Positions 1 through 64,000 of a DNA stretch of 64,000 nucleotides are shown here, one piece after another. The notes under the pieces were generated by a model that was given only the letters and a program-made list of their open reading frames with translations, was not told where the DNA came from and did not search any database. The first letter of the stretch is position 1. The number at the start of each line of letters is the position of its first letter. The stretch lies in contig OY762911.1 of assembly GCA_963666565.1 (NCBI GenBank), positions 4,384,011 to 4,448,010 of the forward strand, read 5' to 3'. Source of the DNA: Thermoanaerobaculia bacterium. Lineage in GTDB: Bacteria; Acidobacteriota; Thermoanaerobaculia; Multivoradales; Multivoraceae. Position numbers and translations under genes: made by a program.

Positions 1-1254
1 AAGTTCACGGGCGACGCCAAGAAGCGGATGCAGGAACGCGAGCTGCAGATCCGCGACGGGCTGTCGAACCGCGACGAGGGAGCCGGCGCCGTCATCAACA
101 CGAACAGCATCCGCACGTTCTTCACGCCGCTCGCGGATCAGTTGCTGCGAGAGGAGCGCAGCGTAATCGCCAAGGTGCTCCCGGCGACCGCCTGCATTGG
201 CGCCTCCGGGGAATCGGAGCGGCGCTTCCTTGCCGAGCGCTTCCACATCGAGCGCATCATCACCTCGCACGACCCGAAGCGCATCAACTTCTCCGAGAAC
301 ACGGGCATCCACGAGTCCTTGCTCATCTGTCGACGGCGGAACGGCAGCACGGACGCCGCGCCGACCGAGTTCGTGTCGCTCCGTCGTATGCCGGCTTCGG
401 CCAAGGAAGCGATCAAAGCGGCGGACGCCATCGCGGCCGGCAGCGAGGCCTGGGGCAGCCGGACCTTCTGGCCCGCAGAACGAATCCAAGCCGGCGACTG
501 GACGCCGGTCCAATGGTACGACGGCTCCTTGGCCGAAGCGGTCAGGCAGATCGAGGACTCGCCCCAACTCGAACCGCTGTCGGCGCGCCACGACGTAGGG
601 CCGGCAGCTCAGCGGATCCGCGACGCCTTTCGGCAGTGCGACCCCAGCGCCGCTGGCGCTGTACCCGGTTTCCACTCCGTGAGCAGTCAAGTGCACCGGA
701 CAATTCGAGGTAAGCACGATGTCTGGTACGAACCGAAGCCCGGCAAGGCCAGTCTGGCCGCCAAGTACCTGGCGCGTCGGAATCGCCTGCTTCTCCCCAT
801 GCGATTCCGAACCACCAACGGCCGGCTCACGGCACTCTGGACCCCAACACCCTCATTCGGGACCTGGGTTCCCGCCGCGACCGAGAACGAACGCATCGCC
901 AAGGCGCTTGCCGTCTGGTGTAACTCCACACCGGTGCGCCTGATGCTCCTGAATCGACGTTCCCGCACCCTCACATACCCAGCGTGGTCGCTGGAACATC
1001 TGCGCGAGATCGGCATACCCAAACCCGACAGCTTCGCCTGGAACGCCCTCGCCGCCGCCTACGCCAAGGCTTCCGACGAAGAACTTCTGCCAATGAGCCA
1101 AGCGGACGTATGCCCGGCGCGTAGAATCCTCGACCGCGCCGCCGCTCTCGCGCTCGAAGTCGACGAAGCGGAAATCGCCGACTGGCGACGAAGACTCGCT
1201 AGAGAGCCAACCGTCAGCAACGAGCCGGCAGACAGATCGGGAGGCGATGGGTGA
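1..1254 (+). CDS. C-terminal part of a large restriction-modification-type DNA methyltransferase-like protein (5' end outside the window)
   Basis: Frame 1 is open from base 1 (KFTGDAKKRMQERE..) to TGA 1252-1254. The stretch ACIGASGESERRFLAERFHIERIITSHDPKRINFSENTGIHESLLICRR resembles, from memory, the region after the catalytic core of type IIG/BREX-like N6-methyltransferases. No catalytic motif lies inside the window, so this is a family-level guess. Confidence 0.35.
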   Translation, partial: KFTGDAKKRMQERELQIRDGLSNRDEGAGAVINTNSIRTFFTPLADQLLREERSVIAKVLPATACIGASGESERRFLAERFHIERIITSHDPKRINFSENTGIHESLLICRRRNGSTDAAPTEFVSLRRMPASAKEAIKAADAIAAGSEAWGSRTFWPAERIQAGDWTPVQWYDGSLAEAVRQIEDSPQLEPLSARHDVGPAAQRIRDAFRQCDPSAAGAVPGFHSVSSQVHRTIRGKHDVWYEPKPGKASLAAKYLARRNRLLLPMRFRTTNGRLTALWTPTPSFGTWVPAATENERIAKALAVWCNSTPVRLMLLNRRSRTLTYPAWSLEHLREIGIPKPDSFAWNALAAAYAKASDEELLPMSQADVCPARRILDRAAALALEVDEAEIADWRRRLAREPTVSNEPADRSGGDG

Positions 1255-1610
1255 CCGAGATCGTCTTCGCGGGTCACAGAAGACGGGGTGGACGGTGGGT
1301 ACCCAGCCAGTGCGCTCAGGCACGGCATCCACAACGAAGGCGACTCCGTCGAAGATCTCCGCAGGAACGTCAAGGAGGCCGTCGATTGCTCCTTCGATGA
1401 CATCATGCCGCAGCCCAAGCTGATCCGTTTGCACTCCGTTTGGGCCGAGGTGCTCATGGCGCGAAAGCTGCCCCGCGCCTTTGGCGGCGCAGCGCTGCAA
1501 GCGGCGTTCCGGCGGCTGGACTGCGCATTCGCGGTAGCTGGGACGACCCTGCCGACAGGCACCAAGGCGCACTCACCGTTCCGGCCCGCGGGACACAGTA
1601 CCGACCATGA
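1251..1610 (+). pseudogene. degraded HicB-like antitoxin / HicA-like toxin pair
   Basis: GTG 1251 gives VTEIVFA (frame 3). It continues only after a 1-nt slip at GGG 1271-1273, as VTEDGVDGGYPASALRHGIHNEGDSVEDLRRNVKEAVDCSFDD..PKLIRLHSVWAEVL (frame 1), the pattern of small HicB-type antitoxins. This runs without a stop into MARKLPRAFGG..RRLDCAF (HicA-like N-terminus). The continuation GSWDDPADRHQGALTVPARG is in another frame and stops at TGA 1608-1610. Confidence 0.4.
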
Positions 1611-3320
1611 CCAACCTGCTAACAGTCCCTGACAAGGCCGGACGCGCCATCGTCGAAGACGGGGCCATGCTCGCCTGTCCACTGCTGGCCACCGACAGCT
1701 TCATACGGTCCTGCGCCCATCGGGGCCTGGCGATTGACCGCCACCGCCTCCTTCGTCTGGAACGGCTAGGTTTCTTCGCTCCCGTGTTCCGAGTGAGGAC
1801 CCCTCGGAAGGACGCCGCCCTCTTCGATATCCCACCAAGGAAGGGCAACAACTGGTTCACCAAGAGATGGGCGTACGATACGACTGCGGTACCTCGGCGC
1901 CATGACGTGCCGTCAGACACCGATCGGACCTGCGAAGGCTACTACTCCGTCTTTCACGTCGACTACCTCCACCTCGTGTTGGCCGAACTAAGCCCGCAGA
2001 TCCAGCTCGACGCGCACCTTGACCGGAAACCAGGCGAGCCGACCGACTGGCAGAAGGCGGGCGACCGCTGGATGCAACACGCCGAAAACAGCGCCGCAAG
2101 CCTGCGCGATCATCAGTACCGCCGTGCAGTCGCCCTGCTCTGCCAGCACGTATCGAACCGGTACTTCCCTCAAACTCAGACCGACATGCGCACTCTGCAG
2201 ATTCGCCGAGTCTGTTGCTCCGACGCTTGGATCGCGGTCGATGGCCGTGACTGGGACTGGCATCGGGAAGTGCGGAGTTGGGATCCGAAGAGGATCCAGA
2301 ACCTCTACGGCCTTACTCCGCAGAAGCTGCGCCACGCATACAGGGGTCCAGTTGCGATCCAATAGAGCATTGGTATCAACTCATTCAGTTCATCTCCGTC
2401 CATGAGCGCGGGAAGCTCAAGGGTGCCGCTCGCCGCGCGGCTACCGTCCGCGAAGGCGCCCAAATGCTGCGCCTCCTGTACACCGATCTATACGGGAAGG
2501 ACCTCCCGCACCCCAACGAGGTTTCCAGGACCATCATCACTCCCTTACCCGAGGTAGAAGTCCGGAAGGACACGCGCCGGCATCTGGAATTCGTCGCCAA
2601 CCGTTTTGGAGTGAATCCCCAACCTCGACTCTGCCTCCTCGTCGAAGGTGCGAGCGAGCAAGCTGCCGTGACACGCATATTCGAGGCGTGCTACGGCGCA
2701 CATCCCGGCCGATACGGCATCGAGATCATCCCGTTGGGCGGCGTGAGCGTCGCCACCGGAAACAGGAAGGACGACCGCTTCAGCGCCGTCATCCGTCTAG
2801 TCGACTATCTGCACCATCACCAGACCTTTGCGCTCCTCATTCTTGACAACGAGGGCTATGCCATGCGAGGAAACTGGAGAAGGCGCTGCGGGATAGAAGG
2901 TCGATTCACGGCGACCGGCGATACGTGACCCGGCGCGACTACATCCGACTCTGGAAAGAGTCCTTCGAGTTCGACAACTTCTCCTGCACGGAGATCGCCG
3001 CCGCGCTCACGAAGCTGGCGTCGGGCACTGCGACGTTCGACGTAAGGGACGTTGCCGGTGCGCGGAGAGCGAGCCATCCTGGATCGGCGCTCAAGGCCTT
3101 GTACCTGAGGAAGGCCAACGACGAACTGGACAAGGTCCGCTTGGCCGAGGCGCTCGTCGACATCATGATGTCACCGCGATCCCGTCGAAAAACCGAGAAC
3201 CGCCCCATCGTCAAGGTCCTGGATCGAGTCCAACGCCTCGCGGCCCGAAACCACCTGCCGACGACGCAGCGCGACCGGGACGCCAACCAGGTGTCCGCGT
3301 TTCTCGACAGCACGCGCTGA
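1607..3320 (+). pseudogene. frameshifted gene for a ~570-aa protein with a Toprim/OLD-like (DUF4435-like) segment
   Basis: ORFs 1607-2365 (frame 2), 2278-2928 (frame 1) and 2925-3320 (frame 3) read as one protein if 1 nt is restored at two places. The first is GGGG 2343-2346 (..KLRHAYRG|SSCDPIEHWYQ..). The second is near 2859-2863 (..LILDNEGYA|ARKLEKALRDRRSIHGDRRYVTRRDYIRLWKE..). The middle part CLLVEGASEQAAVTRIF..GIEIIPLGG..ALLILDNEG looks like a Toprim acidic motif pair. Confidence 0.4.
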
Positions 3321-3605
3321 CCGCAATCCGCTACCGTGCGGGTCTCGCCCGACGGCCTTCGCTCCCTGTCTCGGCAGCAGACCGCCGCGATGTCCGTCGT
3401 GCTGATCTCGTTAGCTCGCACCGTGGTTCACGCGTGGCGCAGATCCCGCCAGTCGCGTTCCCGCCATGAAACTGCCGCGGGCCGCAAGGGGAGGTGCGCC
3501 GCCGGCGACACGATCAACCGGCAACACAGCGACTCCGGTCTGACTGGCGGGCAGCGGAGCCAACGGCATACCTGACGGAGATGAGCGGGATGGTCTTGAC
3601 GCGGG

Positions 3606-3933
3606 TCATTCGAACAAGTCCGCGTGAGTGCCGGCCCCGGGCGAAGTAGACCGAACCGCTAGGGCCGTCCGTGTCGTCGATACGGTAGATCAGCAGGAAG
3701 TCGCCACCGATGTGGCACTCCCGGTAGCGTGCCAACGAGCCCTTGAGCGCGTGGTCCCTGCGTTCGGGAGGGAGCGGAGCGTCACGGGCGATCAGTAGGA
3801 GCATCACCCCTTTCAGCCGCCGCATATCGTAGCGGCCGGAGCGGGAGAGCCGCCGCCAGTCCCTCAGGAACTGTCGCGCGAAGTCGACGCGGCGCGGCAG
3901 TCTGGCCCGCTTACTGGCCGTTGGCTTCTTCAA
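3606..3933 (-). pseudogene. YafQ-family type II toxin (mRNA interferase), frameshifted near the 3' end
   Basis: A TTG start at 3933 overlaps the end of the upstream antitoxin gene. The sequence is RRVDFARQFLRDWRRLSRSGRYDMRRLKGVMLLLIARDAPLPPERRDHALKGSLARYRECHIGGDFLLIYRI. Removing one C from CCCC 3635-3638 restores the family-typical end YFARAGTHADLFE-stop (TGA at 3606-3608). As sequenced, the frame runs on to 3514. Confidence 0.6.
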
Positions 3934-4192
3934 GCTCCGCAAACGCCTCGTCGGCGCTGGCGAACCGCGCGCTGCGGCTCTGCACCATCTCGTCCACATT
4001 TGCCATGGCGCGGCGAGTCTCCGCGTTCGGCACCTTGAGCTCGAGCGGGAAGGCCTGATCGACGGCGATGCGGTGAAACAGCAACCTCACGGCCTCCGAA
4101 GCCGTCAGCCCCATTGCCGTGAGCGCCGCCGTCGCCTTCTGCTTCATCTCGGTGTCCATGCGGACGTGCAGCATCGAACTCTGTGTCGTCAT
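3911..4192 (-). CDS. DinJ/RelB-family type II antitoxin
   Basis: ATG at 4192 is preceded by GGGAGG with a 5-nt spacer. MTTQSSMLHVRMDTEMKQKATAALTAMGLTASEAVRLLFHRIAVDQAFPLELKVPN matches the DinJ ribbon-helix-helix pattern. The gene lies directly upstream of and overlaps the YafQ-like gene. Confidence 0.7.
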   Translation of the reverse strand: MTTQSSMLHVRMDTEMKQKATAALTAMGLTASEAVRLLFHRIAVDQAFPLELKVPNAETRRAMANVDEMVQSRSARFASADEAFAELEEANGQ

Positions 4193-4365
4193 GCGAGCCT
4201 CCCGTCTCTCATTTGCGAGACTACTTTCGCACGCTGTCATGCCGCAGTCAAGCCGATGCCCAGTGCAGAAGAATCGGGGATCATCGCCGGGAATGCGCCT
4301 CGCGGGTCAATTGCGGCAACTCCGCTACACTCCGCCCATCCCACCGTCATCCCGGAGGCCCCAGC

Positions 4366-5442
4366 ATGAGACGCCGAGTCCCCGCAGCCCTGACTGCCGT
4401 CCTCGCCCTGTTGCTCGCCGCGACGGCCCTGACCGCCCAAGGCGAGATCAAGCGCGCCGCCAACGGCAAGCCGGACCTGACCGGCACCTACGACGCCGGC
4501 ACCCTGACGCCGCTCCAGCGGCCCGAGAAGTACGGCGACAACCTTTTCCTGAGCCCCGAGGACGCGGCGAAGATCGAGGCGGACGCGGCCCAGTACGCGG
4601 CCGACCGACATCGGGTTTCCGATCCGAACCGCAAGCCGCCGCCGGTGGGCGGCGACGGGACGACGGGCGGCGCCGGCAACGTCGGCGGCTACAACCGGTT
4701 TTGGGTCGAAACCGGCACCGAGGCCTTCGCGGTCGACGGCAAGTTCCGCACGTCTATCCTCTTCGACCCTCCGAACGGCCGCATGCCGGAGATGACCGAG
4801 GCCGGCAAGGCACGATCCGCCGAGCGCCGCCGGCTGCGCCGGCCGAACGACGGTTCCGCCTGGTGGCTCGACATCGAGGGCCACGGCCCGTACGACGGCC
4901 CCGAGACGCTGCCGGTGACCGAGCGCTGCATCGTCGGCTTCACCGGCGCCACGCCGACGTTCCCGAGTCTCTACAACAACTTCAAGCGCGTGGTCCAGAC
5001 CGAGGATCACGTCATGATCCTGATCGAGATGGTCCACGACGCCCGGATCGTGCGCCTGAACGCCGAGCATCCGAGTCCCGAGGAACGGAAGTGGCTCGGC
5101 CACTCCATCGGCTGGTGGGAAGGCGACTCCCTCGTCATCGACTCGCGGAACTTCCACCCGAAGGCCGTCCTGCGCGGCGCCACCCAGGAATCGCACGTGA
5201 CGGAGCGCCTCACGCTGCAGCCGAACGGCGACATCCTCTACCGGTTCACGATCGAGGATCCGGCGACCTGGGACGTCCCCTGGTCCGGCGAGTACATCTG
5301 GAAGCGGAGCGACGTGGACGTCTACGAGTACGCCTGCCACGAGGGTAACTACTCGATGGGCGGCACCCTGCGCGGCGCGCGGGTGCTCGAAGCCGACGCG
5401 ATGGCCGCCAAGGCCGCGAGCACCGGCGCCGGAAGCGACTAG
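4366..5442 (+). CDS. secreted protein of unknown function (YEYACHEGNY-motif family), paralog 1 of 4
   Basis: GGAGG 4354-4358 precedes ATG 4366. Signal peptide MRRRVPAALTAVLALLLAATALTAQG. Conserved blocks are PDLTGTYD, TERCIVGFTGATPTFPSLYNNFKRVVQTEDHVMILIEMVHDARIVRL, WLGHSIGWWEGDSLVIDS and YEYACHEGNY. The ORF-track start at 4183 is upstream extension only. Confidence 0.75.
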   Translation: MRRRVPAALTAVLALLLAATALTAQGEIKRAANGKPDLTGTYDAGTLTPLQRPEKYGDNLFLSPEDAAKIEADAAQYAADRHRVSDPNRKPPPVGGDGTTGGAGNVGGYNRFWVETGTEAFAVDGKFRTSILFDPPNGRMPEMTEAGKARSAERRRLRRPNDGSAWWLDIEGHGPYDGPETLPVTERCIVGFTGATPTFPSLYNNFKRVVQTEDHVMILIEMVHDARIVRLNAEHPSPEERKWLGHSIGWWEGDSLVIDSRNFHPKAVLRGATQESHVTERLTLQPNGDILYRFTIEDPATWDVPWSGEYIWKRSDVDVYEYACHEGNYSMGGTLRGARVLEADAMAAKAASTGAGSD

Positions 5443-5725
5443 GGCGGCGGCTCCAGCGGCAGGCGCGGATTCGCCCGGCCTCTGCGCTTCATGTGCCGAC
5501 GACGACCTTCTCCAAGGGTGCAGCCCTCACCAGCCGTCGCGAGCGACGCCCGCCCACCGAACTCCAGCGCATCGCCATCAATAGCGGTCAAGGTCTCCAG
5601 CAACTCGTTGCGGCTCCCTTCCTGGCAGTTCACCCACCCGGCACTTCTTGAATCCAGCCGATCCACGAGTCACCGGCCCGTCTGATGATCGCGGTGTCCT
5701 CCTGCAGCCTCTCCTGCTCGTCTCT
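5439..5725 (-). pseudogene. possible remnant of a small HicB-like antitoxin gene
   Basis: One minus-strand frame reads ..RLQEDTAIIRRAGDSWIGWIQEVPGG-stop (stop at 5630-5632). An adjacent frame continues VNCQEGSRNELLETLTAIDGDALEF.. to 5439. Joined at the CCCACCC run 5633-5639, this matches the pattern x-W-I-A/G-x-I-x-E-V-P-G-V-N-x-Q-G of short HicB-type antitoxins. No canonical start codon was found. Confidence 0.25.
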
Positions 5726-6188
5726 CGACGATGTCTGTGATCCGCGGCCGCCCGAAACAACCTGTGCCCGGTAACTCTACTGCCACAGGAGGCCTCAACC
5801 GCCCCCGCCTGTCGCACGCCCACACACCTCCTCTAACGCCCCACGATGGACGCCCGGCCACCCCGGGAGACGCCCTAGTCTGCCGAGCACTTCCAGAGCA
5901 ACCACCCGGAACCTCGCTTCTCGCACCGCGAAGCGCCACAGCGGGCGCAACACTGGCCACCTGTCCAGCCCCACCGCTCGTCTGGACCGGCCCTCCTTAG
6001 CCCGCGCTAGCGAGCCCTCCTAGTCCGTCGCAAAGCTGCAGCGGGGCACTAGAAGAGGTGCCCCGAGTACCTGCTCCGCCTACTCGCCCGTCCGTCCCCG
6101 ACCCTCGTCGCCGCAAAGCGTGCATGACCGTGTATAGTCGCGTACAAGCGTGCAGCTCGACCGACCTAGGACTACTTGGAGGCGCGAA

Positions 6189-6377
6189 GTGTCGACCGGC
6201 CAACGACTCAATACGACGATCGATCCCCAACTCGCGGAGCGCCTCGACCGTGAGACAAGGGGAAGAAATCCGAGACTGCCGAAGCGCTACGTCGTAGAGC
6301 TCGCCCTGAAGAGGCTCTTCGACGACTTGGACAGAGGTCAGCTCCGACTGGACCTAACCGGGGGCGTCCATGGCTGA
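6189..6377 (+). CDS. ribbon-helix-helix (CopG-like) regulator, controller-type gene upstream of the methyltransferase
   Basis: GGAGG 6178-6182 precedes GTG 6189. The sequence is VSTGQRLNTTIDPQLAERLDRETRGRNPRLPKRYVVELALKRLFDDL, a beta-strand followed by two helices as in RHH proteins. The 3' end overlaps the MTase start by 8 nt. Confidence 0.5.
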   Translation: MSTGQRLNTTIDPQLAERLDRETRGRNPRLPKRYVVELALKRLFDDLDRGQLRLDLTGGVHG

Positions 6378-7872
6378 GATGCAGAGCCAGAAGAGACCAG
6401 TCATCTCGTTGTTCAGTGGCGCGATGGGGCTGGACCTGGGTCTCGAATCGGCCGGTCTTGACATCGCTGTCGCATTGGAGAGTAGCTCCTTCCCTGTCGC
6501 CACGATCAAACGGAACAGGCCTTTGCTACCCTTGATCGCCAGCCGCATCGAGACCGTTTCGAGCGAAGAGATCCTGACCGCAGCAGGGTTGGCACCAGGG
6601 GAAGCCTTCGCTGTCGTCGGTGGCCCGTCGTGCCAAGTGTTCAGCACCGCCGGCCGTAGACGGTCTTTCGCTGATCCGCGCAGCACGATGTTCGAGCACT
6701 TCGTCCGCGTGGTGCGTGACGCTCGCCCCGAGTTCCTGGTCATGGAAAACGTGCGCGGTTTGCTTTCTGCTGCAGTCCGCCATCGACCTCTGAAGCAACG
6801 GGGTCCCGGCTATCCCCGGCTGACCGAGGACGAGCTCTTGGGCTCCGCGTTCCGCGTGGTCGCAAGGACGCTTCGCGCTCTTGGCTACTACTGCGTCTTC
6901 GACGTACTCAACGCTGCTGACTACGGTGTGCCTCAGACTCGTCTGCGACTCGTGATCATTGGCAGCCGCGACGGAAGGAGCCTGCGAATGCCGAAACCGA
7001 CGCACAGCGTAGAGGGAACACAAGGCTTGGCGACGTGGAGGACGCTTGGTGAAGCTCTGGAGAACCTGAACGAGGACGATCCAGACTACTATCCATTCTG
7101 CCCTTCCAAGGAACGCTACATGAGGCTCATTCCTGAGGGTGGCAACTGGCGTCAGCTACCAGAAGAACTGAAGCGAGAAGCCCTAGGAAGCGCCTTCTCC
7201 TCATGGGGAGGGCGCTCTGGCTTCTTTCGCCGCCTGTCCCGCGAACGCCCATGCCCAGCACTCACAACGCGGCCCGACAGTAAGGCGACCGTCTTATGCC
7301 ACCCAACCGAACTGCGACCGCTCACCGTAGGCGAGTATGCACGGGTACAACAGTTTCCGGAAGACTGGATCTTCGAAGGGTCTGTCCGGAAGAAGTACGA
7401 GCAGCTCGGCAACGCAGTACCTGTCGGCTTAGGCGCAGCGATCGGAGCGGCATTGGTGGACGCCTCTCGTAGCCAGGTCCGCGAAAGCCGACTCGGTCGT
7501 TTCGAGTCGTTCAACTTGGACCTCCTTGGCAAGCTCTCCAGGCGGCCCAAAACCATCCTGAACCCGCCTCGGATGCGGTCGGACGAGGACCAGAGCGCAA
7601 TCGCGGACTGGCACGGAGATAGCCAGAGGACACGAGAAGACGCCCACGACTACGTCCCGCCTGAACTCGCCAAGCAATTCGACACTCTCACCACTCAGAA
7701 GCCGCGGCGCTCCAGACGAAGTGCTCGCGTCGCTCCCCACTCTTCGCGCCGAACGGAGGCGGGCAGAGCGCAGCGCCGATCTCCTGAAGGAACGCTAGGG
7801 ATCTCCGTCGCCGAACAACGGGGACAATCCACTCAACGAGCTGATCATCATCCTCTCGCAGATGACGACTAG
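6370..7872 (+). CDS. DNA (cytosine-5) methyltransferase
   Basis: Motif I SLFSGAMGLDLG; motif IV GGPSCQVFS (non-canonical Ser before the catalytic Cys); motif VI ENVRGL; motif VIII QTRLRLVIIG; motif IX RPLTVGEYARVQQFPEDW; motif X GNAVPV. The last ~100 codons are low complexity, so the true 3' end is uncertain. Confidence 0.85.
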   Translation: MAEMQSQKRPVISLFSGAMGLDLGLESAGLDIAVALESSSFPVATIKRNRPLLPLIASRIETVSSEEILTAAGLAPGEAFAVVGGPSCQVFSTAGRRRSFADPRSTMFEHFVRVVRDARPEFLVMENVRGLLSAAVRHRPLKQRGPGYPRLTEDELLGSAFRVVARTLRALGYYCVFDVLNAADYGVPQTRLRLVIIGSRDGRSLRMPKPTHSVEGTQGLATWRTLGEALENLNEDDPDYYPFCPSKERYMRLIPEGGNWRQLPEELKREALGSAFSSWGGRSGFFRRLSRERPCPALTTRPDSKATVLCHPTELRPLTVGEYARVQQFPEDWIFEGSVRKKYEQLGNAVPVGLGAAIGAALVDASRSQVRESRLGRFESFNLDLLGKLSRRPKTILNPPRMRSDEDQSAIADWHGDSQRTREDAHDYVPPELAKQFDTLTTQKPRRSRRSARVAPHSSRRTEAGRAQRRSPEGTLGISVAEQRGQSTQRADHHPLADDD

Positions 7873-8116
7873 CCCGAGTTACCTGCGCGTCTATACTCGC
7901 CTCGAGGCCACGATTCCGCACTGACAGGGCCTCGCGGGCACCTCGGTCACGAACCTCCGGTCGTCCATGGCTGACGCCGGCCTGGCCGCGCTCAATGCCC
8001 TTCGACAAAAGCAAATCGCCGAGCCGCTAGTCGATGACTTGGGCCGAGTGTCTCTAGCCAACCCTCGCCCATTGGGACGATGACACCACGCTGCGCTACC
8101 TAACTGATTGAGACCC

Positions 8117-9892
8117 TCATCCAGTCTGTGCCGTTCCCAAGAGGGTAGCCGCTTGGCGTACATCCGCGAGGAACGACTCTCGTGTGATCGGCACCTCGAC
8201 CTGATCCCCAAGCAAGCTCTGTGCGGCCTGTTCCTTCCGGGTCAACAGTTCGTACTCGGCAACCTCAAGCGTCCCGTCGCACAGTATTACCAAGTACTCT
8301 ACCTCCCGTTCCTGCCCCCGGCGGTGGATCCGGTCGAGACTCTGGAGATAATGCGCCGCTTGGTTTGAGAGAGACTCATAGATGGCAACGCGGGCCCGAT
8401 GCAGCGTCAGGCCAGCGCCGGCGGCGGCTGGGTTACCGACGAAGATCATCGTGTCGTCGTCCTCCTGAAAGCGCCGCACCGCGTCTCGCCGTGCCTCGAT
8501 GCCCGTTACCGAACCGTCGTACCTAACGGCGCCATAGCGCGCGAAGCGTCGGCACATCGCGGCGACAGACGCCCGATAGAACGACCATATCACTACCTTC
8601 TCACGTTCGCGGCCGACGAGCTGTCCGAGGAGTTCGTCCAACACCGACAGCTTCGCGGGCGTCTCACAGTAGGTGTCCACCACGCTTCGTGGATTCGAGC
8701 AGATTTGAAGGAGGCTCGCGCGACGCGCCAAGAAACTCGCTCGTCCCGTGACGAAACCCGTGTCGTCTACCGCCTGAACGTCCGCAATCAAGTCATTCAG
8801 TGTCCTGCGATACAGATGAGCCTGTTCCGTCGCCATCGGCACGAGGATGCGTTGGAACCGCTTGATCGGCAGGTCAGGGAGCACGTCTGACTTCAGGTGT
8901 CGGAGAAAGAGCCCACGCTCCTTGATCGCGGATCGCACAACAGGGGCCGCCTGCGCTCGGTCCGCAGGCACGTCAACGCCCTCGAAGCAAAAGCCGAAGT
9001 CGACGAAGCTAAACTGTTGGACGAGGTCGGACGGAGAGTTCGGCGCCGGAGTACCACAGAGCACGTAGGCACGGCCGGCCCATTCCCGCAGGCGCCGGAG
9101 AGTCCGTGTGCGCTTGGCGTCGAGCGACTTGATGAAGAACGACTCGTCGATTGCGAGCACGATCCGCCCAGGTCGTGTGCGCAAGAAGGACCGGAGCTCC
9201 GCTTCCATACTCACCGCCGCCTCGAAGTTGGTCACGAAGATGTCGGAGCCCTCCGCTAGCAACCGACGCCTCTCCCGCTCCGAGCCGGTCAATACTGACG
9301 TACGATAGAGGCCCCTTCGGAATCGGGTCAGGTCTCTGGGCCATTCGCCAATCATGCTCTTCGGCGCAACAATGATCGCCGCGTCGGCTTGGTCCCGCTC
9401 CACGAGCAGGTCGAAGGCAAAGATGAACGTCACCGTCTTGCCGGCTCCCTGCTCGTCAAAGACGCAAAGGCCGGGACTCTGCGGTATAGCCATCGCGGCA
9501 ACGTTCACAATCTGGTGGTCGTCCAAGACTCCATGACCGTCACTGTCCGGGATCATCCGCGCGGCCAGAGCGGCCCCGCCCCGCCGGATCCGATGCAATG
9601 CCTTGAACACGTCAGCATGGACAGACGCGACATGCCGGCGATTCTCGACGAAGCGCCGGGACTCGGAACTCCAGCACAACTCAATCTCCGATCCTAACTC
9701 GGCGAGGCGCCCAACGAGTGGTGCGGGAACGCTGACACCTTCGGCGGAACGCCTGATGCCGACTCCGTCAGTGCCAAGTCCCACCCTAAGCGCCCTCAAG
9801 AGAGCATTCCCCTCACCACGTCCCGGCACCAGGAAGAGGGCATCGAGAGTCTCCGCGCTCCTGACATCGACTCGCAGACGGCTGGGCCGCAT
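8117..9892 (-). CDS. SNF2-family helicase/translocase
   Basis: Motif I DEQGAGKT; motif II DESFFIKS; motif III LCGTPAPNSPSDL; motif V GAGLTLHRA; motif VI QSLDRIHRRGQ. ATG at 9892-9890 overlaps the TGA (9894-9892) of the upstream gene as TGATG, suggesting translational coupling. The ORF-track start at 10033 is inside the upstream gene. Confidence 0.85.
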   Translation of the reverse strand: MRPSRLRVDVRSAETLDALFLVPGRGEGNALLRALRVGLGTDGVGIRRSAEGVSVPAPLVGRLAELGSEIELCWSSESRRFVENRRHVASVHADVFKALHRIRRGGAALAARMIPDSDGHGVLDDHQIVNVAAMAIPQSPGLCVFDEQGAGKTVTFIFAFDLLVERDQADAAIIVAPKSMIGEWPRDLTRFRRGLYRTSVLTGSERERRRLLAEGSDIFVTNFEAAVSMEAELRSFLRTRPGRIVLAIDESFFIKSLDAKRTRTLRRLREWAGRAYVLCGTPAPNSPSDLVQQFSFVDFGFCFEGVDVPADRAQAAPVVRSAIKERGLFLRHLKSDVLPDLPIKRFQRILVPMATEQAHLYRRTLNDLIADVQAVDDTGFVTGRASFLARRASLLQICSNPRSVVDTYCETPAKLSVLDELLGQLVGREREKVVIWSFYRASVAAMCRRFARYGAVRYDGSVTGIEARRDAVRRFQEDDDTMIFVGNPAAAGAGLTLHRARVAIYESLSNQAAHYLQSLDRIHRRGQEREVEYLVILCDGTLEVAEYELLTRKEQAAQSLLGDQVEVPITRESFLADVRQAATLLGTAQTG

Positions 9893-11472
9893 CAACGCGT
9901 CTCTGGGGTATCCGCCGTGCTCAGATAGGTCTCGACATGCCTCAAGACTCTCCTTAGCCGTGTCAGGTTCTCTTCGGTGACCGAACCAGACTCGCGCCCG
10001 TCGAACGCCTTGACCGGCAGGCCGAGGAACCACTCAGTGAAGACGCGGATCCTCGTGTTCGCACCAGTCTGCCGCCGCTCCGCGCGAGCTGCTCGCGCCA
10101 AGCTGATCGCGTTGTCGACTTCTTCCTGGCCCGCGTCCACGTCTGACTCGTCACGGGCCTTGCGGAGGAGTCCGACAGCGTCCTCGTTCTCGTATACATA
10201 CTTGAGATCCCGAATCCTCTGCCAACTCTGGAACTTGCCGTCATAGAGCAGATCGAAGACAAGATGCTTGAAGCTGTCTTCTTGGTTCAGCGACCAGTTC
10301 ACTCCACCTGCACTCTTGCCCTTGTTCAACTCGTCGAAGTACTGAAACTTGTCGGACGCCCGGTGCTTCACGGCGAACTTGTCTTTCGCGCAGTCGATGA
10401 CCTGATAGTCTTCGAACTCTCGCGCGAGTCCTACCATGTTGATGTACCGAGACACCTCATTGGTCGACAGTGCGAACTTCCTTGCGATGTCACGCCTAAT
10501 CTCCCTCTGGCGTACGACCGTCGGGTTCGCCCTAGGCTCGAGCGCCAGCAAGGCCTCCCACTGCTCATGGACCTTCTGGGCCTTTACGTACTCAGGCCAG
10601 TCCTGCTTGTAGTCGGGTTCGAAGTTCAGCGACACGATCACTGCCTCGCGATCCCGTGCGGTCGCGTGTTCCGTAAGTTGCCAGACCTTCAACCACTCCG
10701 CCCGTCGCTTCTCCTCGACGGTGAACTCACCTTTGCCGTCCTCCAGAATATGGTAACAGGCCGTAACCCTACGGTTCCCGTCCAGGAGCGTACCGTCCAA
10801 GTCGATGATTGGGGCTTTGCGAACACCGTTGACCGCTATACTCTTCGCCAGAGAACGGATGGCGAACTGATCTGCTTCGTCGATCCCTGGCAAGGGCATT
10901 GTTCCCTGCATGATCGCGACCAGCTCCTCGGCGTCCGGTCCGCGCCCGTACTTCTGGTGGAACTGATTCAGATGAATGTGGAGCCGCTCGTTCTCGTCCC
11001 AGAGTTGGATGTCCCGTGCGCGAACGAACCCTTCCTGCACAGCGACAGGACGTTCGTGGAACACGGGTTTGGGTCGCACCGGAGCAGGGTCGATCCCATC
11101 GAATGACCGCAAGTGCAGGCGCTTCGTGCCTCTTGACCCAGATCCAGGCGATGCCTTCGGTGTGGCGGGCCGGGTGAGCGCGCTAGTCGGTCGCCCGGCC
11201 CCTGTCAACCGCGCTCGCGCCTGCTCGACCTTCGCGACGAAGGCTGCAACGTCGCCATCAAGCAGCCTTGCCGTCTCGGCGTCGCCTCGTCTCACGGCGC
11301 CCTCGCGAACGACCTCCACCACCTTGGTGAGGAGGGCGCGCGCCTCATCGACCGAGAGCGGGTTCGCCAACCCCTCAAGCAGAGTGTCCTTGATCGACGG
11401 GCCAACGTCGGCGGACATGGAGTCTGCCGCATGTAGTAGCTCCGTGAGTGCCTTCTTGACTTCCTCGTTCAT
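9892..11472 (-). CDS. ParB/Srx-fold (ParB-like nuclease domain) protein, otherwise uncharacterised
   Basis: 526-aa ORF. The central segment VRARDIQLWDENERL..FAIRSLAKSIAVNGVRKAPIIDLDGTLLDGNRRVTACYHIL fits the ParB N-terminal domain pattern (G-x-x-x-P-I.. D-G-x-x-R). The remaining ~300 aa have no motif I recognise. It starts 11 nt downstream of the sigma-like gene. Confidence 0.55.
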   Translation of the reverse strand: MNEEVKKALTELLHAADSMSADVGPSIKDTLLEGLANPLSVDEARALLTKVVEVVREGAVRRGDAETARLLDGDVAAFVAKVEQARARLTGAGRPTSALTRPATPKASPGSGSRGTKRLHLRSFDGIDPAPVRPKPVFHERPVAVQEGFVRARDIQLWDENERLHIHLNQFHQKYGRGPDAEELVAIMQGTMPLPGIDEADQFAIRSLAKSIAVNGVRKAPIIDLDGTLLDGNRRVTACYHILEDGKGEFTVEEKRRAEWLKVWQLTEHATARDREAVIVSLNFEPDYKQDWPEYVKAQKVHEQWEALLALEPRANPTVVRQREIRRDIARKFALSTNEVSRYINMVGLAREFEDYQVIDCAKDKFAVKHRASDKFQYFDELNKGKSAGGVNWSLNQEDSFKHLVFDLLYDGKFQSWQRIRDLKYVYENEDAVGLLRKARDESDVDAGQEEVDNAISLARAARAERRQTGANTRIRVFTEWFLGLPVKAFDGRESGSVTEENLTRLRRVLRHVETYLSTADTPETR

Positions 11473-11483
11473 CGTTCCACCTC

Positions 11484-12164
11484 CTAGTTCGGGTCTGTGT
11501 CTGTGTCAGACAGCTCCACTAACGCCGCGACACCTTCCTGGTCTGCCAATCGGCGGAGTCGCTTCAAGCCCCGTGAGACTAGAGTCCGAGCAGCGGCAGC
11601 CGAGATGTCGAGCTGTTCAGCGATATCCGCCGCAGGTAAGTCGGGAAGCTCGTTCTCTACTGCATCGATCAGAATCTCCATCACATCGACCACCTGCCCA
11701 TAGCCAATCCTGGGAAGAAGCTCCCGGGCCATCCGTATCGCCTCCTTTCGGCGCTCCTCCCTCTTGCGACGGCGCTCTTCCGCCTCGCGTCGTGTTTCCG
11801 CTGAGTCCGGCGCTCCCGGAAGAGTCACAACATCGGCATCCTGTCGCCGAGAGTAGTCAGACCGCCACCTGTCGTCTGCGTGGTTCCTAGCCACCTTCCA
11901 CAGCCATGCACCGAGGCTACGAATCTGCCGACCCTCGAACGCTGCGGCGCAAGCAGCATCCACAGCTTGTGCTATACACTCATCTACCTCGTGTGCTGGA
12001 AGGGTATCGCCCCACTGCTTCTGCAGCCTTCGTGTCAGACCGTCGAGGTAGCGACTCACGGCCAGAGCTTCGAGCATCGTAACCGGATCGCCCCGATTGA
12101 CCGCCTCTTCCGCTTGCTCCAGCAGCAGCGCCGCGTCGTCGACTCTGGCCTTACTTGCACTCAC
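11484..12164 (-). CDS. ECF-type sigma-70-like protein
   Basis: Region-2-like IRSLGAWLWKVARNHADDRWRS. Region-4 HTH-like LPAADIAEQLDISAAAARTLVSRGLKRLRRL. The two are separated by a charged linker (AETRREAEERRRKREERRKEA). This is the first gene of the minus-strand operon. Confidence 0.55.
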   Translation of the reverse strand: MSASKARVDDAALLLEQAEEAVNRGDPVTMLEALAVSRYLDGLTRRLQKQWGDTLPAHEVDECIAQAVDAACAAAFEGRQIRSLGAWLWKVARNHADDRWRSDYSRRQDADVVTLPGAPDSAETRREAEERRRKREERRKEAIRMARELLPRIGYGQVVDVMEILIDAVENELPDLPAADIAEQLDISAAAARTLVSRGLKRLRRLADQEGVAALVELSDTDTDPN

Positions 12165-12334
12165 GCTGCACCCATCGGCACCCGAACATGCCCTGCTCGT
12201 AGTATCGCCATGTCCAATAGTCCCAGTGCGAAACAGGTCTCCTCGGCTGTCCTACCCACCATAGCCAGAGACTCCAGATCCGCAGGGCTTGGCGGGTCTT
12301 CCCGGCACACCGTAAGGCGACGGAGGGAAGAGTG

Positions 12335-13414
12335 ATGGGAATGCGAGTCCCCGCAGCCTTGACCGCCATCCTCGCCCTGCTGCTCGCCGCGCCGGCCCTG
12401 ACCGCCGAAGGCGAGATCAAGCGCGCCGCCAACGGCAAGCCGGACCTGACCGGCACCTACGACGCCGGCACCCTGACGCCGCTCCAGCGGCCCGAGAAGT
12501 ACGGCGAGAACCTCTTCCTGAGCCCGGAGGACGCGGCGAAGATCGAGGCGGACGCGGCCAAGTACGCCGCCGACCGGCACCAAGTCTCCGATCCGAACCG
12601 CAAACCGCCGCCGGTCGGCGGCGACGGGACGACGGGCGGCGCCGGCAACGTCGGCGGCTACAACCGGTTCTGGGTCGAGACCGGGACCGAGGCGTTCGCG
12701 GTCGACGGCAAGTTCCGCACCTCGATCCTCTTCGATCCTCCGAACGGACGCATCCCGGAGATGACGGAGGCCGGCCAAGCCCGGGCCGCCGAGCGCCGCC
12801 GGCTGCGGCGGCCGAACGACGGCTCCGCCTGGTGGCTCGACATCGAGGGCCACGGCCCGTACGACGGCCCGGAGACGCTGCCGGTGACGGAGCGCTGCAT
12901 CGTCGGCTTCACCGGCGCCACGCCGACCTTCCCGAGCCTCTACAACAACTTCAAGCGCGTAGTGCAGACCGAAGACCACGTCATGATCCTGATCGAGATG
13001 GTCCACGACGCCCGCATCGTGCGCCTGAACGCGGAGCATCCGAGCCCCGAGGAGCGCAAGTGGCTGGGCCACTCGATCGGCTGGTGGGAAGGCGACACCC
13101 TCGTCATCGACTCGCGGAACTTCCACCCGAAGGCCGTCCTGCGCGGCGCCACGCAGGAGTCCCACGTCACGGAGCGCCTCACGCTACAGCCGGACGGGAA
13201 CATCCTCTACCGGTTCACGATCGAGGATCCGGCGACCTGGGACGTCCCCTGGTCCGGCGAGTACATCTGGAAGCGGAGCGCCGTGGACGTCTACGAGTAC
13301 GCCTGCCACGAGGGCAACTACTCGATGGGCGGCACGCTCCGCGGCGCGCGTGTGCTCGAAGCCGACGCCATGGCCGCCGAGGCGGCGAGCACCGGCGCCG
13401 GCAGCGGCGACTGA
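12335..13414 (+). CDS. secreted protein of unknown function (YEYACHEGNY-motif family), paralog 2 of 4
   Basis: GGAGGG 12322-12327 precedes ATG 12335 (alternative ATG at 12341). By eye it differs from paralog 1 at only about 15 residues. Confidence 0.75.
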   Translation: MGMRVPAALTAILALLLAAPALTAEGEIKRAANGKPDLTGTYDAGTLTPLQRPEKYGENLFLSPEDAAKIEADAAKYAADRHQVSDPNRKPPPVGGDGTTGGAGNVGGYNRFWVETGTEAFAVDGKFRTSILFDPPNGRIPEMTEAGQARAAERRRLRRPNDGSAWWLDIEGHGPYDGPETLPVTERCIVGFTGATPTFPSLYNNFKRVVQTEDHVMILIEMVHDARIVRLNAEHPSPEERKWLGHSIGWWEGDTLVIDSRNFHPKAVLRGATQESHVTERLTLQPDGNILYRFTIEDPATWDVPWSGEYIWKRSAVDVYEYACHEGNYSMGGTLRGARVLEADAMAAEAASTGAGSGD

Positions 13415-13437
13415 TCGAAACCACGGAGGACAGAGAA

Positions 13438-14502
13438 TTGAGAATCCCCGCGGCCCTGATCGCCATCGTCCCGCTTCTGCTCGCGGCGCCCGGGGCCGGC
13501 GCCCAGGACGACATCAAGCGCATGCCCGACGGCCGGCCCGACCTGCACGGCAACTACGACGCGGCCACGCTGACGCCGCTCCAGCGGCCCGAGGAGTACG
13601 GCGAGAACCTGTTTCTCACCCCGGACGAGGCCGAGAAGATCAAGGTCGACGCGGCCAAGAGCCGGGCCGACCGCCACCAGATCAGCGACCCCGACCGCGA
13701 GCCCCCGCCGGTCGGCGGCGACGGGTCGGGCGGCGGCGCCGGCAACGTCGGCGGCTACAACTACTTCTGGCTCGACTTCGGCACCGAGGCATTCTCGGTG
13801 GACGGCAAGTTCCGCACCTCGATCATCGTCGACCCGCCGAACGGCCGCATGCCGGAGATGACCGAGCCGGCGAAGGCGAGAAGGGCGGCGCGCGACAAGC
13901 TGCGGCGGCCGAACGACGGCTCAGCCTGGTGGCTCGACATCGACGGCCCCGGCCCCTACGACGGCCCCGAGTCGCTGCCGATCACGGAACGCTGCATCGT
14001 CGGCTTCACCGGCGCCACGCCCACGCTCCCGAGCGCCTACAACAACTACAAGCGCGTGGTCCAGACCGAAGACCACGTGATGATCCTGATCGAGATGAAC
14101 CACGACGCCCGCATCGTCCGCCTGAACGACGAGCACCCGAGCCCCGAAGAGCGCAAGTGGCTCGGCGACTCGGTCGGCTGGTGGGAGGGCGACACGCTCG
14201 TCATCGACTCCGTCAACTTCCACCCGAAGGCGTTCCTGCGCGGATCGACCCAGGAGCTGCACGTCACGGAGCGCCTGACCCTCCAGCCGACCGGCGACAT
14301 CCTCTACCGGTTCACGATGGACGACCCGGCCACATGGGAAACGCCCTGGTCCGGCGAGTACATCTGGCGGAACCGCCCGGAACTCGTGTACGAGTACGCC
14401 TGCCACGAGGGGAACTACGCGATGGGCAACACCCTGCGCGGCGCGCGGATTCTGGAGGCCGACGCCGCGGCGGAGGCGGCCAGCACCGGCGGCGGCCACT
14501 AG
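13438..14502 (+). CDS. secreted protein of unknown function (YEYACHEGNY-motif family), paralog 3 of 4
   Basis: GGAGGA 13425-13430 precedes TTG 13438. Signal peptide (M)RIPAALIAIVPLLLAAPGAGAQD. It has the same conserved blocks but is more diverged. The ORF-track entry 12832-14502 is the same frame extended upstream through paralog 2. Confidence 0.7.
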   Translation: MRIPAALIAIVPLLLAAPGAGAQDDIKRMPDGRPDLHGNYDAATLTPLQRPEEYGENLFLTPDEAEKIKVDAAKSRADRHQISDPDREPPPVGGDGSGGGAGNVGGYNYFWLDFGTEAFSVDGKFRTSIIVDPPNGRMPEMTEPAKARRAARDKLRRPNDGSAWWLDIDGPGPYDGPESLPITERCIVGFTGATPTLPSAYNNYKRVVQTEDHVMILIEMNHDARIVRLNDEHPSPEERKWLGDSVGWWEGDTLVIDSVNFHPKAFLRGSTQELHVTERLTLQPTGDILYRFTMDDPATWETPWSGEYIWRNRPELVYEYACHEGNYAMGNTLRGARILEADAAAEAASTGGGH

Positions 14503-14701
14503 CGGCCCCGTCGCGGCCCGCGCGACCGTTGGCCGCACTGCCCTTTCGTTCGCTTGCATCGTCTGCCGGGCGAAGGTAGCTTCCGCGCAGATACCCGCCG
14601 GCAGCGTGCTGTCGGCTCAAGGGCTGCTCTTCGGGGCAGCCCTTGCTGTTTGGGGACTCACGCTACACTCCCGGCATCCCAGTCGAACAGGAGGACGCAG
14701 A

Positions 14702-15772
14702 ATGAGACTCCCAGTCCCCGCCGCCTTGGCCACCATGCTCGCCCTGCTGCTCGCGGCGCCCGCGCTCGCGGCCGAAGGCGAGATCAAGCGGGCCGCCAAC
14801 GGCAAGCCCGACCTGACCGGCACCTACGACGCCGCCACGCTGACGCCGCTGCAGCGGCCGGAGGAGTACGGCGAGAACCTCTACCTGACGCCGGAGGAGG
14901 CCGAGAAGATCGCGACCGACGCGGCGAAGGCCCGCGCCGACCGGCACCAGGTCTCCGACCCGAACCGCGAGGCGCCGCCGGAGGGCGGCGACGGCTCGCC
15001 AGGCGCGGCGGGCAACGTCGGCGGCTACAACAGCTTCTGGCTCGACCGCGGCACGGACACGTTCGCGGTGGACGGCAAATTCCGCACCTCGATCATCGTC
15101 GACCCGCCGAACGGCCGCATGCCGGAGACCACCGAGGCCGCCAAGGCGCGGTTCGCCGAGCGCGCCAAGCTGCGCCGCCCGAACGAGGGCGTCGCGTGGT
15201 GGCTCGAACTCGACGGCCCGGGCCCTTACGACGGCCCCGAGTCGCTGCCGATCAGCGAGCGTTGCATCCTCGGCTTCACCGGCGCCACGCCGACCTTCCC
15301 GAGCGGCTACAACAACTACAAGCGGGTCGTGCAGACCGAGGACCACATCATGATCCTGATCGAGATGGTCCACGACGCCCGGATCGTCCGCCTGAACGAC
15401 GAGCACCCGAGCCCGGAGGAGCGGCGCTGGCTGGGCGACTCGATCGGCTGGTGGGAAGGCGACACCCTCGTCATCGACTCGGTCCACTTCCGGCCCGACG
15501 GGTTCCTGCGCGGCGCGACGAAGGACCTCCACGTCACGGAGCGGCTGACGCTCCAGCCCGACGGCAACATCCTCTACCGGTTCACGATGAACGACCCGGC
15601 CACATGGGAAGCCCCGTGGTCCGGCGAGTACATCTGGAAGCGCGACCAGGAACGCGTCTACGAGTACGCCTGCCACGAGGGCAACTACTCGATGGGCGGC
15701 ACGCTCCGGGGCGCCCGGATCCTCGAAGACGACTGGCGCGCCGGAAAGGCGGCCAGCACCGGCGGCGAGTAA
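14702..15772 (+). CDS. secreted protein of unknown function (YEYACHEGNY-motif family), paralog 4 of 4
   Basis: AGGAGGA 14689-14695 precedes ATG 14702. Signal peptide MRLPVPAALATMLALLLAAPALAAEG. Same conserved blocks. Confidence 0.75.
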   Translation: MRLPVPAALATMLALLLAAPALAAEGEIKRAANGKPDLTGTYDAATLTPLQRPEEYGENLYLTPEEAEKIATDAAKARADRHQVSDPNREAPPEGGDGSPGAAGNVGGYNSFWLDRGTDTFAVDGKFRTSIIVDPPNGRMPETTEAAKARFAERAKLRRPNEGVAWWLELDGPGPYDGPESLPISERCILGFTGATPTFPSGYNNYKRVVQTEDHIMILIEMVHDARIVRLNDEHPSPEERRWLGDSIGWWEGDTLVIDSVHFRPDGFLRGATKDLHVTERLTLQPDGNILYRFTMNDPATWEAPWSGEYIWKRDQERVYEYACHEGNYSMGGTLRGARILEDDWRAGKAASTGGE

Positions 15773-15828
15773 CGACCGGTAGTTGCCGCCGGACGCGCGG
15801 GTTCGCATCGCGGCGGCAGCCGCGAGGG

Positions 15829-16230
15829 CTACGCCAGCAGCCGCTCCAGCGCTGTCGCGGCGGCCAACAAGGCACCCACCACGAGCAGCATGCGCCAGGT
15901 CAGGTCGGCGCGCAGCTTCTCCATGTCGGCGCGAATCTCGCCGCGGAACCGGCCCATCTCGCCGCGCAGTTCAGCACGCAGTTCGCCCATCTCACCGCGC
16001 AACTCGCCCATCTCGGCGCGCAGTTCGCCCATCTCGCCACGCATCTCGGCGCGCAGTTCGCTCATCTCACCGCGCAACTCGGCACGCAGCTCGGCCATCT
16101 CGCCGCGCAGTTCGGCGTGGTCCCGCGCACGCTCGGCGCGCGTCTCGCGGCGCATCGCCTCAAGCCGCACTGCCACGTCCGATTCGGTCATGAAGGAGGT
16201 ACTCACAGTCTCCGGTTCCGTTGCTGTCAT
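15829..16230 (-). CDS. tail-anchored coiled-coil protein with ELRG/ELRA/EMRG micro-repeats
   Basis: GGAGA plus a 6-nt spacer precedes ATG 16230. The sequence is MTATEPETVSTSFMTESDVAVRLEAMRRETRAERARDHAELRGEMAELRAELRGEMSELRAEMRGEMGELRAEMGELRGEMGELRAELRGEMGRFRGEIRADMEKLRADLTWRMLLVVGALLAAATALERLLA. It has a C-terminal hydrophobic anchor. The plus-strand ORF 15890-16453 is its antisense shadow. Confidence 0.55.
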   Translation of the reverse strand: MTATEPETVSTSFMTESDVAVRLEAMRRETRAERARDHAELRGEMAELRAELRGEMSELRAEMRGEMGELRAEMGELRGEMGELRAELRGEMGRFRGEIRADMEKLRADLTWRMLLVVGALLAAATALERLLA

Positions 16231-16412
16231 CGCGTTTCTCCAGTCGGTGATCGCCCCGCACAGGGAAACCGCAGCAACGGGACGATGGTACATGAGACGC
16301 CGGCCGCACGGTGTCGCGCGGACCGTCGCGAGCCGCACATCTCGGCTCTCTAGACCAAGACGGATTCCGGCCGCGTCTCCCGGCGCCGAAGCGCCGGCGC
16401 CTTCGGCCGCGC

Positions 16413-17273
16413 TTACTCCAGACGGCGGTTGGGGCCGACCGCGATCTCGGTGATGTGGAGGCTCAGGCCCTCGCCGGCGCTCAGGCCGACGACGCCGTCG
16501 AGATGCAGGTCTTCCGACGGGAACTCGGCGACAGACTCTCCGCCGACGTAGAAGATCGTCCGTTCGCCCCGGACGTCGACCTCCAGCACGTTCTCGGCGG
16601 GCGACGTGGCCGGCTCGTCGAGCACGGCGACGGCGTCGTGAACGGTCCACGGCGCGAGTTCCCGCACTTCCCCGCCGACATGACGGGCCAGGCGGAAGCG
16701 GCCGGCGTTGTCCATCACGAACGAGACGTACTCGGGCGTCGGCCCCTCCAGGTCGCGGCCGCCGAGGAACAGGCCGTAGGCAGTGTCGAGCCGCGTCGAG
16801 CCGGATCGTTCCGGGTCGCCCTTCGGGAACAGGTAGATCGTGCTCTTGACGGCGTAGTTGCCCGACGCGAAGCTGCCCGGGTCCCACAGCAGACCGGCGG
16901 CGCCGGCGTAAACGTGCCAGCCGGGCCGCATGACGACGAAGCTCCGCTCGGCCGCTTCGCCGGCGCCGTCGTAGCGGACCTTCCAGTGCTCCGGACGTTC
17001 CAGGTTGTGGCCCGACTGGGCCGACACGGTTGCCGAAACCGCCATCGCGGCAACCATCGCGACGACAGCAGCGCACCATCTCCTTCGCCGTGCCGGTCTG
17101 GCGACCGGCGCGCTTTTCCGGCCGCCTCCGGCGGCAGCGGGTCGGAAGACCCGCGCACCGACAATGCGGCCAGTTTCCAACGCGACAGCGCAATGGACGC
17201 CCGCCGCGTTCTCTCGCATGCCAAGCCTCCCGCGCAAAGAGGCCAGCCGCCGCACGCTCTGAAGTCGAACCAT
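16413..17273 (-). CDS. secreted concanavalin/DUF1080-like protein (start uncertain: ATG 17273 or ATG 17057)
   Basis: The mature part HWKVRYDG..FVVMRPGWHVYAG..GNYAVKSTIYLFPKG..LEVDVRGERTIFYVGG looks like a lectin-fold secreted protein. The signal-like core RRRRWCAAVVAMVAAMAVSATVSAQS has no canonical start just upstream except ATG 17057 inside it. AGGAG plus a 5-nt spacer plus ATG 17273 is in frame and reads through REP 17120-17159. Confidence 0.5.
   Translation of the reverse strand: MVRLQSVRRLASLRGRLGMRENAAGVHCAVALETGRIVGARVFRPAAAGGGRKSAPVARPARRRRWCAAVVAMVAAMAVSATVSAQSGHNLERPEHWKVRYDGAGEAAERSFVVMRPGWHVYAGAAGLLWDPGSFASGNYAVKSTIYLFPKGDPERSGSTRLDTAYGLFLGGRDLEGPTPEYVSFVMDNAGRFRLARHVGGEVRELAPWTVHDAVAVLDEPATSPAENVLEVDVRGERTIFYVGGESVAEFPSEDLHLDGVVGLSAGEGLSLHITEIAVGPNRRLE
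17120..17159. repeat. REP element, full double-hairpin form
   Basis: ggccgcctccggcggcagcgggtcggaagacccgcgcacc. Hairpin 1 is GCCGCC-loop-GGCGGC. Hairpin 2 is GCGGGTC-GGAA-GACCCGC. Confidence 0.85.
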
Positions 17274-17281
17274 GAACACTC

Positions 17282-19525
17282 CTACTCCTCCGGCCGGTAG
17301 ACCAGACGCTCTTCCGACACGACGTTCTTGCCGCCGTCGGCGAGCAGTTCGTCGCGGGCGAACCAGCTCGGCTTCATGGCGCCGGCCGAGAACAGCTTCT
17401 CGGCCTGGTCGCGGTAGTGCGGCGAGTCGGGCCGGTCGCTCTGGCCGATCGGGGGCTGGGTGTAGCTGCGGATCGGGTCGCTGAGGATGACGACCTCGGT
17501 CGAGGTCTGGCCGCGGTTGCCCCAGCGCCGGCCGTCGGGGCGCGGAGGGCTGAACCCGACCGAACGCATGGTCGCCATCCCGGCGTCGTTGAGTGAGCCG
17601 CCGCCGACCGGCCAGGACACTTCGTCATTCGAGTCCTGGCGGCCGACCCGGAACACGTCGCCGAAGGCCGCATCGAAGCCGCCCGGGCCCGAGCGGAGGG
17701 CCTCCGCCGCAGCGTCGATCGCCTCGACCAGGGCCGGCAGCTCGTCGTCGCGGAGACCGGACGGCTTCGGCGCCTCGCGGATCAGTTCCAGGTAGTCGTT
17801 GACCCGCGCCGTCATCTGGTTCATCTCTTCGCGGCCGACCAGCTCCCGGAGCGCCTCGCGCCAGCGGAAGTAGGCGAGCGCGCCCTGTGAGTCCGGCTCG
17901 GCGACGCCGTTCCACTCCTCGATCCGGCGGACGACTTCGGCGTGGCCCGCGGAGCGCTTGCCGGGAACGGCCGCTTCCGCGCGCCGCAACTCCTCCACCC
18001 AGCGCTCGAACTGGTAGACCGAACGGTCGAGCGCCAGTTCGACGATCTCCTCCTCGCTCCACCCGGCGCCGGCTTCCCGCTTCGCCTCCAGCAGCGCCAC
18101 GGCGGCCGCGCCCCGTTGATGGGTGTACAGCTTCGGCTGGTTGTAGAGGTACGCGGGGTAGCGCTCCGGCAAGAGCGGCGACCCGACCAGCATCGTGTCC
18201 GGGCCGATGTTGTTGTTCTGCATGTAGCCGCGCTCGGGATTGAGCAGGGACATCAGGTCGGACGCCGGGTGGATGCCCAGCCATTCGGTCTCGGAGGTCG
18301 ATCCGTCGACGGAACGGCGCCAGTCGTAGCCCTCCGGCCGGATCGGCACCCGGCCGGTCCGCTGGTAGTAGATGTTGCCGCCGGTGTCCGCGATCATCAC
18401 GTTCTGCGGCATGATCTGGCGCACGTCCAGCGCCGCGGCGGCGCCCCGGTAGTCCTCCGCGACCATGAACCAGTACTTCGACTCCAGGTAGCCGATCTCC
18501 TCCTCGTACGCGAGAGCGGCGGCGTAGGCGCGGTCGCCGCGCCGCGCGACGATCGGGCCGTGGTGCGAGTACCGGAACGTCGCCTCGCGCGGCGCCGCCT
18601 CGCCGGCTACCGCAACCTCGACCGTGCGGCTCTCCATCTGCCGCCACTCGCCGTCGTAGAGATAGCGGCTCGGGTCTTTCGGGTCGAGGGTCAGTTCGTA
18701 GACGTCGGCCGTGTCCGGGCCGCCCGTCGTGTGCGCCCAGGCGACGTGCTCGTTGTGGCCCAGGTTGACGTAGGGGAAGCCCGCGGTGGCGAAGCCGCTG
18801 ATGTGGATGTCGCCGGCGTGCAGCCGCAGTTCCCAGTAGCGGTGACGGCCGAGCCAGGAGAGATGCGGATCGATGACGAGCGCCGCCGCGTCGAAGGTCG
18901 TCTGGCCGGGCGCCAGCGCGATCTCGTTGGAGGCCCGCAGGTCGACGTCGAAGCTCGGCTCGATGCCGACCGCCCGCAGGTCGGAGCGCGCCTGACCGGC
19001 AGGCCAGCTCCAGATGAACTGGCGGCTGAAGGCGACCGGCATGTAGACGTCGACCGGGCGGTCGCCCCACCAGTCGGGCACCTCGTCGGGATGCGCGTCG
19101 AGGTAGTCGTTGATGCCGGCGATGAACGCGGCCAGGTGCCGGCGGAGTTCCGGGTTCAGCTTCGCCTCGTAGTGGCGCTTCGCCGTGCCGTAGTGGTCCC
19201 ACATCCGCGACTCGAGATCGGACCGCACCCAGGCGTCGTTGGCGCCGGGGCCGAAGGCGGCGGCGTACTCGCCGAGTCCGAACAGGTAGTTCTCGAGCAG
19301 TTGCGACAGCCGGTCCTCCGCCATGGCCCAGCCGGAGGCGTAGAGACCGGCCTCGGCGGACTCGGCGTAGATGTGGGGGACACCCCAGGCGTCCCGGTAG
19401 ACCGTCGCCTCCTCGCCGCCTCCGCCGGGCGGTCCGCACGCCGCGGTCAGCGCGAGCAGTGGCACGACGAGGAGCGGCCGGAACGGAGACCTGCTGCCCT
19501 GCCTTTCCACGTCGATCCTCCTCAA
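17282..19525 (-). CDS. penicillin acylase (Ntn-hydrolase, S45) family protein, possibly an acyl-homoserine-lactone or beta-lactam acylase
   Basis: 747 aa. Lipoprotein-like leader LLALTAACG, then VYRDAWGVPHIYAESAEAGLYASGWAMAEDRLSQL, and the nucleophile context DLRASNEIALAPG typical of the family. Confidence 0.8.
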   Translation of the reverse strand: MRRIDVERQGSRSPFRPLLVVPLLALTAACGPPGGGGEEATVYRDAWGVPHIYAESAEAGLYASGWAMAEDRLSQLLENYLFGLGEYAAAFGPGANDAWVRSDLESRMWDHYGTAKRHYEAKLNPELRRHLAAFIAGINDYLDAHPDEVPDWWGDRPVDVYMPVAFSRQFIWSWPAGQARSDLRAVGIEPSFDVDLRASNEIALAPGQTTFDAAALVIDPHLSWLGRHRYWELRLHAGDIHISGFATAGFPYVNLGHNEHVAWAHTTGGPDTADVYELTLDPKDPSRYLYDGEWRQMESRTVEVAVAGEAAPREATFRYSHHGPIVARRGDRAYAAALAYEEEIGYLESKYWFMVAEDYRGAAAALDVRQIMPQNVMIADTGGNIYYQRTGRVPIRPEGYDWRRSVDGSTSETEWLGIHPASDLMSLLNPERGYMQNNNIGPDTMLVGSPLLPERYPAYLYNQPKLYTHQRGAAAVALLEAKREAGAGWSEEEIVELALDRSVYQFERWVEELRRAEAAVPGKRSAGHAEVVRRIEEWNGVAEPDSQGALAYFRWREALRELVGREEMNQMTARVNDYLELIREAPKPSGLRDDELPALVEAIDAAAEALRSGPGGFDAAFGDVFRVGRQDSNDEVSWPVGGGSLNDAGMATMRSVGFSPPRPDGRRWGNRGQTSTEVVILSDPIRSYTQPPIGQSDRPDSPHYRDQAEKLFSAGAMKPSWFARDELLADGGKNVVSEERLVYRPEE

Positions 19526-20148
19526 CCCGGCCGGCGCGTCCCAGCGCCGGCCGCGTCACAGTCCGAGCGTCCGTCTCCGGGCGGTCGGATGTCACCCGGC
19601 GGCTTCTTCGCCGACTTCGGCCGGAACGCCTCGATCCGCTCTTCGTTCGTCGTCAGGTACGGCCCGCCGATCAGGTCGACGCAGTACGGGATCGCCGGAA
19701 ACACGGCGTCCAGGCACTCGCCGATCGCCTTCGGCTGTCCCGGCAGGTTGACGATCAGCGCCGAGCCGCGAATCCCAGCCGTCTGCCGCGACAGGATCGC
19801 CGTCGGCACCGCCTGGAGCGACACCTGCCGCATCAGTTCACCGAAGCCCGGCATCTCCTTCTCGCACACCGCCAGAGTGGCCTCCGGCGTCACGTCCCGC
19901 GCCGCCGGCCCGGTGCCGCCCGTGGTCACGACGAGGCAGCACTCTTCGTCGTCGCATAGCTCGCGTAGCGCCCCCCCGATCAGGTCGACCTCGTCCTCGA
20001 CGACGCGCGCACAAGCCTCCCAAGGCGAGGTCAGCACGTCCGCCAGGTAGTCGCGGATCGCGGGACCGCCGCGGTCCTCGTACACGCCGCGCGACGCCCG
20101 GTCCGAGACGGTCACGATGCCGATACGGGCCGGAGCGCGTTCCGACAT
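19522..20148 (-). CDS. mog: molybdopterin adenylyltransferase (MogA)
   Basis: RIGIVTVSDRASRGVYEDRGGPAI..LVVTTGGTGPAARDVTPEATLAVCEKEMPGFGELMRQVSLQAVPTAILSRQTAGIRGSALIVNLPGQPKAI..FRPKSAKK is collinear with E. coli MogA as I recall it. It overlaps the acylase start by 4 nt. Confidence 0.85.
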   Translation of the reverse strand: MSERAPARIGIVTVSDRASRGVYEDRGGPAIRDYLADVLTSPWEACARVVEDEVDLIGGALRELCDDEECCLVVTTGGTGPAARDVTPEATLAVCEKEMPGFGELMRQVSLQAVPTAILSRQTAGIRGSALIVNLPGQPKAIGECLDAVFPAIPYCVDLIGGPYLTTNEERIEAFRPKSAKKPPGDIRPPGDGRSDCDAAGAGTRRPG

Positions 20149-20152
20149 CGCG

Positions 20153-20662
20153 CTAGGGAATGAACAGACGAGCGAAGACGGCGACCGTGGCCGCGACGTT
20201 GAACCCCATGAACCACTTCATCGTGCGAAGGTGGGACTGAATTGCCGCGACTTGACCTTCAAGAGCGGTGAATCGACCGTCCACGCCGGCGAACTGGCCA
20301 TCCACGGAGGCGAACTGGCCATCCACGGCAGAGAATCGCCCTTCCACCGCGGCGAACCGTTCGTTCACCTCCGCACGGAACGAGGCCATCTCGCCGCCGA
20401 GATCGGTCCGCACCGCTGCGATCTCCAGGCCGATGTTGGTCGCCAGCCTCGTCTCCACGGACTCGATCCTGTTGCTCAGGTCCGTCCTGACCGACTCGAT
20501 CTCGGCTCCGAGTTCGGACCGAACGAGCGCCAGGTCGTCCTTCGTGGCGAGCCGATCGTCGGCCCGGTTGATCGCGTCGACGATGACCTCCGCATGTGCC
20601 GGCTCGATGCCGGCCTCCTTGAAGGTCCTGTGAGTTGCGAGTGTGTCTATTCTGCTGGTCAT
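20153..20662 (-). CDS. DUF1640-like tail-anchored coiled-coil protein
   Basis: AAGGAG plus an 8-nt spacer precedes ATG 20662. MTSRIDTLATHRTFKEAGIEPAHAEVIVDAINRADDRLATKDDLALVRSEL is the DUF1640 head. It is followed by 7-aa repeats (AVEGRFS AVDGQFA SVDGQFA GVDGRFT ALEGQVA) and the C-terminal anchor MKWFMGFNVAATVAVFARLFIP. Confidence 0.6.
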   Translation of the reverse strand: MTSRIDTLATHRTFKEAGIEPAHAEVIVDAINRADDRLATKDDLALVRSELGAEIESVRTDLSNRIESVETRLATNIGLEIAAVRTDLGGEMASFRAEVNERFAAVEGRFSAVDGQFASVDGQFAGVDGRFTALEGQVAAIQSHLRTMKWFMGFNVAATVAVFARLFIP

Positions 20663-20791
20663 TCGATTCGCTCCTTGCGTGCATTCCCGCAAGGAGGCGC
20701 CCAAGGTGGCAAGGCAAGGGCCTCCGAGAGTACCACCGGCTCCCTCCGGCAACCGCCGGGCGCCCGACCGTCGTTGATACCCTCTCCGGTC

Positions 20792-21400
20792 GTGCCGGAC
20801 ACGCAACAGGACGCGCGACTGCACGAGTTGAGAGCGCTGATCCAGGAGCGGAGCATCGCCAAGGGCGACTTCGTCCTGACCTCCGGCGCCCGCTCGCACT
20901 ACTACTGCGACACGAAGGCGACGGTGCTGTCGCCGCGGGGCTCGCGGCTGATCGGCGAGGCGCTCTGCGACGTGTTGCGGCCCTTCGGAGTCGACGCCGT
21001 CGGCGGGCCCGAAGTAGGCGGCGCCTACCTGGCGACGGCCGCGTCCGTGGCGAGCGACCTCGGCGGGCCGCCGCTGTTCGGCTTCCTGGTCCGCAACAAG
21101 GCGAAGGGCCACGGCACGAGCGCCCGCATCGACGCCTCGTACCACCCGGACGGCCGCAAGCTGATCGTCGCGGGCCGGCGGGTCGCCGTCGTCGACGACG
21201 TCGTCACCTCGGCCGGCTCGATCCTGCGCGCTATCGAGGCGGTCGAGGCCGAGGGCTGCGAAGTCGCCGCCGTGTCGGCGGTCGTCGACCGCCAGGAGGG
21301 AGGCGGCGACCGCCTGCGCGAACTCGGTTACGACTTCCGGCCGCTGTTCCTCGCCGACGGCGAAGGCGACCTGACGCTCCACGCCGGAGACGGACGATGA
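20792..21400 (+). CDS. pyrE: orotate phosphoribosyltransferase
   Basis: GTG 20792. The sequence contains GDFVLTSGARSHYYCDTK, the PRPP-binding loop VAVVDDVVTSAGS, and VVDRQEGG. The upstream part of the ORF-track entry 20117-21400 is antisense to the DUF1640-like gene. Confidence 0.7.
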   Translation: MPDTQQDARLHELRALIQERSIAKGDFVLTSGARSHYYCDTKATVLSPRGSRLIGEALCDVLRPFGVDAVGGPEVGGAYLATAASVASDLGGPPLFGFLVRNKAKGHGTSARIDASYHPDGRKLIVAGRRVAVVDDVVTSAGSILRAIEAVEAEGCEVAAVSAVVDRQEGGGDRLRELGYDFRPLFLADGEGDLTLHAGDGR

Positions 21401-21420
21401 GAAACGGGCCGACGGCCAGG

Positions 21421-21660
21421 TGCGCCGGAAGCGGGTCGGAAGACCCGCGCACCCAGCGACGAGCGACGCTGGCAGGCAGGCGCGCCGGAAGCGGGTCGGA
21501 AGACCCGCGCACCCAGCGACGAGCGACGCTGGCAGGCAGGTGCGCCGGAAGCGGGTCGGAAGACCCGCGCACCCAGCGACGAGCGACGCTGGCAGCCAAG
21601 CGCGCCGGAAGCGGGTCGGAAGACCCGCGCACCCGGCGGCGAGCGACGCAGGCAGGCAGG
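21421..21660. repeat. tandem array of 4 x 60-bp units, each containing one REP hairpin
   Basis: The unit (t/c)gcgccggaagcgggtcggaagacccgcgcacccagcgacgagcgacgctggcaggcagg is repeated four times with few substitutions. The repeats line up exactly with the 60-nt print lines 21421, 21481, 21541 and 21601. Confidence 0.95.
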
Positions 21661-21663
21661 CAC

Positions 21664-23859
21664 GTGCCCGCCGCGGCGGCCACCGTCGCGCTCGCCGCCC
21701 TGGCGCTGGCCGGCATCGCCACCGGCCCGGCCCAGGCGCACGTGCGGATCACGACCGACATCAACTTCGCCGAGGACGTCCGCCCGATTCTCCGCCGCTA
21801 CTGCATGCCCTGCCACAACCCGAAGGGCTCGGCGCCGGACTACATCGACCTGACCACCTACGGCAACGACGCGAAGCCCGGCGCCCGCGCCTGGGCGGTG
21901 GCGATCGAAGAAGAGCTGATGACCGGGCGCATGCCGCCGTGGACCGCCGACGCCCGCTACGACCATTTCCGCAACTCGCGGCGGATGAGCCAGCAGGAGA
22001 TCGACATCCTCGTCGCCTGGGTCCAGGGCGGCGGACCCCAGGGGCCGCGCCGCAACCTGCCGCCGCCGCTGGAGTTCACGGAAGAGGAGTGGGTGCTCGG
22101 CTACCCCGACCTGGTGCTCGAACCTGCCGGCGAAACCGTTCTCGACGGCGGGCGCCAGACCGCCTCCCACCGCGAGACGCTCGCCGTCGAGCTCGAGGAG
22201 GACGCCTGGATCACCGGCTACGAGTTCCGGCCGCAGCACCCGGGCGTCGTCTATCGCATGGCGGCCTGGATCCAGGAACCCGAGGACGCCGAGCCGGAGC
22301 AGCTCGAAGTCGAGGTCCAGGTTCCCTACGACCCCTTCCGCGACGAGGACGAACCCGAGCCGACCCGGATGCGCACCGCGACCGCCGGCCCCCAGTTCCT
22401 CGGCCAGTGGCTGCGCGGCGACGACCCGGTACTGCTGCCGGACGGCGCCGGCAAGCGGCTCCGAGCCGGTTCGAAGATCGAGCTCGCCGTCGAGTACCGG
22501 CGGCGCCCCAACGACGACTCGCGGATCGAGATCCGCGATCGTTCGAGCCTCGGCCTGTTCCTGGCCCAGACCGAGGACGAAGTCGAGCTCTGGGTCGAGA
22601 GCCAGCGGGCCGGCGGCGAGGTCGCGCTCAAGGGCCGGCGCGCCGCCCGGCCGCAAACCGCGAGCGTGACGCTCGCCGAGCGCGCACGCCTGATCGGACT
22701 CCACCCTCACGTCGGCGACCGGCTCGCCAGCATGGAGATCCGCGTCCACTTCCCCGACCAGCGGGTCCAGACCGTGCTCTACGTTCCGGAGTACGACCCC
22801 GAGTTCCCCTCCTCCTACCTGTTCGAGGAGGCGATTCACGCCCCGCCCGGCACCCGCGTCGAACTGATCGGCTCGTTCGACACCGGCAGGGAGGGCAAGG
22901 GAAGGGAGACGATCGTCCAGCCCTTCGCGCTCCACGTGGACTACGAACTGGACGACCACCTCGTCCTGCCCGAGATCTTCGTGCCGCGCGAGCAGCCGCA
23001 GACCCGCGGCGGCATGCTGGCGGCGGGCCTCGGCGGCGCCGACCTGCCCGGCGGCGGCGAGGGCGCCGGAGCGCCGGGCTTCGCGCCCAACCCCGCCGAC
23101 CCGAACGCCGCCGCCCACATGGACCACAAACCGCTCCACGGCGGCCAGTTCTTCATGGCGGCGAACAACTACCACCACCTGGAGGGCGCGCTGCCGAACG
23201 CCGGCGAGTTCCGGCTCTACGTCTACGACGACTTCAAGCAGCCGGTCGATCCGCGAAACTTCGGCGGCGACGTCGTCTTCGAGGCGTGGAACGAGGAGAC
23301 CGAGAGCTGGGACGAGACCCGCTATCCGATGGCGCCGGCGATCGGCAGCGACTACCTGCTCTCGGAGATCCCCGGCGAACTCCCCAGCGAGTTCTTCGCC
23401 CACGTCTGGCTGGCCGGCGAACAGCAGCGCTACGACTTCTTCTTCGAGGAGACGACGGTCGAACCCGTCGGCGGCGCCTCCCGCGGCGGCGGCGCCATTC
23501 GCGCCGGGCCGCACAGCCACGAGCGGCCGCCGATGACGATCCCCCAGTACCCGGAGGCGATCGCCGCCCTGATGGCGCTCAAGCGCGACCGCGTCCGCAG
23601 CCAGATCGAGAACGGCGAGTGGCTGACGCTCTACGTGCCCGCCTTCGACGCGCGCGACCTGGCGGAAGCCCTGCTCGACCGGCTGGACGCCCTGAGCGCC
23701 CGGGAGCGCGGCCAGGCGCGGCGGGCGATCGGCCGCGTCATGCAGAGCGCCGCCGAACTCGACCGCAGCGGCGACCTGGCCGACCGGGCGCGCGCCCAGC
23801 GGGCGTTCGAGCGCTTCGACGGCGGCGTCCGCGAGCTGCTCGACCTGATCGAACCGTGA
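21664..23859 (+). CDS. secreted protein with an N-terminal c-type cytochrome (CxxCH) domain, function unknown
   Basis: GTG 21664 gives the signal peptide (M)PAAAATVALAALALAGIATGPAQA, then ..VRPILRRYCMPCHNPKGSAPD (a single heme-binding motif). The protein is 731 aa. An alternative SD plus ATG at 21397 is in frame through the REP array (see findings). Confidence 0.6.
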   Translation: MPAAAATVALAALALAGIATGPAQAHVRITTDINFAEDVRPILRRYCMPCHNPKGSAPDYIDLTTYGNDAKPGARAWAVAIEEELMTGRMPPWTADARYDHFRNSRRMSQQEIDILVAWVQGGGPQGPRRNLPPPLEFTEEEWVLGYPDLVLEPAGETVLDGGRQTASHRETLAVELEEDAWITGYEFRPQHPGVVYRMAAWIQEPEDAEPEQLEVEVQVPYDPFRDEDEPEPTRMRTATAGPQFLGQWLRGDDPVLLPDGAGKRLRAGSKIELAVEYRRRPNDDSRIEIRDRSSLGLFLAQTEDEVELWVESQRAGGEVALKGRRAARPQTASVTLAERARLIGLHPHVGDRLASMEIRVHFPDQRVQTVLYVPEYDPEFPSSYLFEEAIHAPPGTRVELIGSFDTGREGKGRETIVQPFALHVDYELDDHLVLPEIFVPREQPQTRGGMLAAGLGGADLPGGGEGAGAPGFAPNPADPNAAAHMDHKPLHGGQFFMAANNYHHLEGALPNAGEFRLYVYDDFKQPVDPRNFGGDVVFEAWNEETESWDETRYPMAPAIGSDYLLSEIPGELPSEFFAHVWLAGEQQRYDFFFEETTVEPVGGASRGGGAIRAGPHSHERPPMTIPQYPEAIAALMALKRDRVRSQIENGEWLTLYVPAFDARDLAEALLDRLDALSARERGQARRAIGRVMQSAAELDRSGDLADRARAQRAFERFDGGVRELLDLIEP

Positions 23860-23923
23860 CGGGAGCACGAGCCCGGCCATCGACCACGCCGCTCAGGATG
23901 TTCTGGACCCGAAAGGAGCACGC

Positions 23924-25105
23924 ATGAAGAGGATGCCTTTCGCGCTGGCCCTGGCCGCGCTCGTGGGCATGGCCGGAACCCCGTCCGCGGCGCAGATCGA
24001 TCCGGCCTCCCTGCCGGAGCCGCTGACCGTCGAGACGCTGCCCGACAAGCCGGACGGCGCTCGCTGGGTCTGGATCGCGTCCTTCACGAACTACGCGCAC
24101 GCGGACCTCATCGACGCCGACACCGGCAGGCTCCTGGGCACGATCGAACTCGGCTACCAGGGAGTGCTGCCCCAGATCCCCCGCTCGGGCGACGAGATCT
24201 ACAACCACGCCGTCTACATGTCGCGCGGCTTCCACGGCGACCTCGTCGAGGTGGTCGAGATCTTCGACGCGAAGACGCTCGAGATCAGGGGCGAGATCCC
24301 GATCGACCCGCCGAAGGCCATGCGCGGGCTGCCGAGCATCAACCTGACGACCCTGACGGACAACGACCGCTTCCTGGTCCAGTCCTTCTTCACGCCCGCC
24401 CTGAGCTTCGGGGTCGTCGACCTGGAACGGCGGACGTTCGTCGGCGAGATCGAGACCGGCGGTTGCGCGCACGCGATGGCGGCCGGCCCCCGCCGCTTCT
24501 TCTCGCTGTGCGGCGACGGAGCCGTGCTGACCGTCGACCTGGACGAGAACGGCGCCGAGAGCGCCAGAGAGAGCCACCCGGGCTTCTTCGACGCGGAAGG
24601 CGATCCCCTCCATCCGACCGGCGCCAGGTCGGGCGACGCGTGGTACTTCGCCTCGGTGCGCGGCGTCATGCACGCCGTCGACGCGAGCGGCGGCGGGATC
24701 GAGTTCCAGGAACCCTGGACATTCCGCGAGGAGGACGACGCCGGGGTCTGGGTGCCGGCCGCGCCGTTCCAGCACATGGCGATCCACCACGCCTCCGGCC
24801 GCCTGTTCCTGCTGATGTCCGTCGTGCCCGATCTCGAACGGAAGCCGGGCGGCTACGACTTCCACCGCGGCCCCGGCTTCGAGACCTGGGTGTTCGACAT
24901 CGAGAGCCGCGAACGGCTCGCCCGCCACAAGATGGACAAGCCGACGGCCGCTATCGCGGTGAGCCAGGACGACGCGCCGCTCCTCTACGCCTCGACCTAC
25001 ACCCACGTCGACATCTACGACGCGGGCACGGGCGAGGTCACGCGGACCCTGAACCCCGACGTGGAGGTCCGGGACGTCGTCGTCATGATGCAACCCTGGG
25101 ACTGA
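23924..25105 (+). CDS. mauB: TTQ-dependent amine (methylamine-type) dehydrogenase large subunit
   Basis: 393 aa with a signal peptide. The call rests mainly on the conserved gene order mauB-mauE-mauD-mauA, plus length and character consistent with a beta-propeller. Confidence 0.7.
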   Translation: MKRMPFALALAALVGMAGTPSAAQIDPASLPEPLTVETLPDKPDGARWVWIASFTNYAHADLIDADTGRLLGTIELGYQGVLPQIPRSGDEIYNHAVYMSRGFHGDLVEVVEIFDAKTLEIRGEIPIDPPKAMRGLPSINLTTLTDNDRFLVQSFFTPALSFGVVDLERRTFVGEIETGGCAHAMAAGPRRFFSLCGDGAVLTVDLDENGAESARESHPGFFDAEGDPLHPTGARSGDAWYFASVRGVMHAVDASGGGIEFQEPWTFREEDDAGVWVPAAPFQHMAIHHASGRLFLLMSVVPDLERKPGGYDFHRGPGFETWVFDIESRERLARHKMDKPTAAIAVSQDDAPLLYASTYTHVDIYDAGTGEVTRTLNPDVEVRDVVVMMQPWD

Positions 25106-25112
25106 GACCGCC

Positions 25113-25673
25113 GTGAACCTCGCCGTCGACCCGGTCGTCCAGATCGCGGCGCGAGTTCTCCTCGCGCTGCTGTTTCTCGGCACCGCCGCGCACAAGCTGC
25201 GCGACCCTCGGACGACCGCGGTGATCGCGTCCCGCTACCTGCGGGGCTTCGGGCTGCCCGGTTCGCCGGCGCCGGCCGCCGTCGTCACGGCCGGGCTGAT
25301 CGCGGCGGAGCTTGCCGCCGCCGGGCTCTGCGCCTTCCATCCCTCGGGAGCGGCCGCCGGCGGTCTGGCGGCTGGGCTGCTCGGTCTCTACGCGCTCGGC
25401 ATGGCCGTGAGCGTGGCGCGCGGGATCGCGCCCGAAGACTGCGGCTGCTCCTGGGCCGGAGCCACCGGCCAGCCCGCGGGGTGGGCTCTCGTGCTGCGCA
25501 ACCTGGTGCTGATCGCCGTCGCCCTGCTGCCGGCGGCGCCGGCCGCGGCGCGGCCGCTCGGCTTCGCCGACTACGCCGGCGCCTTCTCGCTCGGCGTCTT
25601 CGCCATCGCCATGTACGCTACGGCGGACGTGCTCATCGCGAACCACGGGCTGCTCCGGGAGGGAACGTCGTGA
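25113..25673 (+). CDS. mauE: MauE-type membrane protein (methylamine utilisation)
   Basis: 186-aa polytopic hydrophobic protein (LLALLFLGTAAHKLRDP..) between mauB and mauD. Confidence 0.65.
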   Translation: MNLAVDPVVQIAARVLLALLFLGTAAHKLRDPRTTAVIASRYLRGFGLPGSPAPAAVVTAGLIAAELAAAGLCAFHPSGAAAGGLAAGLLGLYALGMAVSVARGIAPEDCGCSWAGATGQPAGWALVLRNLVLIAVALLPAAPAAARPLGFADYAGAFSLGVFAIAMYATADVLIANHGLLREGTS

Positions 25674-26308
25674 CGACTTCCGCCGGCATCCTGTTCGCGA
25701 TCATGGGATTCGCGATTCTCTGCCTGGCCGTCGCGACCTTCGCGCTCGCCCGCCAGATCGGCGTGATCCACCAGCGGATCGGCCCGGTCGGCGCCCTGGC
25801 GCTGAGCAAAACGGTGCGCGTCGGCGAGAAGTCGCCGGAGTTCCGGCTCGACACCCTGGACGGCGAAGCGGTCGTCCTGGGCGCTCCCGATCCGGACGGC
25901 AAGAGCACGCTGATCACGTTCCTGACGCCCGACTGTCCCGTGTGCGCCCAGCTCCTTCCGGCGCTCCGGTCCATCGCGCGGGAGGAGTCGAGCTGGCTCC
26001 GGCTCGTCTTCGCCAGCGACGGCGACCCGGCGCGCCACGCCGAGTTCCGGACCGCGCGCCGGCTCGACAACTTCGCCTACGTGCTCGCGCCGGAACTCGG
26101 CATGACCTACGAGATCGGCAAGCTCCCCTACGGCGTGCTGCTCGACGAGAACGGCATCGTGGCGGCGCAGGGGCTCACGAACAGCAGGGAGCACGTGGAG
26201 AGCCTGTTCGAGGCGAAGCGGCTGGGCGTCGGTTCGATTCAGGAGTTTCTCGAACGCAGGGAGCAGGGCCCGGCGCTCGTCGCGGGCGGCTCGCAACAAC
26301 CGTCGTGA
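25670..26308 (+). CDS. mauD: MauD-type thioredoxin-fold protein
   Basis: GTG 25670 overlaps the mauE stop (GTGA). It has an N-terminal membrane anchor and the thioredoxin motif FLTPDCPVCAQLLP. Confidence 0.7.
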   Translation: MTTSAGILFAIMGFAILCLAVATFALARQIGVIHQRIGPVGALALSKTVRVGEKSPEFRLDTLDGEAVVLGAPDPDGKSTLITFLTPDCPVCAQLLPALRSIAREESSWLRLVFASDGDPARHAEFRTARRLDNFAYVLAPELGMTYEIGKLPYGVLLDENGIVAAQGLTNSREHVESLFEAKRLGVGSIQEFLERREQGPALVAGGSQQPS

Positions 26309-26316
26309 GGACTGTC

Positions 26317-26835
26317 ATGAACTGGTTCGACAAGATTTCGGCTCGTGCCGCCGCCGGCCTGGCGGAGAGAACCTCCCGCCGGTCCGCGCTGGGTTCCATC
26401 GGAAGCGCGATCGCCGGCGGCGTTCTGCTGCCGCTGCTCCCGGTGGACCGGACCTTCGCCCAGGAGGCGGCGGGCGACGCGCCCGAGCCCCGGCAGGATC
26501 CCACGCAGTGCGACTACTGGGCCTACTGCTCGGTCGACGGCTGGCTGTGCAGTTGCTGCGGCGGCTCGACCAGCTCCTGTCCGCCGGGATCCAGGGCCGC
26601 GCCCATCACCTGGACCGGCACCTGCCGGAATCCGGCCGACGGCAAGAGCTACGTCATCGCCTACCACGACTGCTGCGGCGCCTTCCCCTGCCAGCGCTGC
26701 ACCTGCAACACGAACGAGGGCGACACCGCGCGCTACCACCCGCAGCGCTCGAACTCCGTTCTCTGGTGCGGCAACGGCGGCGCTCCGTTCGGCTACCACT
26801 GCACGATGTCCCGGATTCTCTCCGTCGCCGAGTAG
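26317..26835 (+). CDS. mauA: TTQ-dependent amine dehydrogenase small subunit
   Basis: GAGGA plus a 6-nt spacer precedes ATG 26317. Long Tat-like leader (ERTSRRSALGSIGSAIA). CDYWAYCSVDGWLCSCCGGSTSSCPPGS..ITWTGTCRNPADGKSYVIAYHDCCG..RCTCN..VLWCGNG..YHCTMS is collinear with Paracoccus MauA, including both TTQ tryptophan positions. Confidence 0.85.
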   Translation: MNWFDKISARAAAGLAERTSRRSALGSIGSAIAGGVLLPLLPVDRTFAQEAAGDAPEPRQDPTQCDYWAYCSVDGWLCSCCGGSTSSCPPGSRAAPITWTGTCRNPADGKSYVIAYHDCCGAFPCQRCTCNTNEGDTARYHPQRSNSVLWCGNGGAPFGYHCTMSRILSVAE

Positions 26836-26842
26836 GGATCCC

Positions 26843-27307
26843 GTGTTCGGACGATCCCGACCCCTGGCCGCGGCGACCCTGGTCGCCCTCGGCGTGCTGG
26901 GGACCGGCCAGGCGGCGGCCGGCGAGGCGGAGACGGGAACCGGGACGGACCGCCTGGCCCGCCTCGACTACATGCTGCACTGCCAGGGCTGCCACATGGC
27001 CGACGGCTCGGGCGTCGCGGGCACGGTCCCCCCGCTGCCCGGCGAGGTCGGGAAGTACATCGCCAGCCCGGAGTGGCGGGACTATCTCGTCCAGGTGCCC
27101 GGCGCCTCGCAGGCCCTCATCGACGACGAGGCGCTTGCCAGACTGATGAACTGGGTCGTCAGGCGCTTCGACCCCGGGAACGCGAAGGACCTGAAGCCCT
27201 ACGAAGCGGCGGAGGTCGCCCGGCTGCGCCGGCAGCCCGTCACCAACCCCACCACGGTGCGGCGCCGGATCGTCGCCGCACTGGAGGGCGCGTCCGCCGA
27301 CGGGTAG
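26843..27307 (+). CDS. small mono-heme c-type cytochrome
   Basis: GTG 26843. Signal peptide LAAATLVALGVLGTGQAAAG. One heme motif, LHCQGCHMADGSG. Confidence 0.65.
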   Translation: MFGRSRPLAAATLVALGVLGTGQAAAGEAETGTGTDRLARLDYMLHCQGCHMADGSGVAGTVPPLPGEVGKYIASPEWRDYLVQVPGASQALIDDEALARLMNWVVRRFDPGNAKDLKPYEAAEVARLRRQPVTNPTTVRRRIVAALEGASADG

Positions 27308-27320
27308 CGGCAGCCGCCGG

Positions 27321-27358
27321 CGCGGGTGCGCGGGTAGGCGCGCGGGTCTTCCGACCCG
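27321..27358. repeat. REP element (reverse orientation, preceded by a partial duplicate); possible terminator hairpin
   Basis: gcgggtgcgcgggtaggcgcgcgggtcttccgacccgc lies 14 nt after the cytochrome c stop codon. Confidence 0.8.
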
Positions 27359-27508
27359 CCACGGCCCGGCGAGACGGCCGCGCCCAAACCTGCTAGGGTA
27401 CGCGACGCTCGGGCCGAGGCGATCCCTCTGCGCGCCCGGATCGGAACCAGTCGGAACAGCCCAGCCAACCAGCCCAGCCAGTCGGCAACGCGAGGAAGAC
27501 GGAAGAGT

Positions 27509-27814
27509 ATGGCCACCAAGGCATCGGTCGCCAAGAACGACCGCCGCAAGAAGATCGTCGAGAGATACAAGGCGCGCCGCGACGAGCTGCGCGCGCTGGC
27601 GAAGGACGAACGGCTTCCCGCCGACCAGCGTTTCGAGGCCCAGCGCCTGCTGAACAAGCTGCCGCGGGACTCCAGCCCGGTCCGCGTCCGCAACCGCTGC
27701 GCCGTCAGCGGCCGGCCCCGCGGCTACTACCGCAAGTTCGGTCTCTCGCGCATCGCCCTGCGCGACCTCGCCCTGCGCGGCGAGCTGCCCGGCGTCATCA
27801 AGGCGAGCTGGTAG
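27509..27814 (+). CDS. rpsN: 30S ribosomal protein S14 (long, non-zinc form), stand-alone copy
   Basis: [75 protein letters not shown]. It is 101 aa, lacks CxxC pairs, and is not flanked by other ribosomal protein genes. Confidence 0.9.
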
Positions 27815-27825
27815 CGCCGCCGGCC

Positions 27826-27966
27826 GCGCGGGTCTTCCGACCCGCCCTGCTGGGTGCGCGGGTCCTCCGACCCGCTCTGCTGGGTGCGCGGGTCCTCCGA
27901 CCCGCCCTGCTGGGTGCGCGGGTCCTCCGACCCGCCCTGCTGGGTGCGCGGGTCTTCCGACCCGCT
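27826..27966. repeat. tandem array of 5 x 30-bp REP units
   Basis: The unit gcgcgggtc(t/c)tccgacccgc(c/t)ctgctgggt is repeated with an exact 30-bp period (cores at 27826, 27856, 27886, 27916, 27946). It lies between two convergent stop codons (27814 and 27967). Confidence 0.95.
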
Positions 27967-28533
27967 TCAGCCTCCGAGCGCCGCGGCGAGTTCGTCGAGC
28001 ATCCGCCGCTCCTCGCGGGAGACGCTGCCAAGACCGAGGAAGCCGCCGGCAGCTTCGGCGACCGCCTGCGCCCGCTTCATGATGTCGTCGCGCAGCGCCG
28101 CGGCGTCCGCCTCGTCGAGTTCGGCCACGAGCGCGGAGGCATAGCCCTTCCAGGCCTCGAGCAGGTCGGCGCCCGGCCGCCGATCCAGCCACGCCGAAAG
28201 CAGCCCGGCGGCGGTCGATCCCCGGGTCACCCCCGCGTCCCTGGCCGCGTGCATGATCGCGTCCCGCTCCGCGGCGTCCATCGCGTGATCCGCCCACGCC
28301 ACTTCGATCAGCGGCACCAGACCCACCGCCACCAGCGCCTCGCCGTGCATGCCCGCGTCGAGCAGGGCGACCAGGACCTCGCGGTGCTCGATGCCCGAAG
28401 CCGCGGCCAGTTCGTCGAGCTGCTCCTCGCGTTCCTTCTGCGCTCGCAGTTCGTCGATCAGCTTCCGGTCCATGTTGCGGAAGAACGCGTCCTCCAGGGA
28501 ATCGCCGCGTTCGCGAAGGGCATCGATCGGCAT
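27967..28533 (-). CDS. hypothetical protein, possibly TerB-like domain
   Basis: ATG 28533. The sequence is MPIDALRERGDSLEDAFFRNMDRKLIDELRAQKEREEQL.. then LIEVAWADHAMDAAERDAIMHAARDAG, reminiscent of the TerB/DjlA-N pattern (aDG..-..-E). The upstream part of the ORF-track entry is extension only. Confidence 0.4.
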   Translation of the reverse strand: MPIDALRERGDSLEDAFFRNMDRKLIDELRAQKEREEQLDELAAASGIEHREVLVALLDAGMHGEALVAVGLVPLIEVAWADHAMDAAERDAIMHAARDAGVTRGSTAAGLLSAWLDRRPGADLLEAWKGYASALVAELDEADAAALRDDIMKRAQAVAEAAGGFLGLGSVSREERRMLDELAAALGG

Positions 28534-28765
28534 CTGGGGGCTCGCTTCCTCTTGGGGTGTGTTCGGTGGTGGCGGAATCCCGGGACCGCGGCGTTCCCGG
28601 CGCTCAAGGGGCCGGCATCGTAACACCTGGGTCGGACGCCTGCGCCTGCGTCGGACGCCCGCGCCCGGGTCGGACGCCCGCGCCTGGCTCGGCCGCCCGC
28701 GGCACGCGCTGCTACGCTCCATCGACCGCCATTCGGAACCGTTCATCGCCCAGGGAGACCTGCCC

Positions 28766-29800
28766 ATGCTCCACCGTCCCGCGCGCGGCCATCGGCCGCT
28801 GCCGCTTCCCGTCCTTCTCCTCCTTCTGTCGTTCGCGGCGTCCGGCGCGGTCGCGCAGACGGTCACCGTGTGCATGCCGTCGTTCTTCGCCGACTCGCTG
28901 GGCGACCTCCAGGAGAAGCACGAGAATCTCCGCCTGGCGATCATCGACGACGACCTGGACCCCAGCGACTGCAACGGCCTGATCGCGGGCTACCGTGGCG
29001 TCGAGAACTACCTGACGGCAGACGGCGACCTCCGCTGGATCCAGAGCAACTCGGCCGGCGTCGAGGGCTTCCTCGAGATCCCGGACCTGCGCGACAGCGA
29101 CATCGTGCTGACCAACGCGAAGATCATCCAGGGCCCCGAGATCGCCGACCACGCCTTCGCCCTGCTGCTGAACTTCACCCGCAACATCAAGGCGTTCAAC
29201 GCCCGGATGGCGGAGGGCTGGAACACGGACCGCGAGCTGCCGATGATCGAGCTCCGGGGCAAGACGGCGCTGGTCATCGGCCTCGGCGGCATCGGCACCC
29301 AGATCGCGCAGCGGGGCGCCGCCTTCGGCATGACGGTGCTCGCCGTCGATCCGAAGGACATCCCGATCCACCGCGACGTCGCCTACGTCGGCAAGCCGGA
29401 CGAACTCGACGACCTGCTGCCGCGGGCCGACGTTGTCTTCTCGTCCGTGCCGCACACGCCCGCCACGGAGGGGATGATCGGCGCCCGCCAGTTCGAGCTG
29501 ATGAAGCAGGACGTGTACTTCATCAACATCTCGCGCGGCAAGATCGTCGACACGGACGCCCTGGTGGCGGCGCTTCAGAGCGGCAAGGTCCGCGCCGCCG
29601 GGCTGGACGTGACGGACCCCGAGCCCCTGCCCACCGGCCACCCGCTGTGGACGATGCCGAACGTCACGATCACGCCGCATCTGGCGACGATCTCCGACCG
29701 GCTGGAAGAGCGCCGAACGGCGCTGCTGCGCGACAACGTCACGCGCTTCGCCACCGGCAGGCCGCTCCGCAACGTGGTCGACAAGCAGGTCGGCTACTAG
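28766..29800 (+). CDS. D-isomer-specific 2-hydroxyacid dehydrogenase family protein with an apparent signal peptide
   Basis: AGGGAGA precedes ATG 28766. MLHRPARGHRPLPLPVLLLLLSFAASGAVAQT, then the NAD fold GKTALVIGLGGIGTQIAQRGAAFGMTVLAVD, FINISRGKIVD, GLDVTDPEPLP and TPHLAT. Confidence 0.75.
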   Translation: MLHRPARGHRPLPLPVLLLLLSFAASGAVAQTVTVCMPSFFADSLGDLQEKHENLRLAIIDDDLDPSDCNGLIAGYRGVENYLTADGDLRWIQSNSAGVEGFLEIPDLRDSDIVLTNAKIIQGPEIADHAFALLLNFTRNIKAFNARMAEGWNTDRELPMIELRGKTALVIGLGGIGTQIAQRGAAFGMTVLAVDPKDIPIHRDVAYVGKPDELDDLLPRADVVFSSVPHTPATEGMIGARQFELMKQDVYFINISRGKIVDTDALVAALQSGKVRAAGLDVTDPEPLPTGHPLWTMPNVTITPHLATISDRLEERRTALLRDNVTRFATGRPLRNVVDKQVGY

Positions 29801-29809
29801 GAGGCGCCG

Positions 29810-32800
29810 CTGCGAACCAGCAGCGCCGGCGCGCAGGCAACCCGCAGCACACCGGGTGCGCGGGTCTTCCGACCCGCACGACAGCTGGGTGCGCGGGTCT
29901 TCCGACCCGCACACGGGCGAAGCCGCGGAGCGGCGCAGCCCGCACGACAGCGGCGCCGGCCTTCGGCCGGCACGTTCTTCCGGCCGCCTTCGGCGGCAGC
30001 GGGTCGGAAGACCCGCGCACCCGGCGGCACGTTCCTCGCCCTCCTGCTCTGCGCCGCTGCCGCGGCCGCTCAGCCGGCGGCGGAGGCGCCGCCGGACCTC
30101 CTCGACGCCCTCGCGTTCCGCCACGTCGGGCCCATCGGCAACCGGGTCTCCGCCGTCGCCGGCGTCCCCGGCGATCCGCTGACCTGGTACGCCGGCGCCG
30201 CCTCCGGCGGGCTGTGGCGCAGCAACGACGGCGGCGTCGGCTGGGACCCCATCTTCGACCGGCAGGAGGCAGCGTCGGTCGGCGCCATCGCCGTCGCTCC
30301 GTCCGACCCGAACGTCGTCTGGGCCGGGACCGGCGAGAGCTTCATCCGCAGCAACATCTCGATCGGCGACGGCGTCTACCGCTCCACCGACCGCGGCGAC
30401 ACCTGGGACCACCTCGGCCTCGAAGCCAGCGGCCGGATCGGCCGCATCCTGGTCCGCCCTGACGACCCGGACACGGCCCTGGTCGCCGCCCTCGGCCACG
30501 CCTACGGGCCGCAGCCGCGCGAGGAGGCCGGCCGCGGCGTCTTCCGCACGACGGACGGCGGCGCCACCTGGGAGCACGTCCTCTTCGTCGACCCGGACAC
30601 CGGCATCGTCGACCTCGCCTTCGCACCCGACAACCCGCGCTTCGTCTACGCCGCGGCCTGGCAGATCGAGATCCGCACCTCCGGCCGCACCAGCGGCGGC
30701 CCGGGCAGCGGCATCTACCGGTCCGGGGACGGCGGCGATTCCTGGACGCTCCTCGACGGCGCGGGGCTGCCGGCGTCGCCGCTGGGCAAGATCGGACTCG
30801 CCGTCTCGGCCGACGATCCGGACCGGGTCTACGCCCTGATCGAGACGAGCTCGAACCGGGACTTCGCCCCCTCCGATCCCTTCGCCGGCGTCCTCTGGCG
30901 CTCGGACGACCGCGGCGACTCCTGGCGCCTGGTCAGCCGCAACCTCGACCTGATCACCCGGCCGCTCTACTACACGCGGATGGCCGCCGCGCCCGACCGC
31001 GCCGACGAGATCACCTTCGTCGCCACCCGGCAACGGGTGTCGCTCGACGGCGGTCGCACCGTCGCTACCGAGGGCTTCGACCAGCCCGGCTGGGACCACC
31101 ACGACATCTGGATCGACCCGCTCGACCCGGACCGCCGGATCGTCGGCCACGACGGCGGCGTCAGCGTCACGCACGACCGCGGGCGATCCTGGTACAGGCC
31201 CCAGTTGCCGATCGCGCAGATGTACCACGTCTCGACCGACGACCGCGTGCCCTACTTCGTCTACGGCAACCGGCAGGACGGCCCGTCGATGCGGGGGCCG
31301 AGCCGCGTGCTCTACGGCGGCCGCACCGCCGGCATCCCGGTCGGCGAGTGGCACTCGGTCGGCGGCTGCGAGGTCGGCTTCTCCATGGTCCACCGCGCCG
31401 ACAACGACCTGGTCTGGACCGGCTGCTACGACGGCCAGCTCGAGCTGTACGACCTGCGCTCCGGCCAGTCCCGCGACGTCAGCGTCTGGCCGCTGGCGAT
31501 CGAGGGGTCGCCGGCTTCGGAACTCCAGTACCGCTTCCAGTGGACCGCGCCCTTCGCCACCTCGCCGCACGATCCGGAGACCGTCTACGCCGGCAGCCAG
31601 TACGTCCACCGGAGCCGCGACCGCGGCCAGAGCTGGGAGCGGATCTCGCCCGATCTCACGACGGCCGACCCGGCGCTCATGCAGCGAACCGGCGGCCTGA
31701 CCCTCGACGACGCCGGACCGACCATCGCGCCGGTCGTGTTCGCGATCGCGGAGAGCCCGCTTGAGCCCGGCCTGATCTGGGCCGGCACGAACGACGGCCA
31801 GGTCCAGTTGACCCGCGACGGCGGCGCGACCTGGACCGACGTGACGGCCAACATTCCCGGCCTGCCGCCCCTGGGCACCGTGCGGAACATCGATCCGTCC
31901 GACGTCGACGCCGGCGCGGCGTACGTGGCGATCGACCGTCACCAGGAAGGCGACACGACGCCCTACGCGTTCCGGACGAACGACTACGGCGAGACCTGGA
32001 CCGACCTCGCCGCCGGCCTGCCGCGCGGTCCGCTCGCCAACGTCCACGCCATCCGCGAGGATCCGGAGCAGGCCGGACTCCTGTTCCTGGGCGCCGAGAA
32101 CGCGCTCCACGTCTCCTTCGACGACGGCGCGAACTGGCGAAGCCTGTCCCGCCGCAGCGACGGCGCCCCGAACCTGGCGCCAGCGCCCGTCCACTGGATC
32201 GAGGTCCAGGAACACTTCGACGATCTGGTCGTCGCCACCTACGGCCGCGGCATCTGGATCCTCGACGACCTGACGCCCCTGCGCGAGATCGCCCGCGGCC
32301 TGACGGATCGCGGCCCGGCCCTCTTGCCGCCCCGCGCCGCCTACCGCTTCCGCACCCGCGGCGCGCCGATGGCCCAGCCCGACGTCCCGGCCACCGGCAC
32401 GAACCCGCCCTACGGCGCCCTGCTCCACTACTGGGTCCCGCCGCCTCCCGCCCCGCCGGGTGCGCGGGTCTTCCGACCCGCTTCCGGGGAAAGCGCGCTG
32501 GGTGCGCGGGTCTTCCGACCCGCATCCGGGAAGACCGCGCCGGGTGCGCGAGTCTTCCCGCCCGCATCCGGCGAAACCGCACTGGGTACGCGGGTCTTCC
32601 GACCCGCATCGGGGGAGACCGCGACGATCCGCATCCGCGACGCCGGCGGCAACCTCGTCCGCACCCTCGACGGTCTCCCCTCGGCGCCGGGCCTCCACCG
32701 CGTCACCTGGGACCTGCGCCACGACCCGACCGCCCAGGTCCGGCTGCGCTCGAAGCCGGACGAGCGGCCCGACTGGGAGATGCCGGACCAGGGCTGGCGG

Positions 32801-33529
32801 CCCCTGCCCGACGGCGGCCGTTTCTCCATGCTGGCGGCGCCGGGCAGCTACACGATCGAACTCGTACTTCCTGGCGGCGGCGGCGACAGCGACAGGAGCA
32901 GCGCGGACGAGGGCGAGACGCCTCCCCCGAGCGAGGCCGGCAGCGCGGACGAGAGCGAGGCGGCGCCGCAGACTGACGGCGACGCGGAAGAGGACGGCTA
33001 TCCGGCGTCGACGGTCCATCTCGACGTCATGCTCGACCCGGACTCCACCGCCTCCGCCGCCGACCTGGCCGCGCAGCAGGCCCTGCTCGTCGAGATCCGC
33101 GACGGCATCGAACGCGCCGCATACCTCCTCAACGAAGCCGAGCGTCTCCGCCGCGACCTGCGCCAGCTCGAGGATCGCCTCATGGACGAAGGCGGCAGCA
33201 TCGAGATCTCCGAAGCGACCGACCGGGTCACCGCGCTACGGCAGGACCTCCGCTCGATCGAGGAGACGTTCTTCGACCTCCGCCTGACCGGTACCGGCCA
33301 GGATTCGCTGCGCTGGCCGCGCCGGCTCTACGCCCGGCTGACCTACCTCGCCCGCTCGGTCGCCCAGACCGACGCGAGGCCGACGGATCAGCAGGCGGCG
33401 GTGTGGGAGCTGCTCGCGGGCCAGCTCGCCGAACAGGAGCAGCGGTTCGACGCCACGCTTGCCGGCCCGCTGGCGGACCTGAACCGGACCCTTGCCGACA
33501 GCGGATTCCTGCTGGTGGCCCCTCCTTGA
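29810..33529 (+). CDS. secreted BNR/Asp-box repeat (sortilin/VPS10-like) protein; true start unresolved
   Basis: Frame 2 is open from 29801. Signal-like FLALLLCAAAAAAQPAAEA begins at 30032. Asp-boxes: WRSNDGGVGW, YRSTDRGDTW, FRTTDGGATW, YRSGDGGDSW, WRSDDRGDSW, THDRGRSW, SRDRGQSW, TRDGGATW, SFDDGANW. No ATG, GTG or TTG occurs in frame before 30980, which explains why the ORF track starts there. AGGAGG 29799-29804 plus a 5-nt spacer plus in-frame CTG 29810 is the only SD-associated candidate start. Confidence 0.65.
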   Translation: MRTSSAGAQATRSTPGARVFRPARQLGARVFRPAHGRSRGAAQPARQRRRPSAGTFFRPPSAAAGRKTRAPGGTFLALLLCAAAAAAQPAAEAPPDLLDALAFRHVGPIGNRVSAVAGVPGDPLTWYAGAASGGLWRSNDGGVGWDPIFDRQEAASVGAIAVAPSDPNVVWAGTGESFIRSNISIGDGVYRSTDRGDTWDHLGLEASGRIGRILVRPDDPDTALVAALGHAYGPQPREEAGRGVFRTTDGGATWEHVLFVDPDTGIVDLAFAPDNPRFVYAAAWQIEIRTSGRTSGGPGSGIYRSGDGGDSWTLLDGAGLPASPLGKIGLAVSADDPDRVYALIETSSNRDFAPSDPFAGVLWRSDDRGDSWRLVSRNLDLITRPLYYTRMAAAPDRADEITFVATRQRVSLDGGRTVATEGFDQPGWDHHDIWIDPLDPDRRIVGHDGGVSVTHDRGRSWYRPQLPIAQMYHVSTDDRVPYFVYGNRQDGPSMRGPSRVLYGGRTAGIPVGEWHSVGGCEVGFSMVHRADNDLVWTGCYDGQLELYDLRSGQSRDVSVWPLAIEGSPASELQYRFQWTAPFATSPHDPETVYAGSQYVHRSRDRGQSWERISPDLTTADPALMQRTGGLTLDDAGPTIAPVVFAIAESPLEPGLIWAGTNDGQVQLTRDGGATWTDVTANIPGLPPLGTVRNIDPSDVDAGAAYVAIDRHQEGDTTPYAFRTNDYGETWTDLAAGLPRGPLANVHAIREDPEQAGLLFLGAENALHVSFDDGANWRSLSRRSDGAPNLAPAPVHWIEVQEHFDDLVVATYGRGIWILDDLTPLREIARGLTDRGPALLPPRAAYRFRTRGAPMAQPDVPATGTNPPYGALLHYWVPPPPAPPGARVFRPASGESALGARVFRPASGKTAPGARVFPPASGETALGTRVFRPASGETATIRIRDAGGNLVRTLDGLPSAPGLHRVTWDLRHDPTAQVRLRSKPDERPDWEMPDQGWRPLPDGGRFSMLAAPGSYTIELVLPGGGGDSDRSSADEGETPPPSEAGSADESEAAPQTDGDAEEDGYPASTVHLDVMLDPDSTASAADLAAQQALLVEIRDGIERAAYLLNEAERLRRDLRQLEDRLMDEGGSIEISEATDRVTALRQDLRSIEETFFDLRLTGTGQDSLRWPRRLYARLTYLARSVAQTDARPTDQQAAVWELLAGQLAEQEQRFDATLAGPLADLNRTLADSGFLLVAPP
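29854..30022. repeat. three REP copies (two reverse with 33-bp spacing, one full forward copy)
   Basis: gggtgcgcgggtcttccgacccgc occurs at 29854-29877 and 29887-29910. ggccgccttcggcggcagcgggtcggaagacccgcgcaccc occurs at 29982-30022. The last copy is flanked by ggcacgttc(t/c)tc at 29967-29978 and 30026-30037. Confidence 0.9.
32458..32607. repeat. tandem array of 4 x 42-bp REP units inside the BNR-protein coding sequence
   Basis: gggtgcgcgggtcttccgacccgc-type cores lie at 32458, 32500, 32542 (degenerate) and 32584. They are translated in frame as [56 protein letters not shown]. Confidence 0.9.
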
Positions 33530-33610
33530 CCCCGACCGCGGTCCAACCTCCGCCCCGCTTCCAGCCGACCTGCCCACGCGGCGCGTCCCGCGCCATCCGC
33601 GTCGCACTCC

Positions 33611-34549
33611 ATGCTTCCGTCTAGCTCCAGCGCACCCACGGCCGCCTCTCCCCGGCAGCGCCGCATCGAGGCCAGCGGCACCGAGCTCGCGGTCTACGAG
33701 TGGGGCCGACCCGACGCCCCGGCGATCCTCCTCGCGCACGGCATCCAGGACTTCGCGCTCACGCTCGCCCCCGTCGCGGAAGCCCTCGCCGCCGACCACC
33801 GGGTCATCGCCTACGACCTGCGCGGCCACGGCGAGAGCGCGCATCCCGGCATCTACACGATGGCCCACCACATCGCCGACCTGCACGCCGTCTTCCTCGA
33901 CTGCGAACTCGACCGGCCCATCGTCGTCGGCCACAGCCTCGGCGGCCAAGTCGTCGCCCAGTGGGCCGGCATCTTCGCCGAGTTGCCGCGCGCGGTCGTC
34001 CTGATCGAGGGCCTCGGCCCGCCCTACGCGCTGAACCGGTTCCCGGAGGAGGTCAAGCAGAAGCGGGCCAGGAACGCGATCGAGTCGCTGACCCACCCGC
34101 GGAAGCACCGGCTGGTCGCCTCGAAGGACCACGCCCGGGAGCTCCTCCAGCGCGTCCATCCCCGCCTCGACCCGGACCGCGCCCGCGAGTTCGTCGAACT
34201 GGGCACCCGCCCCCTGCCGGGCGGCGGCCTGGAATGGAAGTGGGACCCCCAGGTCGTCACGACCTGGATGTCGAACGTGCCGGAGGCCTCCGAGGAACGC
34301 TGGTCCTGGGTCGCCTGCCCCGCGCTCATCCTGACCGCCGCCCTGGCCAACGAGTTCTGGAGCGGCCGCCGCGGCGTCGACGAACAGCACGCCACCCCCG
34401 AACCCGAAGAGATCGCCCGCCGCGTCGCCCTCTTCCGCCGCGGCGAACACGAGGAGATCGAAGGCGCCGGCCACATGGTCCACTACGACGTCCCGGACCG
34501 GCTCGTGGCCACCGTCCGCCGCTTCCTGCACCGCTTGCCGGCGGCGTAG
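33611..34549 (+). CDS. alpha/beta-fold hydrolase
   Basis: HG oxyanion motif LLAHGIQD. Nucleophile elbow VVGHSLGG. C-terminal GAGHMVHYD. Confidence 0.8.
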   Translation: MLPSSSSAPTAASPRQRRIEASGTELAVYEWGRPDAPAILLAHGIQDFALTLAPVAEALAADHRVIAYDLRGHGESAHPGIYTMAHHIADLHAVFLDCELDRPIVVGHSLGGQVVAQWAGIFAELPRAVVLIEGLGPPYALNRFPEEVKQKRARNAIESLTHPRKHRLVASKDHARELLQRVHPRLDPDRAREFVELGTRPLPGGGLEWKWDPQVVTTWMSNVPEASEERWSWVACPALILTAALANEFWSGRRGVDEQHATPEPEEIARRVALFRRGEHEEIEGAGHMVHYDVPDRLVATVRRFLHRLPAA

Positions 34550-34555
34550 CGCCGT

Positions 34556-35191
34556 TCACGCGCCGTTTCGCGCGAGAGGAAAGGTCGCCTCGATCGTGTA
34601 GCGCGCCCCCGACGGGTGCAAGATGCTTGAGTACAGATGAAACTCCGAGACGTCGCGAACCGGGCTCCGGAACAGCGAGTGGAAGGCCAGATACCTCTGC
34701 AGGTCGGCGGGCGGGGGCGGCCGGCGAAATCGAACCAGGCTGACGTGGGGATTGAACCTCCGTCGCTTCAGGGCAACGCCGGCTCGCCGAAGGGCGCGGG
34801 CGACGGCGCCGGCAAGAGCCGCGAGCTCGGCCTTCGGCGACGCGCCGGTCCAGAGCACCCGCGGAGCGCCGCGCCCGGGAACGCAGCCGAGGCCGTGAAG
34901 TTCGAGACCTATCGAGTCGGCCTCGATCTCGGCCAGGGCATCTTCGATCCGCTCGACCGCCGGGCCATCGACCTCGCCGATGAACGCGAGCGTGAGATGC
35001 AGAGCGTCCTCGTCCAGCCAGCGGGCGTTGCGCAGGCCGGACTGCAGGCTTCGGGCAGCCGCCTTCAACTCCGGAGGCAAGTCGAGGGCAACGAACAGGC
35101 GCGGCAACGAGGGTTCTACTCCCCGCAACCCGATGTTGCGCAGCCGCGTACGGGAGCGGGTGTCCCGAAGCTGGCCAGAAGGCCGGCGCAC
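34556..35191 (-). CDS. thpR: RNA 2',3'-cyclic phosphodiesterase (2H phosphoesterase, ThpR/LigT)
   Basis: Two HxT/SxL motifs are present: ALHLTLAFIGE and NPHVSLVRF. The start codon is uncertain and the N-terminal ~30 codons may be extension. Confidence 0.75.
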   Translation of the reverse strand: MRRPSGQLRDTRSRTRLRNIGLRGVEPSLPRLFVALDLPPELKAAARSLQSGLRNARWLDEDALHLTLAFIGEVDGPAVERIEDALAEIEADSIGLELHGLGCVPGRGAPRVLWTGASPKAELAALAGAVARALRRAGVALKRRRFNPHVSLVRFRRPPPPADLQRYLAFHSLFRSPVRDVSEFHLYSSILHPSGARYTIEATFPLARNGA

Positions 35192-35228
35192 GAGTCGCGG
35201 AGGACACGCGGTCCGCTCGTTGAACCGC

Positions 35229-36494
35229 TCAATCGGGAGGATTCGCGGCGAAGATGGTCAACCGCAGTTCATTGCCGAAGAGCTCGTACTCGGGGAGGCG
35301 GCCGGAGTGCTCCTCGCTGCGCCGAAGGATAACGTTCACCCCTTCGCCCCGGCGGTCCATGAAGGTCACTCGCGGCGACTCGAGAAACGGGATGTCGTCC
35401 GGAATCCGGCAGCGCGCGAGGATGCTCGTCACCGTCCCGTTGCGCGAGTACTGACGATACGCGAGATCCGCCAACTCCATTCCGTTCGGCGGGGCGCCGG
35501 GCGAGTAGAGTTCCAGCCGGTCATCGAACATTCGAAGCCGGATTCGGGACCCATAGACCGAGTAGTCGCGGTGCGCTACCGCGTTGACCAGCGCCTCCAG
35601 CACGGCGGCCATGTCGTACTGGGGAATGTCGTGCCGTCCGATCGTCTTGCGGGCGGCCACGCGCTGGTTGCGGGCCACGAACCTGCAGGCGAGTTCGACC
35701 TGCCGGTCGAGTGAGCCGTGACAGTCCGCCGCGTCCAGTTGGTAGTTGGCGGCCGAAAGCGCGTCACCGATGCTCCCGCCACGATAAGCCACTGCCTGAA
35801 CGTAGAAGTTCGGGAACCACCGCTCGGACTCCGTGGAGGCGACCAACACTCCGGCCAGGGTGGGGACGAACGATCCGTCGTCAGCCTGCTTCGCGAGGCC
35901 CAGCTTCGAAGCCAGAACCTCCCGCGAGTCTTCGGTCCGCGGCGTTCGGAAACGATCCACCAGACCCGCGTCCAGGGCTTCGAAGGTCGCCCCCTCCACG
36001 ATTCCCTGATCGAAGGACGGAAGACGGGTCTGACTGCGCTCCTGGATCAGCCGCACCAGCACGTTCGGCGGGATGGCCATGGCCGAGTCGGCCTGGCGGC
36101 GGAAGTAGCCGCCCGGACTCTTGTGGAGGAAGAGGCTCGGCCGAACCTCGACAGCCACGACACACCGGAGCACGCCGTCCGCGTCGGGCAGTTCCAGGCT
36201 TTCGACCCGCACGTCCAGGGGCGGGTCGATCGAATCCCGGCTGATCTCCCGCACGAAGCCCACGACCTGGCCAACGCGCTCGGTCGGAATCCCGACGATC
36301 TCCCGGGTCCGATCCTCGACGCCGAGAACGAGCATGCCCCCATAGGCGTTGGCGAAGGCGGCCAGGTCGTCACTCAAGTCGCTCCGGCGGGGCCCCTTGA
36401 TCTTCCCACCGGCGAAGACGACCTCCTTCAGCTCCAGGTGGCTGTCCTCGGCACGCCGGATCCTCGCCAGCAGTTCGGCCAGGCTCTCAGGCAT
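35229..36494 (-). CDS. AlbA_2/Schlafen-like DNA-binding domain protein with C-terminal ATPase-like domain (COG2865-like)
   Basis: N-terminus EDSHLELKEVVFAGG..LSDDLAAFANAYGGMLVLGVED (AlbA_2 pattern). C-terminal LEALVNAVAHRDYS..RIRLRMFDDRLELYSPG (HATPase_c_4-like). Confidence 0.55.
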   Translation of the reverse strand: MPESLAELLARIRRAEDSHLELKEVVFAGGKIKGPRRSDLSDDLAAFANAYGGMLVLGVEDRTREIVGIPTERVGQVVGFVREISRDSIDPPLDVRVESLELPDADGVLRCVVAVEVRPSLFLHKSPGGYFRRQADSAMAIPPNVLVRLIQERSQTRLPSFDQGIVEGATFEALDAGLVDRFRTPRTEDSREVLASKLGLAKQADDGSFVPTLAGVLVASTESERWFPNFYVQAVAYRGGSIGDALSAANYQLDAADCHGSLDRQVELACRFVARNQRVAARKTIGRHDIPQYDMAAVLEALVNAVAHRDYSVYGSRIRLRMFDDRLELYSPGAPPNGMELADLAYRQYSRNGTVTSILARCRIPDDIPFLESPRVTFMDRRGEGVNVILRRSEEHSGRLPEYELFGNELRLTIFAANPPD

Positions 36495-36524
36495 CTTGCT
36501 GTTCCCGGCACAAGGCGGAAGGCC

Positions 36525-37595
36525 TCACCGCTGTTGCTCGACCTGGTCGCCCAGGAGGTTGGTGAGCAGGTCGGCCAGGCGGTAGCCGGCGAGGGCGGCG
36601 CGCTGCAAGGAGATGCCGTAGGCCCGGTCGGCGTAGGCGTTCGACGGCGCTTCGCCCCGTTCGAGGTCGGGGGGATAGAGCGATTCGCGGACGATCCGGT
36701 TCGACTCTCTTGCCCAGGCCTCGAAGTCGCCCGACTTGAGGTTCGCGCGGACAGCATCGTCGAGCGGGTAGCGGCCGCGAGCCTCGGCGGCGACCCGGTC
36801 CTTGTGGGCCTCGTACTCGCGGTCGCGGGCCTCTCCGAAGGCCCTCCAGAACCGCTCGGGCAGCGGCTCGCCGGCTCGGGATGCGAATCCGGCGAGCGCC
36901 TGCCGCCGGTGCTCCGCCCTGAACCGGCCGTCGAGGGCGCCGTCCCAGAAGGCGTGGAGGTTGCGGTTCCAGTCGTCGAGCGCGAAACCGTTGCCGCCGC
37001 GGTCGCCTTCGCGCTCGTCCGGCCGGGAGGTGACCCGCGACGCTGCGTGGAGCGGCTGGTGCACGTCGCCGACGAGGTGGAAGATCCAGGCCAGGTGGAT
37101 GGCGCGCTTGCCTGGACGCCCGGACGTGTCGGCGACGGACCGCGCAAGCTCGACCAACTGGCTCACCGCGTTGGGCTCCGCTACCGGCAGGCCCGTGTCG
37201 TGCGCCGACCCGTCGGCGCCCTGGCGCCAAGTCCACCCGATGTAGTGCCAGGTCGGCCGGTTGTACTTGTCGAGCTGCCGCGCCAGATCCGGCCAGTAGG
37301 CGGCGCGCTCGAACAGGAGCCGGTCACCGTCCTCGGCGCTTTCGGCGTCCCCCAGCCGATACGCGAACCGCCCGCAGCCCCGGCGGCGATCCTGGTTCAG
37401 GTCGAGACAGTGCATCAGGCTGTCTCCGGGCGCCTGCCTGAACAGGGCCAGGACCCGGCTCCGAACCTCCGGCTCCAGTTCCTGCCACGCGATCCGCGCC
37501 ACGACCTCGTGGCCGAAATCGTTCCAGGCGTGGCTCGGAGGGGCGGCCGTCAGACTGGCCACAAGCATGGTCAAGGCGACTTGTCGGAAGAGCAT
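36525..37595 (-). CDS. secreted S1/P1-family nuclease
   Basis: ATG 37595. Signal peptide MLFRQVALTMLVASLTAAPPSHA, then WNDFGHEVVARIAW, HLVGDVHQPLHA and GGNGF..NLHAFWDG (zinc ligand motifs of S1/P1 nucleases). The rest of the 1243-aa ORF-track entry is antisense artefact. Confidence 0.75.
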   Translation of the reverse strand: MLFRQVALTMLVASLTAAPPSHAWNDFGHEVVARIAWQELEPEVRSRVLALFRQAPGDSLMHCLDLNQDRRRGCGRFAYRLGDAESAEDGDRLLFERAAYWPDLARQLDKYNRPTWHYIGWTWRQGADGSAHDTGLPVAEPNAVSQLVELARSVADTSGRPGKRAIHLAWIFHLVGDVHQPLHAASRVTSRPDEREGDRGGNGFALDDWNRNLHAFWDGALDGRFRAEHRRQALAGFASRAGEPLPERFWRAFGEARDREYEAHKDRVAAEARGRYPLDDAVRANLKSGDFEAWARESNRIVRESLYPPDLERGEAPSNAYADRAYGISLQRAALAGYRLADLLTNLLGDQVEQQR

Positions 37596-37661
37596 GAGAG
37601 GAGTGTACAGACGTTGATAAAGTGCGCGCCGGTCCGGCCCCTGGCAGAAGCTCCGCGCACC

Positions 37662-39188
37662 GTGCTCCACGTTCAGAACTTCACGCTCTACGACGTTCTC
37701 GTCCGCAACGCGACGGCGTTCGGCGACCGGCTCGCGCTGGTCGCGGAGGACGGCGAGGAGCGGAGCTTCGCGGAACTTCGGGGCCGCGTCGACGCCCTCG
37801 CCGCGGGGCTCGACGGTCTCGGCCTCGCGGCCGGCGACCGGCTCGCGGTGCTCGCCCAGAACTCGGCGGCCTACGTCGAGTTGTACTTCGCGTGCGCCCG
37901 CCAGGGCATCGTCGTCTACCCGATCAACTGGCGCCTCCAGCCGGGCGAGATCGAGATGCTGGTCCGCGAGCGGGCGAAGCCCCGGGCCTTCGTTGCCGGC
38001 GCGGACTTCCTCGACGCCGTGCCCGGCGGCCCCGGCGACGACGCGATCCCCCACTGGTTCCAGTTCGGCGACGATCCTGCGGCCGGCTACGGCGCCCTCG
38101 ACTCGCTCTACGACGCGGACGCGGCCAACGACCTGCCGCGGCCCAGCGTCTCCGCCGGCGACCCGTTCGCCGTCATCGCGACCGCCGCCGTCGACGTCAT
38201 CCCGCGCGGCGCCCTGCTCAGCCACTCGAACCTGGTCTGGGCCAACCTGCAGGAGATCGCGTCGCTGGGCCTCGACGGCTCGGACCGCAACCTGGTCGCC
38301 CTGCCGCTCTTCCACATCGCGGCGCTCGGCCACCTGCTGAGCGTCTTCCACGCGGGCGGCGCCAACGTGGTCACGGCGAAGTACGACCCGGTCCAGGCCG
38401 TCGACCTGATCGACCGCTACGCGATCACGATGATCAGCGACTTCCCGCCCGTTCTCGCGACCCTGCTCGACGCGGCGGCCGAGGCAGGCACCCGCCTGCC
38501 GAGCCTTCGCCACGTCACCGGCCTCGACTCGCCGGACACGATGCAGCGGCTCCACGACGAAACGGACGCCACCTTCTGGGCCGGCTTCGGCCAGTGCGAG
38601 ACGAGCGGCTTCGTCACCATCCAGAACGCCCGCGAGCGGCTCGGCTGCGCCGGCAAGGCGGCCGAACTCTGCACCGTCCGCCTGGTCGACGACGACGACC
38701 GCGAGGTGCCGGCCGGCGAGGACGGCGAGATCGTCGTGCGCGGGCCTCTCGTCTTCCTGGGCTACGACGGGCAGCCCGACGTCACCGCCCACACCTTCCG
38801 CGGCGGCTGGCACCACACGGGCGACATCGGCCGCTTCGACGAGGAAGGCAACCTGTTCTACGTCGCCCGCAAGCCCGAGAAGGAACTCATCAAGCCCGGC
38901 GGCGAGAACGTCTACCCCGCCGAGGTGGAGGCCGCGATCCTCGAACTCGACGCCGTGCGCGGAGTCTGCGTCTTCGGCGTAGGCGACGACCGCTGGGGCG
39001 AGGCGATCCGCGCCGTCGTCGAGGCCGCTCCGGATGCCGGTCTCGACCGGGAGTCGGTGCGCGAGCACGTCGGTTCCCGCATCGCCCGGTTCAAGCGGCC
39101 GCGCGACGTCATCTTCACCGGCGAGTTGCCCCGAAGCGGCGACAAGATCGACCGCGCCGCGGTCAAGGACCGCTGGGGAGACGCCTAG
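37662..39188 (+). CDS. AMP-dependent synthetase/ligase family protein with a degenerate phosphate-binding loop
   Basis: GTG 37662. Motifs AGFGQCETSG (A5), WHHTGDIGRFDEEGNLFYVAR (A7), KPGGENVYPAEVE (A8) and LPRSGDKIDR (A10). At the A3 position it has VIATAAVDVIPRGALLSH instead of the T-S-G-T-T-G-x-P-K-G pattern. Confidence 0.7.
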   Translation: MLHVQNFTLYDVLVRNATAFGDRLALVAEDGEERSFAELRGRVDALAAGLDGLGLAAGDRLAVLAQNSAAYVELYFACARQGIVVYPINWRLQPGEIEMLVRERAKPRAFVAGADFLDAVPGGPGDDAIPHWFQFGDDPAAGYGALDSLYDADAANDLPRPSVSAGDPFAVIATAAVDVIPRGALLSHSNLVWANLQEIASLGLDGSDRNLVALPLFHIAALGHLLSVFHAGGANVVTAKYDPVQAVDLIDRYAITMISDFPPVLATLLDAAAEAGTRLPSLRHVTGLDSPDTMQRLHDETDATFWAGFGQCETSGFVTIQNARERLGCAGKAAELCTVRLVDDDDREVPAGEDGEIVVRGPLVFLGYDGQPDVTAHTFRGGWHHTGDIGRFDEEGNLFYVARKPEKELIKPGGENVYPAEVEAAILELDAVRGVCVFGVGDDRWGEAIRAVVEAAPDAGLDRESVREHVGSRIARFKRPRDVIFTGELPRSGDKIDRAAVKDRWGDA

Positions 39189-39194
39189 CAGCTC

Positions 39195-40229
39195 GTGGCG
39201 AGAGCGCCGCGGGAAGCCGGTCCGGAACTGGTCGGGATCGAGAACGCGATCCTCGACCTGCTGGTCCGCGTGGAGGATCGGCACCTGGACGAGATGGGTC
39301 TCGACAAGGGGATCATGAAGCTCGTCGCCGCCGCTGAGCAGGAAGCGATCCTCGATCACGTGCTGAAGCGCGACGGCGAGGTCCTGCAACCCGAGATCGA
39401 GGCCGGCGGCTCCTGCGCCAACGTGCTGCGCGCCGCGTCCCTGCTCGGCGTCGACGCCAGCTACAGCTCGGCGGTCGCCGGCGACGACACCGGCCGCCTG
39501 TTCGAGCGCGGCCTGGAGGTGAGCCGGGTGCGCAACCGGCTGGCGCGCATCGACGGCGTCACCGGCACCTCGGTCGTGCTGGTCACGCCCGACGGCGAAC
39601 GGACGATGAACACCCACCTCGGCGTCTGCCGGCAGTACCGGCCGGAGCACGTGCCGGAAGACGAGATCCGGCGGTCGCGGATCTTCTTCACAACCGGCTA
39701 CATGTGGGACACCCCGAACCAGATCGACGCGATCGAGCACGCCATCGAGGTCGCCCGCGGCGCCGGCGTCAGGCTGGCGATCGACCTCGCCGATCCGTTC
39801 GCGGTCGGCCGCTCGCGGGACCATCTGCTGCGCCACAAGGAGCAAGGCTTCGACATCCTGTTCGCGAACGCCGAGGAGGCGCGGATGATGACCGGACTGG
39901 CGCCCGAGGCCGCGGTCCGCGAGCTGGCGGAGACGATCGGGGTGGTCGCGGTCAAGGACGGCGTGTGCGGCGCCTGGGTGCGCCGGGGCGACGAGGTCCA
40001 CCACGTGCCGGCGCACCGGGTGGACGTCGTCGACACGACCGGAGCCGGCGACTGCTTCGCCGCCGGATTTCTCCACGGCCTGCTGCGGGGTCTGCCGGTC
40101 CGGATCTGCTGCGAGGTCGGCATCGCGATGGCGGCGGATACGATCACCCATCTTGGGGTCAAGCTGTCGCCGGACATCCGGGAACGGCTGGCGGCGATCG
40201 AACGGCGGGAAGCTGCAGCGGTCCAATGA
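39195..40229 (+). CDS. PfkB-family carbohydrate/nucleoside kinase
   Basis: Lid GGSCANV; catalytic motif VVDTTGAGDCFAAGFLHG. Confidence 0.75.
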   Translation: MARAPREAGPELVGIENAILDLLVRVEDRHLDEMGLDKGIMKLVAAAEQEAILDHVLKRDGEVLQPEIEAGGSCANVLRAASLLGVDASYSSAVAGDDTGRLFERGLEVSRVRNRLARIDGVTGTSVVLVTPDGERTMNTHLGVCRQYRPEHVPEDEIRRSRIFFTTGYMWDTPNQIDAIEHAIEVARGAGVRLAIDLADPFAVGRSRDHLLRHKEQGFDILFANAEEARMMTGLAPEAAVRELAETIGVVAVKDGVCGAWVRRGDEVHHVPAHRVDVVDTTGAGDCFAAGFLHGLLRGLPVRICCEVGIAMAADTITHLGVKLSPDIRERLAAIERREAAAVQ

Positions 40230-40242
40230 CAGGAGAGACCAC

Positions 40243-42534
40243 ATGAGTCGGAACATCGTTTGCGTGCCCAGAGTGGAGCCGGCCTCTGGCCGGCGCGTTT
40301 ACTGGCCGCCTTCGGCGGCGGCGGGTCGGAAGACCCGCGCACCCAGGCGCGTTTACTGGCCGCCTTCGGCGGCGGCGGGTCGGAAGACCCGCGCACCCAG
40401 CGGCCTCGGACTTGTCGTCGCCGTTGCGCTGGCGGCGCCGGTCGCCGTCGCGGCGCAGGAGGACGCGAACCCGATCGAGCCGCACCACGTCGCCTCGCTG
40501 CGCAGCGTCGGCACGGTCGAGGTGTCGCCCGACGGCAGCCTCGCGGCCTACCTGCTGAGCGTCCCGCGGCGGCCGCTGGACGAGGAGAGCGGCGGCTCGT
40601 GGACCGAGCTGCACGTGCTCGACATGAGCGAACCCGGCTCGTCCCGGCCGTACGTCGCCGGCGAAGTCAACGTCGGGCGTCCCGCCTTCCGCGGCAACGG
40701 CGAGATCCTGTACACGGCCCGCCGCGGCTCGGACAAGGTCTCCGCCCTCTACGGCATCCCCGTCGGCGGCGGCGAGAGCCGCAAGCTGGTCGAACACGCG
40801 AACGGCGTCGGCGCCTGGGTCCTGTCGCCCGACGGCAGCCGGGTGGCGTTCCTGGCCCGCGAGGACACCGACAAGGAACTCAAGACGCTCCGCGAGAAGG
40901 GCTTCAACCAGGAGATCTACGAGGAGGACCGGCCCCTGACGCGGCTCTGGATCGCCGACGTTCCGGCTCTCGGCGCCGACCGCGGCGACGACGAAGCCAA
41001 GCCGGCCCTCGTCGAGTCGCTGGAGGGGCACGTCCTCTCCGCCGTCTGGAGCCCGGCGGGCGACCGGCTCGCCGCCGTCACCACGCCCACCGCGCTGATC
41101 GACGACTCCTACACGAGCAAATCCGTCACCGTCGTCGACGTCGCCGCCGGGGATTTTCCCGTCGTCTCGTCCGTGCGAGCGATCGGCAAGCTCGGCCAGG
41201 TCGAGTTCAGCCCGAACGGCGAGCAGGTCGCCGCGGTCTCGGCCGCCGACGTCAACGACCCCGCCGCCGGCAGGCTGATGTCGATCGGCGGCGCCGACGA
41301 CTTCAGCGACCTGCTGCCGGAGCTCGAAGGCCACGTCGCCTCCTTCGCCTGGGAGGACGACGAGAATCTGCTCTACGCCGCCTCCGTCGGCGTCTGGACC
41401 ACCCTGGGCAGGGTGTCCACGGCCGGCGAGGCGGAGACCCTGATCGAACCGGGCGGCCTGATCGTCCTCGCCTTTACGCTGCCCCGCGACGGCGGCCCGG
41501 CGGCTCTGGTCGCCGACAGCCCGGACCACCCGAGGGAGATCTACCGCTACGACCCGGCAACGCCGGAGGCGCCGCCCGTGCGGATGACGAACTCGAACCC
41601 CTGGCTCGACGACATCGACCTCGCCCGCCAGGAAGTCGTCCGGCACACGGCGCCCGACGGCCTGGAACTCGAAGGGCTGCTGATCCATCCCCTCGACTAC
41701 GAGGAGGGCCGGCGCTACCCGCTCATCCTGTTCGTCCACGGCGGCCCGGAGAGCCATCACAGCAACGGCTGGCTGACCAGCTACTCGAACTTCGCGCAAC
41801 TGGCCGCCGCCCGCGGCTTCGTGTCGTTCTTCCCGAACTACCGCGGCAGCACGGGGCGGGGCGTCGAGTTCTCGAAGCTCGGCCAGCACGCAGCCGCCGG
41901 CCCCGAGTTCGACGACCTGATCGTCGCGGTCGACCACCTGATCGAGATCGGCCTCGTCGACCGCGACCGGGTCGGCATCACCGGCGGCTCCTACGGCGGC
42001 TACGCGTCGGCCTGGGGCGCGACCTACTACTCGGACCGCTTTGCCGCGGCGATTCCCTTCGTCGGCATCTCGAACAACATCTCCAAGCTGGGGACGACGG
42101 ACATCCCGCTGGAGATGGAACTCGTCCACCACCGCACGACGCTCTGGGACGACTGGGACTACTTCGAGAAGAGCAGCCCCATCTACTACGTCAAGCGCAA
42201 CCGCACGCCCACGCTCATCCTGCACGGCAAGGAGGACCCGCGGGTCCATCCCGCCCAGTCGCTGGAACTGCACCGGCACCTGAAGTCCCTCGGCCAGGCG
42301 CCCGTGCGGCTGGTGCTCTACCCGGGCGAGGGCCACGGCAACCGGCGCTCGGCGGCCCGCCTCGACTACATGCTACGCACCCTGCGGTGGATGGAGCACT
42401 ACCTCCAGGGCCCCGGCGGCGATCCGCCGCCGCACGAGATCGACTACGCGGCCTACCTGCCCTGGGCGGACGACGACGGCGACGACGAGGAAGCCGACAC
42501 CCCGGACGCCGAGCCGACGGGCGGCGGCGAGTGA
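40243..42534 (+). CDS. S9-family prolyl oligopeptidase / acylaminoacyl peptidase-like serine protease
   Basis: AGGAGA 40231-40236 plus a 6-nt spacer precedes ATG 40243. The beta-propeller half is followed by VHGGPESHH, the nucleophile ITGGSYGGY, and LHGKEDPRV..GEGH. The first ~52 codons include two in-frame REP units ahead of the hydrophobic core LGLVVAVALAAPVAVAA. Confidence 0.8.
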   Translation: MSRNIVCVPRVEPASGRRVYWPPSAAAGRKTRAPRRVYWPPSAAAGRKTRAPSGLGLVVAVALAAPVAVAAQEDANPIEPHHVASLRSVGTVEVSPDGSLAAYLLSVPRRPLDEESGGSWTELHVLDMSEPGSSRPYVAGEVNVGRPAFRGNGEILYTARRGSDKVSALYGIPVGGGESRKLVEHANGVGAWVLSPDGSRVAFLAREDTDKELKTLREKGFNQEIYEEDRPLTRLWIADVPALGADRGDDEAKPALVESLEGHVLSAVWSPAGDRLAAVTTPTALIDDSYTSKSVTVVDVAAGDFPVVSSVRAIGKLGQVEFSPNGEQVAAVSAADVNDPAAGRLMSIGGADDFSDLLPELEGHVASFAWEDDENLLYAASVGVWTTLGRVSTAGEAETLIEPGGLIVLAFTLPRDGGPAALVADSPDHPREIYRYDPATPEAPPVRMTNSNPWLDDIDLARQEVVRHTAPDGLELEGLLIHPLDYEEGRRYPLILFVHGGPESHHSNGWLTSYSNFAQLAAARGFVSFFPNYRGSTGRGVEFSKLGQHAAAGPEFDDLIVAVDHLIEIGLVDRDRVGITGGSYGGYASAWGATYYSDRFAAAIPFVGISNNISKLGTTDIPLEMELVHHRTTLWDDWDYFEKSSPIYYVKRNRTPTLILHGKEDPRVHPAQSLELHRHLKSLGQAPVRLVLYPGEGHGNRRSAARLDYMLRTLRWMEHYLQGPGGDPPPHEIDYAAYLPWADDDGDDEEADTPDAEPTGGGE
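40292..40398. repeat. tandem array of 2 x 54-bp full REP units
   Basis: ggcgcgtttactggccgccttcggcggcggcgggtcggaagacccgcgcaccca occurs twice (starts 40292 and 40346). It is translated as [18 protein letters not shown] x2 in the peptidase frame. Confidence 0.95.
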
Positions 42535-42953
42535 GAGGACGGCTCGCGCTCGCCGGCTGTCTGACGCTGGGCACCGCCCTCGGATGCGGACAGGAGGCTG
42601 CCGAAACCGCGTCTCCCCGCGCCGACAGGGCCGACGAGCGGCCCGCGTGGAAGCCGCCCGCGCCGCCGCCGCCGCCGAAGCCCTGCGGGGTCGGCTGCAT
42701 CGAGGGTGAAGGCAACGCCGTCGTTCGCTTCCAGATGGCCGGCGGCGACCACACCCTGACCGCCAGCGTCGAAGGCAACAGCGGAGTGTTCTCCGTCGGG
42801 CCGCCAGTGGACCTCTCGCGCGACGCGGAGGAGTGGTCGGGCATCGCGACGTTCTTCGTGCCCGAAGCGGGCGTCAAGACGCTGCGGATACGGGCCACCG
42901 GCAAGTGGAGCCTGACGATCCTGAAGGGGAAGCAGTCCTATGCGGACGGCTAG
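42531..42953 (+). CDS. small lipoprotein of unknown function
   Basis: GTG 42531 overlaps the peptidase stop (GTGA). Lipobox LALAGC. 140 aa. Confidence 0.55.
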   Translation: MRGRLALAGCLTLGTALGCGQEAAETASPRADRADERPAWKPPAPPPPPKPCGVGCIEGEGNAVVRFQMAGGDHTLTASVEGNSGVFSVGPPVDLSRDAEEWSGIATFFVPEAGVKTLRIRATGKWSLTILKGKQSYADG

Positions 42954-43440
42954 ACTGGGCGTCCTCGCGCTGCTGGCGGCCGTGTGGCTCGCCCTGTCCG
43001 GGCCGTACACGGTTCACGAGTGGCTGATCCTCGTCTTCGGCGTCGTCTCGGTCGCCTTCGTCTGGCGCCTCTACCTGGCGCTCGAACGGGCGGCGGGCGG
43101 CGGTTCCGAGCATTTCCGCGCCTCGTCGTGGCTGCGGCTCCCGCGCTTCCTGGTCGCCTTCGCGATCAAGGTCGCGGCGGCGAACCTGCACGTGACGAAG
43201 CTCATCCTGTCGCCGAAGATCGAACTCCATCCGCGTCTCCGGCGCGTACACGCGAGCCAGAAGACGTCGTTCGGCCAGGTCCTCTACGCGAACTTCATCA
43301 CCCTCACGCCGGGGACGATCACGCTGGACCTCCGGAACGACGAGCTCCTCGTCTACGCCCTCGACGAGCAGAGCGAGGCGGACGTGATGGACGGGTCGAT
43401 CGACCGCGACGTGCTGCGGCTGGAAGGAGACGCCGGCTGA
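42940..43440 (+). CDS. mrpE: Mrp/Mnh-type cation:proton antiporter subunit E
   Basis: YANFITLTPGTITLD signature. It is the first gene of an overlapping eight-gene membrane cluster. Confidence 0.75.
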   Translation: MRTARLGVLALLAAVWLALSGPYTVHEWLILVFGVVSVAFVWRLYLALERAAGGGSEHFRASSWLRLPRFLVAFAIKVAAANLHVTKLILSPKIELHPRLRRVHASQKTSFGQVLYANFITLTPGTITLDLRNDELLVYALDEQSEADVMDGSIDRDVLRLEGDAG

Positions 43441-43721
43441 TGTTCGTGGCGGCGATGGCGGCGATCGTCGTGACGATGTTCCTGGCGCTCGCCCGCGCCG
43501 CGATCGGCCCCACCGTGTTCGACCGCATCCTGGCGGTCAACATGTTCGGGACGAAGACGGTGCTGCTGATCGCGGTCGCCGGCTTCCTCACCGAGCGTCC
43601 CGAGTGGCTGGATCTCGCGATCGTCTACACCCTCGTCAACTTCACCGGCACCCTCGCCGTGCTGCGGTTCGCGCGCTTCGGCAACCTTGCGCGGGACGAC
43701 CGGAAGGCCGACCGGCAATGA
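43440..43721 (+). CDS. mrpF: Mrp/Mnh-type antiporter subunit F
   Basis: ATG 43440 overlaps the mrpE stop (TGATG). 93-aa protein with three TM segments (GPTVFDRILAVNMFGTKTVLL..). Confidence 0.75.
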   Translation: MFVAAMAAIVVTMFLALARAAIGPTVFDRILAVNMFGTKTVLLIAVAGFLTERPEWLDLAIVYTLVNFTGTLAVLRFARFGNLARDDRKADRQ

Positions 43722-44077
43722 ACGGCGCGCTGGACATCGCGACGGCGGTCCTGCTGGTTGCCGGCGGCCTGTTCTGCATCGTCGGCGGCGTCGGCCTGCA
43801 CCGCTTCTCCGAGTTCTACCAGCGCACCCACGCCGCGAGCGTCGCGGACACCGCCGGCGCCGGGCTGATGCTGATCGGCCTGATGTTCCAGGGCGGCCTG
43901 TCCATGGTCACGCTCAAGCTGGTCCTGGTGCTCGCTTTCCTCCTGTTCAGCAGCCCCGCGATCGCGCACGCGCTGGTCAAGGCGGCTCACGGCCAGGGAC
44001 TGGCACTCGAGCTGGGGATCCCGAACAAGCCCGAGAGAAACGGCGAGCCGGAAGGGGACGGCGATGCCGCCGGCTGA
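43718..44077 (+). CDS. mrpG: Mrp/Mnh-type antiporter subunit G
   Basis: GGVGLHRFSEFYQRTHAASVADTAG..SSPAIAHALVKAA pattern. Confidence 0.75.
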   Translation: MNGALDIATAVLLVAGGLFCIVGGVGLHRFSEFYQRTHAASVADTAGAGLMLIGLMFQGGLSMVTLKLVLVLAFLLFSSPAIAHALVKAAHGQGLALELGIPNKPERNGEPEGDGDAAG

Positions 44078-44618
44078 GCTCCTCCTCCTCCTCCTGCTGC
44101 TCGCCACGGTCGTCGTCGTGGCGAGGCTCCACGACCTGTTCGCCGCCGCCATGCTGACCGGGATCGTCAGCCTGCTCGCGGCCGGGCTGTTCGTGCTGAT
44201 GGACGCCGTGGACGTCGCCTTCACCGAGGCCGCGGTGGGCGCGGGAATCAGCACCGTGCTGTTCCTCGGAGCGCTCAGCCTGACCTCGCGCCGCGAGAAG
44301 CACGGGAAGGGGACGGCGGTTCTGCCGTTCCTGATCGTCGTCGCCACCGGCGCCGCGCTGATCTACGGCACCTGGGACATGCCGGCCTACGGCGATCCGG
44401 ACGCCGTCATCCACCACCACCTGGCGCCGGACCTGATCGCCGAGACGGAGGAGAAGATCCACATCCCGAACATCGTCACCGCGATCCTGGCCAGCTTTCG
44501 CGGCTACGACACGCTGGGCGAAGTCGTCGTCATCTTCACCGCCGGCGTCGGCGTCGCGCTGCTCCTGGGCGGGCTCGGCCTGAAGCGCCGGAATGCGAGC
44601 GGCGGGGAGGAGCCGTGA
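44064..44618 (+). CDS. DUF4040 / MnhB-related membrane subunit (MrpA C-terminal-like)
   Basis: VSLLAAGLFVLMDAVDVAFTEAAVGAGISTVLF (DUF4040-like), then NIVTAILASFRGYDTLGEVVVIF. Confidence 0.65.
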   Translation: MPPAELLLLLLLLATVVVVARLHDLFAAAMLTGIVSLLAAGLFVLMDAVDVAFTEAAVGAGISTVLFLGALSLTSRREKHGKGTAVLPFLIVVATGAALIYGTWDMPAYGDPDAVIHHHLAPDLIAETEEKIHIPNIVTAILASFRGYDTLGEVVVIFTAGVGVALLLGGLGLKRRNASGGEEP

Positions 44619-45133
44619 AGAGGCCGTCCAGAGTCCGCGAGATGCCGATCCTCCGGGTCGTCGCCCGGGCGCTGGCGCCGGTCATCCTCCTGTTCGGCCT
44701 CTACGTGCAGTTCCACGGCGACTTCGGCCCCGGCGGAGGCTTCCAGGCCGGCGTCATCTTCGCCGCGGGGCTCATCGTCTTCGCCCTGACCTTCGGGGTG
44801 GAGGCGCTGCGGCAGGTCGTTCCCGTCGTGATGACGGAGCGCCTGATGGCCGCGGGCGTGCTGCTCTACGGCGCGGTCGGCGTGCTCGCGATGTTCCTGG
44901 GCGGGGAGTTCCTGAACTACTCCGCGCTCGATCCGCTGACGACCGGCCACCACGGCCAGCACCTCGGCATTATCGTCATCGAACTTGGCGTCGGCATCGC
45001 CGTCGCGGCCACCATCATGCGCGTCTACTACGCGTTCGTGGGCCGCCGCCCGGACGACGGCGGCGACGAAGGCGAGGAAGGCGGCGCGAGGACCCTGGAC
45101 GCCGGCGCCGACGCGGGCGGAGGCGCCGCGTGA
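44615..45133 (+). CDS. mrpB: Mrp/Mnh-type antiporter subunit B
   Basis: LLFGLYVQFHGDFGPGGGFQAGVIFAAG pattern. Confidence 0.75.
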   Translation: MKRPSRVREMPILRVVARALAPVILLFGLYVQFHGDFGPGGGFQAGVIFAAGLIVFALTFGVEALRQVVPVVMTERLMAAGVLLYGAVGVLAMFLGGEFLNYSALDPLTTGHHGQHLGIIVIELGVGIAVAATIMRVYYAFVGRRPDDGGDEGEEGGARTLDAGADAGGGAA

Positions 45134-45522
45134 GCCTGACGGAGGCAATCTCCGGGCTGTGGGCCTACTGGCTGCTCATCGCGCTGATGATGGTCGGGCT
45201 CTACATCGTCATCGCCCGCAACAACCTGATCAAGAAGGTGATGGGGCTCAACATCTTCCAGGGGGCGGCGATCCTCTTCTACGTGACGATGGCGAAAGTC
45301 GACGGCGGCACGGCGCCGATCGTTCCGCACGACCCCGCCCACCCCGGCGGCCATGCCGGTCACGAGGTCCTCTACTCGAACCCGCTTCCCCACGTGCTGA
45401 TGCTGACCGCGATCGTGGTCGGCGTCGCCACCACCGCCCTGGCGCTGGCGCTGGCCGTGCGCATCCACGGCGACTACGGCACCGCCGAAGAGGACGAGGC
45501 GGTGAGCATGGATCACGGATGA
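45130..45522 (+). CDS. mrpC: Mrp/Mnh-type antiporter subunit C (NuoK-like)
   Basis: GTG 45130 overlaps the mrpB stop. The sequence contains NLIKKVMGLNIFQGAAILFYV..PLPHVLMLTAIVVGVATTALALAL. Confidence 0.75.
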   Translation: MSLTEAISGLWAYWLLIALMMVGLYIVIARNNLIKKVMGLNIFQGAAILFYVTMAKVDGGTAPIVPHDPAHPGGHAGHEVLYSNPLPHVLMLTAIVVGVATTALALALAVRIHGDYGTAEEDEAVSMDHG

Positions 45523-45550
45523 GGCGCCTTCCGGGATCGAGAGAATCGTC

Positions 45551-47035
45551 GTGATCGAGAAGATCGTCGTCCTCGAGGTCGTCCTGCCGCTGCTTGCGGC
45601 GCCGGTCTGCGTGCTGGTCCGCCATCCGCGCCTCTGCCGCCTGCTGAGTCTCGGCGTCGTCGCGGTCTGCTTCGGGATCGCGGTCGCGGCGCTGCTCGAG
45701 GTGCGCGGCGGCGGCGTGATCTCGTACCAGCTCGGCGGCTGGCCGCCGCCGCTGGGGATCGAGTACCGGGTCTCGACCGTCAACGCCTACCTGCTCGCCC
45801 TCGTCACCGCGATGGCCCTGGTCGTCTTCAGCTTCGATTCGCGGGGCGGTCCGCCGCGGGTGCCGGAGCGGCGCCGCCACCTCTACTACGCGGTGTTCCT
45901 GCTCAGCATCTCCGGCCTGCTCGGGATGACGATCACGGGCGACGCCTTCAACATCTTCGTCTTCCTGGAGATCTCGTCGCTGTCGTCCTACATCCTGGTC
46001 AGTCTGGGCGGCCACCGGCGGGCCGTCCTGTCCGCCTTCCACTACCTGGTGATGGGCACGATCGGCGGCGTCTTCTTCATGCTCGGGGTCGGCCTGCTCT
46101 ACCAGGAGACGGGCACGCTGAACCTGAGGGACATCGCGGCGCGCCTCGAACCGGCGCTCGACGATCGCGGCACGGTGCTGGCGCTGGCGCTCCTGGTCGT
46201 CGGCATCTCGATCAAGCTGGCGGTGTTCCCGCTGCACCACTGGCTGCCCAACGCCTACTCGTTCGCGCCGCCCAAGGTCAGCGCCTTCCTGGCCGCGACC
46301 GCGACGAAGGTCTCCTTCTACCTGTTGGCCACGATCCTGTTCACGGTCTTCGGCGCGCCGTTCGTGTTCGGGGAACTGCGCCTGCAGGCGGTGCTGCTGC
46401 CGCTGTCGGTCCTCGCCATGTTCCTCGCCTCCGGCGCCGCGATCTTCCAGACCGACCTGCGACGGCTGCTGGCCTACTCGAGCGTCGCCCAGATCGGCTA
46501 CATGACCCTGGGGCTCTCGACCGCGAACGCGACGGGGCTCGCGGGAGGCATGGTCCACCTGTTCAACCACGCGGTGATGAAGGGAGGGCTGTTCCTGGTG
46601 GTCGCCTGCCTGCTCTACCGCGTCGGCTCCGTCCACATCGACGCGCTCGCCGGCATCGGCCGCAGGATGCCGCTGACCTCGGCGGCACTGGTCGTCGGCG
46701 GGCTGAGCCTGATCGGCGTTCCGGGCACGGTCGGCTTCGTCAGCAAGTGGTACCTGGTGGCCGGCGCGCTGGAGCGGGGCTGGACCGCGGCCGCCGTGCT
46801 CATCCTGCTGAGCTCCCTGCTGGCGCTGGTCTACGTCGGCAAGGTGGTCGAGGCCGTCTACTTCCGCAAGCCCGCCGAGACGCAGCCCATCGACCACGTG
46901 CGCGAAGCGCCGCTGGGGATGCTGGCGCCGACATGGGCGCTGGCGGCGGCCGCCGTCTTCTTCGGCCTGACCACGGACTGGACCTACGGAGTCGCGCGGG
47001 AAGCAGCCGAACTCCTGCTCGCGGGCGGGATCTGA
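45551..47035 (+). CDS. mrpD: Mrp subunit D / NuoN-M-like proton-conducting membrane subunit
   Basis: 494-aa polytopic protein. FPLHHWLPNAYSFAPPKVSAFLAATATKVSFY and HLFNHAVMKGGLFL match the NuoL/M/N family. Confidence 0.8.
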   Translation: MIEKIVVLEVVLPLLAAPVCVLVRHPRLCRLLSLGVVAVCFGIAVAALLEVRGGGVISYQLGGWPPPLGIEYRVSTVNAYLLALVTAMALVVFSFDSRGGPPRVPERRRHLYYAVFLLSISGLLGMTITGDAFNIFVFLEISSLSSYILVSLGGHRRAVLSAFHYLVMGTIGGVFFMLGVGLLYQETGTLNLRDIAARLEPALDDRGTVLALALLVVGISIKLAVFPLHHWLPNAYSFAPPKVSAFLAATATKVSFYLLATILFTVFGAPFVFGELRLQAVLLPLSVLAMFLASGAAIFQTDLRRLLAYSSVAQIGYMTLGLSTANATGLAGGMVHLFNHAVMKGGLFLVVACLLYRVGSVHIDALAGIGRRMPLTSAALVVGGLSLIGVPGTVGFVSKWYLVAGALERGWTAAAVLILLSSLLALVYVGKVVEAVYFRKPAETQPIDHVREAPLGMLAPTWALAAAAVFFGLTTDWTYGVAREAAELLLAGGI

Positions 47036-47048
47036 CGGAACGACGACG

Positions 47049-48536
47049 ATGAGCTCCGAGACGACGATCCTGGTCGCCCTGCTGCTGCCCGTGGCGGCGG
47101 CGGTCTCCTGCCAGATCTTCGGCCGCCTCGGGCATCCGAACCTGCGCGACGTCGCCACGCCGATCTTCGGCGCCTGCACGTTCGCGGCCGTCTGGCAACT
47201 CGGCGACGACGTTCTGCGCGGCGGCCGGCCGGAACTCGTCCTGCTCGAGGTGCTGCCGGGCGTCGAACTCGCGTTCCAGGTCGAGCCGCTCGGGCTGCTC
47301 TACGGCCTGGTGGCGAGCGGCCTGTGGATCGTGACCTCGATCTACGCCGTCGGCTACATGCGCGGCCACCACGAGGAGAACCAGACGCGGTTCTTCACCT
47401 TCTTCGCCCTCTCGATCTTCGCGGCGCTGGGCATCGCCTTCGCCCGCAACCTGTTCACCCTGTTCCTGTTCTACGAGGCGCTGACGCTCCTCACCTTCCC
47501 GCTGGTGACCCACCACGGCACCGCCGAGGCGCGGCGCGCGGGGCGGGTCTACCTCGGCATCCTGCTGTTCACCTCGATCTCCTTCCTGCTGTTCGCGATC
47601 GTGTTTACCTGGCGGCTGACCGGCACGATCGAGTTCACGCCCGGCGGCATCCTGGGCGCCGAAACGAGCTCCGGCCTGGTCACGGTGCTCCTGCTGCTCT
47701 ACGCCTTCGGCGCCGGCAAGGCGGCGCTCATGCCCTTCCACCGCTGGCTGCCGAACGCGATGGTGGCGCCGACCCCGGTCAGCGCGCTGCTGCACGCCGT
47801 GGCGGTGGTCAAGGCGGGCGTGTTCGCGATCCTCAAGGTCGTCGTCTACGTGTTCGGGCTCGACCTGCTCCGCGGCAGCGGCGCGTCCTTCGCGCTGATG
47901 ACGATCGCCTCGTTCACGATGCTGACGGCGGCCGTCATCGCCATCCGCCAGGACAACCTGAAGGCGCGGCTCGCCTACTCGACGATCAGCCAGCTCGCCT
48001 ACATCGTCCTCGGCGCCGCAATGGCGACCGCGGCCGGCGTGATGGCCGGCGGCATCCAGATCGCGATGCACGCGGCGGGCAAGATCACCCTCTTCTTCTG
48101 CGCCGGCGCCATTCTCGTCGCCACCCACAAGAAGAAAGTGAGCGAACTCGACGGGCTCGGCCGCACGATGCCCTGGACCTTCGCCGCCTTCTTCCTCGCC
48201 TCGCTCTCGATCGTCGGCGTCCCGCCGCTCGGCGGGTCCTGGGCCAAGTGGTACCTGATGGTCGGCGCACTCGAGACCGGGTTCGCCTGGCAGGCCGCGT
48301 TTCTCGGCGTGCTGATGCTGAGCTCGCTCCTGGCCGTCTTCTACCTGATGCCGGTCGTCGTTCGCGGCTTCTTCGCGACCTCGCCCACCGCCGGCCCAAG
48401 CGGCAGCGCCGGCGGCGACCGCAAGCCGATCGCCGAAGCGCCCTTCCTCTGCGTCGCGCCGCTGGTGGTGACCGCCCTCCTGTCGCTGGCCCTCTTCTTC
48501 GTCGCCGGCGACTTGGCCTCGCTGCTGCGCTTCTGA
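47049..48536 (+). CDS. second NuoL/M-like proton-conducting subunit (MrpD/MrpA-like)
   Basis: 495 aa. MPFHRWLPNAMVAPTPVSALLHAVAVVKAGVF and IQIAMHAAGKITLFFCAG. Confidence 0.8.
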   Translation: MSSETTILVALLLPVAAAVSCQIFGRLGHPNLRDVATPIFGACTFAAVWQLGDDVLRGGRPELVLLEVLPGVELAFQVEPLGLLYGLVASGLWIVTSIYAVGYMRGHHEENQTRFFTFFALSIFAALGIAFARNLFTLFLFYEALTLLTFPLVTHHGTAEARRAGRVYLGILLFTSISFLLFAIVFTWRLTGTIEFTPGGILGAETSSGLVTVLLLLYAFGAGKAALMPFHRWLPNAMVAPTPVSALLHAVAVVKAGVFAILKVVVYVFGLDLLRGSGASFALMTIASFTMLTAAVIAIRQDNLKARLAYSTISQLAYIVLGAAMATAAGVMAGGIQIAMHAAGKITLFFCAGAILVATHKKKVSELDGLGRTMPWTFAAFFLASLSIVGVPPLGGSWAKWYLMVGALETGFAWQAAFLGVLMLSSLLAVFYLMPVVVRGFFATSPTAGPSGSAGGDRKPIAEAPFLCVAPLVVTALLSLALFFVAGDLASLLRF

Positions 48537-48701
48537 TGGAGACCTGCTGCCACGCCGACCTCCGCCGCGACGCGTTCTCGGCGCGGCGGCCGGCGAGAAT
48601 GCGTCCCGACGGGGCGCCGCCGCTGGGGATGTTGACGCCGCGCTAGAGTCGGCAACCACTCCTCCCGAACCGCACCTTCCGGCCAGCGATCGCACCGCCT
48701 C

Positions 48702-50123
48702 ATGAAAGCCGACCCTGTCCGGTTCCTCGACCTGCTGAATCAGAAGATCCAGTACGTTGTACCGCGCTGGCAGCGCCGCTACCGATGGGGCGAGTCCGAA
48801 ATCACGCGGCTCGTTGAAGACCTCCTGGCCGTCGGCCAAGCCGAGGAGGCCGACCACTACGGCGGCTCGCTCCTGACTTTCCCCGAACCTGGGCAACCAG
48901 GCGGTGTGTTGCCGACTGCCAGGGTCGTCGACGGCCAACAGCGACTGACCACTGTGAGCATTCTGCTCGCGTGTATCGCCGAGAGCCTCGAAGAAGGTGG
49001 CGGACAACACGACGGCTGGACCGCTGAGAACATTCGCGAGGAGCTTCTCACCAATCCTCGACGCGGCCCCGAGAGACTCCGCAAACTGCGCCTGCAACAA
49101 GGAGACGAAGAGGAGTACCGCGCCGGCCTTGAGGGCGAACCTCGCGGTAGCGGTGCCGTCACTCAGGCATGGAAGACAGTACGTCGCCTAGTCGGACGAA
49201 ACGATCCCACGCAGCTCTTCCAGGGCCTCGAGCGCTTCCAGATAGTGAGCATCGGCCTTCATCCCCACGACGATCCGCAGCAGATTTTCGAGAGCATCAA
49301 TGCCACCGGACTGCCTCTCGCTGAGGGCGAGAAGGTCAAGAACTGGCTGCTCATGGGCCAGCGTGATGACGTACAGCAAGACCTTCACGACAACCACTGG
49401 CTGTCGATCGAGAGACACCTCGGCGCCAGCCACACGACCGAACCGATCGACCTGTTCCTCCGCGATGTCCTTCGCTGGCGCACCGGAGAGTTACGGGGCA
49501 AGGGCCAAACCTACGAGGGTCTCCGGCGTTGGGCGCTCCGGGAGTATGGAGCCAGCCTCAGAGACCGAGCCTCGATCTGTCGTGAGCTTGCGCGCCTTGC
49601 CCGTCTCTACGGGATCCTGACCGGCTCGGCAGGACGGCATCCCGACAGGCGTGTGGCGATGGAACTTCGTCATCTGCAGGCTCTCGGTATTCACGTTCAC
49701 CGACCCTTGAGTCTCCGGTTTCTCGACGACGCCTCGAAGACCGACTCGGCGCCAACGCCGCCGGAGCTAGCGAAGGCCCTGGCGGCCATCGGAACGTGGC
49801 TCACCCGTATGTGGCTCGCGGAACGTCCCATGGCCGGAATCAACAAGGCAGCGGCCGAACTCTCGAACCTCAAGGGACCGGGACCGAACGAAGACTACGC
49901 CGAGTACTGGAGAAGCCAGATGCAGCGGCGCCAGAACACCCGTGTCGGTGTGCCGAACGACGAAGACGTCAGACGCGGACTGCGGACCCGCAAGGCCCAC
50001 GGGGGAAGCGCAACGCGGTCCTCAACCGCGATTCTCTGCGCTCTGATGGAGGCCGAGCATGGAGAGGAGTCTCCTGCTCGAGAGCACCTGACGATTCGGA
50101 TTGACCCGGGAGATCGCCGCTGA
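48702..50123 (+). CDS. DUF262 (GmrSD N-terminal, ParB-like) domain protein, probably disrupted at its 3' end
   Basis: IQYVVPRWQRRYRWGESEITRLVEDL and VVDGQQRLTTVSILL are the DUF262 signatures. The ORF ends ..EHLTIRIDPGDRR-stop, exactly where DUF1524 proteins normally carry L-T-I-E-H plus the His-Me nuclease core. Confidence 0.7.
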   Translation: MKADPVRFLDLLNQKIQYVVPRWQRRYRWGESEITRLVEDLLAVGQAEEADHYGGSLLTFPEPGQPGGVLPTARVVDGQQRLTTVSILLACIAESLEEGGGQHDGWTAENIREELLTNPRRGPERLRKLRLQQGDEEEYRAGLEGEPRGSGAVTQAWKTVRRLVGRNDPTQLFQGLERFQIVSIGLHPHDDPQQIFESINATGLPLAEGEKVKNWLLMGQRDDVQQDLHDNHWLSIERHLGASHTTEPIDLFLRDVLRWRTGELRGKGQTYEGLRRWALREYGASLRDRASICRELARLARLYGILTGSAGRHPDRRVAMELRHLQALGIHVHRPLSLRFLDDASKTDSAPTPPELAKALAAIGTWLTRMWLAERPMAGINKAAAELSNLKGPGPNEDYAEYWRSQMQRRQNTRVGVPNDEDVRRGLRTRKAHGGSATRSSTAILCALMEAEHGEESPAREHLTIRIDPGDRR

Positions 50124-51024
50124 AGACCAATGGGGCCGGGAAGCCCTTGAACGGCGTGCCGCAGCGCTCGCCGAGCGCGCCTTGAGGCTCTGGCCATGGC
50201 AACACCGCACCGGCCCCGAAACGGTGCCACCAGACAGGTCGGGGCCGCTTGAGTGGCGCCTCGAGGGCGGCCCGTGGCGCGCAGAAGAGAGCGCAAGCCA
50301 GATGGTCCTCAACGTGGCGGGAGTCCTCCTGCATCGGGACCCGAAGAACGCGCAGAGACTCGCAGGCGATGCACTCAGCAAGGATCTGCAGTCGGCCCGG
50401 CGCTATCCGCCCGGGTCGATGGCAGGAACCCTGCCGATGCGGGGAATCCCCGATCACTCCGCTTGGGTTCTCCACCCCTACGACCGGGACCATCCCTCAA
50501 GCGCGAATCGATGCCGCAGTATGGGCAAACAGTGCGGAGTGAACATCGAGGTCAGGGGTGTCAACCAGGTCCACTGGCGACAGGTGTTCTACCGGCGGCT
50601 GCACCTGCGGACAGGTGGTTTGCCGGGGCAAAAGGACGATCGGCGCGGGAAGAACCAGTGGACGAGCCCCTTGAACTCCCACGGTGACCGGGTTGGCCTC
50701 CTGGTTGTCGATGACGCACTCTTCCTGTGCATTCGGAAACCTTGGGGTCAGAGCACATCGACTGATCTCGTTGCACGGCTGCTGCACTACTCGGGGAGGA
50801 TTCGCTCAGAAATGGGAGATCAGCAGATCGAAGGCGAGCCGCACGCCGCGAGCCTTGAGGGCCGAACGGTATGGCTGAAGAGACCGTGGGACTACGAGGA
50901 CGAGGAGGATTGGCCGGCCGCGGCGGACTGGATCAGGGAGCAGTACGAGCGCCTTCAAACACTCGTGGCAGACACTGGCACGGCGCCGTCGAGGACTTCG
51001 TCGAGCGCTTCGAGAGCGACCTGA
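50101..51024 (+). CDS. continuation of the GmrSD-like gene in frame 1: DUF1524 tail plus DUF4268-like C-terminal domain
   Basis: (L)TREIAAEDQWGREALERRAAALAERALRLWPW is the usual end of a DUF1524 domain. It is followed by ~270 aa (..VHWRQVFYRRL..VWLKRPWDYEDEEDWPAAADWIREQYERLQTLV) resembling DUF4268. Confidence 0.45.
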   Translation: MTREIAAEDQWGREALERRAAALAERALRLWPWQHRTGPETVPPDRSGPLEWRLEGGPWRAEESASQMVLNVAGVLLHRDPKNAQRLAGDALSKDLQSARRYPPGSMAGTLPMRGIPDHSAWVLHPYDRDHPSSANRCRSMGKQCGVNIEVRGVNQVHWRQVFYRRLHLRTGGLPGQKDDRRGKNQWTSPLNSHGDRVGLLVVDDALFLCIRKPWGQSTSTDLVARLLHYSGRIRSEMGDQQIEGEPHAASLEGRTVWLKRPWDYEDEEDWPAAADWIREQYERLQTLVADTGTAPSRTSSSASRAT

Positions 51025-51188
51025 ACGACCTGATCGCCTCGACCCGGTTCGACGGAGAGTAGAGCCCGTCGTCGAGTTCGGCTTGGCGAATCCGGTCACC
51101 GGCATTCTGGTCGCTTCATCCGCCTCCCAGCATTGCAATCCAGCGCCACAATCGTGTCCCTTTCCGAGTTGACCGCCAAGCCATCAGC

Positions 51189-51545
51189 TCAATCGCTTGA
51201 CACCGCTTCCGAGTCCGACGACACGACCGGCGCCAACTCGGTGAGAAGACTTGGGATGTCCTCTCGCACAGTACGCCACACCATGTTCAAGTCGATGTCG
51301 TCGTAGACGTGGACCATCCGGTTGCGCATCCCGCGGATCTCACGCCACGGGACACTCGGCCGTGCGTCGCGGAAGGTGTCCGACAAACGACCGGCCGCCT
51401 CACCTATCACCAGAAGGCGGCGGATCACCGAGTCCTGCAACTGGTCGTTCTCCAGGAAGTCCTCGTGCGAGACGCCGACGATGTAGTCGCCGATCAGTCT
51501 GGCGGACTCCACGATGTCCGCAACGGCCGCGAGATCACGACTCAT
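51189..51545 (-). CDS. hepT: HepT (DUF86) ribonuclease toxin
   Basis: Rx4HxY motif GMRNRMVHVYDDID. 118 aa. It overlaps the upstream mntA by 11 nt. Confidence 0.8.
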   Translation of the reverse strand: MSRDLAAVADIVESARLIGDYIVGVSHEDFLENDQLQDSVIRRLLVIGEAAGRLSDTFRDARPSVPWREIRGMRNRMVHVYDDIDLNMVWRTVREDIPSLLTELAPVVSSDSEAVSSD

Positions 51546-51897
51546 ACATCGTCTTCACCGTGCCGAGGATCGCCTCCCGTCGGAAGCGATTCCTGCTTCG
51601 TTCCACGGCCCACCAGCTCAGAAGGTCGACTTCACGCCCCAGAATCGACTCCAGTTCGCGCTCCATCCGCTCCAGGTCGAGCAGAGAGTGTTGAGCCGCA
51701 TCGCTGAATCGGGCCAAGACGTCCACGTCGCTGGCGGCACCGAAGTCGTCTCTGAGGACGGAGCCGAAAAGACCGAGGCGCGCGACCTGCCAGCGTTCAC
51801 AGAACGCGGCGACCTCAGCGGTCGGCCATGCGAGGTTCGGAGCGGTCCGGTCACCGCCTCTGCCCGTTCCCGTTTCCTTCACCGCAGTCCCCTCCAT
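51535..51897 (-). CDS. mntA: MntA nucleotidyltransferase antitoxin
   Basis: GGAGG plus a 7-nt spacer precedes ATG 51897. Minimal nucleotidyltransferase motif LFGSVLRDDFGAASDVDVL. Confidence 0.8.
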   Translation of the reverse strand: MEGTAVKETGTGRGGDRTAPNLAWPTAEVAAFCERWQVARLGLFGSVLRDDFGAASDVDVLARFSDAAQHSLLDLERMERELESILGREVDLLSWWAVERSRNRFRREAILGTVKTMYES

Positions 51898-52143
51898 GAA
51901 CTCGCCTCCAGGTTCGCAGTAGCCGTGGCCGCGACTCGTCCGCACCGCACGGCCTGCCTCACGCAACGACTAGCCAAGCCTAGCAACCGGTCCGAAGTTG
52001 CCGCCGCACGGCCCCAAATGCCGACCAGAACGTGGGCGCAGCGACAATCGGCCAAGCAGACCCACGCCGCAGTCTACGACCGGCGCACTCAGCCGGTGGC
52101 TGCTCCGAAGCCGTCAACCGACGCCGTCCAGTCGGCGGCGGCG

Positions 52144-52297
52144 TCCGAAGGGGAGGGTCCCAGCGGGCTGGAGCCAAGCGACTGCCCAAGACCTCCCCTC
52201 GACCACCGATGTAGCGGAGCGCAGGCGACCGAAGCGAACCCCCACCCCACCCTTCCCCAAGCGGGGGTGAGCGTCCGCTGGGACCCTCCCCTCCGGA
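52144..52297. mobile_element. MITE-like element, copy A (154 bp, 23-bp terminal inverted repeats)
   Basis: The left end tccgaaggggagggtcccagcgg (52144-52166) is the reverse complement of the right end ccgctgggaccctcccctccgga (52275-52297) at 22 of 23 positions. It shares internal sequence with copy B (..gaccgaagcga..gagcgtccg..). Confidence 0.6.
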
Positions 52298-52328
52298 TGC
52301 CGCCGCCGACGGGTACCCGCTCGAGCCG

Positions 52329-54704
52329 CTACGCCGTCAGGCCGCGGTACACCTTCGGCAACTGGCTCGGCAGGGCCGCGATCTCGTCGATGACGAGGTA
52401 GCGGCGCTCGGGACACATCTCGCGCAGGTAGTCGTGGCCGGCGGGGTCGACGGTGATGCAGAAGGTGGAGATGCCGGCGCGTTCCGTCTCGCGGAGCGCC
52501 ACCGTCGTGTCGCGGATGCCGTGGACTCGGGAGGCGCGGTCGCTGCCGTAGTCGAAGTCCTGGGGGTAGCCGTCCGAGAGGATGAGCAGGACCTTGACCT
52601 TCGCTTCGCGCTCGGCGAGCCTGGCCGCGGCGTGGCGGATCGCCGGTCCCATCCGGGTGCTGCGCTTCGGCTCCATCGCGGCGATCCGGTCCTCGGCCTC
52701 CCGGTCGAGGTCGTCGTCGAACTCCTTGGCGACGAAGAACTCGACCTCCTTGCGGCCGAAGCCGGAGAAGCCGTAGATCGCGTAGTCGTCGCCCAGGGTC
52801 TCCAGGGCGTCGGCCATCAGAACCAGGGACTCCTTCTCGATGTCGATCACCCGGCGCCCCGGCGGCAGGGGCTGCGGGTTGTCCGGCCAGTCGAAGTCGT
52901 CGAAGACGCCGACGTACTCCGGCTCCGGCTCGCGGCCCGACGCCGCTTCGGGCTCGTCAACCGGCGCTTCCGCGTCGGTCGAGGCGCTCATGTCGAGCAG
53001 GAACGCCGCCGCCACGTCGCGGTGCTGGCGGCGGCGGCTCATGTACACGGCGCCGTCCGGCGGCCGGCCCGCGCGGCGGTCGACGTGGGTTTCGACCACC
53101 CGGTCGAGGTCGAGTTCCTCGCCCTCGATCAGGCGCCGCACGCGCCGGAACTCCTCCGGCTTGAGCAGCTCGAACTGCTTCCTGACGCGCCGCAGCAGGT
53201 CGGCATGGCGGCGCCTGGTCTCGTCGACGAAGCGGCCGGCCGGCGGCGCGGCGCCGTTCGCGGCGCCCTCCGGGACCGGACCGGGCGGCTCGATCGCCTT
53301 CTCCCGCAGGTGGCACCAGCGCCGGCGATAGCCGGCCAGCTCGTGGTCCCACTCGTCGTAGTAGTAGACCCGCTCCCGGTCGCGGTCGAGCCCGGCCTCC
53401 GCCATCTCGCGTTCCAGCCGCTTCGAGAGCTCCTCCAGGCGGGCCGCCAGCTCCTCCGGATCGAGCTCGACCGGGGGCGCGTCGTCGTCGCCCGCTTCGG
53501 CCTCGATCGCTCCCGTGACGTCGAGGTCGGTCAGCGGCAGCCCGGCCGTTCCCGAGAGATCGCCGTCCTGCAGGCTGAGCACACCGAGTTCGTCGACCTG
53601 CAACTGCTCCATCAGGCCGGCGGCTATCGGGCCCGGTTCCACATCGTCCCGCAGTTCGACCTCGGAGGCGAGTTCCTGCCACTCGCGGCGCAGTTCGACG
53701 CGCTCCGGCGCGGGGTCGCCGTGGTGCGCGGGTGCCGGCACGTCGAGCGACTGCGGTTCGACCTCGGCGTCCGGGTCGGCGCCGCGACCCGGCTGCCGGC
53801 GCTCGTCGACGGCCGCCGCGGAATCGGCCCAGGCAGCGGACGAACGCAAGGCGGCGATCGCGGGATAGAGCGCCCGCACGGCGCGCAGCGTCTCGTCGAC
53901 GGTGGCACCCGGACTCAGCAGCGCAGCGGCCTCTTCGAGTCGCGAACCTCCGACCTCCTTCGCGAAACGGTGGCCTCCGCCGCCAACCGCCTCCCGGCCC
54001 GGGCTTCCGGCCCCGGCCTCCACCTGCCCGGAAGTCCCCGCGTAGCCGCGGGAGTCCATGCCTGGTTCAACGCGTCCACTACCGGGAGACCGGTGCATTG
54101 GCGCCCGGCTCGGCGAACCCCCGTCAGCCCCGTCACCGATCAACCGGGACCGCTGCTCGACGAGCAGCGCCCGGGCCAGGTCGAAGAGGGCCGCTTCCCG
54201 TGGCTTCCGCCGCGCCGGCAGCCTCGACGCCGGGGCCAGCGACGACTCGAGCGCATCCTGGACGAGGCGCAGCAGATCCCGCCGTACCCCCCGGAACGCC
54301 CGAGCCAGCGCGGCATCGATCCGCGCCCCCTCCAGCCGCGCGAACAGCGCTCGGGCAAGGCCCGGCTCGTCGAAACCGGCGAAGAAGTCGGCGAACCGGA
54401 CCGGCCCCCGCCGGTAGGTGCCGAACAGGACGCCGCCCAACTGGTGCAACACGGCCATCCGGTAGACCATGAAGTTGCCGTAGCCGTCGGCGAACCGGTC
54501 GATTCGCTCCGGCAGATAGAAGGCCGCGCCGTCCGTCGTCGGCCGACCGGCCGCCGCCGCGCCCTCCAGGTCGAGATGACCGGCGCGCGAGCGTTCCCCG
54601 CCCGAGAGATCGGCAAGCGGCCGGACCTCGGCCGGACGCGCCAGCATCGCCTCGACGTAGATCTCGAGGACCCGCCCGACATCGTCGAGTTCGACGCCGG
54701 TCAA
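52329..54704 (-). CDS. VWA-domain protein of the CbbO/NorD type
   Basis: TTG 54704 overlaps the cbbQ-like stop (TTGA). The C-terminal VWA domain has [20 protein letters not shown] ..[19 protein letters not shown]. The N-terminal 240 aa of the 1028-aa ORF-track entry lie out of frame across the cbbQ-like gene and are not part of it. Confidence 0.7.
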
Positions 54705-55573
54705 GGCAGCAGCGTCGACGCGACCTCGGTCACCGCTCGCTGGACCTCGTCGTCGTCGGTGATCGCCCGGCAGATCGCGGCGACGCAGGCCTCCCGCACG
54801 CCGATGCCGCCCGCGATCAACTGCGCCGTGTAGATCAGCAGCCGCGTGCTGACGCCTTCGTCGAAACCGCGGTGGTGCAGGTTGCGGACGCGCTTGCCGA
54901 GCTCGGCGAGGTCCCGCGCCAGCGTCACGTCGATGCCCGCCTCGTGCGCGATGATCTCGGCCTCGACCTCGGGCGGCGGATAGTCGAACTCGAGCGCCAC
55001 GAAGCGCTGGCGCGTGCTCGGCTTCAGATCCTTGGCGACGCTCTGGTAGCCCGGGTTGTACGACAGCACGAGCAGGAAGTCCGGGTGCGCCGGCAGGACT
55101 TCGCCCCGCTTCTCGATCGGCAGGATGCGCCGGTGGTCGGTCAGCGCGTGGATCAGGACCGTGGTGTCCTTGCGCGCCTCGACGATCTCGTCCAGGTAGC
55201 AGATCGACCCGTCGCGCACGGCGCGGGTCAGCGGACCGTCCATCCACACCGTGTCGTCGCCTTCCAGCAGGTAGCGGCCGACCAGGTCGGTGGCGGTGAG
55301 ATCCTCGTGGCAGGCGACAGTGACGAGCGGCGTCTCGATGCCGGTACGCGCTCCGGCCTCGCCTCCCCGGTAGAGGCGATGCGTCATGTGCTCCAGGAAC
55401 CGCGTCTTGCCGCACCCCGTCGGCCCCTTGAGCAGCACCGGCATCCGCGCCCGGTGGGCGGCGAGGAACAGCTCGACCTCGTTGCCGACCGGCAGGTAGT
55501 AGGGCGCCTCCGGAACGGCCGGCGCCGCGTCCGGGACCGGCCGCGGCGCCGCGGCTTCAAGCGGTTGGGTCAT
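54701..55573 (-). CDS. CbbQ/NirQ/NorQ-family MoxR-type AAA+ ATPase
   Basis: Walker [12 protein letters not shown]. Walker [11 protein letters not shown]. The sequence also contains [19 protein letters not shown]. Confidence 0.85.
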
Positions 55574-55592
55574 GGACGGCGAACCGGCGTCG

Positions 55593-55874
55593 TCAGGAGT
55601 TGTCGATGGCCCGGGCGAGCGCGAAGTCCTTCTCCGTCACGCTGCCGGCCGAATGAGTGCTGAGTGTGAGCCGCACCCGGTTGTACCGGATGTCGATGTC
55701 CGGATGGTGGTCCGCTGCCTCCGCCAGCTCGGCGACGTAGTCGACGAACCGCACCGCCGCCGGGAAGGTGGGGAACAGGTACTCCCGCGAGATGGCGGGG
55801 GCTCCCAGATCCGCTTCCCAGCCCGCCAAGTCCTCACACGCGCTCCGAATCTCGTCCGCCGTCATCGCCGCCAT
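55593..55874 (-). CDS. pterin-4-alpha-carbinolamine dehydratase (PCD/DCoH)
   Basis: [39 protein letters not shown] matches the PCD signature. Confidence 0.8.
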
Positions 55875-55934
55875 CGCCCGTTACCTCCGCCGCGCGACCC
55901 TAGCAGCCGCCGGCCAGGGCCGGCGCGAGTTTCC

Positions 55935-55974
55935 GCCGCCTTCGGCGGCAGCGGGTCAGAGGACCCGCGCACCC
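55935..55974. repeat. REP element, variant loop
   Basis: gccgccttcggcggcagcgggtcagaggacccgcgcaccc. Hairpin 2 reads GGGTC-AGAG-GACCC. Confidence 0.85.
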
Positions 55975-56002
55975 AGTCTGAACCGTCCAGCCCGCGGAGG
56001 GG

Positions 56003-56155
56003 CCCGGAGGGGAGGGTCCCAGCGGGCTGGAGGCAAGTGACGCCCGCCGGGTCCCCATCGACCGACGCCGACGTGAAACGCAGCCGACCGAAGCGAGCGC
56101 CGGCTCCCCCTTCACCAGGAGAGCGCGAGCGTCCGATGGGAACCTCCCCTCCGGA
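56003..56155. mobile_element. MITE-like element, copy B (153 bp)
   Basis: Left end cccggaggggagggtcccagcgg (56003-56025); right end ccgatgggaacctcccctccgga (56133-56155). It has the same orientation as copy A and ends 57 nt upstream of the LLM oxidoreductase start. Confidence 0.55.
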
Positions 56156-56212
56156 CCCCTCCGCGGGCGGGTGGCCATGACGGCGGTTGCCGCAGTGTTA
56201 CTGTCGGCGGCC

Positions 56213-57424
56213 ATGAAGTTCGGCATCTTCTATGAGCATCAGCTACCGAAGCCCTGGGGGCCGGAGTCGGAGCATCGGCTGCTTCAGAACTCGCTGGAGC
56301 AGATCGAACTCGCGGACCGGCTGGGGTACGACTACGCGTGGGAGGTGGAGCACCACTTCCTGGAGGAGTACTCGCACAGTTCGGCGCCCGAGGTGTTCCT
56401 CGCCGCGGCGTCGCAACGGACGAAGAACATCCGTCTCGGGCACGGCATCGTCCAGTTGACGACGAACCACCCGGCCCGCGTCGCCGAGCGGGTCTCGACC
56501 CTCGACCTCGTCTCGAACGGCCGGGTCGAACTCGGCCTCGGCGAGGGCTCCAGCGTCACCGAGCTGCACCCCTTCGGGCGCAGCTTCCGCGACAAGCGGA
56601 TCGTCTGGGAAGAGGCCGTCCAGGCTTGCCTGCCGATGTTCTGGAACGAGGGCTGGGAGTACCACGGCCACTACTTCGACTTCCCGCTGCGCAACGTGAT
56701 CCCGAAGCCCCTGCAGCGGCCCCACCCGCCGCTCTGGGTCGCCTGCTCGCAACTCGACACGATCCGCTACGCCGCGCACCGCGGCATGGGCGCGCTCTGC
56801 TTCAAGTTCGCCGACCTCGACTCCGCCCGCGCCTGGGTCAACGCCTACTACAACACCTTCGTGAACGACCAGCGCAAGCTCTGCGACTACCAGCCGAACC
56901 CGAATCTCGCGACCGTCAGCGGCTTCATGTGCGCGCCGACGGACGAAGAGGCCCAGCGCAAGGCCGACGGCTGGACCTTCTTCCAGTTCGCCCTCCAGCT
57001 CTACAACAAGGAAGGCCCCTTCGAGCCCGGCACGAACAACTTCTGGGAGCGCTACCAGGAGTGGAAGCGGACTCCCGAGGGCCGGAGGCGCTCCGACAGC
57101 GAACTGATCGGCTCGCCGGAGACCATCCGCGAGCGCCTGCGGGAACTCGAACGCGCCCACGTCGACCAGGTCATCCTGCTCAACCAGGCCGGCAAGAACA
57201 CGCACGAGGACATCATGAGCAGCCTGGAGCTGTTCGCCCGCGAGGTGATGCCGGAGTTCCAGACCCGCGAAGACAAGCAGCACGAGTGGAAGCGGGCGGT
57301 CCTCGCCGGCGAGCAGCGACTCGACGACATCGACACGGAGCCCTTCAACGTGACCGCGCGCCTGAAGCCCACCCTGCCGCCGTCGGAGGAGGCCCTCGCC
57401 GCGGCGAGGAAGTGGGCGAGCTGA
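56213..57424 (+). CDS. LLM-class (luciferase-like) flavin-dependent oxidoreductase
   Basis: It starts MKFGIFYEHQLPKPWGPESEHRLLQNSLEQIELADRLGYDYAWEVEHHFLEEYSHSSAPEVFLAAAS.., typical of the family. The ORF-track start at 56171 adds 14 unlikely codons. Confidence 0.8.
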   Translation: MKFGIFYEHQLPKPWGPESEHRLLQNSLEQIELADRLGYDYAWEVEHHFLEEYSHSSAPEVFLAAASQRTKNIRLGHGIVQLTTNHPARVAERVSTLDLVSNGRVELGLGEGSSVTELHPFGRSFRDKRIVWEEAVQACLPMFWNEGWEYHGHYFDFPLRNVIPKPLQRPHPPLWVACSQLDTIRYAAHRGMGALCFKFADLDSARAWVNAYYNTFVNDQRKLCDYQPNPNLATVSGFMCAPTDEEAQRKADGWTFFQFALQLYNKEGPFEPGTNNFWERYQEWKRTPEGRRRSDSELIGSPETIRERLRELERAHVDQVILLNQAGKNTHEDIMSSLELFAREVMPEFQTREDKQHEWKRAVLAGEQRLDDIDTEPFNVTARLKPTLPPSEEALAAARKWAS

Positions 57425-57507
57425 CTCGCCAGCCGGCGACCGCAACCGAAAACGCCCCTTTCGCGTAGTCAGGTACGACAGGACGCAACCCGACACAGGA
57501 GATCTTC

Positions 57508-58296
57508 ATGTCCCTCTTCCTCCAGCGCCGCAAGGCGCTCTCGCTGGCGCTGACCTGCGCTCTGTTCCTCGGCGTCACGGCGGCCGCCGGACCCCTCCTC
57601 GCCGACGACCACGAACTGCCGTCGCCCGACGAGATCGTTGCCCGCTACATCGAGGCCGTGGGCGGCGAGGAAGCGATTCGCGCACACACCTCGAGGACCG
57701 TCAAGAGCGCGGTCGAGATCCCGGCAATGGGCATGTCCGGCCAGACGACGGCCTACTTCATCGCGCCCGACAAGATGATCGTCAAGAGCGAGACGCCGGG
57801 CGTCGGCGAGAGCGTCCAGAGTTACAACGGAGAGATCGGCTGGATCGAAGATCCGATGCAGGGCACACAGATCCTGGAAGGCGAGATGCTGGCCCAGATC
57901 AAGCGCCAGGCTCGTTTCTACGGGGACCTGGAGCGCGCCGATCTCTTCCCGCAACAGACAACCGCGGGAGAGACCGAGTGGAACGGCCAGGCCGCGTATC
58001 AAATCGACGTCGTCGACGTCGACGGCAACGAACTGTCCCAGTACTTCGCCAGGGAAACCGGGCTCCTGATCGGTGCGGAGGGAACGCAGACGACCGGCAT
58101 GGGAGAGATGGAGGTGGCGATCACCATCGGCGACTACGAGGAGTTCGGCGGAGTGTTGATCGCCACGTCGACCGCCGCCAACCTCGTTTCGATGGGCATG
58201 GAGATCAACACGACCATCGAATCCGTGACCTTCGACGACGTCGACCCGAGCGTCTTCGAGCCCTCCGACGCGATCAAGGCGCTGCTGCCGGAGTAG
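57508..58296 (+). CDS. secreted protein of unknown function (LolA-like fold suspected), paralog A
   Basis: Signal peptide MSLFLQRRKALSLALTCALFLGVTAAAG. The sequence contains IVARYIEAVGGEEAIRAH..GEIGWIEDPMQG.. Confidence 0.55.
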   Translation: MSLFLQRRKALSLALTCALFLGVTAAAGPLLADDHELPSPDEIVARYIEAVGGEEAIRAHTSRTVKSAVEIPAMGMSGQTTAYFIAPDKMIVKSETPGVGESVQSYNGEIGWIEDPMQGTQILEGEMLAQIKRQARFYGDLERADLFPQQTTAGETEWNGQAAYQIDVVDVDGNELSQYFARETGLLIGAEGTQTTGMGEMEVAITIGDYEEFGGVLIATSTAANLVSMGMEINTTIESVTFDDVDPSVFEPSDAIKALLPE

Positions 58297-58419
58297 GGTT
58301 GCGGCTACCCTTCGATCAACCGCTCCTCGGCCTGGCTTACACGCCATAGCCGTCCTGGCTCGCCGCCATCGCCGCACAGCCGGGAAAGACCACCACCACT
58401 CTGCAAGGAGACGACCCCC

Positions 58420-59238
58420 ATGTCCTTCAAGTCCCTTAGCCGCGCGGCCCTGCTGGCGCTTGCCTGCTGCGGCCTGATTCTCGGCGCCTGCGCCGCGTAC
58501 GACGCAGATCCCCCGCAGGCGCAGGCGGACGCCGCGCCTCCCGAGCCGGTCCGCGAGTTGACGGAGGAAGAGAAGATCATCGCCCGCCACGTCGAAGCGA
58601 TCGGCGGCGAGGATGCCATCCGGGCGCACTCCTCGATGACGCTCAAGGGCGCCTTCGAGATGCCGGCGATGGGACTGACCGGCGGCGCGACGATCTACCT
58701 GGCGGCGCCCGACAAGGGCCTCGTGAACATCGAGATCCCCGGCTTAGGCAACAACGTCCAGGGCTTCGACGGCGAGTTCGGATGGTCGGAGGATCCGATG
58801 CAGGGTCCACGCCTGCTCGAGGGCGGCGAGTTGAGCGTCCTCAAGAACCAGACCCGCATCCACGGAGATCTGGAGTACAACGAGCTCTTCCCCCAGCAGA
58901 ACCTGGTCGGCGAGACCGAGTGGGACGATCAGGCCGCCCACCGGATCGACCTCGTCGACGCCGACGGCAACGAGTCGTCGCGCTAATTCTCCGTGGAGAG
59001 CGGCCTGCTGATCGGCGAGGAATCGGCAATGGCGACCGAGATGGGCACGATGGAAACGAGCACGGTCATCGGCGGCTACAAGGAGTTCGGCGGCGTGCTG
59101 TTCGCGACTTCCTCCACCACGAGCGTCACGTCCATGGGCATGGAGTTCATCCAGACCGTCGAGTCCGTGACCTTCGACGACGTCGACCCGAGCGTCTTCG
59201 AGCCTTCCGACGCGATCAAGGCGCTGCTGCCGGAGTAG
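58420..59238 (+). pseudogene. paralog B of the preceding gene, interrupted by an in-frame TAA
   Basis: ORFs 58420-58986 and 58993-59238 are in the same frame. TAA 58984-58986 aligns with the Tyr of ..ELSQYFARETG.. in paralog A (..ESSR-stop-FSVESG..). Confidence 0.6.
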
Positions 59239-59305
59239 GGGCTCGGCCCTCTCCAGGCAACTCGTTCGCCGGTTCGGTCGCTCCCGCGCGGCCGCCCCGG
59301 CGCTC

Positions 59306-61843
59306 TTGGTCGCGGCAACGCTGCTCGCCGTCGCCGCGACGCCAGCCGAAGCCCAGGGCAGCCGCCGGCCGCAGGCGCGGCTGACGGACTTCCACGAGCG
59401 CTGGCTCGCCGAAGCCGAACCGCTGCTCACCGCCGGCGAGCAAGGGGCCTTCGAGCAACTCGAAGGCCCGGGCGCGCGCGAGCGCTTCGTCCGCGCCTTC
59501 TGGGAGGCGCGCCCGGAACGCCTGCTGGAACGCTGGCGGGAGAACCGCGAAGCCCGCGACCAGCTCCGCGAACGCTCGCCGGCGATGGAGCGCGCCGTGC
59601 TCCTGGCCGGCAAGCCGACCGACCGCCAGACGGTCGAACCCTGCGAGTCGGAACTCCGGCGGATCGAGATCTGGACCTACGACGGCTGGCGGCTCGAGCG
59701 CCAGCTAGGGCAATCGCCGCCCCCGGGCGAAGACGAGATCGTCCTCGCGTTCGTCCAGCAGGTGAACTTCGACCCGCGGTCCATGCGGCTGTGGTCGCCG
59801 GCCTCCGGCGTCGATCTGACCTTCGAGCGCGAGCCGCCGGACGGCGCGGGCGAGGACCCCGGGACACCGCCCTCCGGCGCGCTCCGGGTGCTGGATCGGG
59901 CGGAACGGCGGCGCTGCCTGACGCCGACCGAGCGGCGCCGCCTGGAGCGACGGCTGGGCCGCGCCGTCGGCTGGCGGGAGTTCATCGACCGCCTGGGCTG
60001 GGCCGGCAGCGCACCCGAGGGCGGGACTCCCGCAGCCGGCTGGCTCGAGCGCTTCCTTCGCGTCGAGGCCGTCCTCGACCCGGACGCGATGGTCCCGCCG
60101 GGCGTCACGCTCGAGTTCGAGGCCCTGGGCGCCGAGAACCGGCGCACGGCGATGCGCGGGCGGCTGCGGTTGCCGCCCGAGCAGTTGGCGCCCCTCGGCG
60201 CCGGCCAGATCCTCGACCGGGTGACGATCACGGGCGACGTCTTCCTCGGCGACCGGCTGGCCGACGCCTTCGTCGTCACCCATCACGTGAGCGGCGGCGC
60301 CCCGGTCCAGGAATCCGCCTCCGGCGCCCCCGGCATCGCGCTCGACTTCTACCGGCGCCTGCCGGCCGGCGCCTACCGGCTGGAGATCCGGGCCGAGGAC
60401 CACCTGGGCCGCGGGCTCCTCTGGGCCAGCCGGACGCTCGACGTTCCGGCGCTCGATACGCCGCCGGGGATCCCCGGCCTCGGCCTCCTGAGCCGCCGCG
60501 AGACGATCGCGCTCAACCGGCTGCCGAGCGTCGAACTGCTGGCGCCCGCGGGCCGCGTCCTCGGTTCCACCTTCACCGCGCGGGTCGTCGCCAGCCCGGA
60601 CATCGACCGGGTCGACTTCCTGCGAGACGGCGAGACGGTCGCCACCGCCGGCGCCCCGCCCTTCGTGCGGAACCTCGATCTGCCGGCACGGCGCCACCGG
60701 GTCGAAGTGCGGGGACGCGACGCCGCGGGAGCGCTCCTGGCGCGGCACGCGCTGGAGGTCGAGCGGGAGGAACATCCGTTCTCCGTCGCGCTGGAGCGAC
60801 CGGATCCGGCGCTCATCGAGCAGGCGCTCGACCTGTCCGTGAACGTCGACCTCCCGTCCGGACGGGAACTCGACCGCGTCGACTGCTTCCTGGGCGCCGG
60901 ACTTCTCGAGACGATGACGGCGCCGCCGTTCCTTTGCCGGGTTCCGGCCGGAGCGCGCCTGCCGTTGAGCTTCGTCCGGGCCGCCGCCACGCTTCGTTCG
61001 GGCGAACAGGTCGAGGATCTCGCCTTCCTCGGCGCCGGAGCGCCGGACGAAATCGAGGTGCGCCTCGTCGACCTGCTGGTCTCCGTCGGCGGCCGGCAGA
61101 CGGGTCCCGCGGCGGACCTGGACGCGGCCGACTTCCGCGTACTGCACCGGGGCGTCGAGGCGCCGGTCCGCGATTTCCGGCGCCTCGCCGACCGGCCGCT
61201 GACCGTGGCGCTGCTGATGGACGTCTCCAGTTCGATGGGCCGCGGCGTCCGCGTCGCCGCGACCAGCGCGCAGCGGTTCTTCGAGGGCGTCCTGACCGAG
61301 CGCGACGCCGCCAGCCTGATCGTCTTCAACCACGACCTCGACCGCCTGGCGCCGTTCTCGGGCGACACGCACCTGCTCCGCTACGCCGCCGAGGGGCTGC
61401 GCGCCTGGGGCTCGACCCGGCTCTACGACGGAATCGCCTACGCCGTCTCCTCGTTCGCGGGCCGCCCGGACCGGCGCGCCCTGGTCGTGCTCAGCGACGG
61501 TGCCGACACGGACAGCAATCTCGACTTCGAGTCCGTGCTGGCGCAGGCGGAGCGGGCCGGGGTCGTCGTGTACCCGATCGCGCTGCGCGTCCACGACCCG
61601 GCAACGACGGAGGCGCTCCGGCGCCTCGCGGAGAACACTGGAGGCGGCTACCGCGAGGCCGCTTCGGTCGGCGACCTGGACCGCGTCTATCGCGAGATCG
61701 AGAGCGCGCTCCGCTCCCAGTACCTGATCGCCTTCGAACCGCCGGCCGGGGTCGAGGCGAGCGGCGACGGGCTGCGGGACATTCGGGTGGAAGTGCTGCA
61801 AGCGGGGCTGACGGTGACGGGGGTGAGGAGCCGAGGGCGGTAG
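59306..61843 (+). CDS. GWxTD-type N-terminal domain protein with C-terminal Acidobacterial-type VWA domain
   Basis: ARERFVRAFWEARPERL..RIEIWTYDGW (GWxTD-family pattern). C-terminal LTVALLMDVSSSMGRG..STRLYDGIAYAV..LVVLSDGADTDS..VVVYPIAL..GGGYREA..LRSQYLIAFEP (VWFA-related Acidobacterial domain, recalled as TIGR03436). TTG 59306 is the first available start, so the leader is short and uncertain. Confidence 0.7.
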   Translation: MVAATLLAVAATPAEAQGSRRPQARLTDFHERWLAEAEPLLTAGEQGAFEQLEGPGARERFVRAFWEARPERLLERWRENREARDQLRERSPAMERAVLLAGKPTDRQTVEPCESELRRIEIWTYDGWRLERQLGQSPPPGEDEIVLAFVQQVNFDPRSMRLWSPASGVDLTFEREPPDGAGEDPGTPPSGALRVLDRAERRRCLTPTERRRLERRLGRAVGWREFIDRLGWAGSAPEGGTPAAGWLERFLRVEAVLDPDAMVPPGVTLEFEALGAENRRTAMRGRLRLPPEQLAPLGAGQILDRVTITGDVFLGDRLADAFVVTHHVSGGAPVQESASGAPGIALDFYRRLPAGAYRLEIRAEDHLGRGLLWASRTLDVPALDTPPGIPGLGLLSRRETIALNRLPSVELLAPAGRVLGSTFTARVVASPDIDRVDFLRDGETVATAGAPPFVRNLDLPARRHRVEVRGRDAAGALLARHALEVEREEHPFSVALERPDPALIEQALDLSVNVDLPSGRELDRVDCFLGAGLLETMTAPPFLCRVPAGARLPLSFVRAAATLRSGEQVEDLAFLGAGAPDEIEVRLVDLLVSVGGRQTGPAADLDAADFRVLHRGVEAPVRDFRRLADRPLTVALLMDVSSSMGRGVRVAATSAQRFFEGVLTERDAASLIVFNHDLDRLAPFSGDTHLLRYAAEGLRAWGSTRLYDGIAYAVSSFAGRPDRRALVVLSDGADTDSNLDFESVLAQAERAGVVVYPIALRVHDPATTEALRRLAENTGGGYREAASVGDLDRVYREIESALRSQYLIAFEPPAGVEASGDGLRDIRVEVLQAGLTVTGVRSRGR

Positions 61844-61859
61844 GAACGCCTCGCCGGAC

Positions 61860-61899
61860 GCCGCCTGCGGCGGCAGCGGGTCAGAGGACCCGCGCACCC
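61860..61899. repeat. REP element, variant loop
   Basis: gccgcctgcggcggcagcgggtcagaggacccgcgcaccc lies 17 nt after the stop at 61843. Confidence 0.85.
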
Positions 61900-61942
61900 A
61901 GCGGGTGACGGCCGTTCCGGTGGGGCCGCGTAGACTGCCGGC

Positions 61943-63229
61943 ATGAGGGGGGCGCGGCGGGCGATGGGGGCGATCGAGCGCGCCCTGATCCGGCCGTGCC
62001 GGGAGGCCGAGGGCGACGCGGGGTTCTGGCTCTTCGTGAGCCACCTCGTCACCACGTTCGGCATCGCGCTGTCGAACTTCCTCCTCTTCTTCACGCTCAT
62101 CCGGGCCGCCGTCCGGCGACGGCGGCTCCACTTCGCCGCCGGCGACGAGGACCGACGGCGGCGGCGGCAGCTTCTGCTCCCGCTGGCCGTCTACGCAGGC
62201 TGCTTCGTGCTCTCGGCGGTCTTTTCCTACGATCCGGCGACCAGTCTCCAGGAGCTCTCCACGCTCTACGCCGTGCTGACCCTGCCGCTGGCGCTCCTGC
62301 TCGTGCGCGGCGAACGCCAGGTGCGGGTCGCGATCGTCGCCCTCGTCGGGATCTCGGCGGTGCTCGCCGTCTACGGCCTGGCCCAGTTCGCCTTCACCGA
62401 CTACGGCCCGCTCCACCAGCGGATCCCCGGGCCGTTCTCGCACTACATGACGTTCTCCGGCGTCCTCCTGCTCGGTCTCGCCCTGATCGCCGGCCGCCTG
62501 AGCCGGACCGGCGGCTGGCGCTCGCGGGTCGACTGGGTCGGTCTGGCCCTCGTGGGCGGCGCGCTCGTCCTGACCCTGACCCGCAGCGCCTGGCTCGGCG
62601 CCTTCGCCCTCGCGGTCGCGGCGATGGCCCTGCAGCGCCGGCGCGTCTTCCTGGGGTTCGCCGCCGCGCTCGTGCTGGCGGCCGTTTCGTTCGCCGCCGT
62701 GGCGCCGACCCTCTGGCCGACCTACTGGCAGCGGGCGATCTCGACGGTGGACGTCCGCAATCCCTCGAACTACGACCGGCTGTGCATGCTGTGGGCCGGC
62801 GGCCAGATGATCGCCGACCGGCCACTCACCGGCATCGGCCCGGCGATGGTCCGCGAGTGGTATCCGGCCTACCGCCATCCCACGTCCGTCAGGGCGCGGG
62901 TGAAGCACCTGCACAACACCTTCGTCCACATGGCGGCGAGCCGCGGCATCCCGTCCCTCCTCAGCTACCTGTGGCTGATGGGCGCCGCGGCGGCGATGGC
63001 GTACGCGGGCTATCGCCGCGAGGGCGGCCGGGCCGGGCCGCGCGCCGACCTCTATCTCGGCGTCCTCTTCGCCCTGCTGGCGCTCAACGTCGCCGGCCTC
63101 TTCGAAGCGAACTGGCGCGACACGGAGATTCAGCGGTGGGTCCTGTTCCTGCTGGCCCTGCCGGTTATCCTCCGCGCCCCAGACCACCAGCCCGGAGTTT
63201 CGCCATGCACCTCGACCGCCTCAGCCTGA
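61943..63229 (+). CDS. O-antigen ligase (Wzy_C) family membrane protein
   Basis: Polytopic protein. LVLTLTRSAWLGAFALAV and VKHLHNTFVHMAASRGIPSLLSYL match the O-antigen ligase domain. Confidence 0.7.
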   Translation: MRGARRAMGAIERALIRPCREAEGDAGFWLFVSHLVTTFGIALSNFLLFFTLIRAAVRRRRLHFAAGDEDRRRRRQLLLPLAVYAGCFVLSAVFSYDPATSLQELSTLYAVLTLPLALLLVRGERQVRVAIVALVGISAVLAVYGLAQFAFTDYGPLHQRIPGPFSHYMTFSGVLLLGLALIAGRLSRTGGWRSRVDWVGLALVGGALVLTLTRSAWLGAFALAVAAMALQRRRVFLGFAAALVLAAVSFAAVAPTLWPTYWQRAISTVDVRNPSNYDRLCMLWAGGQMIADRPLTGIGPAMVREWYPAYRHPTSVRARVKHLHNTFVHMAASRGIPSLLSYLWLMGAAAAMAYAGYRREGGRAGPRADLYLGVLFALLALNVAGLFEANWRDTEIQRWVLFLLALPVILRAPDHQPGVSPCTSTASA

Positions 63230-64000
63230 TCGAGCTTCTCGACCTTCTGTCAGCCCGCGAACTCTCCTGCGTGGAGCTGATGAACGCGACGCTCGATCGC
63301 ATCGAGGCGACGCACCCGAAGCTCAACGCCGTCGTCAGCCAGCGGCCGCGCGAAGAACTGCTGGCCGACGCCGAAGCGGCCGACGCGCGGCGCGCCGCCG
63401 GCGAGGCCCGGCCGCTCGAGGGCGTGCCCCTCGGCGTCAAGGACCTCGAGGACGTGGCCGGCATGGTGACGTCGATGGGTTCGCGGGTGTTCCGGGACCA
63501 GGTCGCCGAGGCCGACTCGACCCAGGTGGCGCGGCTGCGGGCCGCCGGCGCGATCGTCGCCGGCAAGACGAACACGCCGGAGTTCGGGTTCACCGCGATC
63601 ACCAAGAACCCGCTGTTCGGCGTCACGCGCTCGCCCTGGAACCCGGAGCGCACGCCAGGCGGATCGAGCGGCGGTTCCTCCGCCGTGCTGGCGGGCGGCG
63701 TGCTGCCCCTCGTGACCTCCTCGGACGGCGGCGGCTCGATCCGGATTCCCGCCAGCTTCACCGGCGCCTTCGGCCTGAAGCCGAGCCAGGGCCGGATACC
63801 GCGCGGGCCGATGAACGCCTGGGACTACGGCAGCACCTCGGTCTACGGTCCCCTCACTCGCACCGTGGAGGACGCCGCCCTGTTCCTCGACCTGACGGCC
63901 GGTCCGTCGCCCTGCGATCCGGGTTCGCTGCCCCATCCCGGCCTGAGCTACCGCGACGCGCTGGAATCGGCGCTTCCGTCGTCCGTCCGCATCGCCTGGT
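63205..64000 (+). CDS. amidase-signature family enzyme (3' end outside the window)
   Basis: ATG 63205 in frame 1, open to the window end. The sequence contains PLEGVPLGVKDL, GKTNTPEFG and GGSSGGSSAVLAGG..SDGGGSIRIPASF. It is absent from the ORF track because no stop lies in the window. Confidence 0.85.
   Translation, partial: MHLDRLSLIELLDLLSARELSCVELMNATLDRIEATHPKLNAVVSQRPREELLADAEAADARRAAGEARPLEGVPLGVKDLEDVAGMVTSMGSRVFRDQVAEADSTQVARLRAAGAIVAGKTNTPEFGFTAITKNPLFGVTRSPWNPERTPGGSSGGSSAVLAGGVLPLVTSSDGGGSIRIPASFTGAFGLKPSQGRIPRGPMNAWDYGSTSVYGPLTRTVEDAALFLDLTAGPSPCDPGSLPHPGLSYRDALESALPSSVRIAW

Follow-up and report, generated by a model that had tools for sequence, protein, structure and literature searches.

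A candidate methylation-linked defence cassette joining sigma-like, ParB-like and SNF2 genes to a C5 methyltransferase, with a nuclease-less copy in Thermoanaerobaculia

What is the function of a compact group of five genes in which a small regulator-like gene and a C5 DNA methyltransferase (MTase) gene converge on an operon for sigma-like, ParB-like and SNF2 proteins? The group lies within a 64,000-nt stretch of a Thermoanaerobaculia contig (the window), and an initial annotation had read it as a methylation-linked unit for defence or epigenetic control, with the SNF2 and ParB-like proteins as effector and no recognisable restriction nuclease. Here we find that the first part of this reading stands, the genes being conserved together and tied to C5 methylation, whereas an effector of SNF2 and ParB-like proteins alone is not supported. 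With modest confidence, we propose that the cassette represents an uncharacterised, restriction–modification (R-M)-like defence family, of which the window carries a probably restriction-dead, still conserved remnant.

All five open reading frames are present (Table 1; 6150/6189–6377 for the smallest), and their junctions can be read directly in the sequence: the end of the small gene overlaps the MTase start, the stop of the 526-aa gene and the start of the SNF2 gene share TGATG, and the 11 nt between the sigma-like and 526-aa genes contain a GGAGG Shine–Dalgarno sequence. The GC content, 0.585–0.63 over 6–12 kb, is lower than that of the flanks (0.68–0.71), as the annotation had it. The closest relative (locus L084; 88% at the amino acid level, syntenic) shares this low-GC cassette, with blastn aligning window positions 8123–12249 to L084 9226–13349 (84.6% identity) and 5991–8104 to 14075–16195 (82.6% identity). 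Both copies sit in the same chromosomal paralog array; in the window, the cassette is flanked by two copies of this tandem array that are 93–94% identical. The toxin–antitoxin surroundings described earlier are borne out by a nearby YafQ/RelB pair; an OLD/TOPRIM (Gabija-like) fragment is also among the window neighbours, and Gabija-like and toxin–antitoxin genes adjoin the window and L084 copies alike.

Table 1. Positions of the cassette and its parts in the window.
Feature	Position	Strand	Basis or remark
Low-GC cassette common to window and closest relative L084	5991..12249		blastn and GC
Tandem GCGTGCA / CGTGTA / GCGTACA repeats, operator-like	6118..6154	+	sequence; upstream of small ORF
62-aa RHH-like protein, putative MTase-gene controller	6189..6377	+	sequence pattern
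C5 cytosine DNA methyltransferase	6370..7872	+	Pfam DNA_methylase, TIGR00675 dcm
EndoIII/HhH-GPD DNA glycosylase pseudogene remnant	7526..8062	+	tblastn with L084 ORF
Deletion junction versus L084	8105..8122		blastn block ends
SNF2-family ATPase/translocase, 591 aa	8117..9892	-	Pfam
526-aa ParB/Srx-superfamily protein, helical and HTH-like C-terminal domains	9892..11472	-	AF2/Foldseek, PHROG
226-aa ECF-sigma-like protein (sigma2 and sigma4)	11484..12164	-	AF2/Foldseek
23-nt motif CTGTTTCGC-N5-GACTATTGG	12214..12236	-	about 50 nt upstream of sigma-like start

Except in loci truncated at this point, the sigma-like gene heads the minus-strand triad throughout the window-type set. Its product scores just below the cut-off of Pfam Sigma70_r4_2 (2.3e-5) and also below those of the NCBIfam models TIGR02937 (4.2e-7) and CAS_III-E_sigma (1.8e-7), while the AF2 model (pLDDT 80.2) predicts the two-domain ECF fold that the annotation had implied: Foldseek returned sigma factors throughout its top matches, most of them ECF (sigL, sigH, sigE, SigW, AlgU; probability at least 0.9), covering both sigma2 and sigma4, with region 2 alone giving a TM score of 0.67–0.70 against 4lup. 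Upstream lies a motif with the consensus CTGTTKCGC-N5-GACTAYYGG, which has a single exact match in the 64-kb window and recurs at an equivalent place in 15 related loci, in some of them as two copies. It is a candidate promoter or operator, and its first half resembles a parS half-site. A search for conserved RNA structure at the motif found none.

Pfam agrees with the SNF2 and MTase family assignments made initially. The SNF2 protein matches SNF2-rel_dom (73.9 bits, 1.6e-20), Helicase_C (2.6e-8) and phrog_62 (8.7e-75), carries the motifs GAGKT, DESF and QSLDRIHRRGQ, and has ISWI, CHD1L, HELLS and SsoRad54 as its top PDB matches over residues 120–580. The 526-aa protein between it and the sigma-like protein is the founding member of a family without a profile model; it had no match among the models of Pfam, NCBIfam or PADLOC, and met a PHROG 'ParB-like' profile at 3.8e-5. 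Its predicted structure (pLDDT 71.6) supports the proposed ParB/Srx fold, as the 13 best PDB matches are all of the ParB family (top E 1.3e-3, most at probability at least 0.9) and include pNOB8 ParB-N, KorB, Spo0J and PadC. Three invariant or near-invariant boxes (W158/N161/R163; G227xLLDGNRR235; N283/F284/K289/W292) run through 72 sequences from all three architectures of the family and are predicted to form a ParB-type NTP pocket. The family is a small one, with 296 clusters at 50% identity among 1.84e9.

On the plus strand, the small gene has a GTG start and a GGAGG Shine–Dalgarno sequence and is kept upstream of the MTase gene, at 52–89% identity, in L084, L001, L002, L004–L012, L024 and L078. 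The open reading frame annotated as an RHH regulator is thus real and conserved, while the fold itself is suggested by a strand-helix-helix pattern in the sequence, the 62-aa protein matching no Pfam or PDB profile. Hexamer repeats of the TGYGCA type precede it at the same position in most of 15 aligned related loci, and are a candidate operator-like site. The MTase scores strongly against Pfam DNA_methylase (173.8 bits, 8.2e-51), TIGR00675 dcm (6.8e-50) and phrog_116 (3.9e-65); its top PDB match is M.HaeIII (1.8e-26), and the catalytic motifs FSGAMG, GGPSCQ, ENV, QTRLR and GNAVP are intact in the translation.

The last ~115 residues of the MTase overlap, in a different frame, the remnant of a DNA glycosylase gene. 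This pseudogene, like the deletion junction beside it, was absent from the initial annotation. With the intact L084 gene as tblastn query the remnant shows 62% identity over 180 aa and three in-frame stops, and it ends at about residue 180 of 301; the L084 glycosylase itself matches EndoIII (1.5e-31) and the G-T mismatch glycosylase 1kea (1.1e-13). A T:G repair gene, either Vsr or an EndoIII-like glycosylase, usually accompanies the C5 MTase in related loci, and in seven of them the glycosylase is fused to the MTase. Such partners suggest long-lasting methylation of resident DNA by the MTase.

At the junction the window lacks 725 bp of L084 (13350–14074), a stretch that includes the last third of the glycosylase gene (its 3' end) and the whole of a gene that we call c4. 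In 28 loci this PD-(D/E)xK gene, for a product of ~150 aa, comes immediately after SNF2; its HMM matches L084 at 13356–13838 (3.8e-47) and, when searched against the window, found nothing. The signature H..PDV..G(E/D)AK.TE is invariant, and from this motif and a sole, weak PDB match, the catalytic region of the restriction enzyme SdaI (E 0.15), c4 is a predicted nuclease. It is absent from 15 of the 43 informative loci of the window type (class A), and in some c4-less loci (L011, L037, L038, L026) an HNH nuclease occurs at or near its slot or beside the MTase. The class-B protein c7, encoded at the same position, has no detectable homology to c4. Moreover, c4 never occurs without the MTase (28/0 versus 11/4, Fisher p = 0.011, in a test that ignores phylogenetic non-independence, the four MTase-less loci all being cyanobacterial), which is the pattern expected of a toxic nuclease and a protective methylase. 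The earlier statement that no nuclease accompanies these genes is therefore right for the window copy and wrong for the family, and the separate nuclease of the relatives, rather than SNF2 and the ParB-like protein alone, is the likelier cutter. With the nuclease gene lost and the glycosylase decayed, the window copy can probably no longer restrict DNA.

A search of public genomes that used only the ParB-like protein as query gave, with the locus of the closest relative added, 84 loci from at least 12 phyla (77 from genomes, six from IMG/VR viral contigs, and that relative). Except where a class-A locus is truncated within the trio, its sigma-like, ParB-like and SNF2 genes keep the same order, and this arrangement, found in about 45 genomes, recurs beyond what chance would give. 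Of about 80 loci whose sequence extends far enough, 75 (about 94%) have a C5 MTase gene within 10 kb, and across 34 loci the MTase and SNF2 proteins follow the ParB-like protein in their identity to the window counterparts (Spearman 0.86 and 0.88, respectively), in line with the co-conserved, methylation-linked unit originally proposed. Four cyanobacterial loci have the trio but lack both an MTase gene and c4 in the surrounding 10 kb; in view of these and of the c4-less loci, the trio may have a function needing neither. Flanking genes vary between loci and the distribution is patchy, as under horizontal transfer; the 121 nearest neighbours include DruE, parts of type IIG, III and I R-M systems, DrmC, NERD+UvrD, E1-E2 and integrases, in a census uncalibrated for enrichment. 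The phage and plasmid collections searched (50,697 and 72,556 records) contained no homologue of the ParB-like protein, so the cassette does not belong to the partition modules of prophages or ICEs. It appears instead as a rare cassette, unnamed in PADLOC 2.0.0, that is horizontally mobile between very different bacteria.

On the reading that we favour, the plus strand would be the modification arm, comprising the small RHH-like controller, the C5 MTase and, in intact relatives, the T:G-mismatch repair enzyme; the MTase would mark host DNA and the repair enzyme would offset the deamination of 5-methylcytosine. The minus strand would be the restriction arm, a single translationally coupled operon of sigma-like, ParB-like and SNF2 genes joined in intact relatives by the PD-(D/E)xK nuclease. 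Here the ParB-like protein would bind DNA and act as an NTP-gated switch or sensor that reads methylation state, in the manner of the ParB-like domains of SspE, GmrSD and DpdB; SNF2 would then translocate on double-stranded DNA, and the small nuclease would cut DNA that is unmarked. The sigma-like protein could act at the conserved motif upstream, driving or autoregulating the operon, or could be a structural subunit. In the window, a single deletion of 725 bp took the nuclease gene and the glycosylase end, and the stops in the remnant arose later. This copy probably still methylates, and it still makes the trio.

The same genes could alternatively constitute an epigenetic or transcriptional control module, with the nuclease as an optional add-on. 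The sigma-like protein would then retarget RNA polymerase, and the ParB/KorB-like protein, loaded at a parS-like site, would serve as an NTP-dependent promoter clamp; SNF2 would have a RapA-like action on RNA polymerase or DNA, and the mark made by the MTase would be heritable. The ECF fold and invariable first place of the sigma-like protein, the structural match to KorB, a transcriptional repressor clamp, the motif upstream of the operon and the cyanobacterial loci with the bare trio all fit such a role, as does purifying selection on the trio and MTase of the window despite nuclease loss. A regulator would, however, have no need of a PD-(D/E)xK protein at a fixed position in 28 loci, or of HNH nucleases in others, and the occurrence of c4 only alongside the MTase, the patchy spread amid unrelated flanks with defence genes and integrases near, and the lack of any anti-sigma gene or conserved target genes accompanying the cassette lead us to think a control module unlikely.

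We consider it distinctly unlikely that the copy in the window is no more than a relic in decay, whose leftover function is at most that of an orphan Dcm-type methylase and whose reading frames are intact for lack of time. Decay is evident in the missing nuclease and the broken glycosylase, and elsewhere in a truncated SNF2 and MTase (L025), a transposase fragment in the nuclease slot (L007), and a split ParB-like gene with a partial c4 (L024). Yet neither the four large open reading frames (226–591 aa), whose catalytic motifs are preserved, nor the small one shows any disruption, while a remnant of ~180 codons has already gathered three stops; dN/dS against L084 is 0.12–0.18 (MTase 0.135, SNF2 0.135, ParB-like 0.124), i.e. 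the remaining genes are under purifying selection as averaged over the whole divergence rather than after the deletion; and c4-less, otherwise intact cassettes recur in several lineages. Quite improbable, in our view, is that the genes are cargo of mobile elements that protects or establishes incoming DNA by anti-restriction rather than by defending the host, as separate-gene equivalents of the polyvalent proteins known from phages and conjugative elements, in which a trio of ParB superfamily, DNA methylase and SWI2/SNF2 domains recurs (PMC5512222). The shared domain trio, the PHROG matches, a relative on six IMG/VR contigs, and integrases or serine recombinases within 10 kb in about 18 loci are consistent with such cargo. 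Against it stand the phage and plasmid records devoid of homologues, the lack of conserved phage structural or conjugation genes around the cassette across loci, a C5 rather than adenine methylase (those of polyvalent proteins are adenine methylases; PMC5512222), the Vsr and glycosylase partners that imply lasting methylation of resident DNA, and the chromosomal paralog-array site common to the window and its closest relative.

How, then, does the proposed R-M-like family relate to known systems? As the initial annotation had anticipated, the gene set differs from those of DISARM and Dpd. PADLOC (2.0.0) gave the MTase generic matches of equal score (MTase_II/DrmMII/DruM; DrmMII 1.8e-85), gave SNF2 a DrmD match (1.4e-15) along with matches confined to the helicase core (ZorD; DpdE, 1.7e-26), and returned nothing for the ParB-like and sigma-like proteins. 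DISARM is likewise a methylation-linked multi-gene defence with a C5 MTase, class 2 consisting of DrmA, DrmB, DrmC, DrmE and DrmMII and class 1 adding the SNF2-family helicase DrmD; the cassette, however, lacks the DrmA helicase, the DUF1998 protein DrmB and the PLD nuclease DrmC, and has ParB-like and sigma-like components that DISARM does not. Dpd also combines, in one island, a DNA-modifying enzyme (the TGT DpdA), a ParB-like ATPase (DpdB; PMC12839542), DpdC, and DpdD–K including the SNF2-like DpdE. Unlike Dpd, the cassette relies on C5 methylation and not base exchange, has neither TGT nor DpdC, encodes a ParB-like protein matching no PADLOC DpdB model, and includes sigma-like and small PD-(D/E)xK genes that are not Dpd parts.

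The ATP-dependent R-M systems of types I and III and the BREX-related 'BR' system (N6-MTase, SNF2 helicase and REase) also unite methylase, motor and nuclease (PMC12839542), and so share with the cassette a self-marking methylase, an SF2/SNF2 motor and a PD-(D/E)xK or other cutter. Here, in contrast, the MTase is C5 and not N6-adenine and comes with a small controller of its own, motor and nuclease are encoded by separate small genes, the arms converge, there is no specificity subunit, and ParB-like and sigma-like proteins are added. A precedent for an ECF-type sigma factor in a defence locus is the RpoE of type III-E CRISPR-Cas, held by Csx30/Csx31; the window protein reaches 31 bits against CAS_III-E_sigma, where the family cut-off is 100, and CRISPR, Csx30/31 and protease genes are absent at the cassette.

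The ParB-like protein itself offers two comparisons. The SspE protein of the Ssp phosphorothioate system couples a ParB-like (DUF262) modification sensor to a nuclease, and type IV GmrSD enzymes also pair a ParB-like domain with a nuclease (PMC5512222, PMC12839542); the analogy is functional, in that a ParB/Srx-fold NTPase domain is coupled to a nuclease in a modification-reading system. In SspE and GmrSD a single polypeptide includes a DUF1524/HNH nuclease and bears a DGQHR-type motif, whereas the cassette protein stands apart from its PD-(D/E)xK (or HNH) nuclease, carries DGNRR and HTH domains of the ParB/KorB kind, and shows no sequence similarity to them by Pfam or PADLOC. Compared with the CTP clamps ParB, KorB and Noc, it has an extra N-terminal helical domain, no ParA partner and no Pfam ParBc match, and is paired with a C5 MTase rather than a replicon. 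These clamps are nonetheless its best structural matches, and it keeps their GxxRR and two further boxes, the helical HTH-like domains after the ParB domain, and a conserved DNA motif upstream of its operon.

The five ORFs that the initial annotation had grouped into one compact unit are all present at the coordinates it gave, and the observation as a whole is confirmed. The cassette also differs in composition from its surroundings, as had been reported, with a GC content of 0.585-0.63 versus 0.68-0.71 outside, and a YafQ/RelB pair upstream of it bears out the toxin-antitoxin neighbourhood.

Coordinates of the cassette genes and of neighbouring features (window positions)
Feature	Position	Strand	Remarks
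Small ORF	6189-6377	+	GTG start, GGAGG ahead; ends inside the start of the methyltransferase gene
C5 methyltransferase gene	6370-7872	+	
Sigma-like gene	12164-11484	-	followed by an 11-nt gap with GGAGG, then the ParB-like gene
ParB-like gene (526 aa)	11472-9892	-	TGA overlaps the SNF2 ATG as TGATG
SNF2 gene	9892-8117	-	
TGYGCA-type tandem repeats	6118-6154		upstream of the small ORF
CTGTTKCGC-N5-GACTAYYGG motif	12214-12236	-	upstream of the sigma-like gene
Glycosylase gene remnant	7526-8062		three in-frame stops
Defence debris	1607-3320, 3514-4240		beside the cassette
OLD/TOPRIM (GajA-like) fragment	2278-2928		weak GajA match; flanked by short ORFs
Tandem paralogs (four)	4354-5442, 12323-13414, 13420-14502, 14690-15772		~360-aa secreted-looking product
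CGCCCATCTCGCCGCGCAGTT-like coding repeats	15897-16145		nine overlapping copies; 12/21/33-nt periodicity

The cassette lies between copies 1 and 2 of an array of tandem paralogs, which are 93-94% identical and whose product found no match in a Pfam scan. At the locus of the closest relative (L084) other copies of this array flank it, and the array therefore appears to serve as a recombination or insertion hotspot. No convincing terminal direct or inverted repeats were found at the island borders, and a search for a tRNA integration site found no tRNA genes within the 64-kb window. The CGCCCATCTCGCCGCGCAGTT-like repeats fall inside a long ORF just beyond the array. Defence debris adjoins the window cassette, and a GajB-like UvrD helicase and a HicB antitoxin adjoin the copy in L084.

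Two of the five products can be assigned unambiguously from their sequences, in agreement with the initial annotation. The first is a C5 cytosine DNA methyltransferase of the Dcm/M.HaeIII type: it scores far above the Pfam gathering threshold for DNA_methylase (173.8 bits versus 22) and above that of TIGR00675 (170.6 versus 100.65), its translation contains the FxGxG, PCQ, ENV and QxRxR motifs, and its best PDB match is M.HaeIII. The second is an SNF2 family ATPase, in which both the SNF2-related N-lobe (SNF2-rel_dom, 73.9 bits versus 24.9) and Helicase_C (34.5 versus 23.5) are recognized, with Walker A (GAGKT), Walker B (DESF) and motif VI (QxxxRxxRxGQ) all present; its PDB matches are ISWI, CHD1L, HELLS and SsoRad54. 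The small protein had been called a ribbon-helix-helix (RHH; CopG/Arc/MetJ) regulator, but neither Pfam (no match at E <= 0.01) nor a profile of 10 homologues compared with the PDB (no RHH structure at E <= 10) recognizes that fold. Its strand-helix-helix pattern, together with the tandem repeats upstream, suggests a putative RHH-like protein.

The 526-aa protein matched nothing in Pfam (including ParBc), NCBIfam or PADLOC, and its family profile found nothing among PDB sequences. Because these family scans yielded only a weak match to a PHROG annotated as 'ParB-like', we reached its fold through an AlphaFold2 model (26 homologues, pLDDT 71.6) and Foldseek. The 13 best matches are all ParB-family proteins, among them the pNOB8 ParB N-terminal domain, KorB, Spo0J and PadC (best E 1.3e-3; most probabilities 0.9-1.0). 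The arginine box expected of a ParB/Srx protein (GxxRxxA) is also present, as DGNRRVTA, and is invariant in an alignment of 72 sequences. Model and box thus agree with the ParB/Srx fold first proposed, and on the modelled structure the protein is a member of this superfamily, a divergent one since the Pfam ParBc model does not match it. Three invariant or nearly invariant boxes (W158/N161/R163, G227xLLDGNRR235 and N283/F284/K289/W292) are shared by the 72 members across all architectures; we infer that they are the counterpart of the ParB nucleotide pocket. Clamp activity of the ParB type, in which CTP is bound and hydrolysed and the N-domain gate closes on DNA, would be a putative property of the family. 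A ParABS partition system, which pairs ParB with a ParA/Walker ATPase gene and palindromic parS sites on the replicon, is ruled out: no ParA-like gene occurs in the window cassette or is conserved among the 84 loci, and the motif upstream of the operon is non-palindromic.

For the 226-aa sigma-like protein, Sigma70_r4_2 (24.4 versus a cut-off of 25.7) and TIGR02937 (29.7 versus 42.9) both fall below threshold, Sigma70_r2 has no match, and the protein alone found nothing useful among PDB sequences. Its predicted structure (pLDDT 80.2) nevertheless resembles those of ECF sigma factors in the sigma2 as well as the sigma4 domain. ECF sigma factors bind core RNA polymerase and direct it to -35/-10 promoters, usually with an anti-sigma partner; no anti-sigma gene was seen beside the sigma-like gene. 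The motif CTGTTKCGC-N5-GACTAYYGG upstream of this gene has a single exact consensus match in 64 kb, recurs in 15 related loci, and may be a promoter or operator. Judged by eye, it lacks the usual 16-17 nt ECF spacing, and good spacing for a sigma-70 or sigma-54 promoter was likewise not found. The motif starts with TGTTTCGC, which would match the canonical parS half-site, TGTTTCAC, at 7/8 positions; such a likeness is notable ahead of an operon encoding a ParB-like protein, but the rest of the motif lacks palindromic symmetry. A search for RNA structure in the sigma-like gene's leader yielded no more than a 5-bp stem, which showed hardly any covariation.

More than 580 relatives of the ParB-like protein, nearly all unnamed, occur in a 90%-clustered collection, and the family is rare, comprising 296 clusters among 1.84 billion 50% representatives. 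With the ParB-like alignment alone as query, a one-genome-per-species scan gave 77 loci, to which IMG/VR added six and the closest relative one. Our own ORF calling, clustering and HMM searches resolved three architectures. Class A, the window type (~45 loci), consists of the trio of sigma-like, ParB-like (~520 aa) and SNF2 (~590 aa) genes, often with a ~150-aa gene (c4), and has the C5 methyltransferase convergent downstream or upstream. A cultured member of this class, Aquibium sp. A9E412 (L009; NZ_JAOAOP010000004.1, 91915-113447), encodes the trio, c4, the methyltransferase and the RHH-like protein, while Nitrospirillum iridis DSM 22198 has a window-type cassette that lacks c4. Class B (~22 loci; L043-L064, L074, L082, L083) consists of the methyltransferase, c6 (280 aa, no hits), a ParB-like protein of ~375 aa, SNF2, and c7 (405 aa, with a D...E.K-like motif at the C-terminus). 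Class C (~17 loci; L046, L047, L055, L061, L065-L067, L069-L073, L075-L077, L081) consists of the methyltransferase, in some cases Vsr, a ParB-like protein of ~365 aa, and c5 (385 aa, with a prephenate-dehydratase-like N-terminal domain). Homology between the accessory proteins (c4 with c7, the sigma-like protein with c6, c5 with the others) was rejected, all hhalign probabilities being below 2%.

Class A is found in Acidobacteriota, Thermodesulfobacteriota, Binatia, Alpha- and Gammaproteobacteria, Cyanobacteria, Planctomycetota, Actinomycetota, Chloroflexota, Bacteroidota, Nitrospirota and Bacillota, and the architectures without a sigma-like gene extend to archaeal MAGs (L044, L046). The co-occurrence of ParB-like, SNF2 and C5 methyltransferase genes that the initial annotation proposed to look for is recurrent across genomes, in classes A and B alike. 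Of 80 loci with adequate context, about 75 have a C5 methyltransferase no more than 10 kb away, and in class A the identities of the methyltransferase and SNF2 proteins to those of the window follow the identity of the ParB-like protein (Spearman correlations of 0.86 and 0.88, respectively; n=34). The genes around the cassette are unrelated between loci. Among the 121 nearest neighbours are housekeeping genes as well as integrases and defence genes, including DruE, parts of type I/IIG/III restriction-modification (R-M) systems, DrmC, NERD+UvrD, E1-E2 and Eco29kI. No relative of the ParB-like protein was found in 50,697 phage and 72,556 plasmid records. Judged by these comparisons, the cassette is conserved and mobile. 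In four cyanobacterial loci (L014, L018, L020 and L022, from Iningainema, Calothrix, Scytonema and Nostoc) the trio is intact, and no C5 methyltransferase, c4, Vsr or glycosylase occurs within 10 kb.

The initial annotation held that no nuclease accompanies these genes; the relatives say otherwise. In 28 class A loci c4 lies directly 3' of SNF2, and its alignment shows an invariant H...PDV...G(E/D)AK.TE.P, the PD-(D/E)xK signature, so that we regard it as a predicted nuclease of that superfamily; its sole PDB match, a weak one, is the catalytic segment of the restriction enzyme SdaI (E 0.15). In some loci without c4 its place is taken by an HNH nuclease, located between SNF2 and the glycosylase gene (L011), adjoining the methyltransferase (L037, L038) or as an HNH-repeat protein (L026), and in L007 a transposase fragment occupies the slot. 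An apparent SNF2-nuclease fusion in L035 was rejected as spurious, produced by a long open frame in DNA of high GC content. Every locus with c4 also has the methyltransferase (28/0 versus 11/4; Fisher p = 0.011, not corrected for phylogeny). Repair enzymes are a further partner. In ~22 loci an EndoIII-family glycosylase adjoins the methyltransferase, and other loci have Vsr; the L084 glycosylase matches EndoIII (1.5e-31), ROS1 (9.4e-16) and the G-T mismatch glycosylase 1kea (1.1e-13) in the PDB. The two enzymes form one fused ORF of 655-735 aa in seven loci (L017, L021, L031-L034, L036), while in L001-L006 and L084 they are two ORFs overlapping by up to ~300 nt in different frames, which could reflect frameshifting or a recent split.

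Comparison with L084 indicates what happened to the window copy. The two loci are syntenic in their flanks (~90% nucleotide identity), their ParB-like proteins are 88% identical, and L084 holds the sigma-like, ParB-like, SNF2, c4, glycosylase and methyltransferase genes and the small ORF. Window 8123-12249 aligns with L084 9226-13349, and window 5991-8104 with L084 14075-16195; the intervening 725 bp of L084 (13350-14074), which contain c4 in full together with the 3' third of the glycosylase gene, have no counterpart in the window, where only 18 nt (8105-8122) remain. A nuclease gene was sought in the window cassette and none was found. Since the glycosylase remnant carries in-frame stops, this is a loss in the window's lineage rather than a gain in L084. 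The window's five surviving genes remain intact, with dN/dS against L084 of 0.12-0.18. Their dS is 0.30 for the small ORF (62 codons) and 0.50-0.62 for the other four, roughly twice that of flanking chromosomal genes (0.28-0.34); as cassette dS mostly exceeds that of the flanks, this hints at allele exchange at the hotspot, the two genomes holding different cassette alleles. By gene content, then, the window cassette is a nuclease-less derivative of its family, and this copy probably methylates but does not restrict. The original interpretation, a candidate methylation-linked defence or epigenetic module, holds in part: the conserved, methylation-linked multi-gene family stands, and the absence of a nuclease applies to the window copy only.

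From these analyses we infer a two-armed, R-M-like system. The modification arm would comprise a small controller, the C5 methyltransferase and a T:G repair enzyme; the restriction arm would be an operon with translational coupling, encoding an ECF-sigma-like protein, an NTP- and DNA-binding protein of the ParB-like family, the SNF2 translocase and a small nuclease. The ParB-like protein may act as an NTP-gated sensor or loader that reads methylation state, with SNF2 moving the complex along DNA and c4, or a substituting HNH nuclease, cutting. The sigma-like protein might drive or regulate the operon from the CTGTTKCGC-N5-GACTAYYGG motif, or be a structural subunit. The ParB-like domain of SspE offers one analogy for the role of the ParB-like protein. 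Others are the ParB-like domains of GmrSD (PMC5512222) and DpdB (PMC12839542).

A rival reading is that the cassette is a transcriptional or epigenetic module, which is favoured by the sigma fold, the KorB likeness of the ParB-like protein, the trio-only cyanobacterial loci and selection on the nuclease-less window copy; it is disfavoured by the fixed position of the nuclease gene and by an island-like distribution. Polyvalent proteins contain the same domain trio (PMC5512222), which would suit a module for mobile-element establishment or anti-restriction, but this explanation is weakened by the family's absence from phage and plasmid collections and by its repair partners. Pure decay of the window copy is possible, yet it sits uneasily with the finding that five genes are intact while the neighbouring pseudogene has already gained three stops. 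Beyond the R-M-like system we favour, the family might even constitute a new immune class, in our view an improbable one, in which a ParB-type NTP-gated clamp reads 5mC, the ECF-sigma-like protein ties the complex to RNA polymerase or foreign transcription, and restriction by SNF2 and the nuclease is licensed not by simple site recognition but by the sliding clamp and transcription. In that case the trio would also act independently of a nuclease, e.g. by silencing unmethylated DNA, which would explain its persistence in the window and in cyanobacteria without one.

If this is a working defence system, it would represent an R-M-like architecture built from parts not combined before. A C5 methylase and the repair enzyme that goes with it would be joined by an NTPase of the ParB type, an ECF-sigma-like protein, an SNF2 motor and a minimal PD-(D/E)xK nuclease. 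As neither Pfam, NCBIfam nor PADLOC has a model for the signature protein, the system escapes current annotation pipelines altogether. The family includes full, nuclease-swapped, nuclease-less and methylase-less forms, a natural variant series that could reveal the part played by ParB-like proteins next to DNA-modifying enzymes, a question that DndB and DpdB also pose. Classes B and C, including those in archaeal MAGs, place the same ParB-like protein and C5 methylase with other partners.

The misfit to DISARM, BREX and Dpd suspected at the outset is upheld by PADLOC 2.0.0, which returned only generic methyltransferase matches to DruM and helicase-core matches to ZorD and BrxH; a catalogue newer than this release might name the system. 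DISARM (the DrmA helicase, DrmB with DUF1998 and DrmC with PLD) is ruled out, none of the three being matched by the cassette proteins, as is Dpd (DpdA, a TGT, with DpdB and DpdC), there being no TGT in the cassette and no PADLOC family matched by the ParB-like protein. BREX (PglZ and BrxC), Zorya (ZorA/ZorB) and Druantia (DruE, a DUF1998 helicase) also lack their defining proteins here. A classical type II R-M system with controller has its cognate restriction endonuclease gene adjacent to the methyltransferase; the window cassette has no nuclease gene, and in its relatives it is the operon of SNF2, rather than that of the methyltransferase, that includes the PD-(D/E)xK gene. The papers found on BREX-related systems, Dnd, polyvalent proteins and ARMADA describe other gene sets and not this combination. 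BREX-related systems use adenine methylases and other partners (PMC12839542), as does ARMADA, whereas the cassette encodes a C5 methyltransferase. The description that best fits the family is a variant of methylation-based, motor-plus-nuclease defence that includes two unusual subunits.

Follow-up and report, generated by a model that had tools for sequence, protein, structure and literature searches.

Palindromic repeats that are translated as part of bacterial proteins have been described before. The survey of GTAG- and CGTC-tagged REPs by Di Nocera, De Gregorio and Rocco (2013, PMC3733652) catalogued REPs that lie in frame within genes of Opitutus terrae, Thauera and other species, either alone, as dimers or in clusters that code for 43-82 aa. 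It allowed the degenerate tags GYAG, GYRG, GTRG, GTMG and GTGG, but not GTGC, and from Acidobacteriota it reported only TIR-type repeats. Intragenic repeats have also been reviewed by Delihas (PMC3184786). In Rickettsia, the RPEs are dispersed palindromes that lie in frame, at fold-compatible sites, in genes that stay intact (Ogata et al., 2000).

Here we analyse an array of four REPs that is translated within a gene for a secreted BNR-type protein. The original prediction had implied that in-frame insertion was new for a high-GC REP, a claim that the 2013 catalogue contradicts; the array is an already documented kind of event and involves no new mechanism. With it, in-frame REPs are known also from sponge symbionts of the Acidobacteriota and with a head other than GTAG. 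It is also a well-controlled case of repeat absorption into a protein, with a site defined to the nucleotide, empty sites in 28 species, a relative with two units, and selection that has been kept.

The window, by which we mean the whole stretch of 64 kb that was analysed, comes from an uncultured Ca. Multivorans-like Acidobacteriota sponge symbiont with a genome of 69% GC and a chromosome of ~4.79 Mb. The features of the locus are as follows.

28766-29800, + strand: D-isomer 2-hydroxyacid dehydrogenase gene, the upstream neighbour (Pfam 2-Hacid_dh_C, E=6.7e-60; synteny)
29801-30028, + strand: REP-rich segment of ~228 bp, from the dehydrogenase stop (TAG, 29798-29800) to the signal-peptide h-region
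29854-29877 and 29887-29910: two direct REPs in this 5' segment, with a 33-bp period
~29982-30023: composite inverted REP in the same segment (GCCGCC-TTCG-GGCGGC hairpin plus REP)
30029-33529, + strand: body of the BNR/sortilin-Vps10-type double-propeller gene (Pfam Sortilin-Vps10, BNR, FlgD_ig)
32423-32458, + strand: propeller end (LLHYWVP) and leftover native linker PPPPAPP (alignment A1; DNA alignment with the relative L067)
32459-32626, + strand: four head-to-tail 42-bp REP units of 14 codons each (TRF, translation)
32627-32900, + strand: FlgD-Ig-like beta domain, starting at TIRIRD (Pfam FlgD_ig; AF2 strands 865-946)

The BNR protein begins with a signal-peptide h-region (TFLALLLCAAAAAAQ), followed by the propellers, the linker, the FlgD-Ig-like domain, an acidic low-complexity insert and a C-terminal helical domain. 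Its frame is open from 29801 (1,243 codons in total), and counted from 30029 it has 1166 residues. GH74 xyloglucanase 2cn3 is a remote match (E=1.7e-10), and full-length orthologues are 75-86% identical. The 2-hydroxyacid dehydrogenase gene also lies upstream in L067, a syntenic relative with ~94-97% nucleotide identity, and in L001-L037.

Each unit of the array is made of a 24-nt REP (GGGTGC plus the hairpin GCGGGTC-TTCC-GACCCGC) and an 18-nt spacer. Aligned to codons, the units occupy 32459-32500, 32501-32542, 32543-32584 and 32585-32626, and TRF calls a 42-bp repeat of 4.0 copies at 32454-32623 with 82% matches. Translated in frame, they add 56 residues (811-866 of the protein), units 3 and 4 reading GARVFPPASGETAL and GTRVFRPASGETAT. 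The protein flanks are ..LLHYWVPPPPAPP before the array and TIRIRDAGGNLVRTLDGLPSAPGLHRVTWDLRHD after it, and 301 more codons lead to the stop at 33529. At the DNA level the upstream junction is CCG|GGTGCG and the downstream junction is ..GACCGCG|ACGATCCGC, the latter the same in L067. Between any two units we found 4-10 differences per 42 positions. The 7-bp hairpin is kept by units 1, 2 and 4; unit 3 is degenerate, and the head of unit 4 is mutated to GTAC. The 201-nt array region has a minimum free energy of -117 kcal/mol (z=-3.1). In the AF2 model, which is of moderate overall quality (mean pLDDT 62), pLDDT is below 50 for residues 809-862, which are modelled as coil between a strand at 797-803 and the Ig strands from 865. 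Tryptic peptides expected from the array-bearing protein include VFRPASGESALGAR, VFPPASGETALGTR and VFRPASGETATIR.

The original prediction had placed the four units at 32458-32625, a shift of one base from the codon boundary. The array itself is real, and the unit translations, the flanks and the ~300 intact downstream codons are as it gave them. Its placement of the array in a linker before a C-terminal beta-rich domain agrees with the orthologue alignment, the FlgD_ig hit and the AF2 coil. These results confirm a genuine in-frame REP array that extends a naturally variable interdomain linker by 56 residues predicted to be disordered.

Comparison with relatives shows where the array entered. 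The array is missing from 28 species-level orthologues in sponge symbionts (Ca. Multivorans/Thermoanaerobaculia), each of which is one colinear ORF, and the insertion point is defined to the nucleotide. The proposal that the BNR gene is really two ORFs was rejected, as every orthologue is a single uninterrupted ORF. The array sits exactly in the family's hypervariable linker, between the BNR/sortilin-type propellers and the FlgD-Ig-like domain. Across the orthologues the segment from HYW[IV]P to ATIRIRD ranges from ~10 to ~60 residues with no REP peptide in any (alignment A1), and the REP core is absent from the linker position in 66 related loci. Among the relatives compared, only L067 shares the insert: its native linker APSESSAASDEPP is followed by two units with identical 5' and 3' junctions, so that the copy number is two in L067, four here and zero in the 28 orthologues. 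Another array of the same family, after rpsN, has five versus two units in the comparison of the window with L067. Decayed REPs were also sought by local scoring in the long linkers that other clades have (GVSPASG.. in L016, P0010, P0020, P0003 and P0006). The top score of 16, next to a shuffle maximum of 15, is suggestive only, and we do not claim these linkers as old REP relics. A 220-aa linker-centred query retrieved no additional array-bearing relatives, and JGI metagenomes gave 0 hits both to the REP/Ig junction and to the 24-nt REP. A 55-aa REP peptide matched nothing at E<=1e-3 in a 5.8-billion-protein database, a result that is uninformative for so short and repetitive a query against so large a database.

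The repeat belongs to a genuine dispersed family, because its copy number far exceeds expectation and the head YGGGTGC recurs. Within the 64 kb, the core GCGGGTCTTCCGACCCGC occurs in 21 copies at <=2 mismatches, against 0.04 expected, and 0/100 shuffles reached 21 copies. At <=3 mismatches there are 22 copies at 10 loci, nearly all preceded by YGGGTGC. The palindrome is a short GC-rich stem-loop with a 7-bp stem (GCGGGTC/GACCCGC) and a 4-nt loop. Outside the array the copies are mostly intergenic (17137, 27342, 27826-27965 between convergent stops, 55951 and 61876), and the array in the BNR linker is the only such REP array in the interior of a coding sequence in the window. High copy number, dispersal and mainly extragenic placement are as in the REP class. 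The notion that the REP derives from a protein repeat was ruled out, as the same 24-mer stands in clearly non-coding gaps. Five REP arrays are present in the window, with periods of 60, 54, 42, 33 and 30, all divisible by three; three of these five are in frame, with a possible start codon before them and a signal-peptide h-region after them. A composite form pairs the REP with a second, different hairpin (GCCGCC-GNAG-GGCGGC). Rfam returned no family match in the window.

Based on these results, we propose that a REP-like element inserted into a permissive linker, was amplified locally and is carried as a tolerated passenger, so that the array is a coding-region minisatellite of REPs; we give this reading a probability of roughly three in four. 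A lineage-specific, mostly intergenic REP (YGGGTGC plus the GCGGGTC-TTCC-GACCCGC hairpin) would have landed in linker-encoding DNA. Local amplification, which took along 18 nt of neighbouring sequence, would then have given a head-to-tail array, and this would be translated as a disordered linker extension of 56 residues rich in Pro, Gly, Ser and Arg. Copy number may shift through slippage or unequal recombination. A unit of 42 bp (14 codons) that has no stop in any frame, as read from the unit sequences, leaves the ORF open at any copy number. We infer the mechanism of insertion and amplification, as well as production of the protein with its insert now or until recently; neutrality is assumed.

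A challenge to the passenger reading comes from the 5' end of the gene, where the original prediction had missed the loss of a start codon to REP insertion at 29801-30028. In most relatives the gap between the dehydrogenase stop and the TTG start of the BNR gene is 4 nt. Here the REP segment replaces the ancestral TTGCGTCACAGAG, which carries the TTG start and the MRHR codons. We found no in-frame ATG, GTG or TTG between 29801 and 30979, and the first canonical start is the ATG at 30980. Because the ancestral start was lost to this second REP insertion, production of the BNR protein is in doubt. The protein may not be made in this genome, or may be made without its signal peptide. An in-frame CTG lies at 29810, 5 nt after GGAGG, and could serve as a weak start. 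The gene may thus have been inactivated recently in this genome, or it may start at a non-canonical codon. The second REP-bearing allele is also damaged, as L067 has a +1 and a +5 indel in its BNR gene; both alleles carry a lesion, and therefore gene loss in the clade is possible.

A reading that follows from these lesions is that the BNR gene is a recently inactivated pseudogene and that the array is junk in dead DNA whose frame was kept by luck. The missing canonical start upstream of the signal peptide, the truncated 849-aa gene-caller product (P0017) and the frameshifts in L067 all speak for it. Moreover, openness across the array says little when all unit frames are stop-free, and a 42-bp period gives multiples of three automatically. 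Against it, the gene is free of stops and frameshifts over 1,166 codons, and the CTG after GGAGG is a possible weak start. Conserved residues are intact: at columns invariant in the other 28 sequences, the window protein differs at 2/314, which is in the normal range. Four runs, which come from three samples, agree exactly on the junction between the REP and the h-region.

Selection also speaks against a dead gene. Between the window and L067, dN/dS for the BNR gene is 0.20. When changes were polarised, the window branch had 29 synonymous and 19 non-synonymous changes (omega 0.23, 95% CI 0.12-0.42, P=4e-7 versus neutrality) and the L067 branch had 37 and 21 (omega 0.20); reading these values as post-insertion assumes one event ancestral to the two-unit and four-unit arrays. 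The gene has been under purifying selection after the split of the window and L067, with omega about 0.2 on both branches, so that a neutral phase can have lasted for only a minor part of the branch. We consider recent inactivation with a frame kept by chance possible, but doubtful.

Next to the passenger reading, a role for REPs in building secreted proteins can be considered. In the S9 peptidase gene (40243), two REP units (2 x 18 aa) lie in frame in the signal-peptide n-region; its remote homologues (<=55% identity) are too distant for fixing the ancestral N-terminus. In both the BNR and the S9 peptidase genes, the composite REP encodes a positively charged n-region directly before the h-region. 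The family might then serve repeatedly, and without harm to the frame, as material from which secreted proteins build their exposed, unstructured parts, an idea that we regard as unlikely. If it held genome-wide, REP amplification would be a rapid way of remodelling linkers and signal peptides across the secretome.

We judge it more improbable still that the array itself is functional and selected. It might provide a longer, flexible, positively charged linker that alters how far the Ig-like domain reaches or how it is oriented. Alternatively, it might act in the mRNA, where a string of stable hairpins would make ribosomes pause between domains or modulate the stability of the message. The array is indeed kept at one site in two diverged relatives, three of its four units still fold 7-bp GC hairpins within a region of markedly low free energy, and REPs of the same family lie in frame beside the h-region in two genes. 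However, 28 orthologues function without the array, its copy number is unstable, and its units are decaying, with one hairpin lost and one head mutated. A neutral insert would also be expected to persist over a dS of ~0.13.

Read data bear on whether the array is correctly assembled. In independent public runs, the stretch 31816-32479 (664 nt, into unit 1) is matched exactly by unitigs of single-copy depth (~45-50x). In run X1, one 215-nt unitig (32505-32719, 0 differences) covers units 2-4 into the Ig domain. The flanks are thereby confirmed by short reads of four public runs, and units 2-4 by one of them (X1); no frameshift or stop was seen. Unitigs stop inside REPs, and array copy number is not countable from them. 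Runs X2-X4 contain all sampled words of the gene body, yet 80-82% of those for 32200-32900, and they yield no exact unitig over unit 3, which indicates array polymorphism among samples. At 29948-29971 (a GCCGGCC-TTC-GGCCGGC hairpin) no run gave an exact unitig at 100% identity, and an indel is possible there. Metatranscriptome X24, the only one with related words, contained just ~88-90% identical orthologues that lack REPs and have a short native linker; no RNA of the present allele was found. An error of assembly or repeat collapse in a repeat-rich MAG, behind which the locus would have another unit number, a frameshift or two ORFs, is very improbable and largely refuted: repeats do break short-read graphs, and X2-X4 do lack exact unitigs over unit 3, but single-copy unitigs enter the array from both sides, an independently assembled relative has the same junctions, and orthologues are single ORFs.

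The locus also has a cost for annotation. The REP family erased the canonical start here and, in another gene, lies within the signal peptide; gene calls at loci of this sort therefore come out truncated or with a wrong start. In this case 849 aa were called instead of about 1,166.

Among known systems, the GTAG- and CGTC-tagged REPs (PMC3733652) are close in kind. They too are GC-rich stem-loops of 20-40 bp, mostly intergenic, that often occur in tandem with flanking DNA and occasionally, inside ORFs, as singles, dimers and clusters (20-82 aa). The host proteins are presumed still to function, since the insertions hit modular or permissive parts. The tag differs: the head here is YGGGTGC, in which GTGC (GTAC in unit 4) adjoins the stem. 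The setting also differs, being an Acidobacteriota sponge symbiont with four head-to-tail units whose period is a multiple of three, and selection after insertion was tested here but not in that survey.

The RPE-like behaviour that the original prediction had proposed is supported. As with the Rickettsia elements, the array lies in frame in a continuous ORF with colinear orthologues, at a permissive interdomain linker, and purifying selection followed its insertion. It is not an RPE proper. The families RPE-1 to RPE-8 are single insertions of ~100-150 bp in AT-rich, obligate intracellular hosts and have no sequence relationship to the array, whereas here a 24-nt REP with its 18-nt spacer is repeated four times at 69% GC in an Acidobacteriota genome.

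REP/BIME clusters and REPINs of E. coli and Pseudomonas, which are RAYT-mobilised, share with this family a conserved head with a hairpin, a very high and variable copy number, and a preference for gaps after gene 3' ends or between convergent genes (for example 27826-27965). In contrast to their inverted doublets, the arrays here are direct, and the composite form carries a second hairpin; no RAYT gene was noticed in the 64 kb. MIRU-type repeats and coding minisatellites (Supply et al., 1997; PMC3184786) likewise have tandem units with lengths divisible by three, copy numbers that vary among strains, and ORFs that read through the repeats and on into neighbouring genes or between them. However, MIRUs are 40-100 bp long, lack a REP-type head and hairpin, and lie between operon genes, whereas the array described here is built from a genome-wide REP and lies in a domain linker.

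Tandem Repeats Finder reported a 42-bp repeat, present 4.0 times, at 32454-32623, and translation in the frame of the surrounding BNR gene placed the four units at starts 32459, 32501, 32543 and 32585. The array encodes 42 residues and then GTRVFRPASGETAT; it is preceded by ..LLHYWVPPPPAPP and followed by TIRIRDAGG... Both results bear out the original prediction of a four-unit REP array inserted in frame. Each unit is made of a 24-nt element and an 18-nt spacer, and the element has a GGGTGC head and then the hairpin GCGGGTC-TTCC-GACCCGC. The repeat is a REP-like dispersed family. The window holds 21 copies of the hairpin core at two or fewer mismatches (0.04 expected) and 22 at three or fewer, nearly all with a YGGGTGC head; behind six of the REP copies stands a second hairpin, GCCGCC-GNAG-GGCGGC. 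The family had no match in an Rfam search.

The BNR gene has an uninterrupted frame from 29801 to 33529. Its product matches Sortilin-Vps10, BNR and FlgD_ig in Pfam, with a remote match to GH74 xyloglucanases (2cn3, E=1.7e-10). Full-length orthologues, 1,039-1,165 aa long and with 75-86% identity, came out of a database search and belong to Holophagales, Thermoanaerobaculia and "Candidatus Multivorans" MAGs; a genome scan gave 66 related loci, and the runs holding related sequence were all sponge or marine metagenomes. Alignment with orthologues lacking the insert, as had been suggested, defined the insertion point as a hypervariable segment bounded by two conserved motifs, HYW[IV]P and ATIRIRD, the latter being the first strand of an Ig-like domain. 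In the orthologues this segment is 10-60 residues long and mostly acidic or of low complexity; none has the REP peptide there, and none of the 66 related loci has the REP core at the array position. An AlphaFold2 model built from a 29-sequence alignment (mean pLDDT 62) predicts a strand at residues 797-803, coil with pLDDT <50 at 809-862 and Ig strands from 865. The array corresponds to residues 811-866 and is covered by this predicted coil.

Two further features of the protein family were observed. A second disordered acidic insert (DSDRSSADEGETPPPSEAGSADESE..) follows the Ig-like domain (32880-33010); its length is hypervariable among orthologues, and a 30-bp in-frame duplication distinguishes the window from the close relative L067 (8204-8233). 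In another clade (locus L016, ~5371-5410; proteins P0003, P0006, P0010 and P0020), the linker that holds the array in the window contains G(A)GVSPASG(A/E)ER, and its DNA, GGGAACGCGGGCGTCTCGCCCGCATCCGG, has a weak likeness to the REP unit (score 16, with shuffles reaching 15 at most). This may be the decayed remnant of an old REP insertion.

L067 (ENA ERZ21830300), which was reached through protein P0027, is syntenic with the window (mau genes, rpsN, dehydrogenase, BNR, hydrolase, nuclease) at 94-97% DNA identity. Its linker contains the native APSESSAASDEPP and then two REP units in the same place as the window's four. The array junctions of the two are identical: CCG adjoins GGTGCG on the 5' side and GACCGCG adjoins ACGATCCGC on the 3' side. 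The simplest history is a single ancestral insertion followed by a change in copy number, in which either the window lineage gained an 84-bp block or L067 lost one. An older array is favoured because the window's units differ among themselves at 4-10 positions. The array behind rpsN also varies, with five units in the window vs two in L067.

Four public runs (X1-X4), from one host organism and three samples, contained 100% of the sampled gene-body words. At a depth of ~45-50x, exact unitigs extend over 30000-31114 and 31097-32479, and X1 has an additional exact unitig at 32505-32719 that spans units 2-4 and the Ig domain. In X2-X4 the words of 32200-32900 fall to 80-82%, and unit 3 (32555-32572) has no exact unitig, with both flanks present. 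The array is probably polymorphic among host samples; its variants in X2-X4 were beyond reconstruction from unitigs.

Selection on the gene was estimated excluding the array. Between the window and L067, dS was 0.135 and dN 0.028, and the resulting dN/dS of 0.20 is the same as in comparisons with REP-less orthologues (0.17-0.25). When single-site differences were polarized by six outgroups, the window branch carried 29 synonymous and 19 non-synonymous changes (omega 0.23, 95% CI 0.12-0.42, P=4e-7 against neutrality) and the L067 branch 37 and 21 (omega 0.20). Additionally, of 314 columns without variation in the other 28 sequences, the window protein deviates at only 2, and close orthologues at 0-4. 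The dN/dS values, branch omegas and invariant-column count therefore show that ordinary purifying selection acted on the gene for most of the period following acquisition of the array. This supports the proposed likeness to Rickettsia palindromic elements (RPEs).

A caveat lies at the 5' end of the gene. The dehydrogenase stop in eight related species directly precedes GAGG-TTG-CGT-CAC-AGA-GCG-TTC-CTC, so that BNR starts at the TTG with the N-terminus MRHRAFLALLLCAAAAAAQ. The window (29801-30028) has TAGGAGG and then ~220 bp of REP-rich sequence, holding a direct pair of REPs (33-bp period) and an inverted composite one, before homology resumes from CGTTCCTCGCC; the 13 nt bearing the ancestral TTG start are missing. 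There is no in-frame ATG, GTG or TTG between 29801 and 30979. Gene callers therefore give an 849-aa product from ATG 30980 (P0017), which lacks the signal peptide and ~317 propeller residues. The candidate non-canonical starts are:

29810, CTG, in frame, 5 nt after GGAGG
29972, ACG
30029, ACG

The junction between REP and h-region is common to all four runs, and a small assembly error at 29948-29971 is possible because the hairpin there has no exact unitig. L067 retains a GTG start, with no REPs at the 5' site; it carries a +1 indel immediately behind the signal peptide (5450; window 30094) and, within the Ig domain, a +5 indel (7937-7941; window 32643). These indels are confined to BNR, the flanking genes being clean, and the L067 gene is either a young pseudogene or an assembly error. 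Thus, each of the two known array-bearing alleles has a lesion. In view of the omegas, the lesions must be recent, or sequencing errors (L067), or compensated (window). The functional status of the window allele is uncertain because its canonical start is missing; that the gene is a recent pseudogene in this genome seems to us rather unlikely. The reading that two ORFs are split at the array, which the original prediction had named as its possible undoing, was ruled out, as each orthologue is a single continuous ORF.

The BNR 5' site is a REP insertion hotspot in the gene family, because REPs of other types occupy the same spot in several related species: loci L002, L007, L013 and L022 have a different type (CTGGGTGCGCCGGCG-YCCC-CGCCGGC). 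L024 and L010 have the window's own family there.

Other copies were placed by coding potential and ORF inspection. The array at 32459-32626 is the only one within the interior of a coding sequence in the window; the remainder include:

17137, single copy, non-coding gap
21417-21661, 60-bp x 4 array, in frame with a downstream secreted-protein gene from an ATG overlapping the upstream stop (ATGA)
27342, single copy, non-coding gap
27826-27965, 30-bp x 5 array, non-coding gap, filling exactly the space from the rpsN stop (27814) to the convergent gene's stop (27967)
40292-40400, 54-bp x 2 composite array, in frame in an S9 peptidase gene (Pfam E=1.9e-48), with ATG 40243 before it and the signal-peptide h-region SGLGLVVAVALAAPVAVAAQ after it
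55951, single copy, non-coding gap
61876, single copy, non-coding gap

Translation of the 60-bp array (21397-21664 region) is ambiguous because GTG 21664, just past it, is an equally good start. In the S9 gene, an AGGAGAG motif stands 7 nt before ATG 40243, which is itself 13 nt downstream of the previous stop. Canonical starts in this frame are limited to 40243, 40264 and 40273; all are upstream of the array and none lies between it and the h-region, so a precursor with a signal peptide must contain 2 x 18 = 36 REP-encoded residues. Exact single-copy unitigs confirmed this array, and remote homologues begin ~40-45 residues later than the window's gene model. The composite REP of the S9 gene also precedes the BNR h-region, with its orientation and reading frame unchanged.

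The five arrays (21417, 27826, 29840, 32454 and 40292) have periods of 60, 30, 33, 42 and 54, all divisible by three (chance 0.004 if periods are random; n=5). This pattern includes the clearly non-coding array between convergent stops and is unexplained. Two tandem repeats were also seen: a 19-bp x 4 repeat of another family (CCTGGGTCGGACGCCCGCG; 28626-28701) in the divergent intergenic region upstream of the dehydrogenase gene, and a complex repeat with nested periods of 21/33/54/75 bp (GCCCATCTCGCCGCGCAG..; 15952-16116) that looks like an opposite-strand coding, coiled-coil-type repeat.

In sum, the array is real and well supported. The original interpretation is right in kind, but not in its novelty, as intragenic REP clusters have already been described. 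Fusions of RPE, BRE, RUP and MIRU elements with ORFs have been reviewed (Delihas, 2011; PMC3184786). In a catalogue of GTAG- and CGTC-tagged REPs, one section of which concerns intragenic copies, singles, dimers and grouped repeats encode 20-30 aa, and clusters in Thauera and R. conorii encode 43-82 aa; many intragenic copies lie in N-termini, the tagged proteins are argued to be modular, and large clusters are REPs reiterated in tandem with flanking DNA (Di Nocera et al., 2013; PMC3733652). The window array fits this picture. It differs from those REPs in its GTGC tag, its phylum, its four head-to-tail units and its 3n period, and here a series of empty sites and an intermediate are available.
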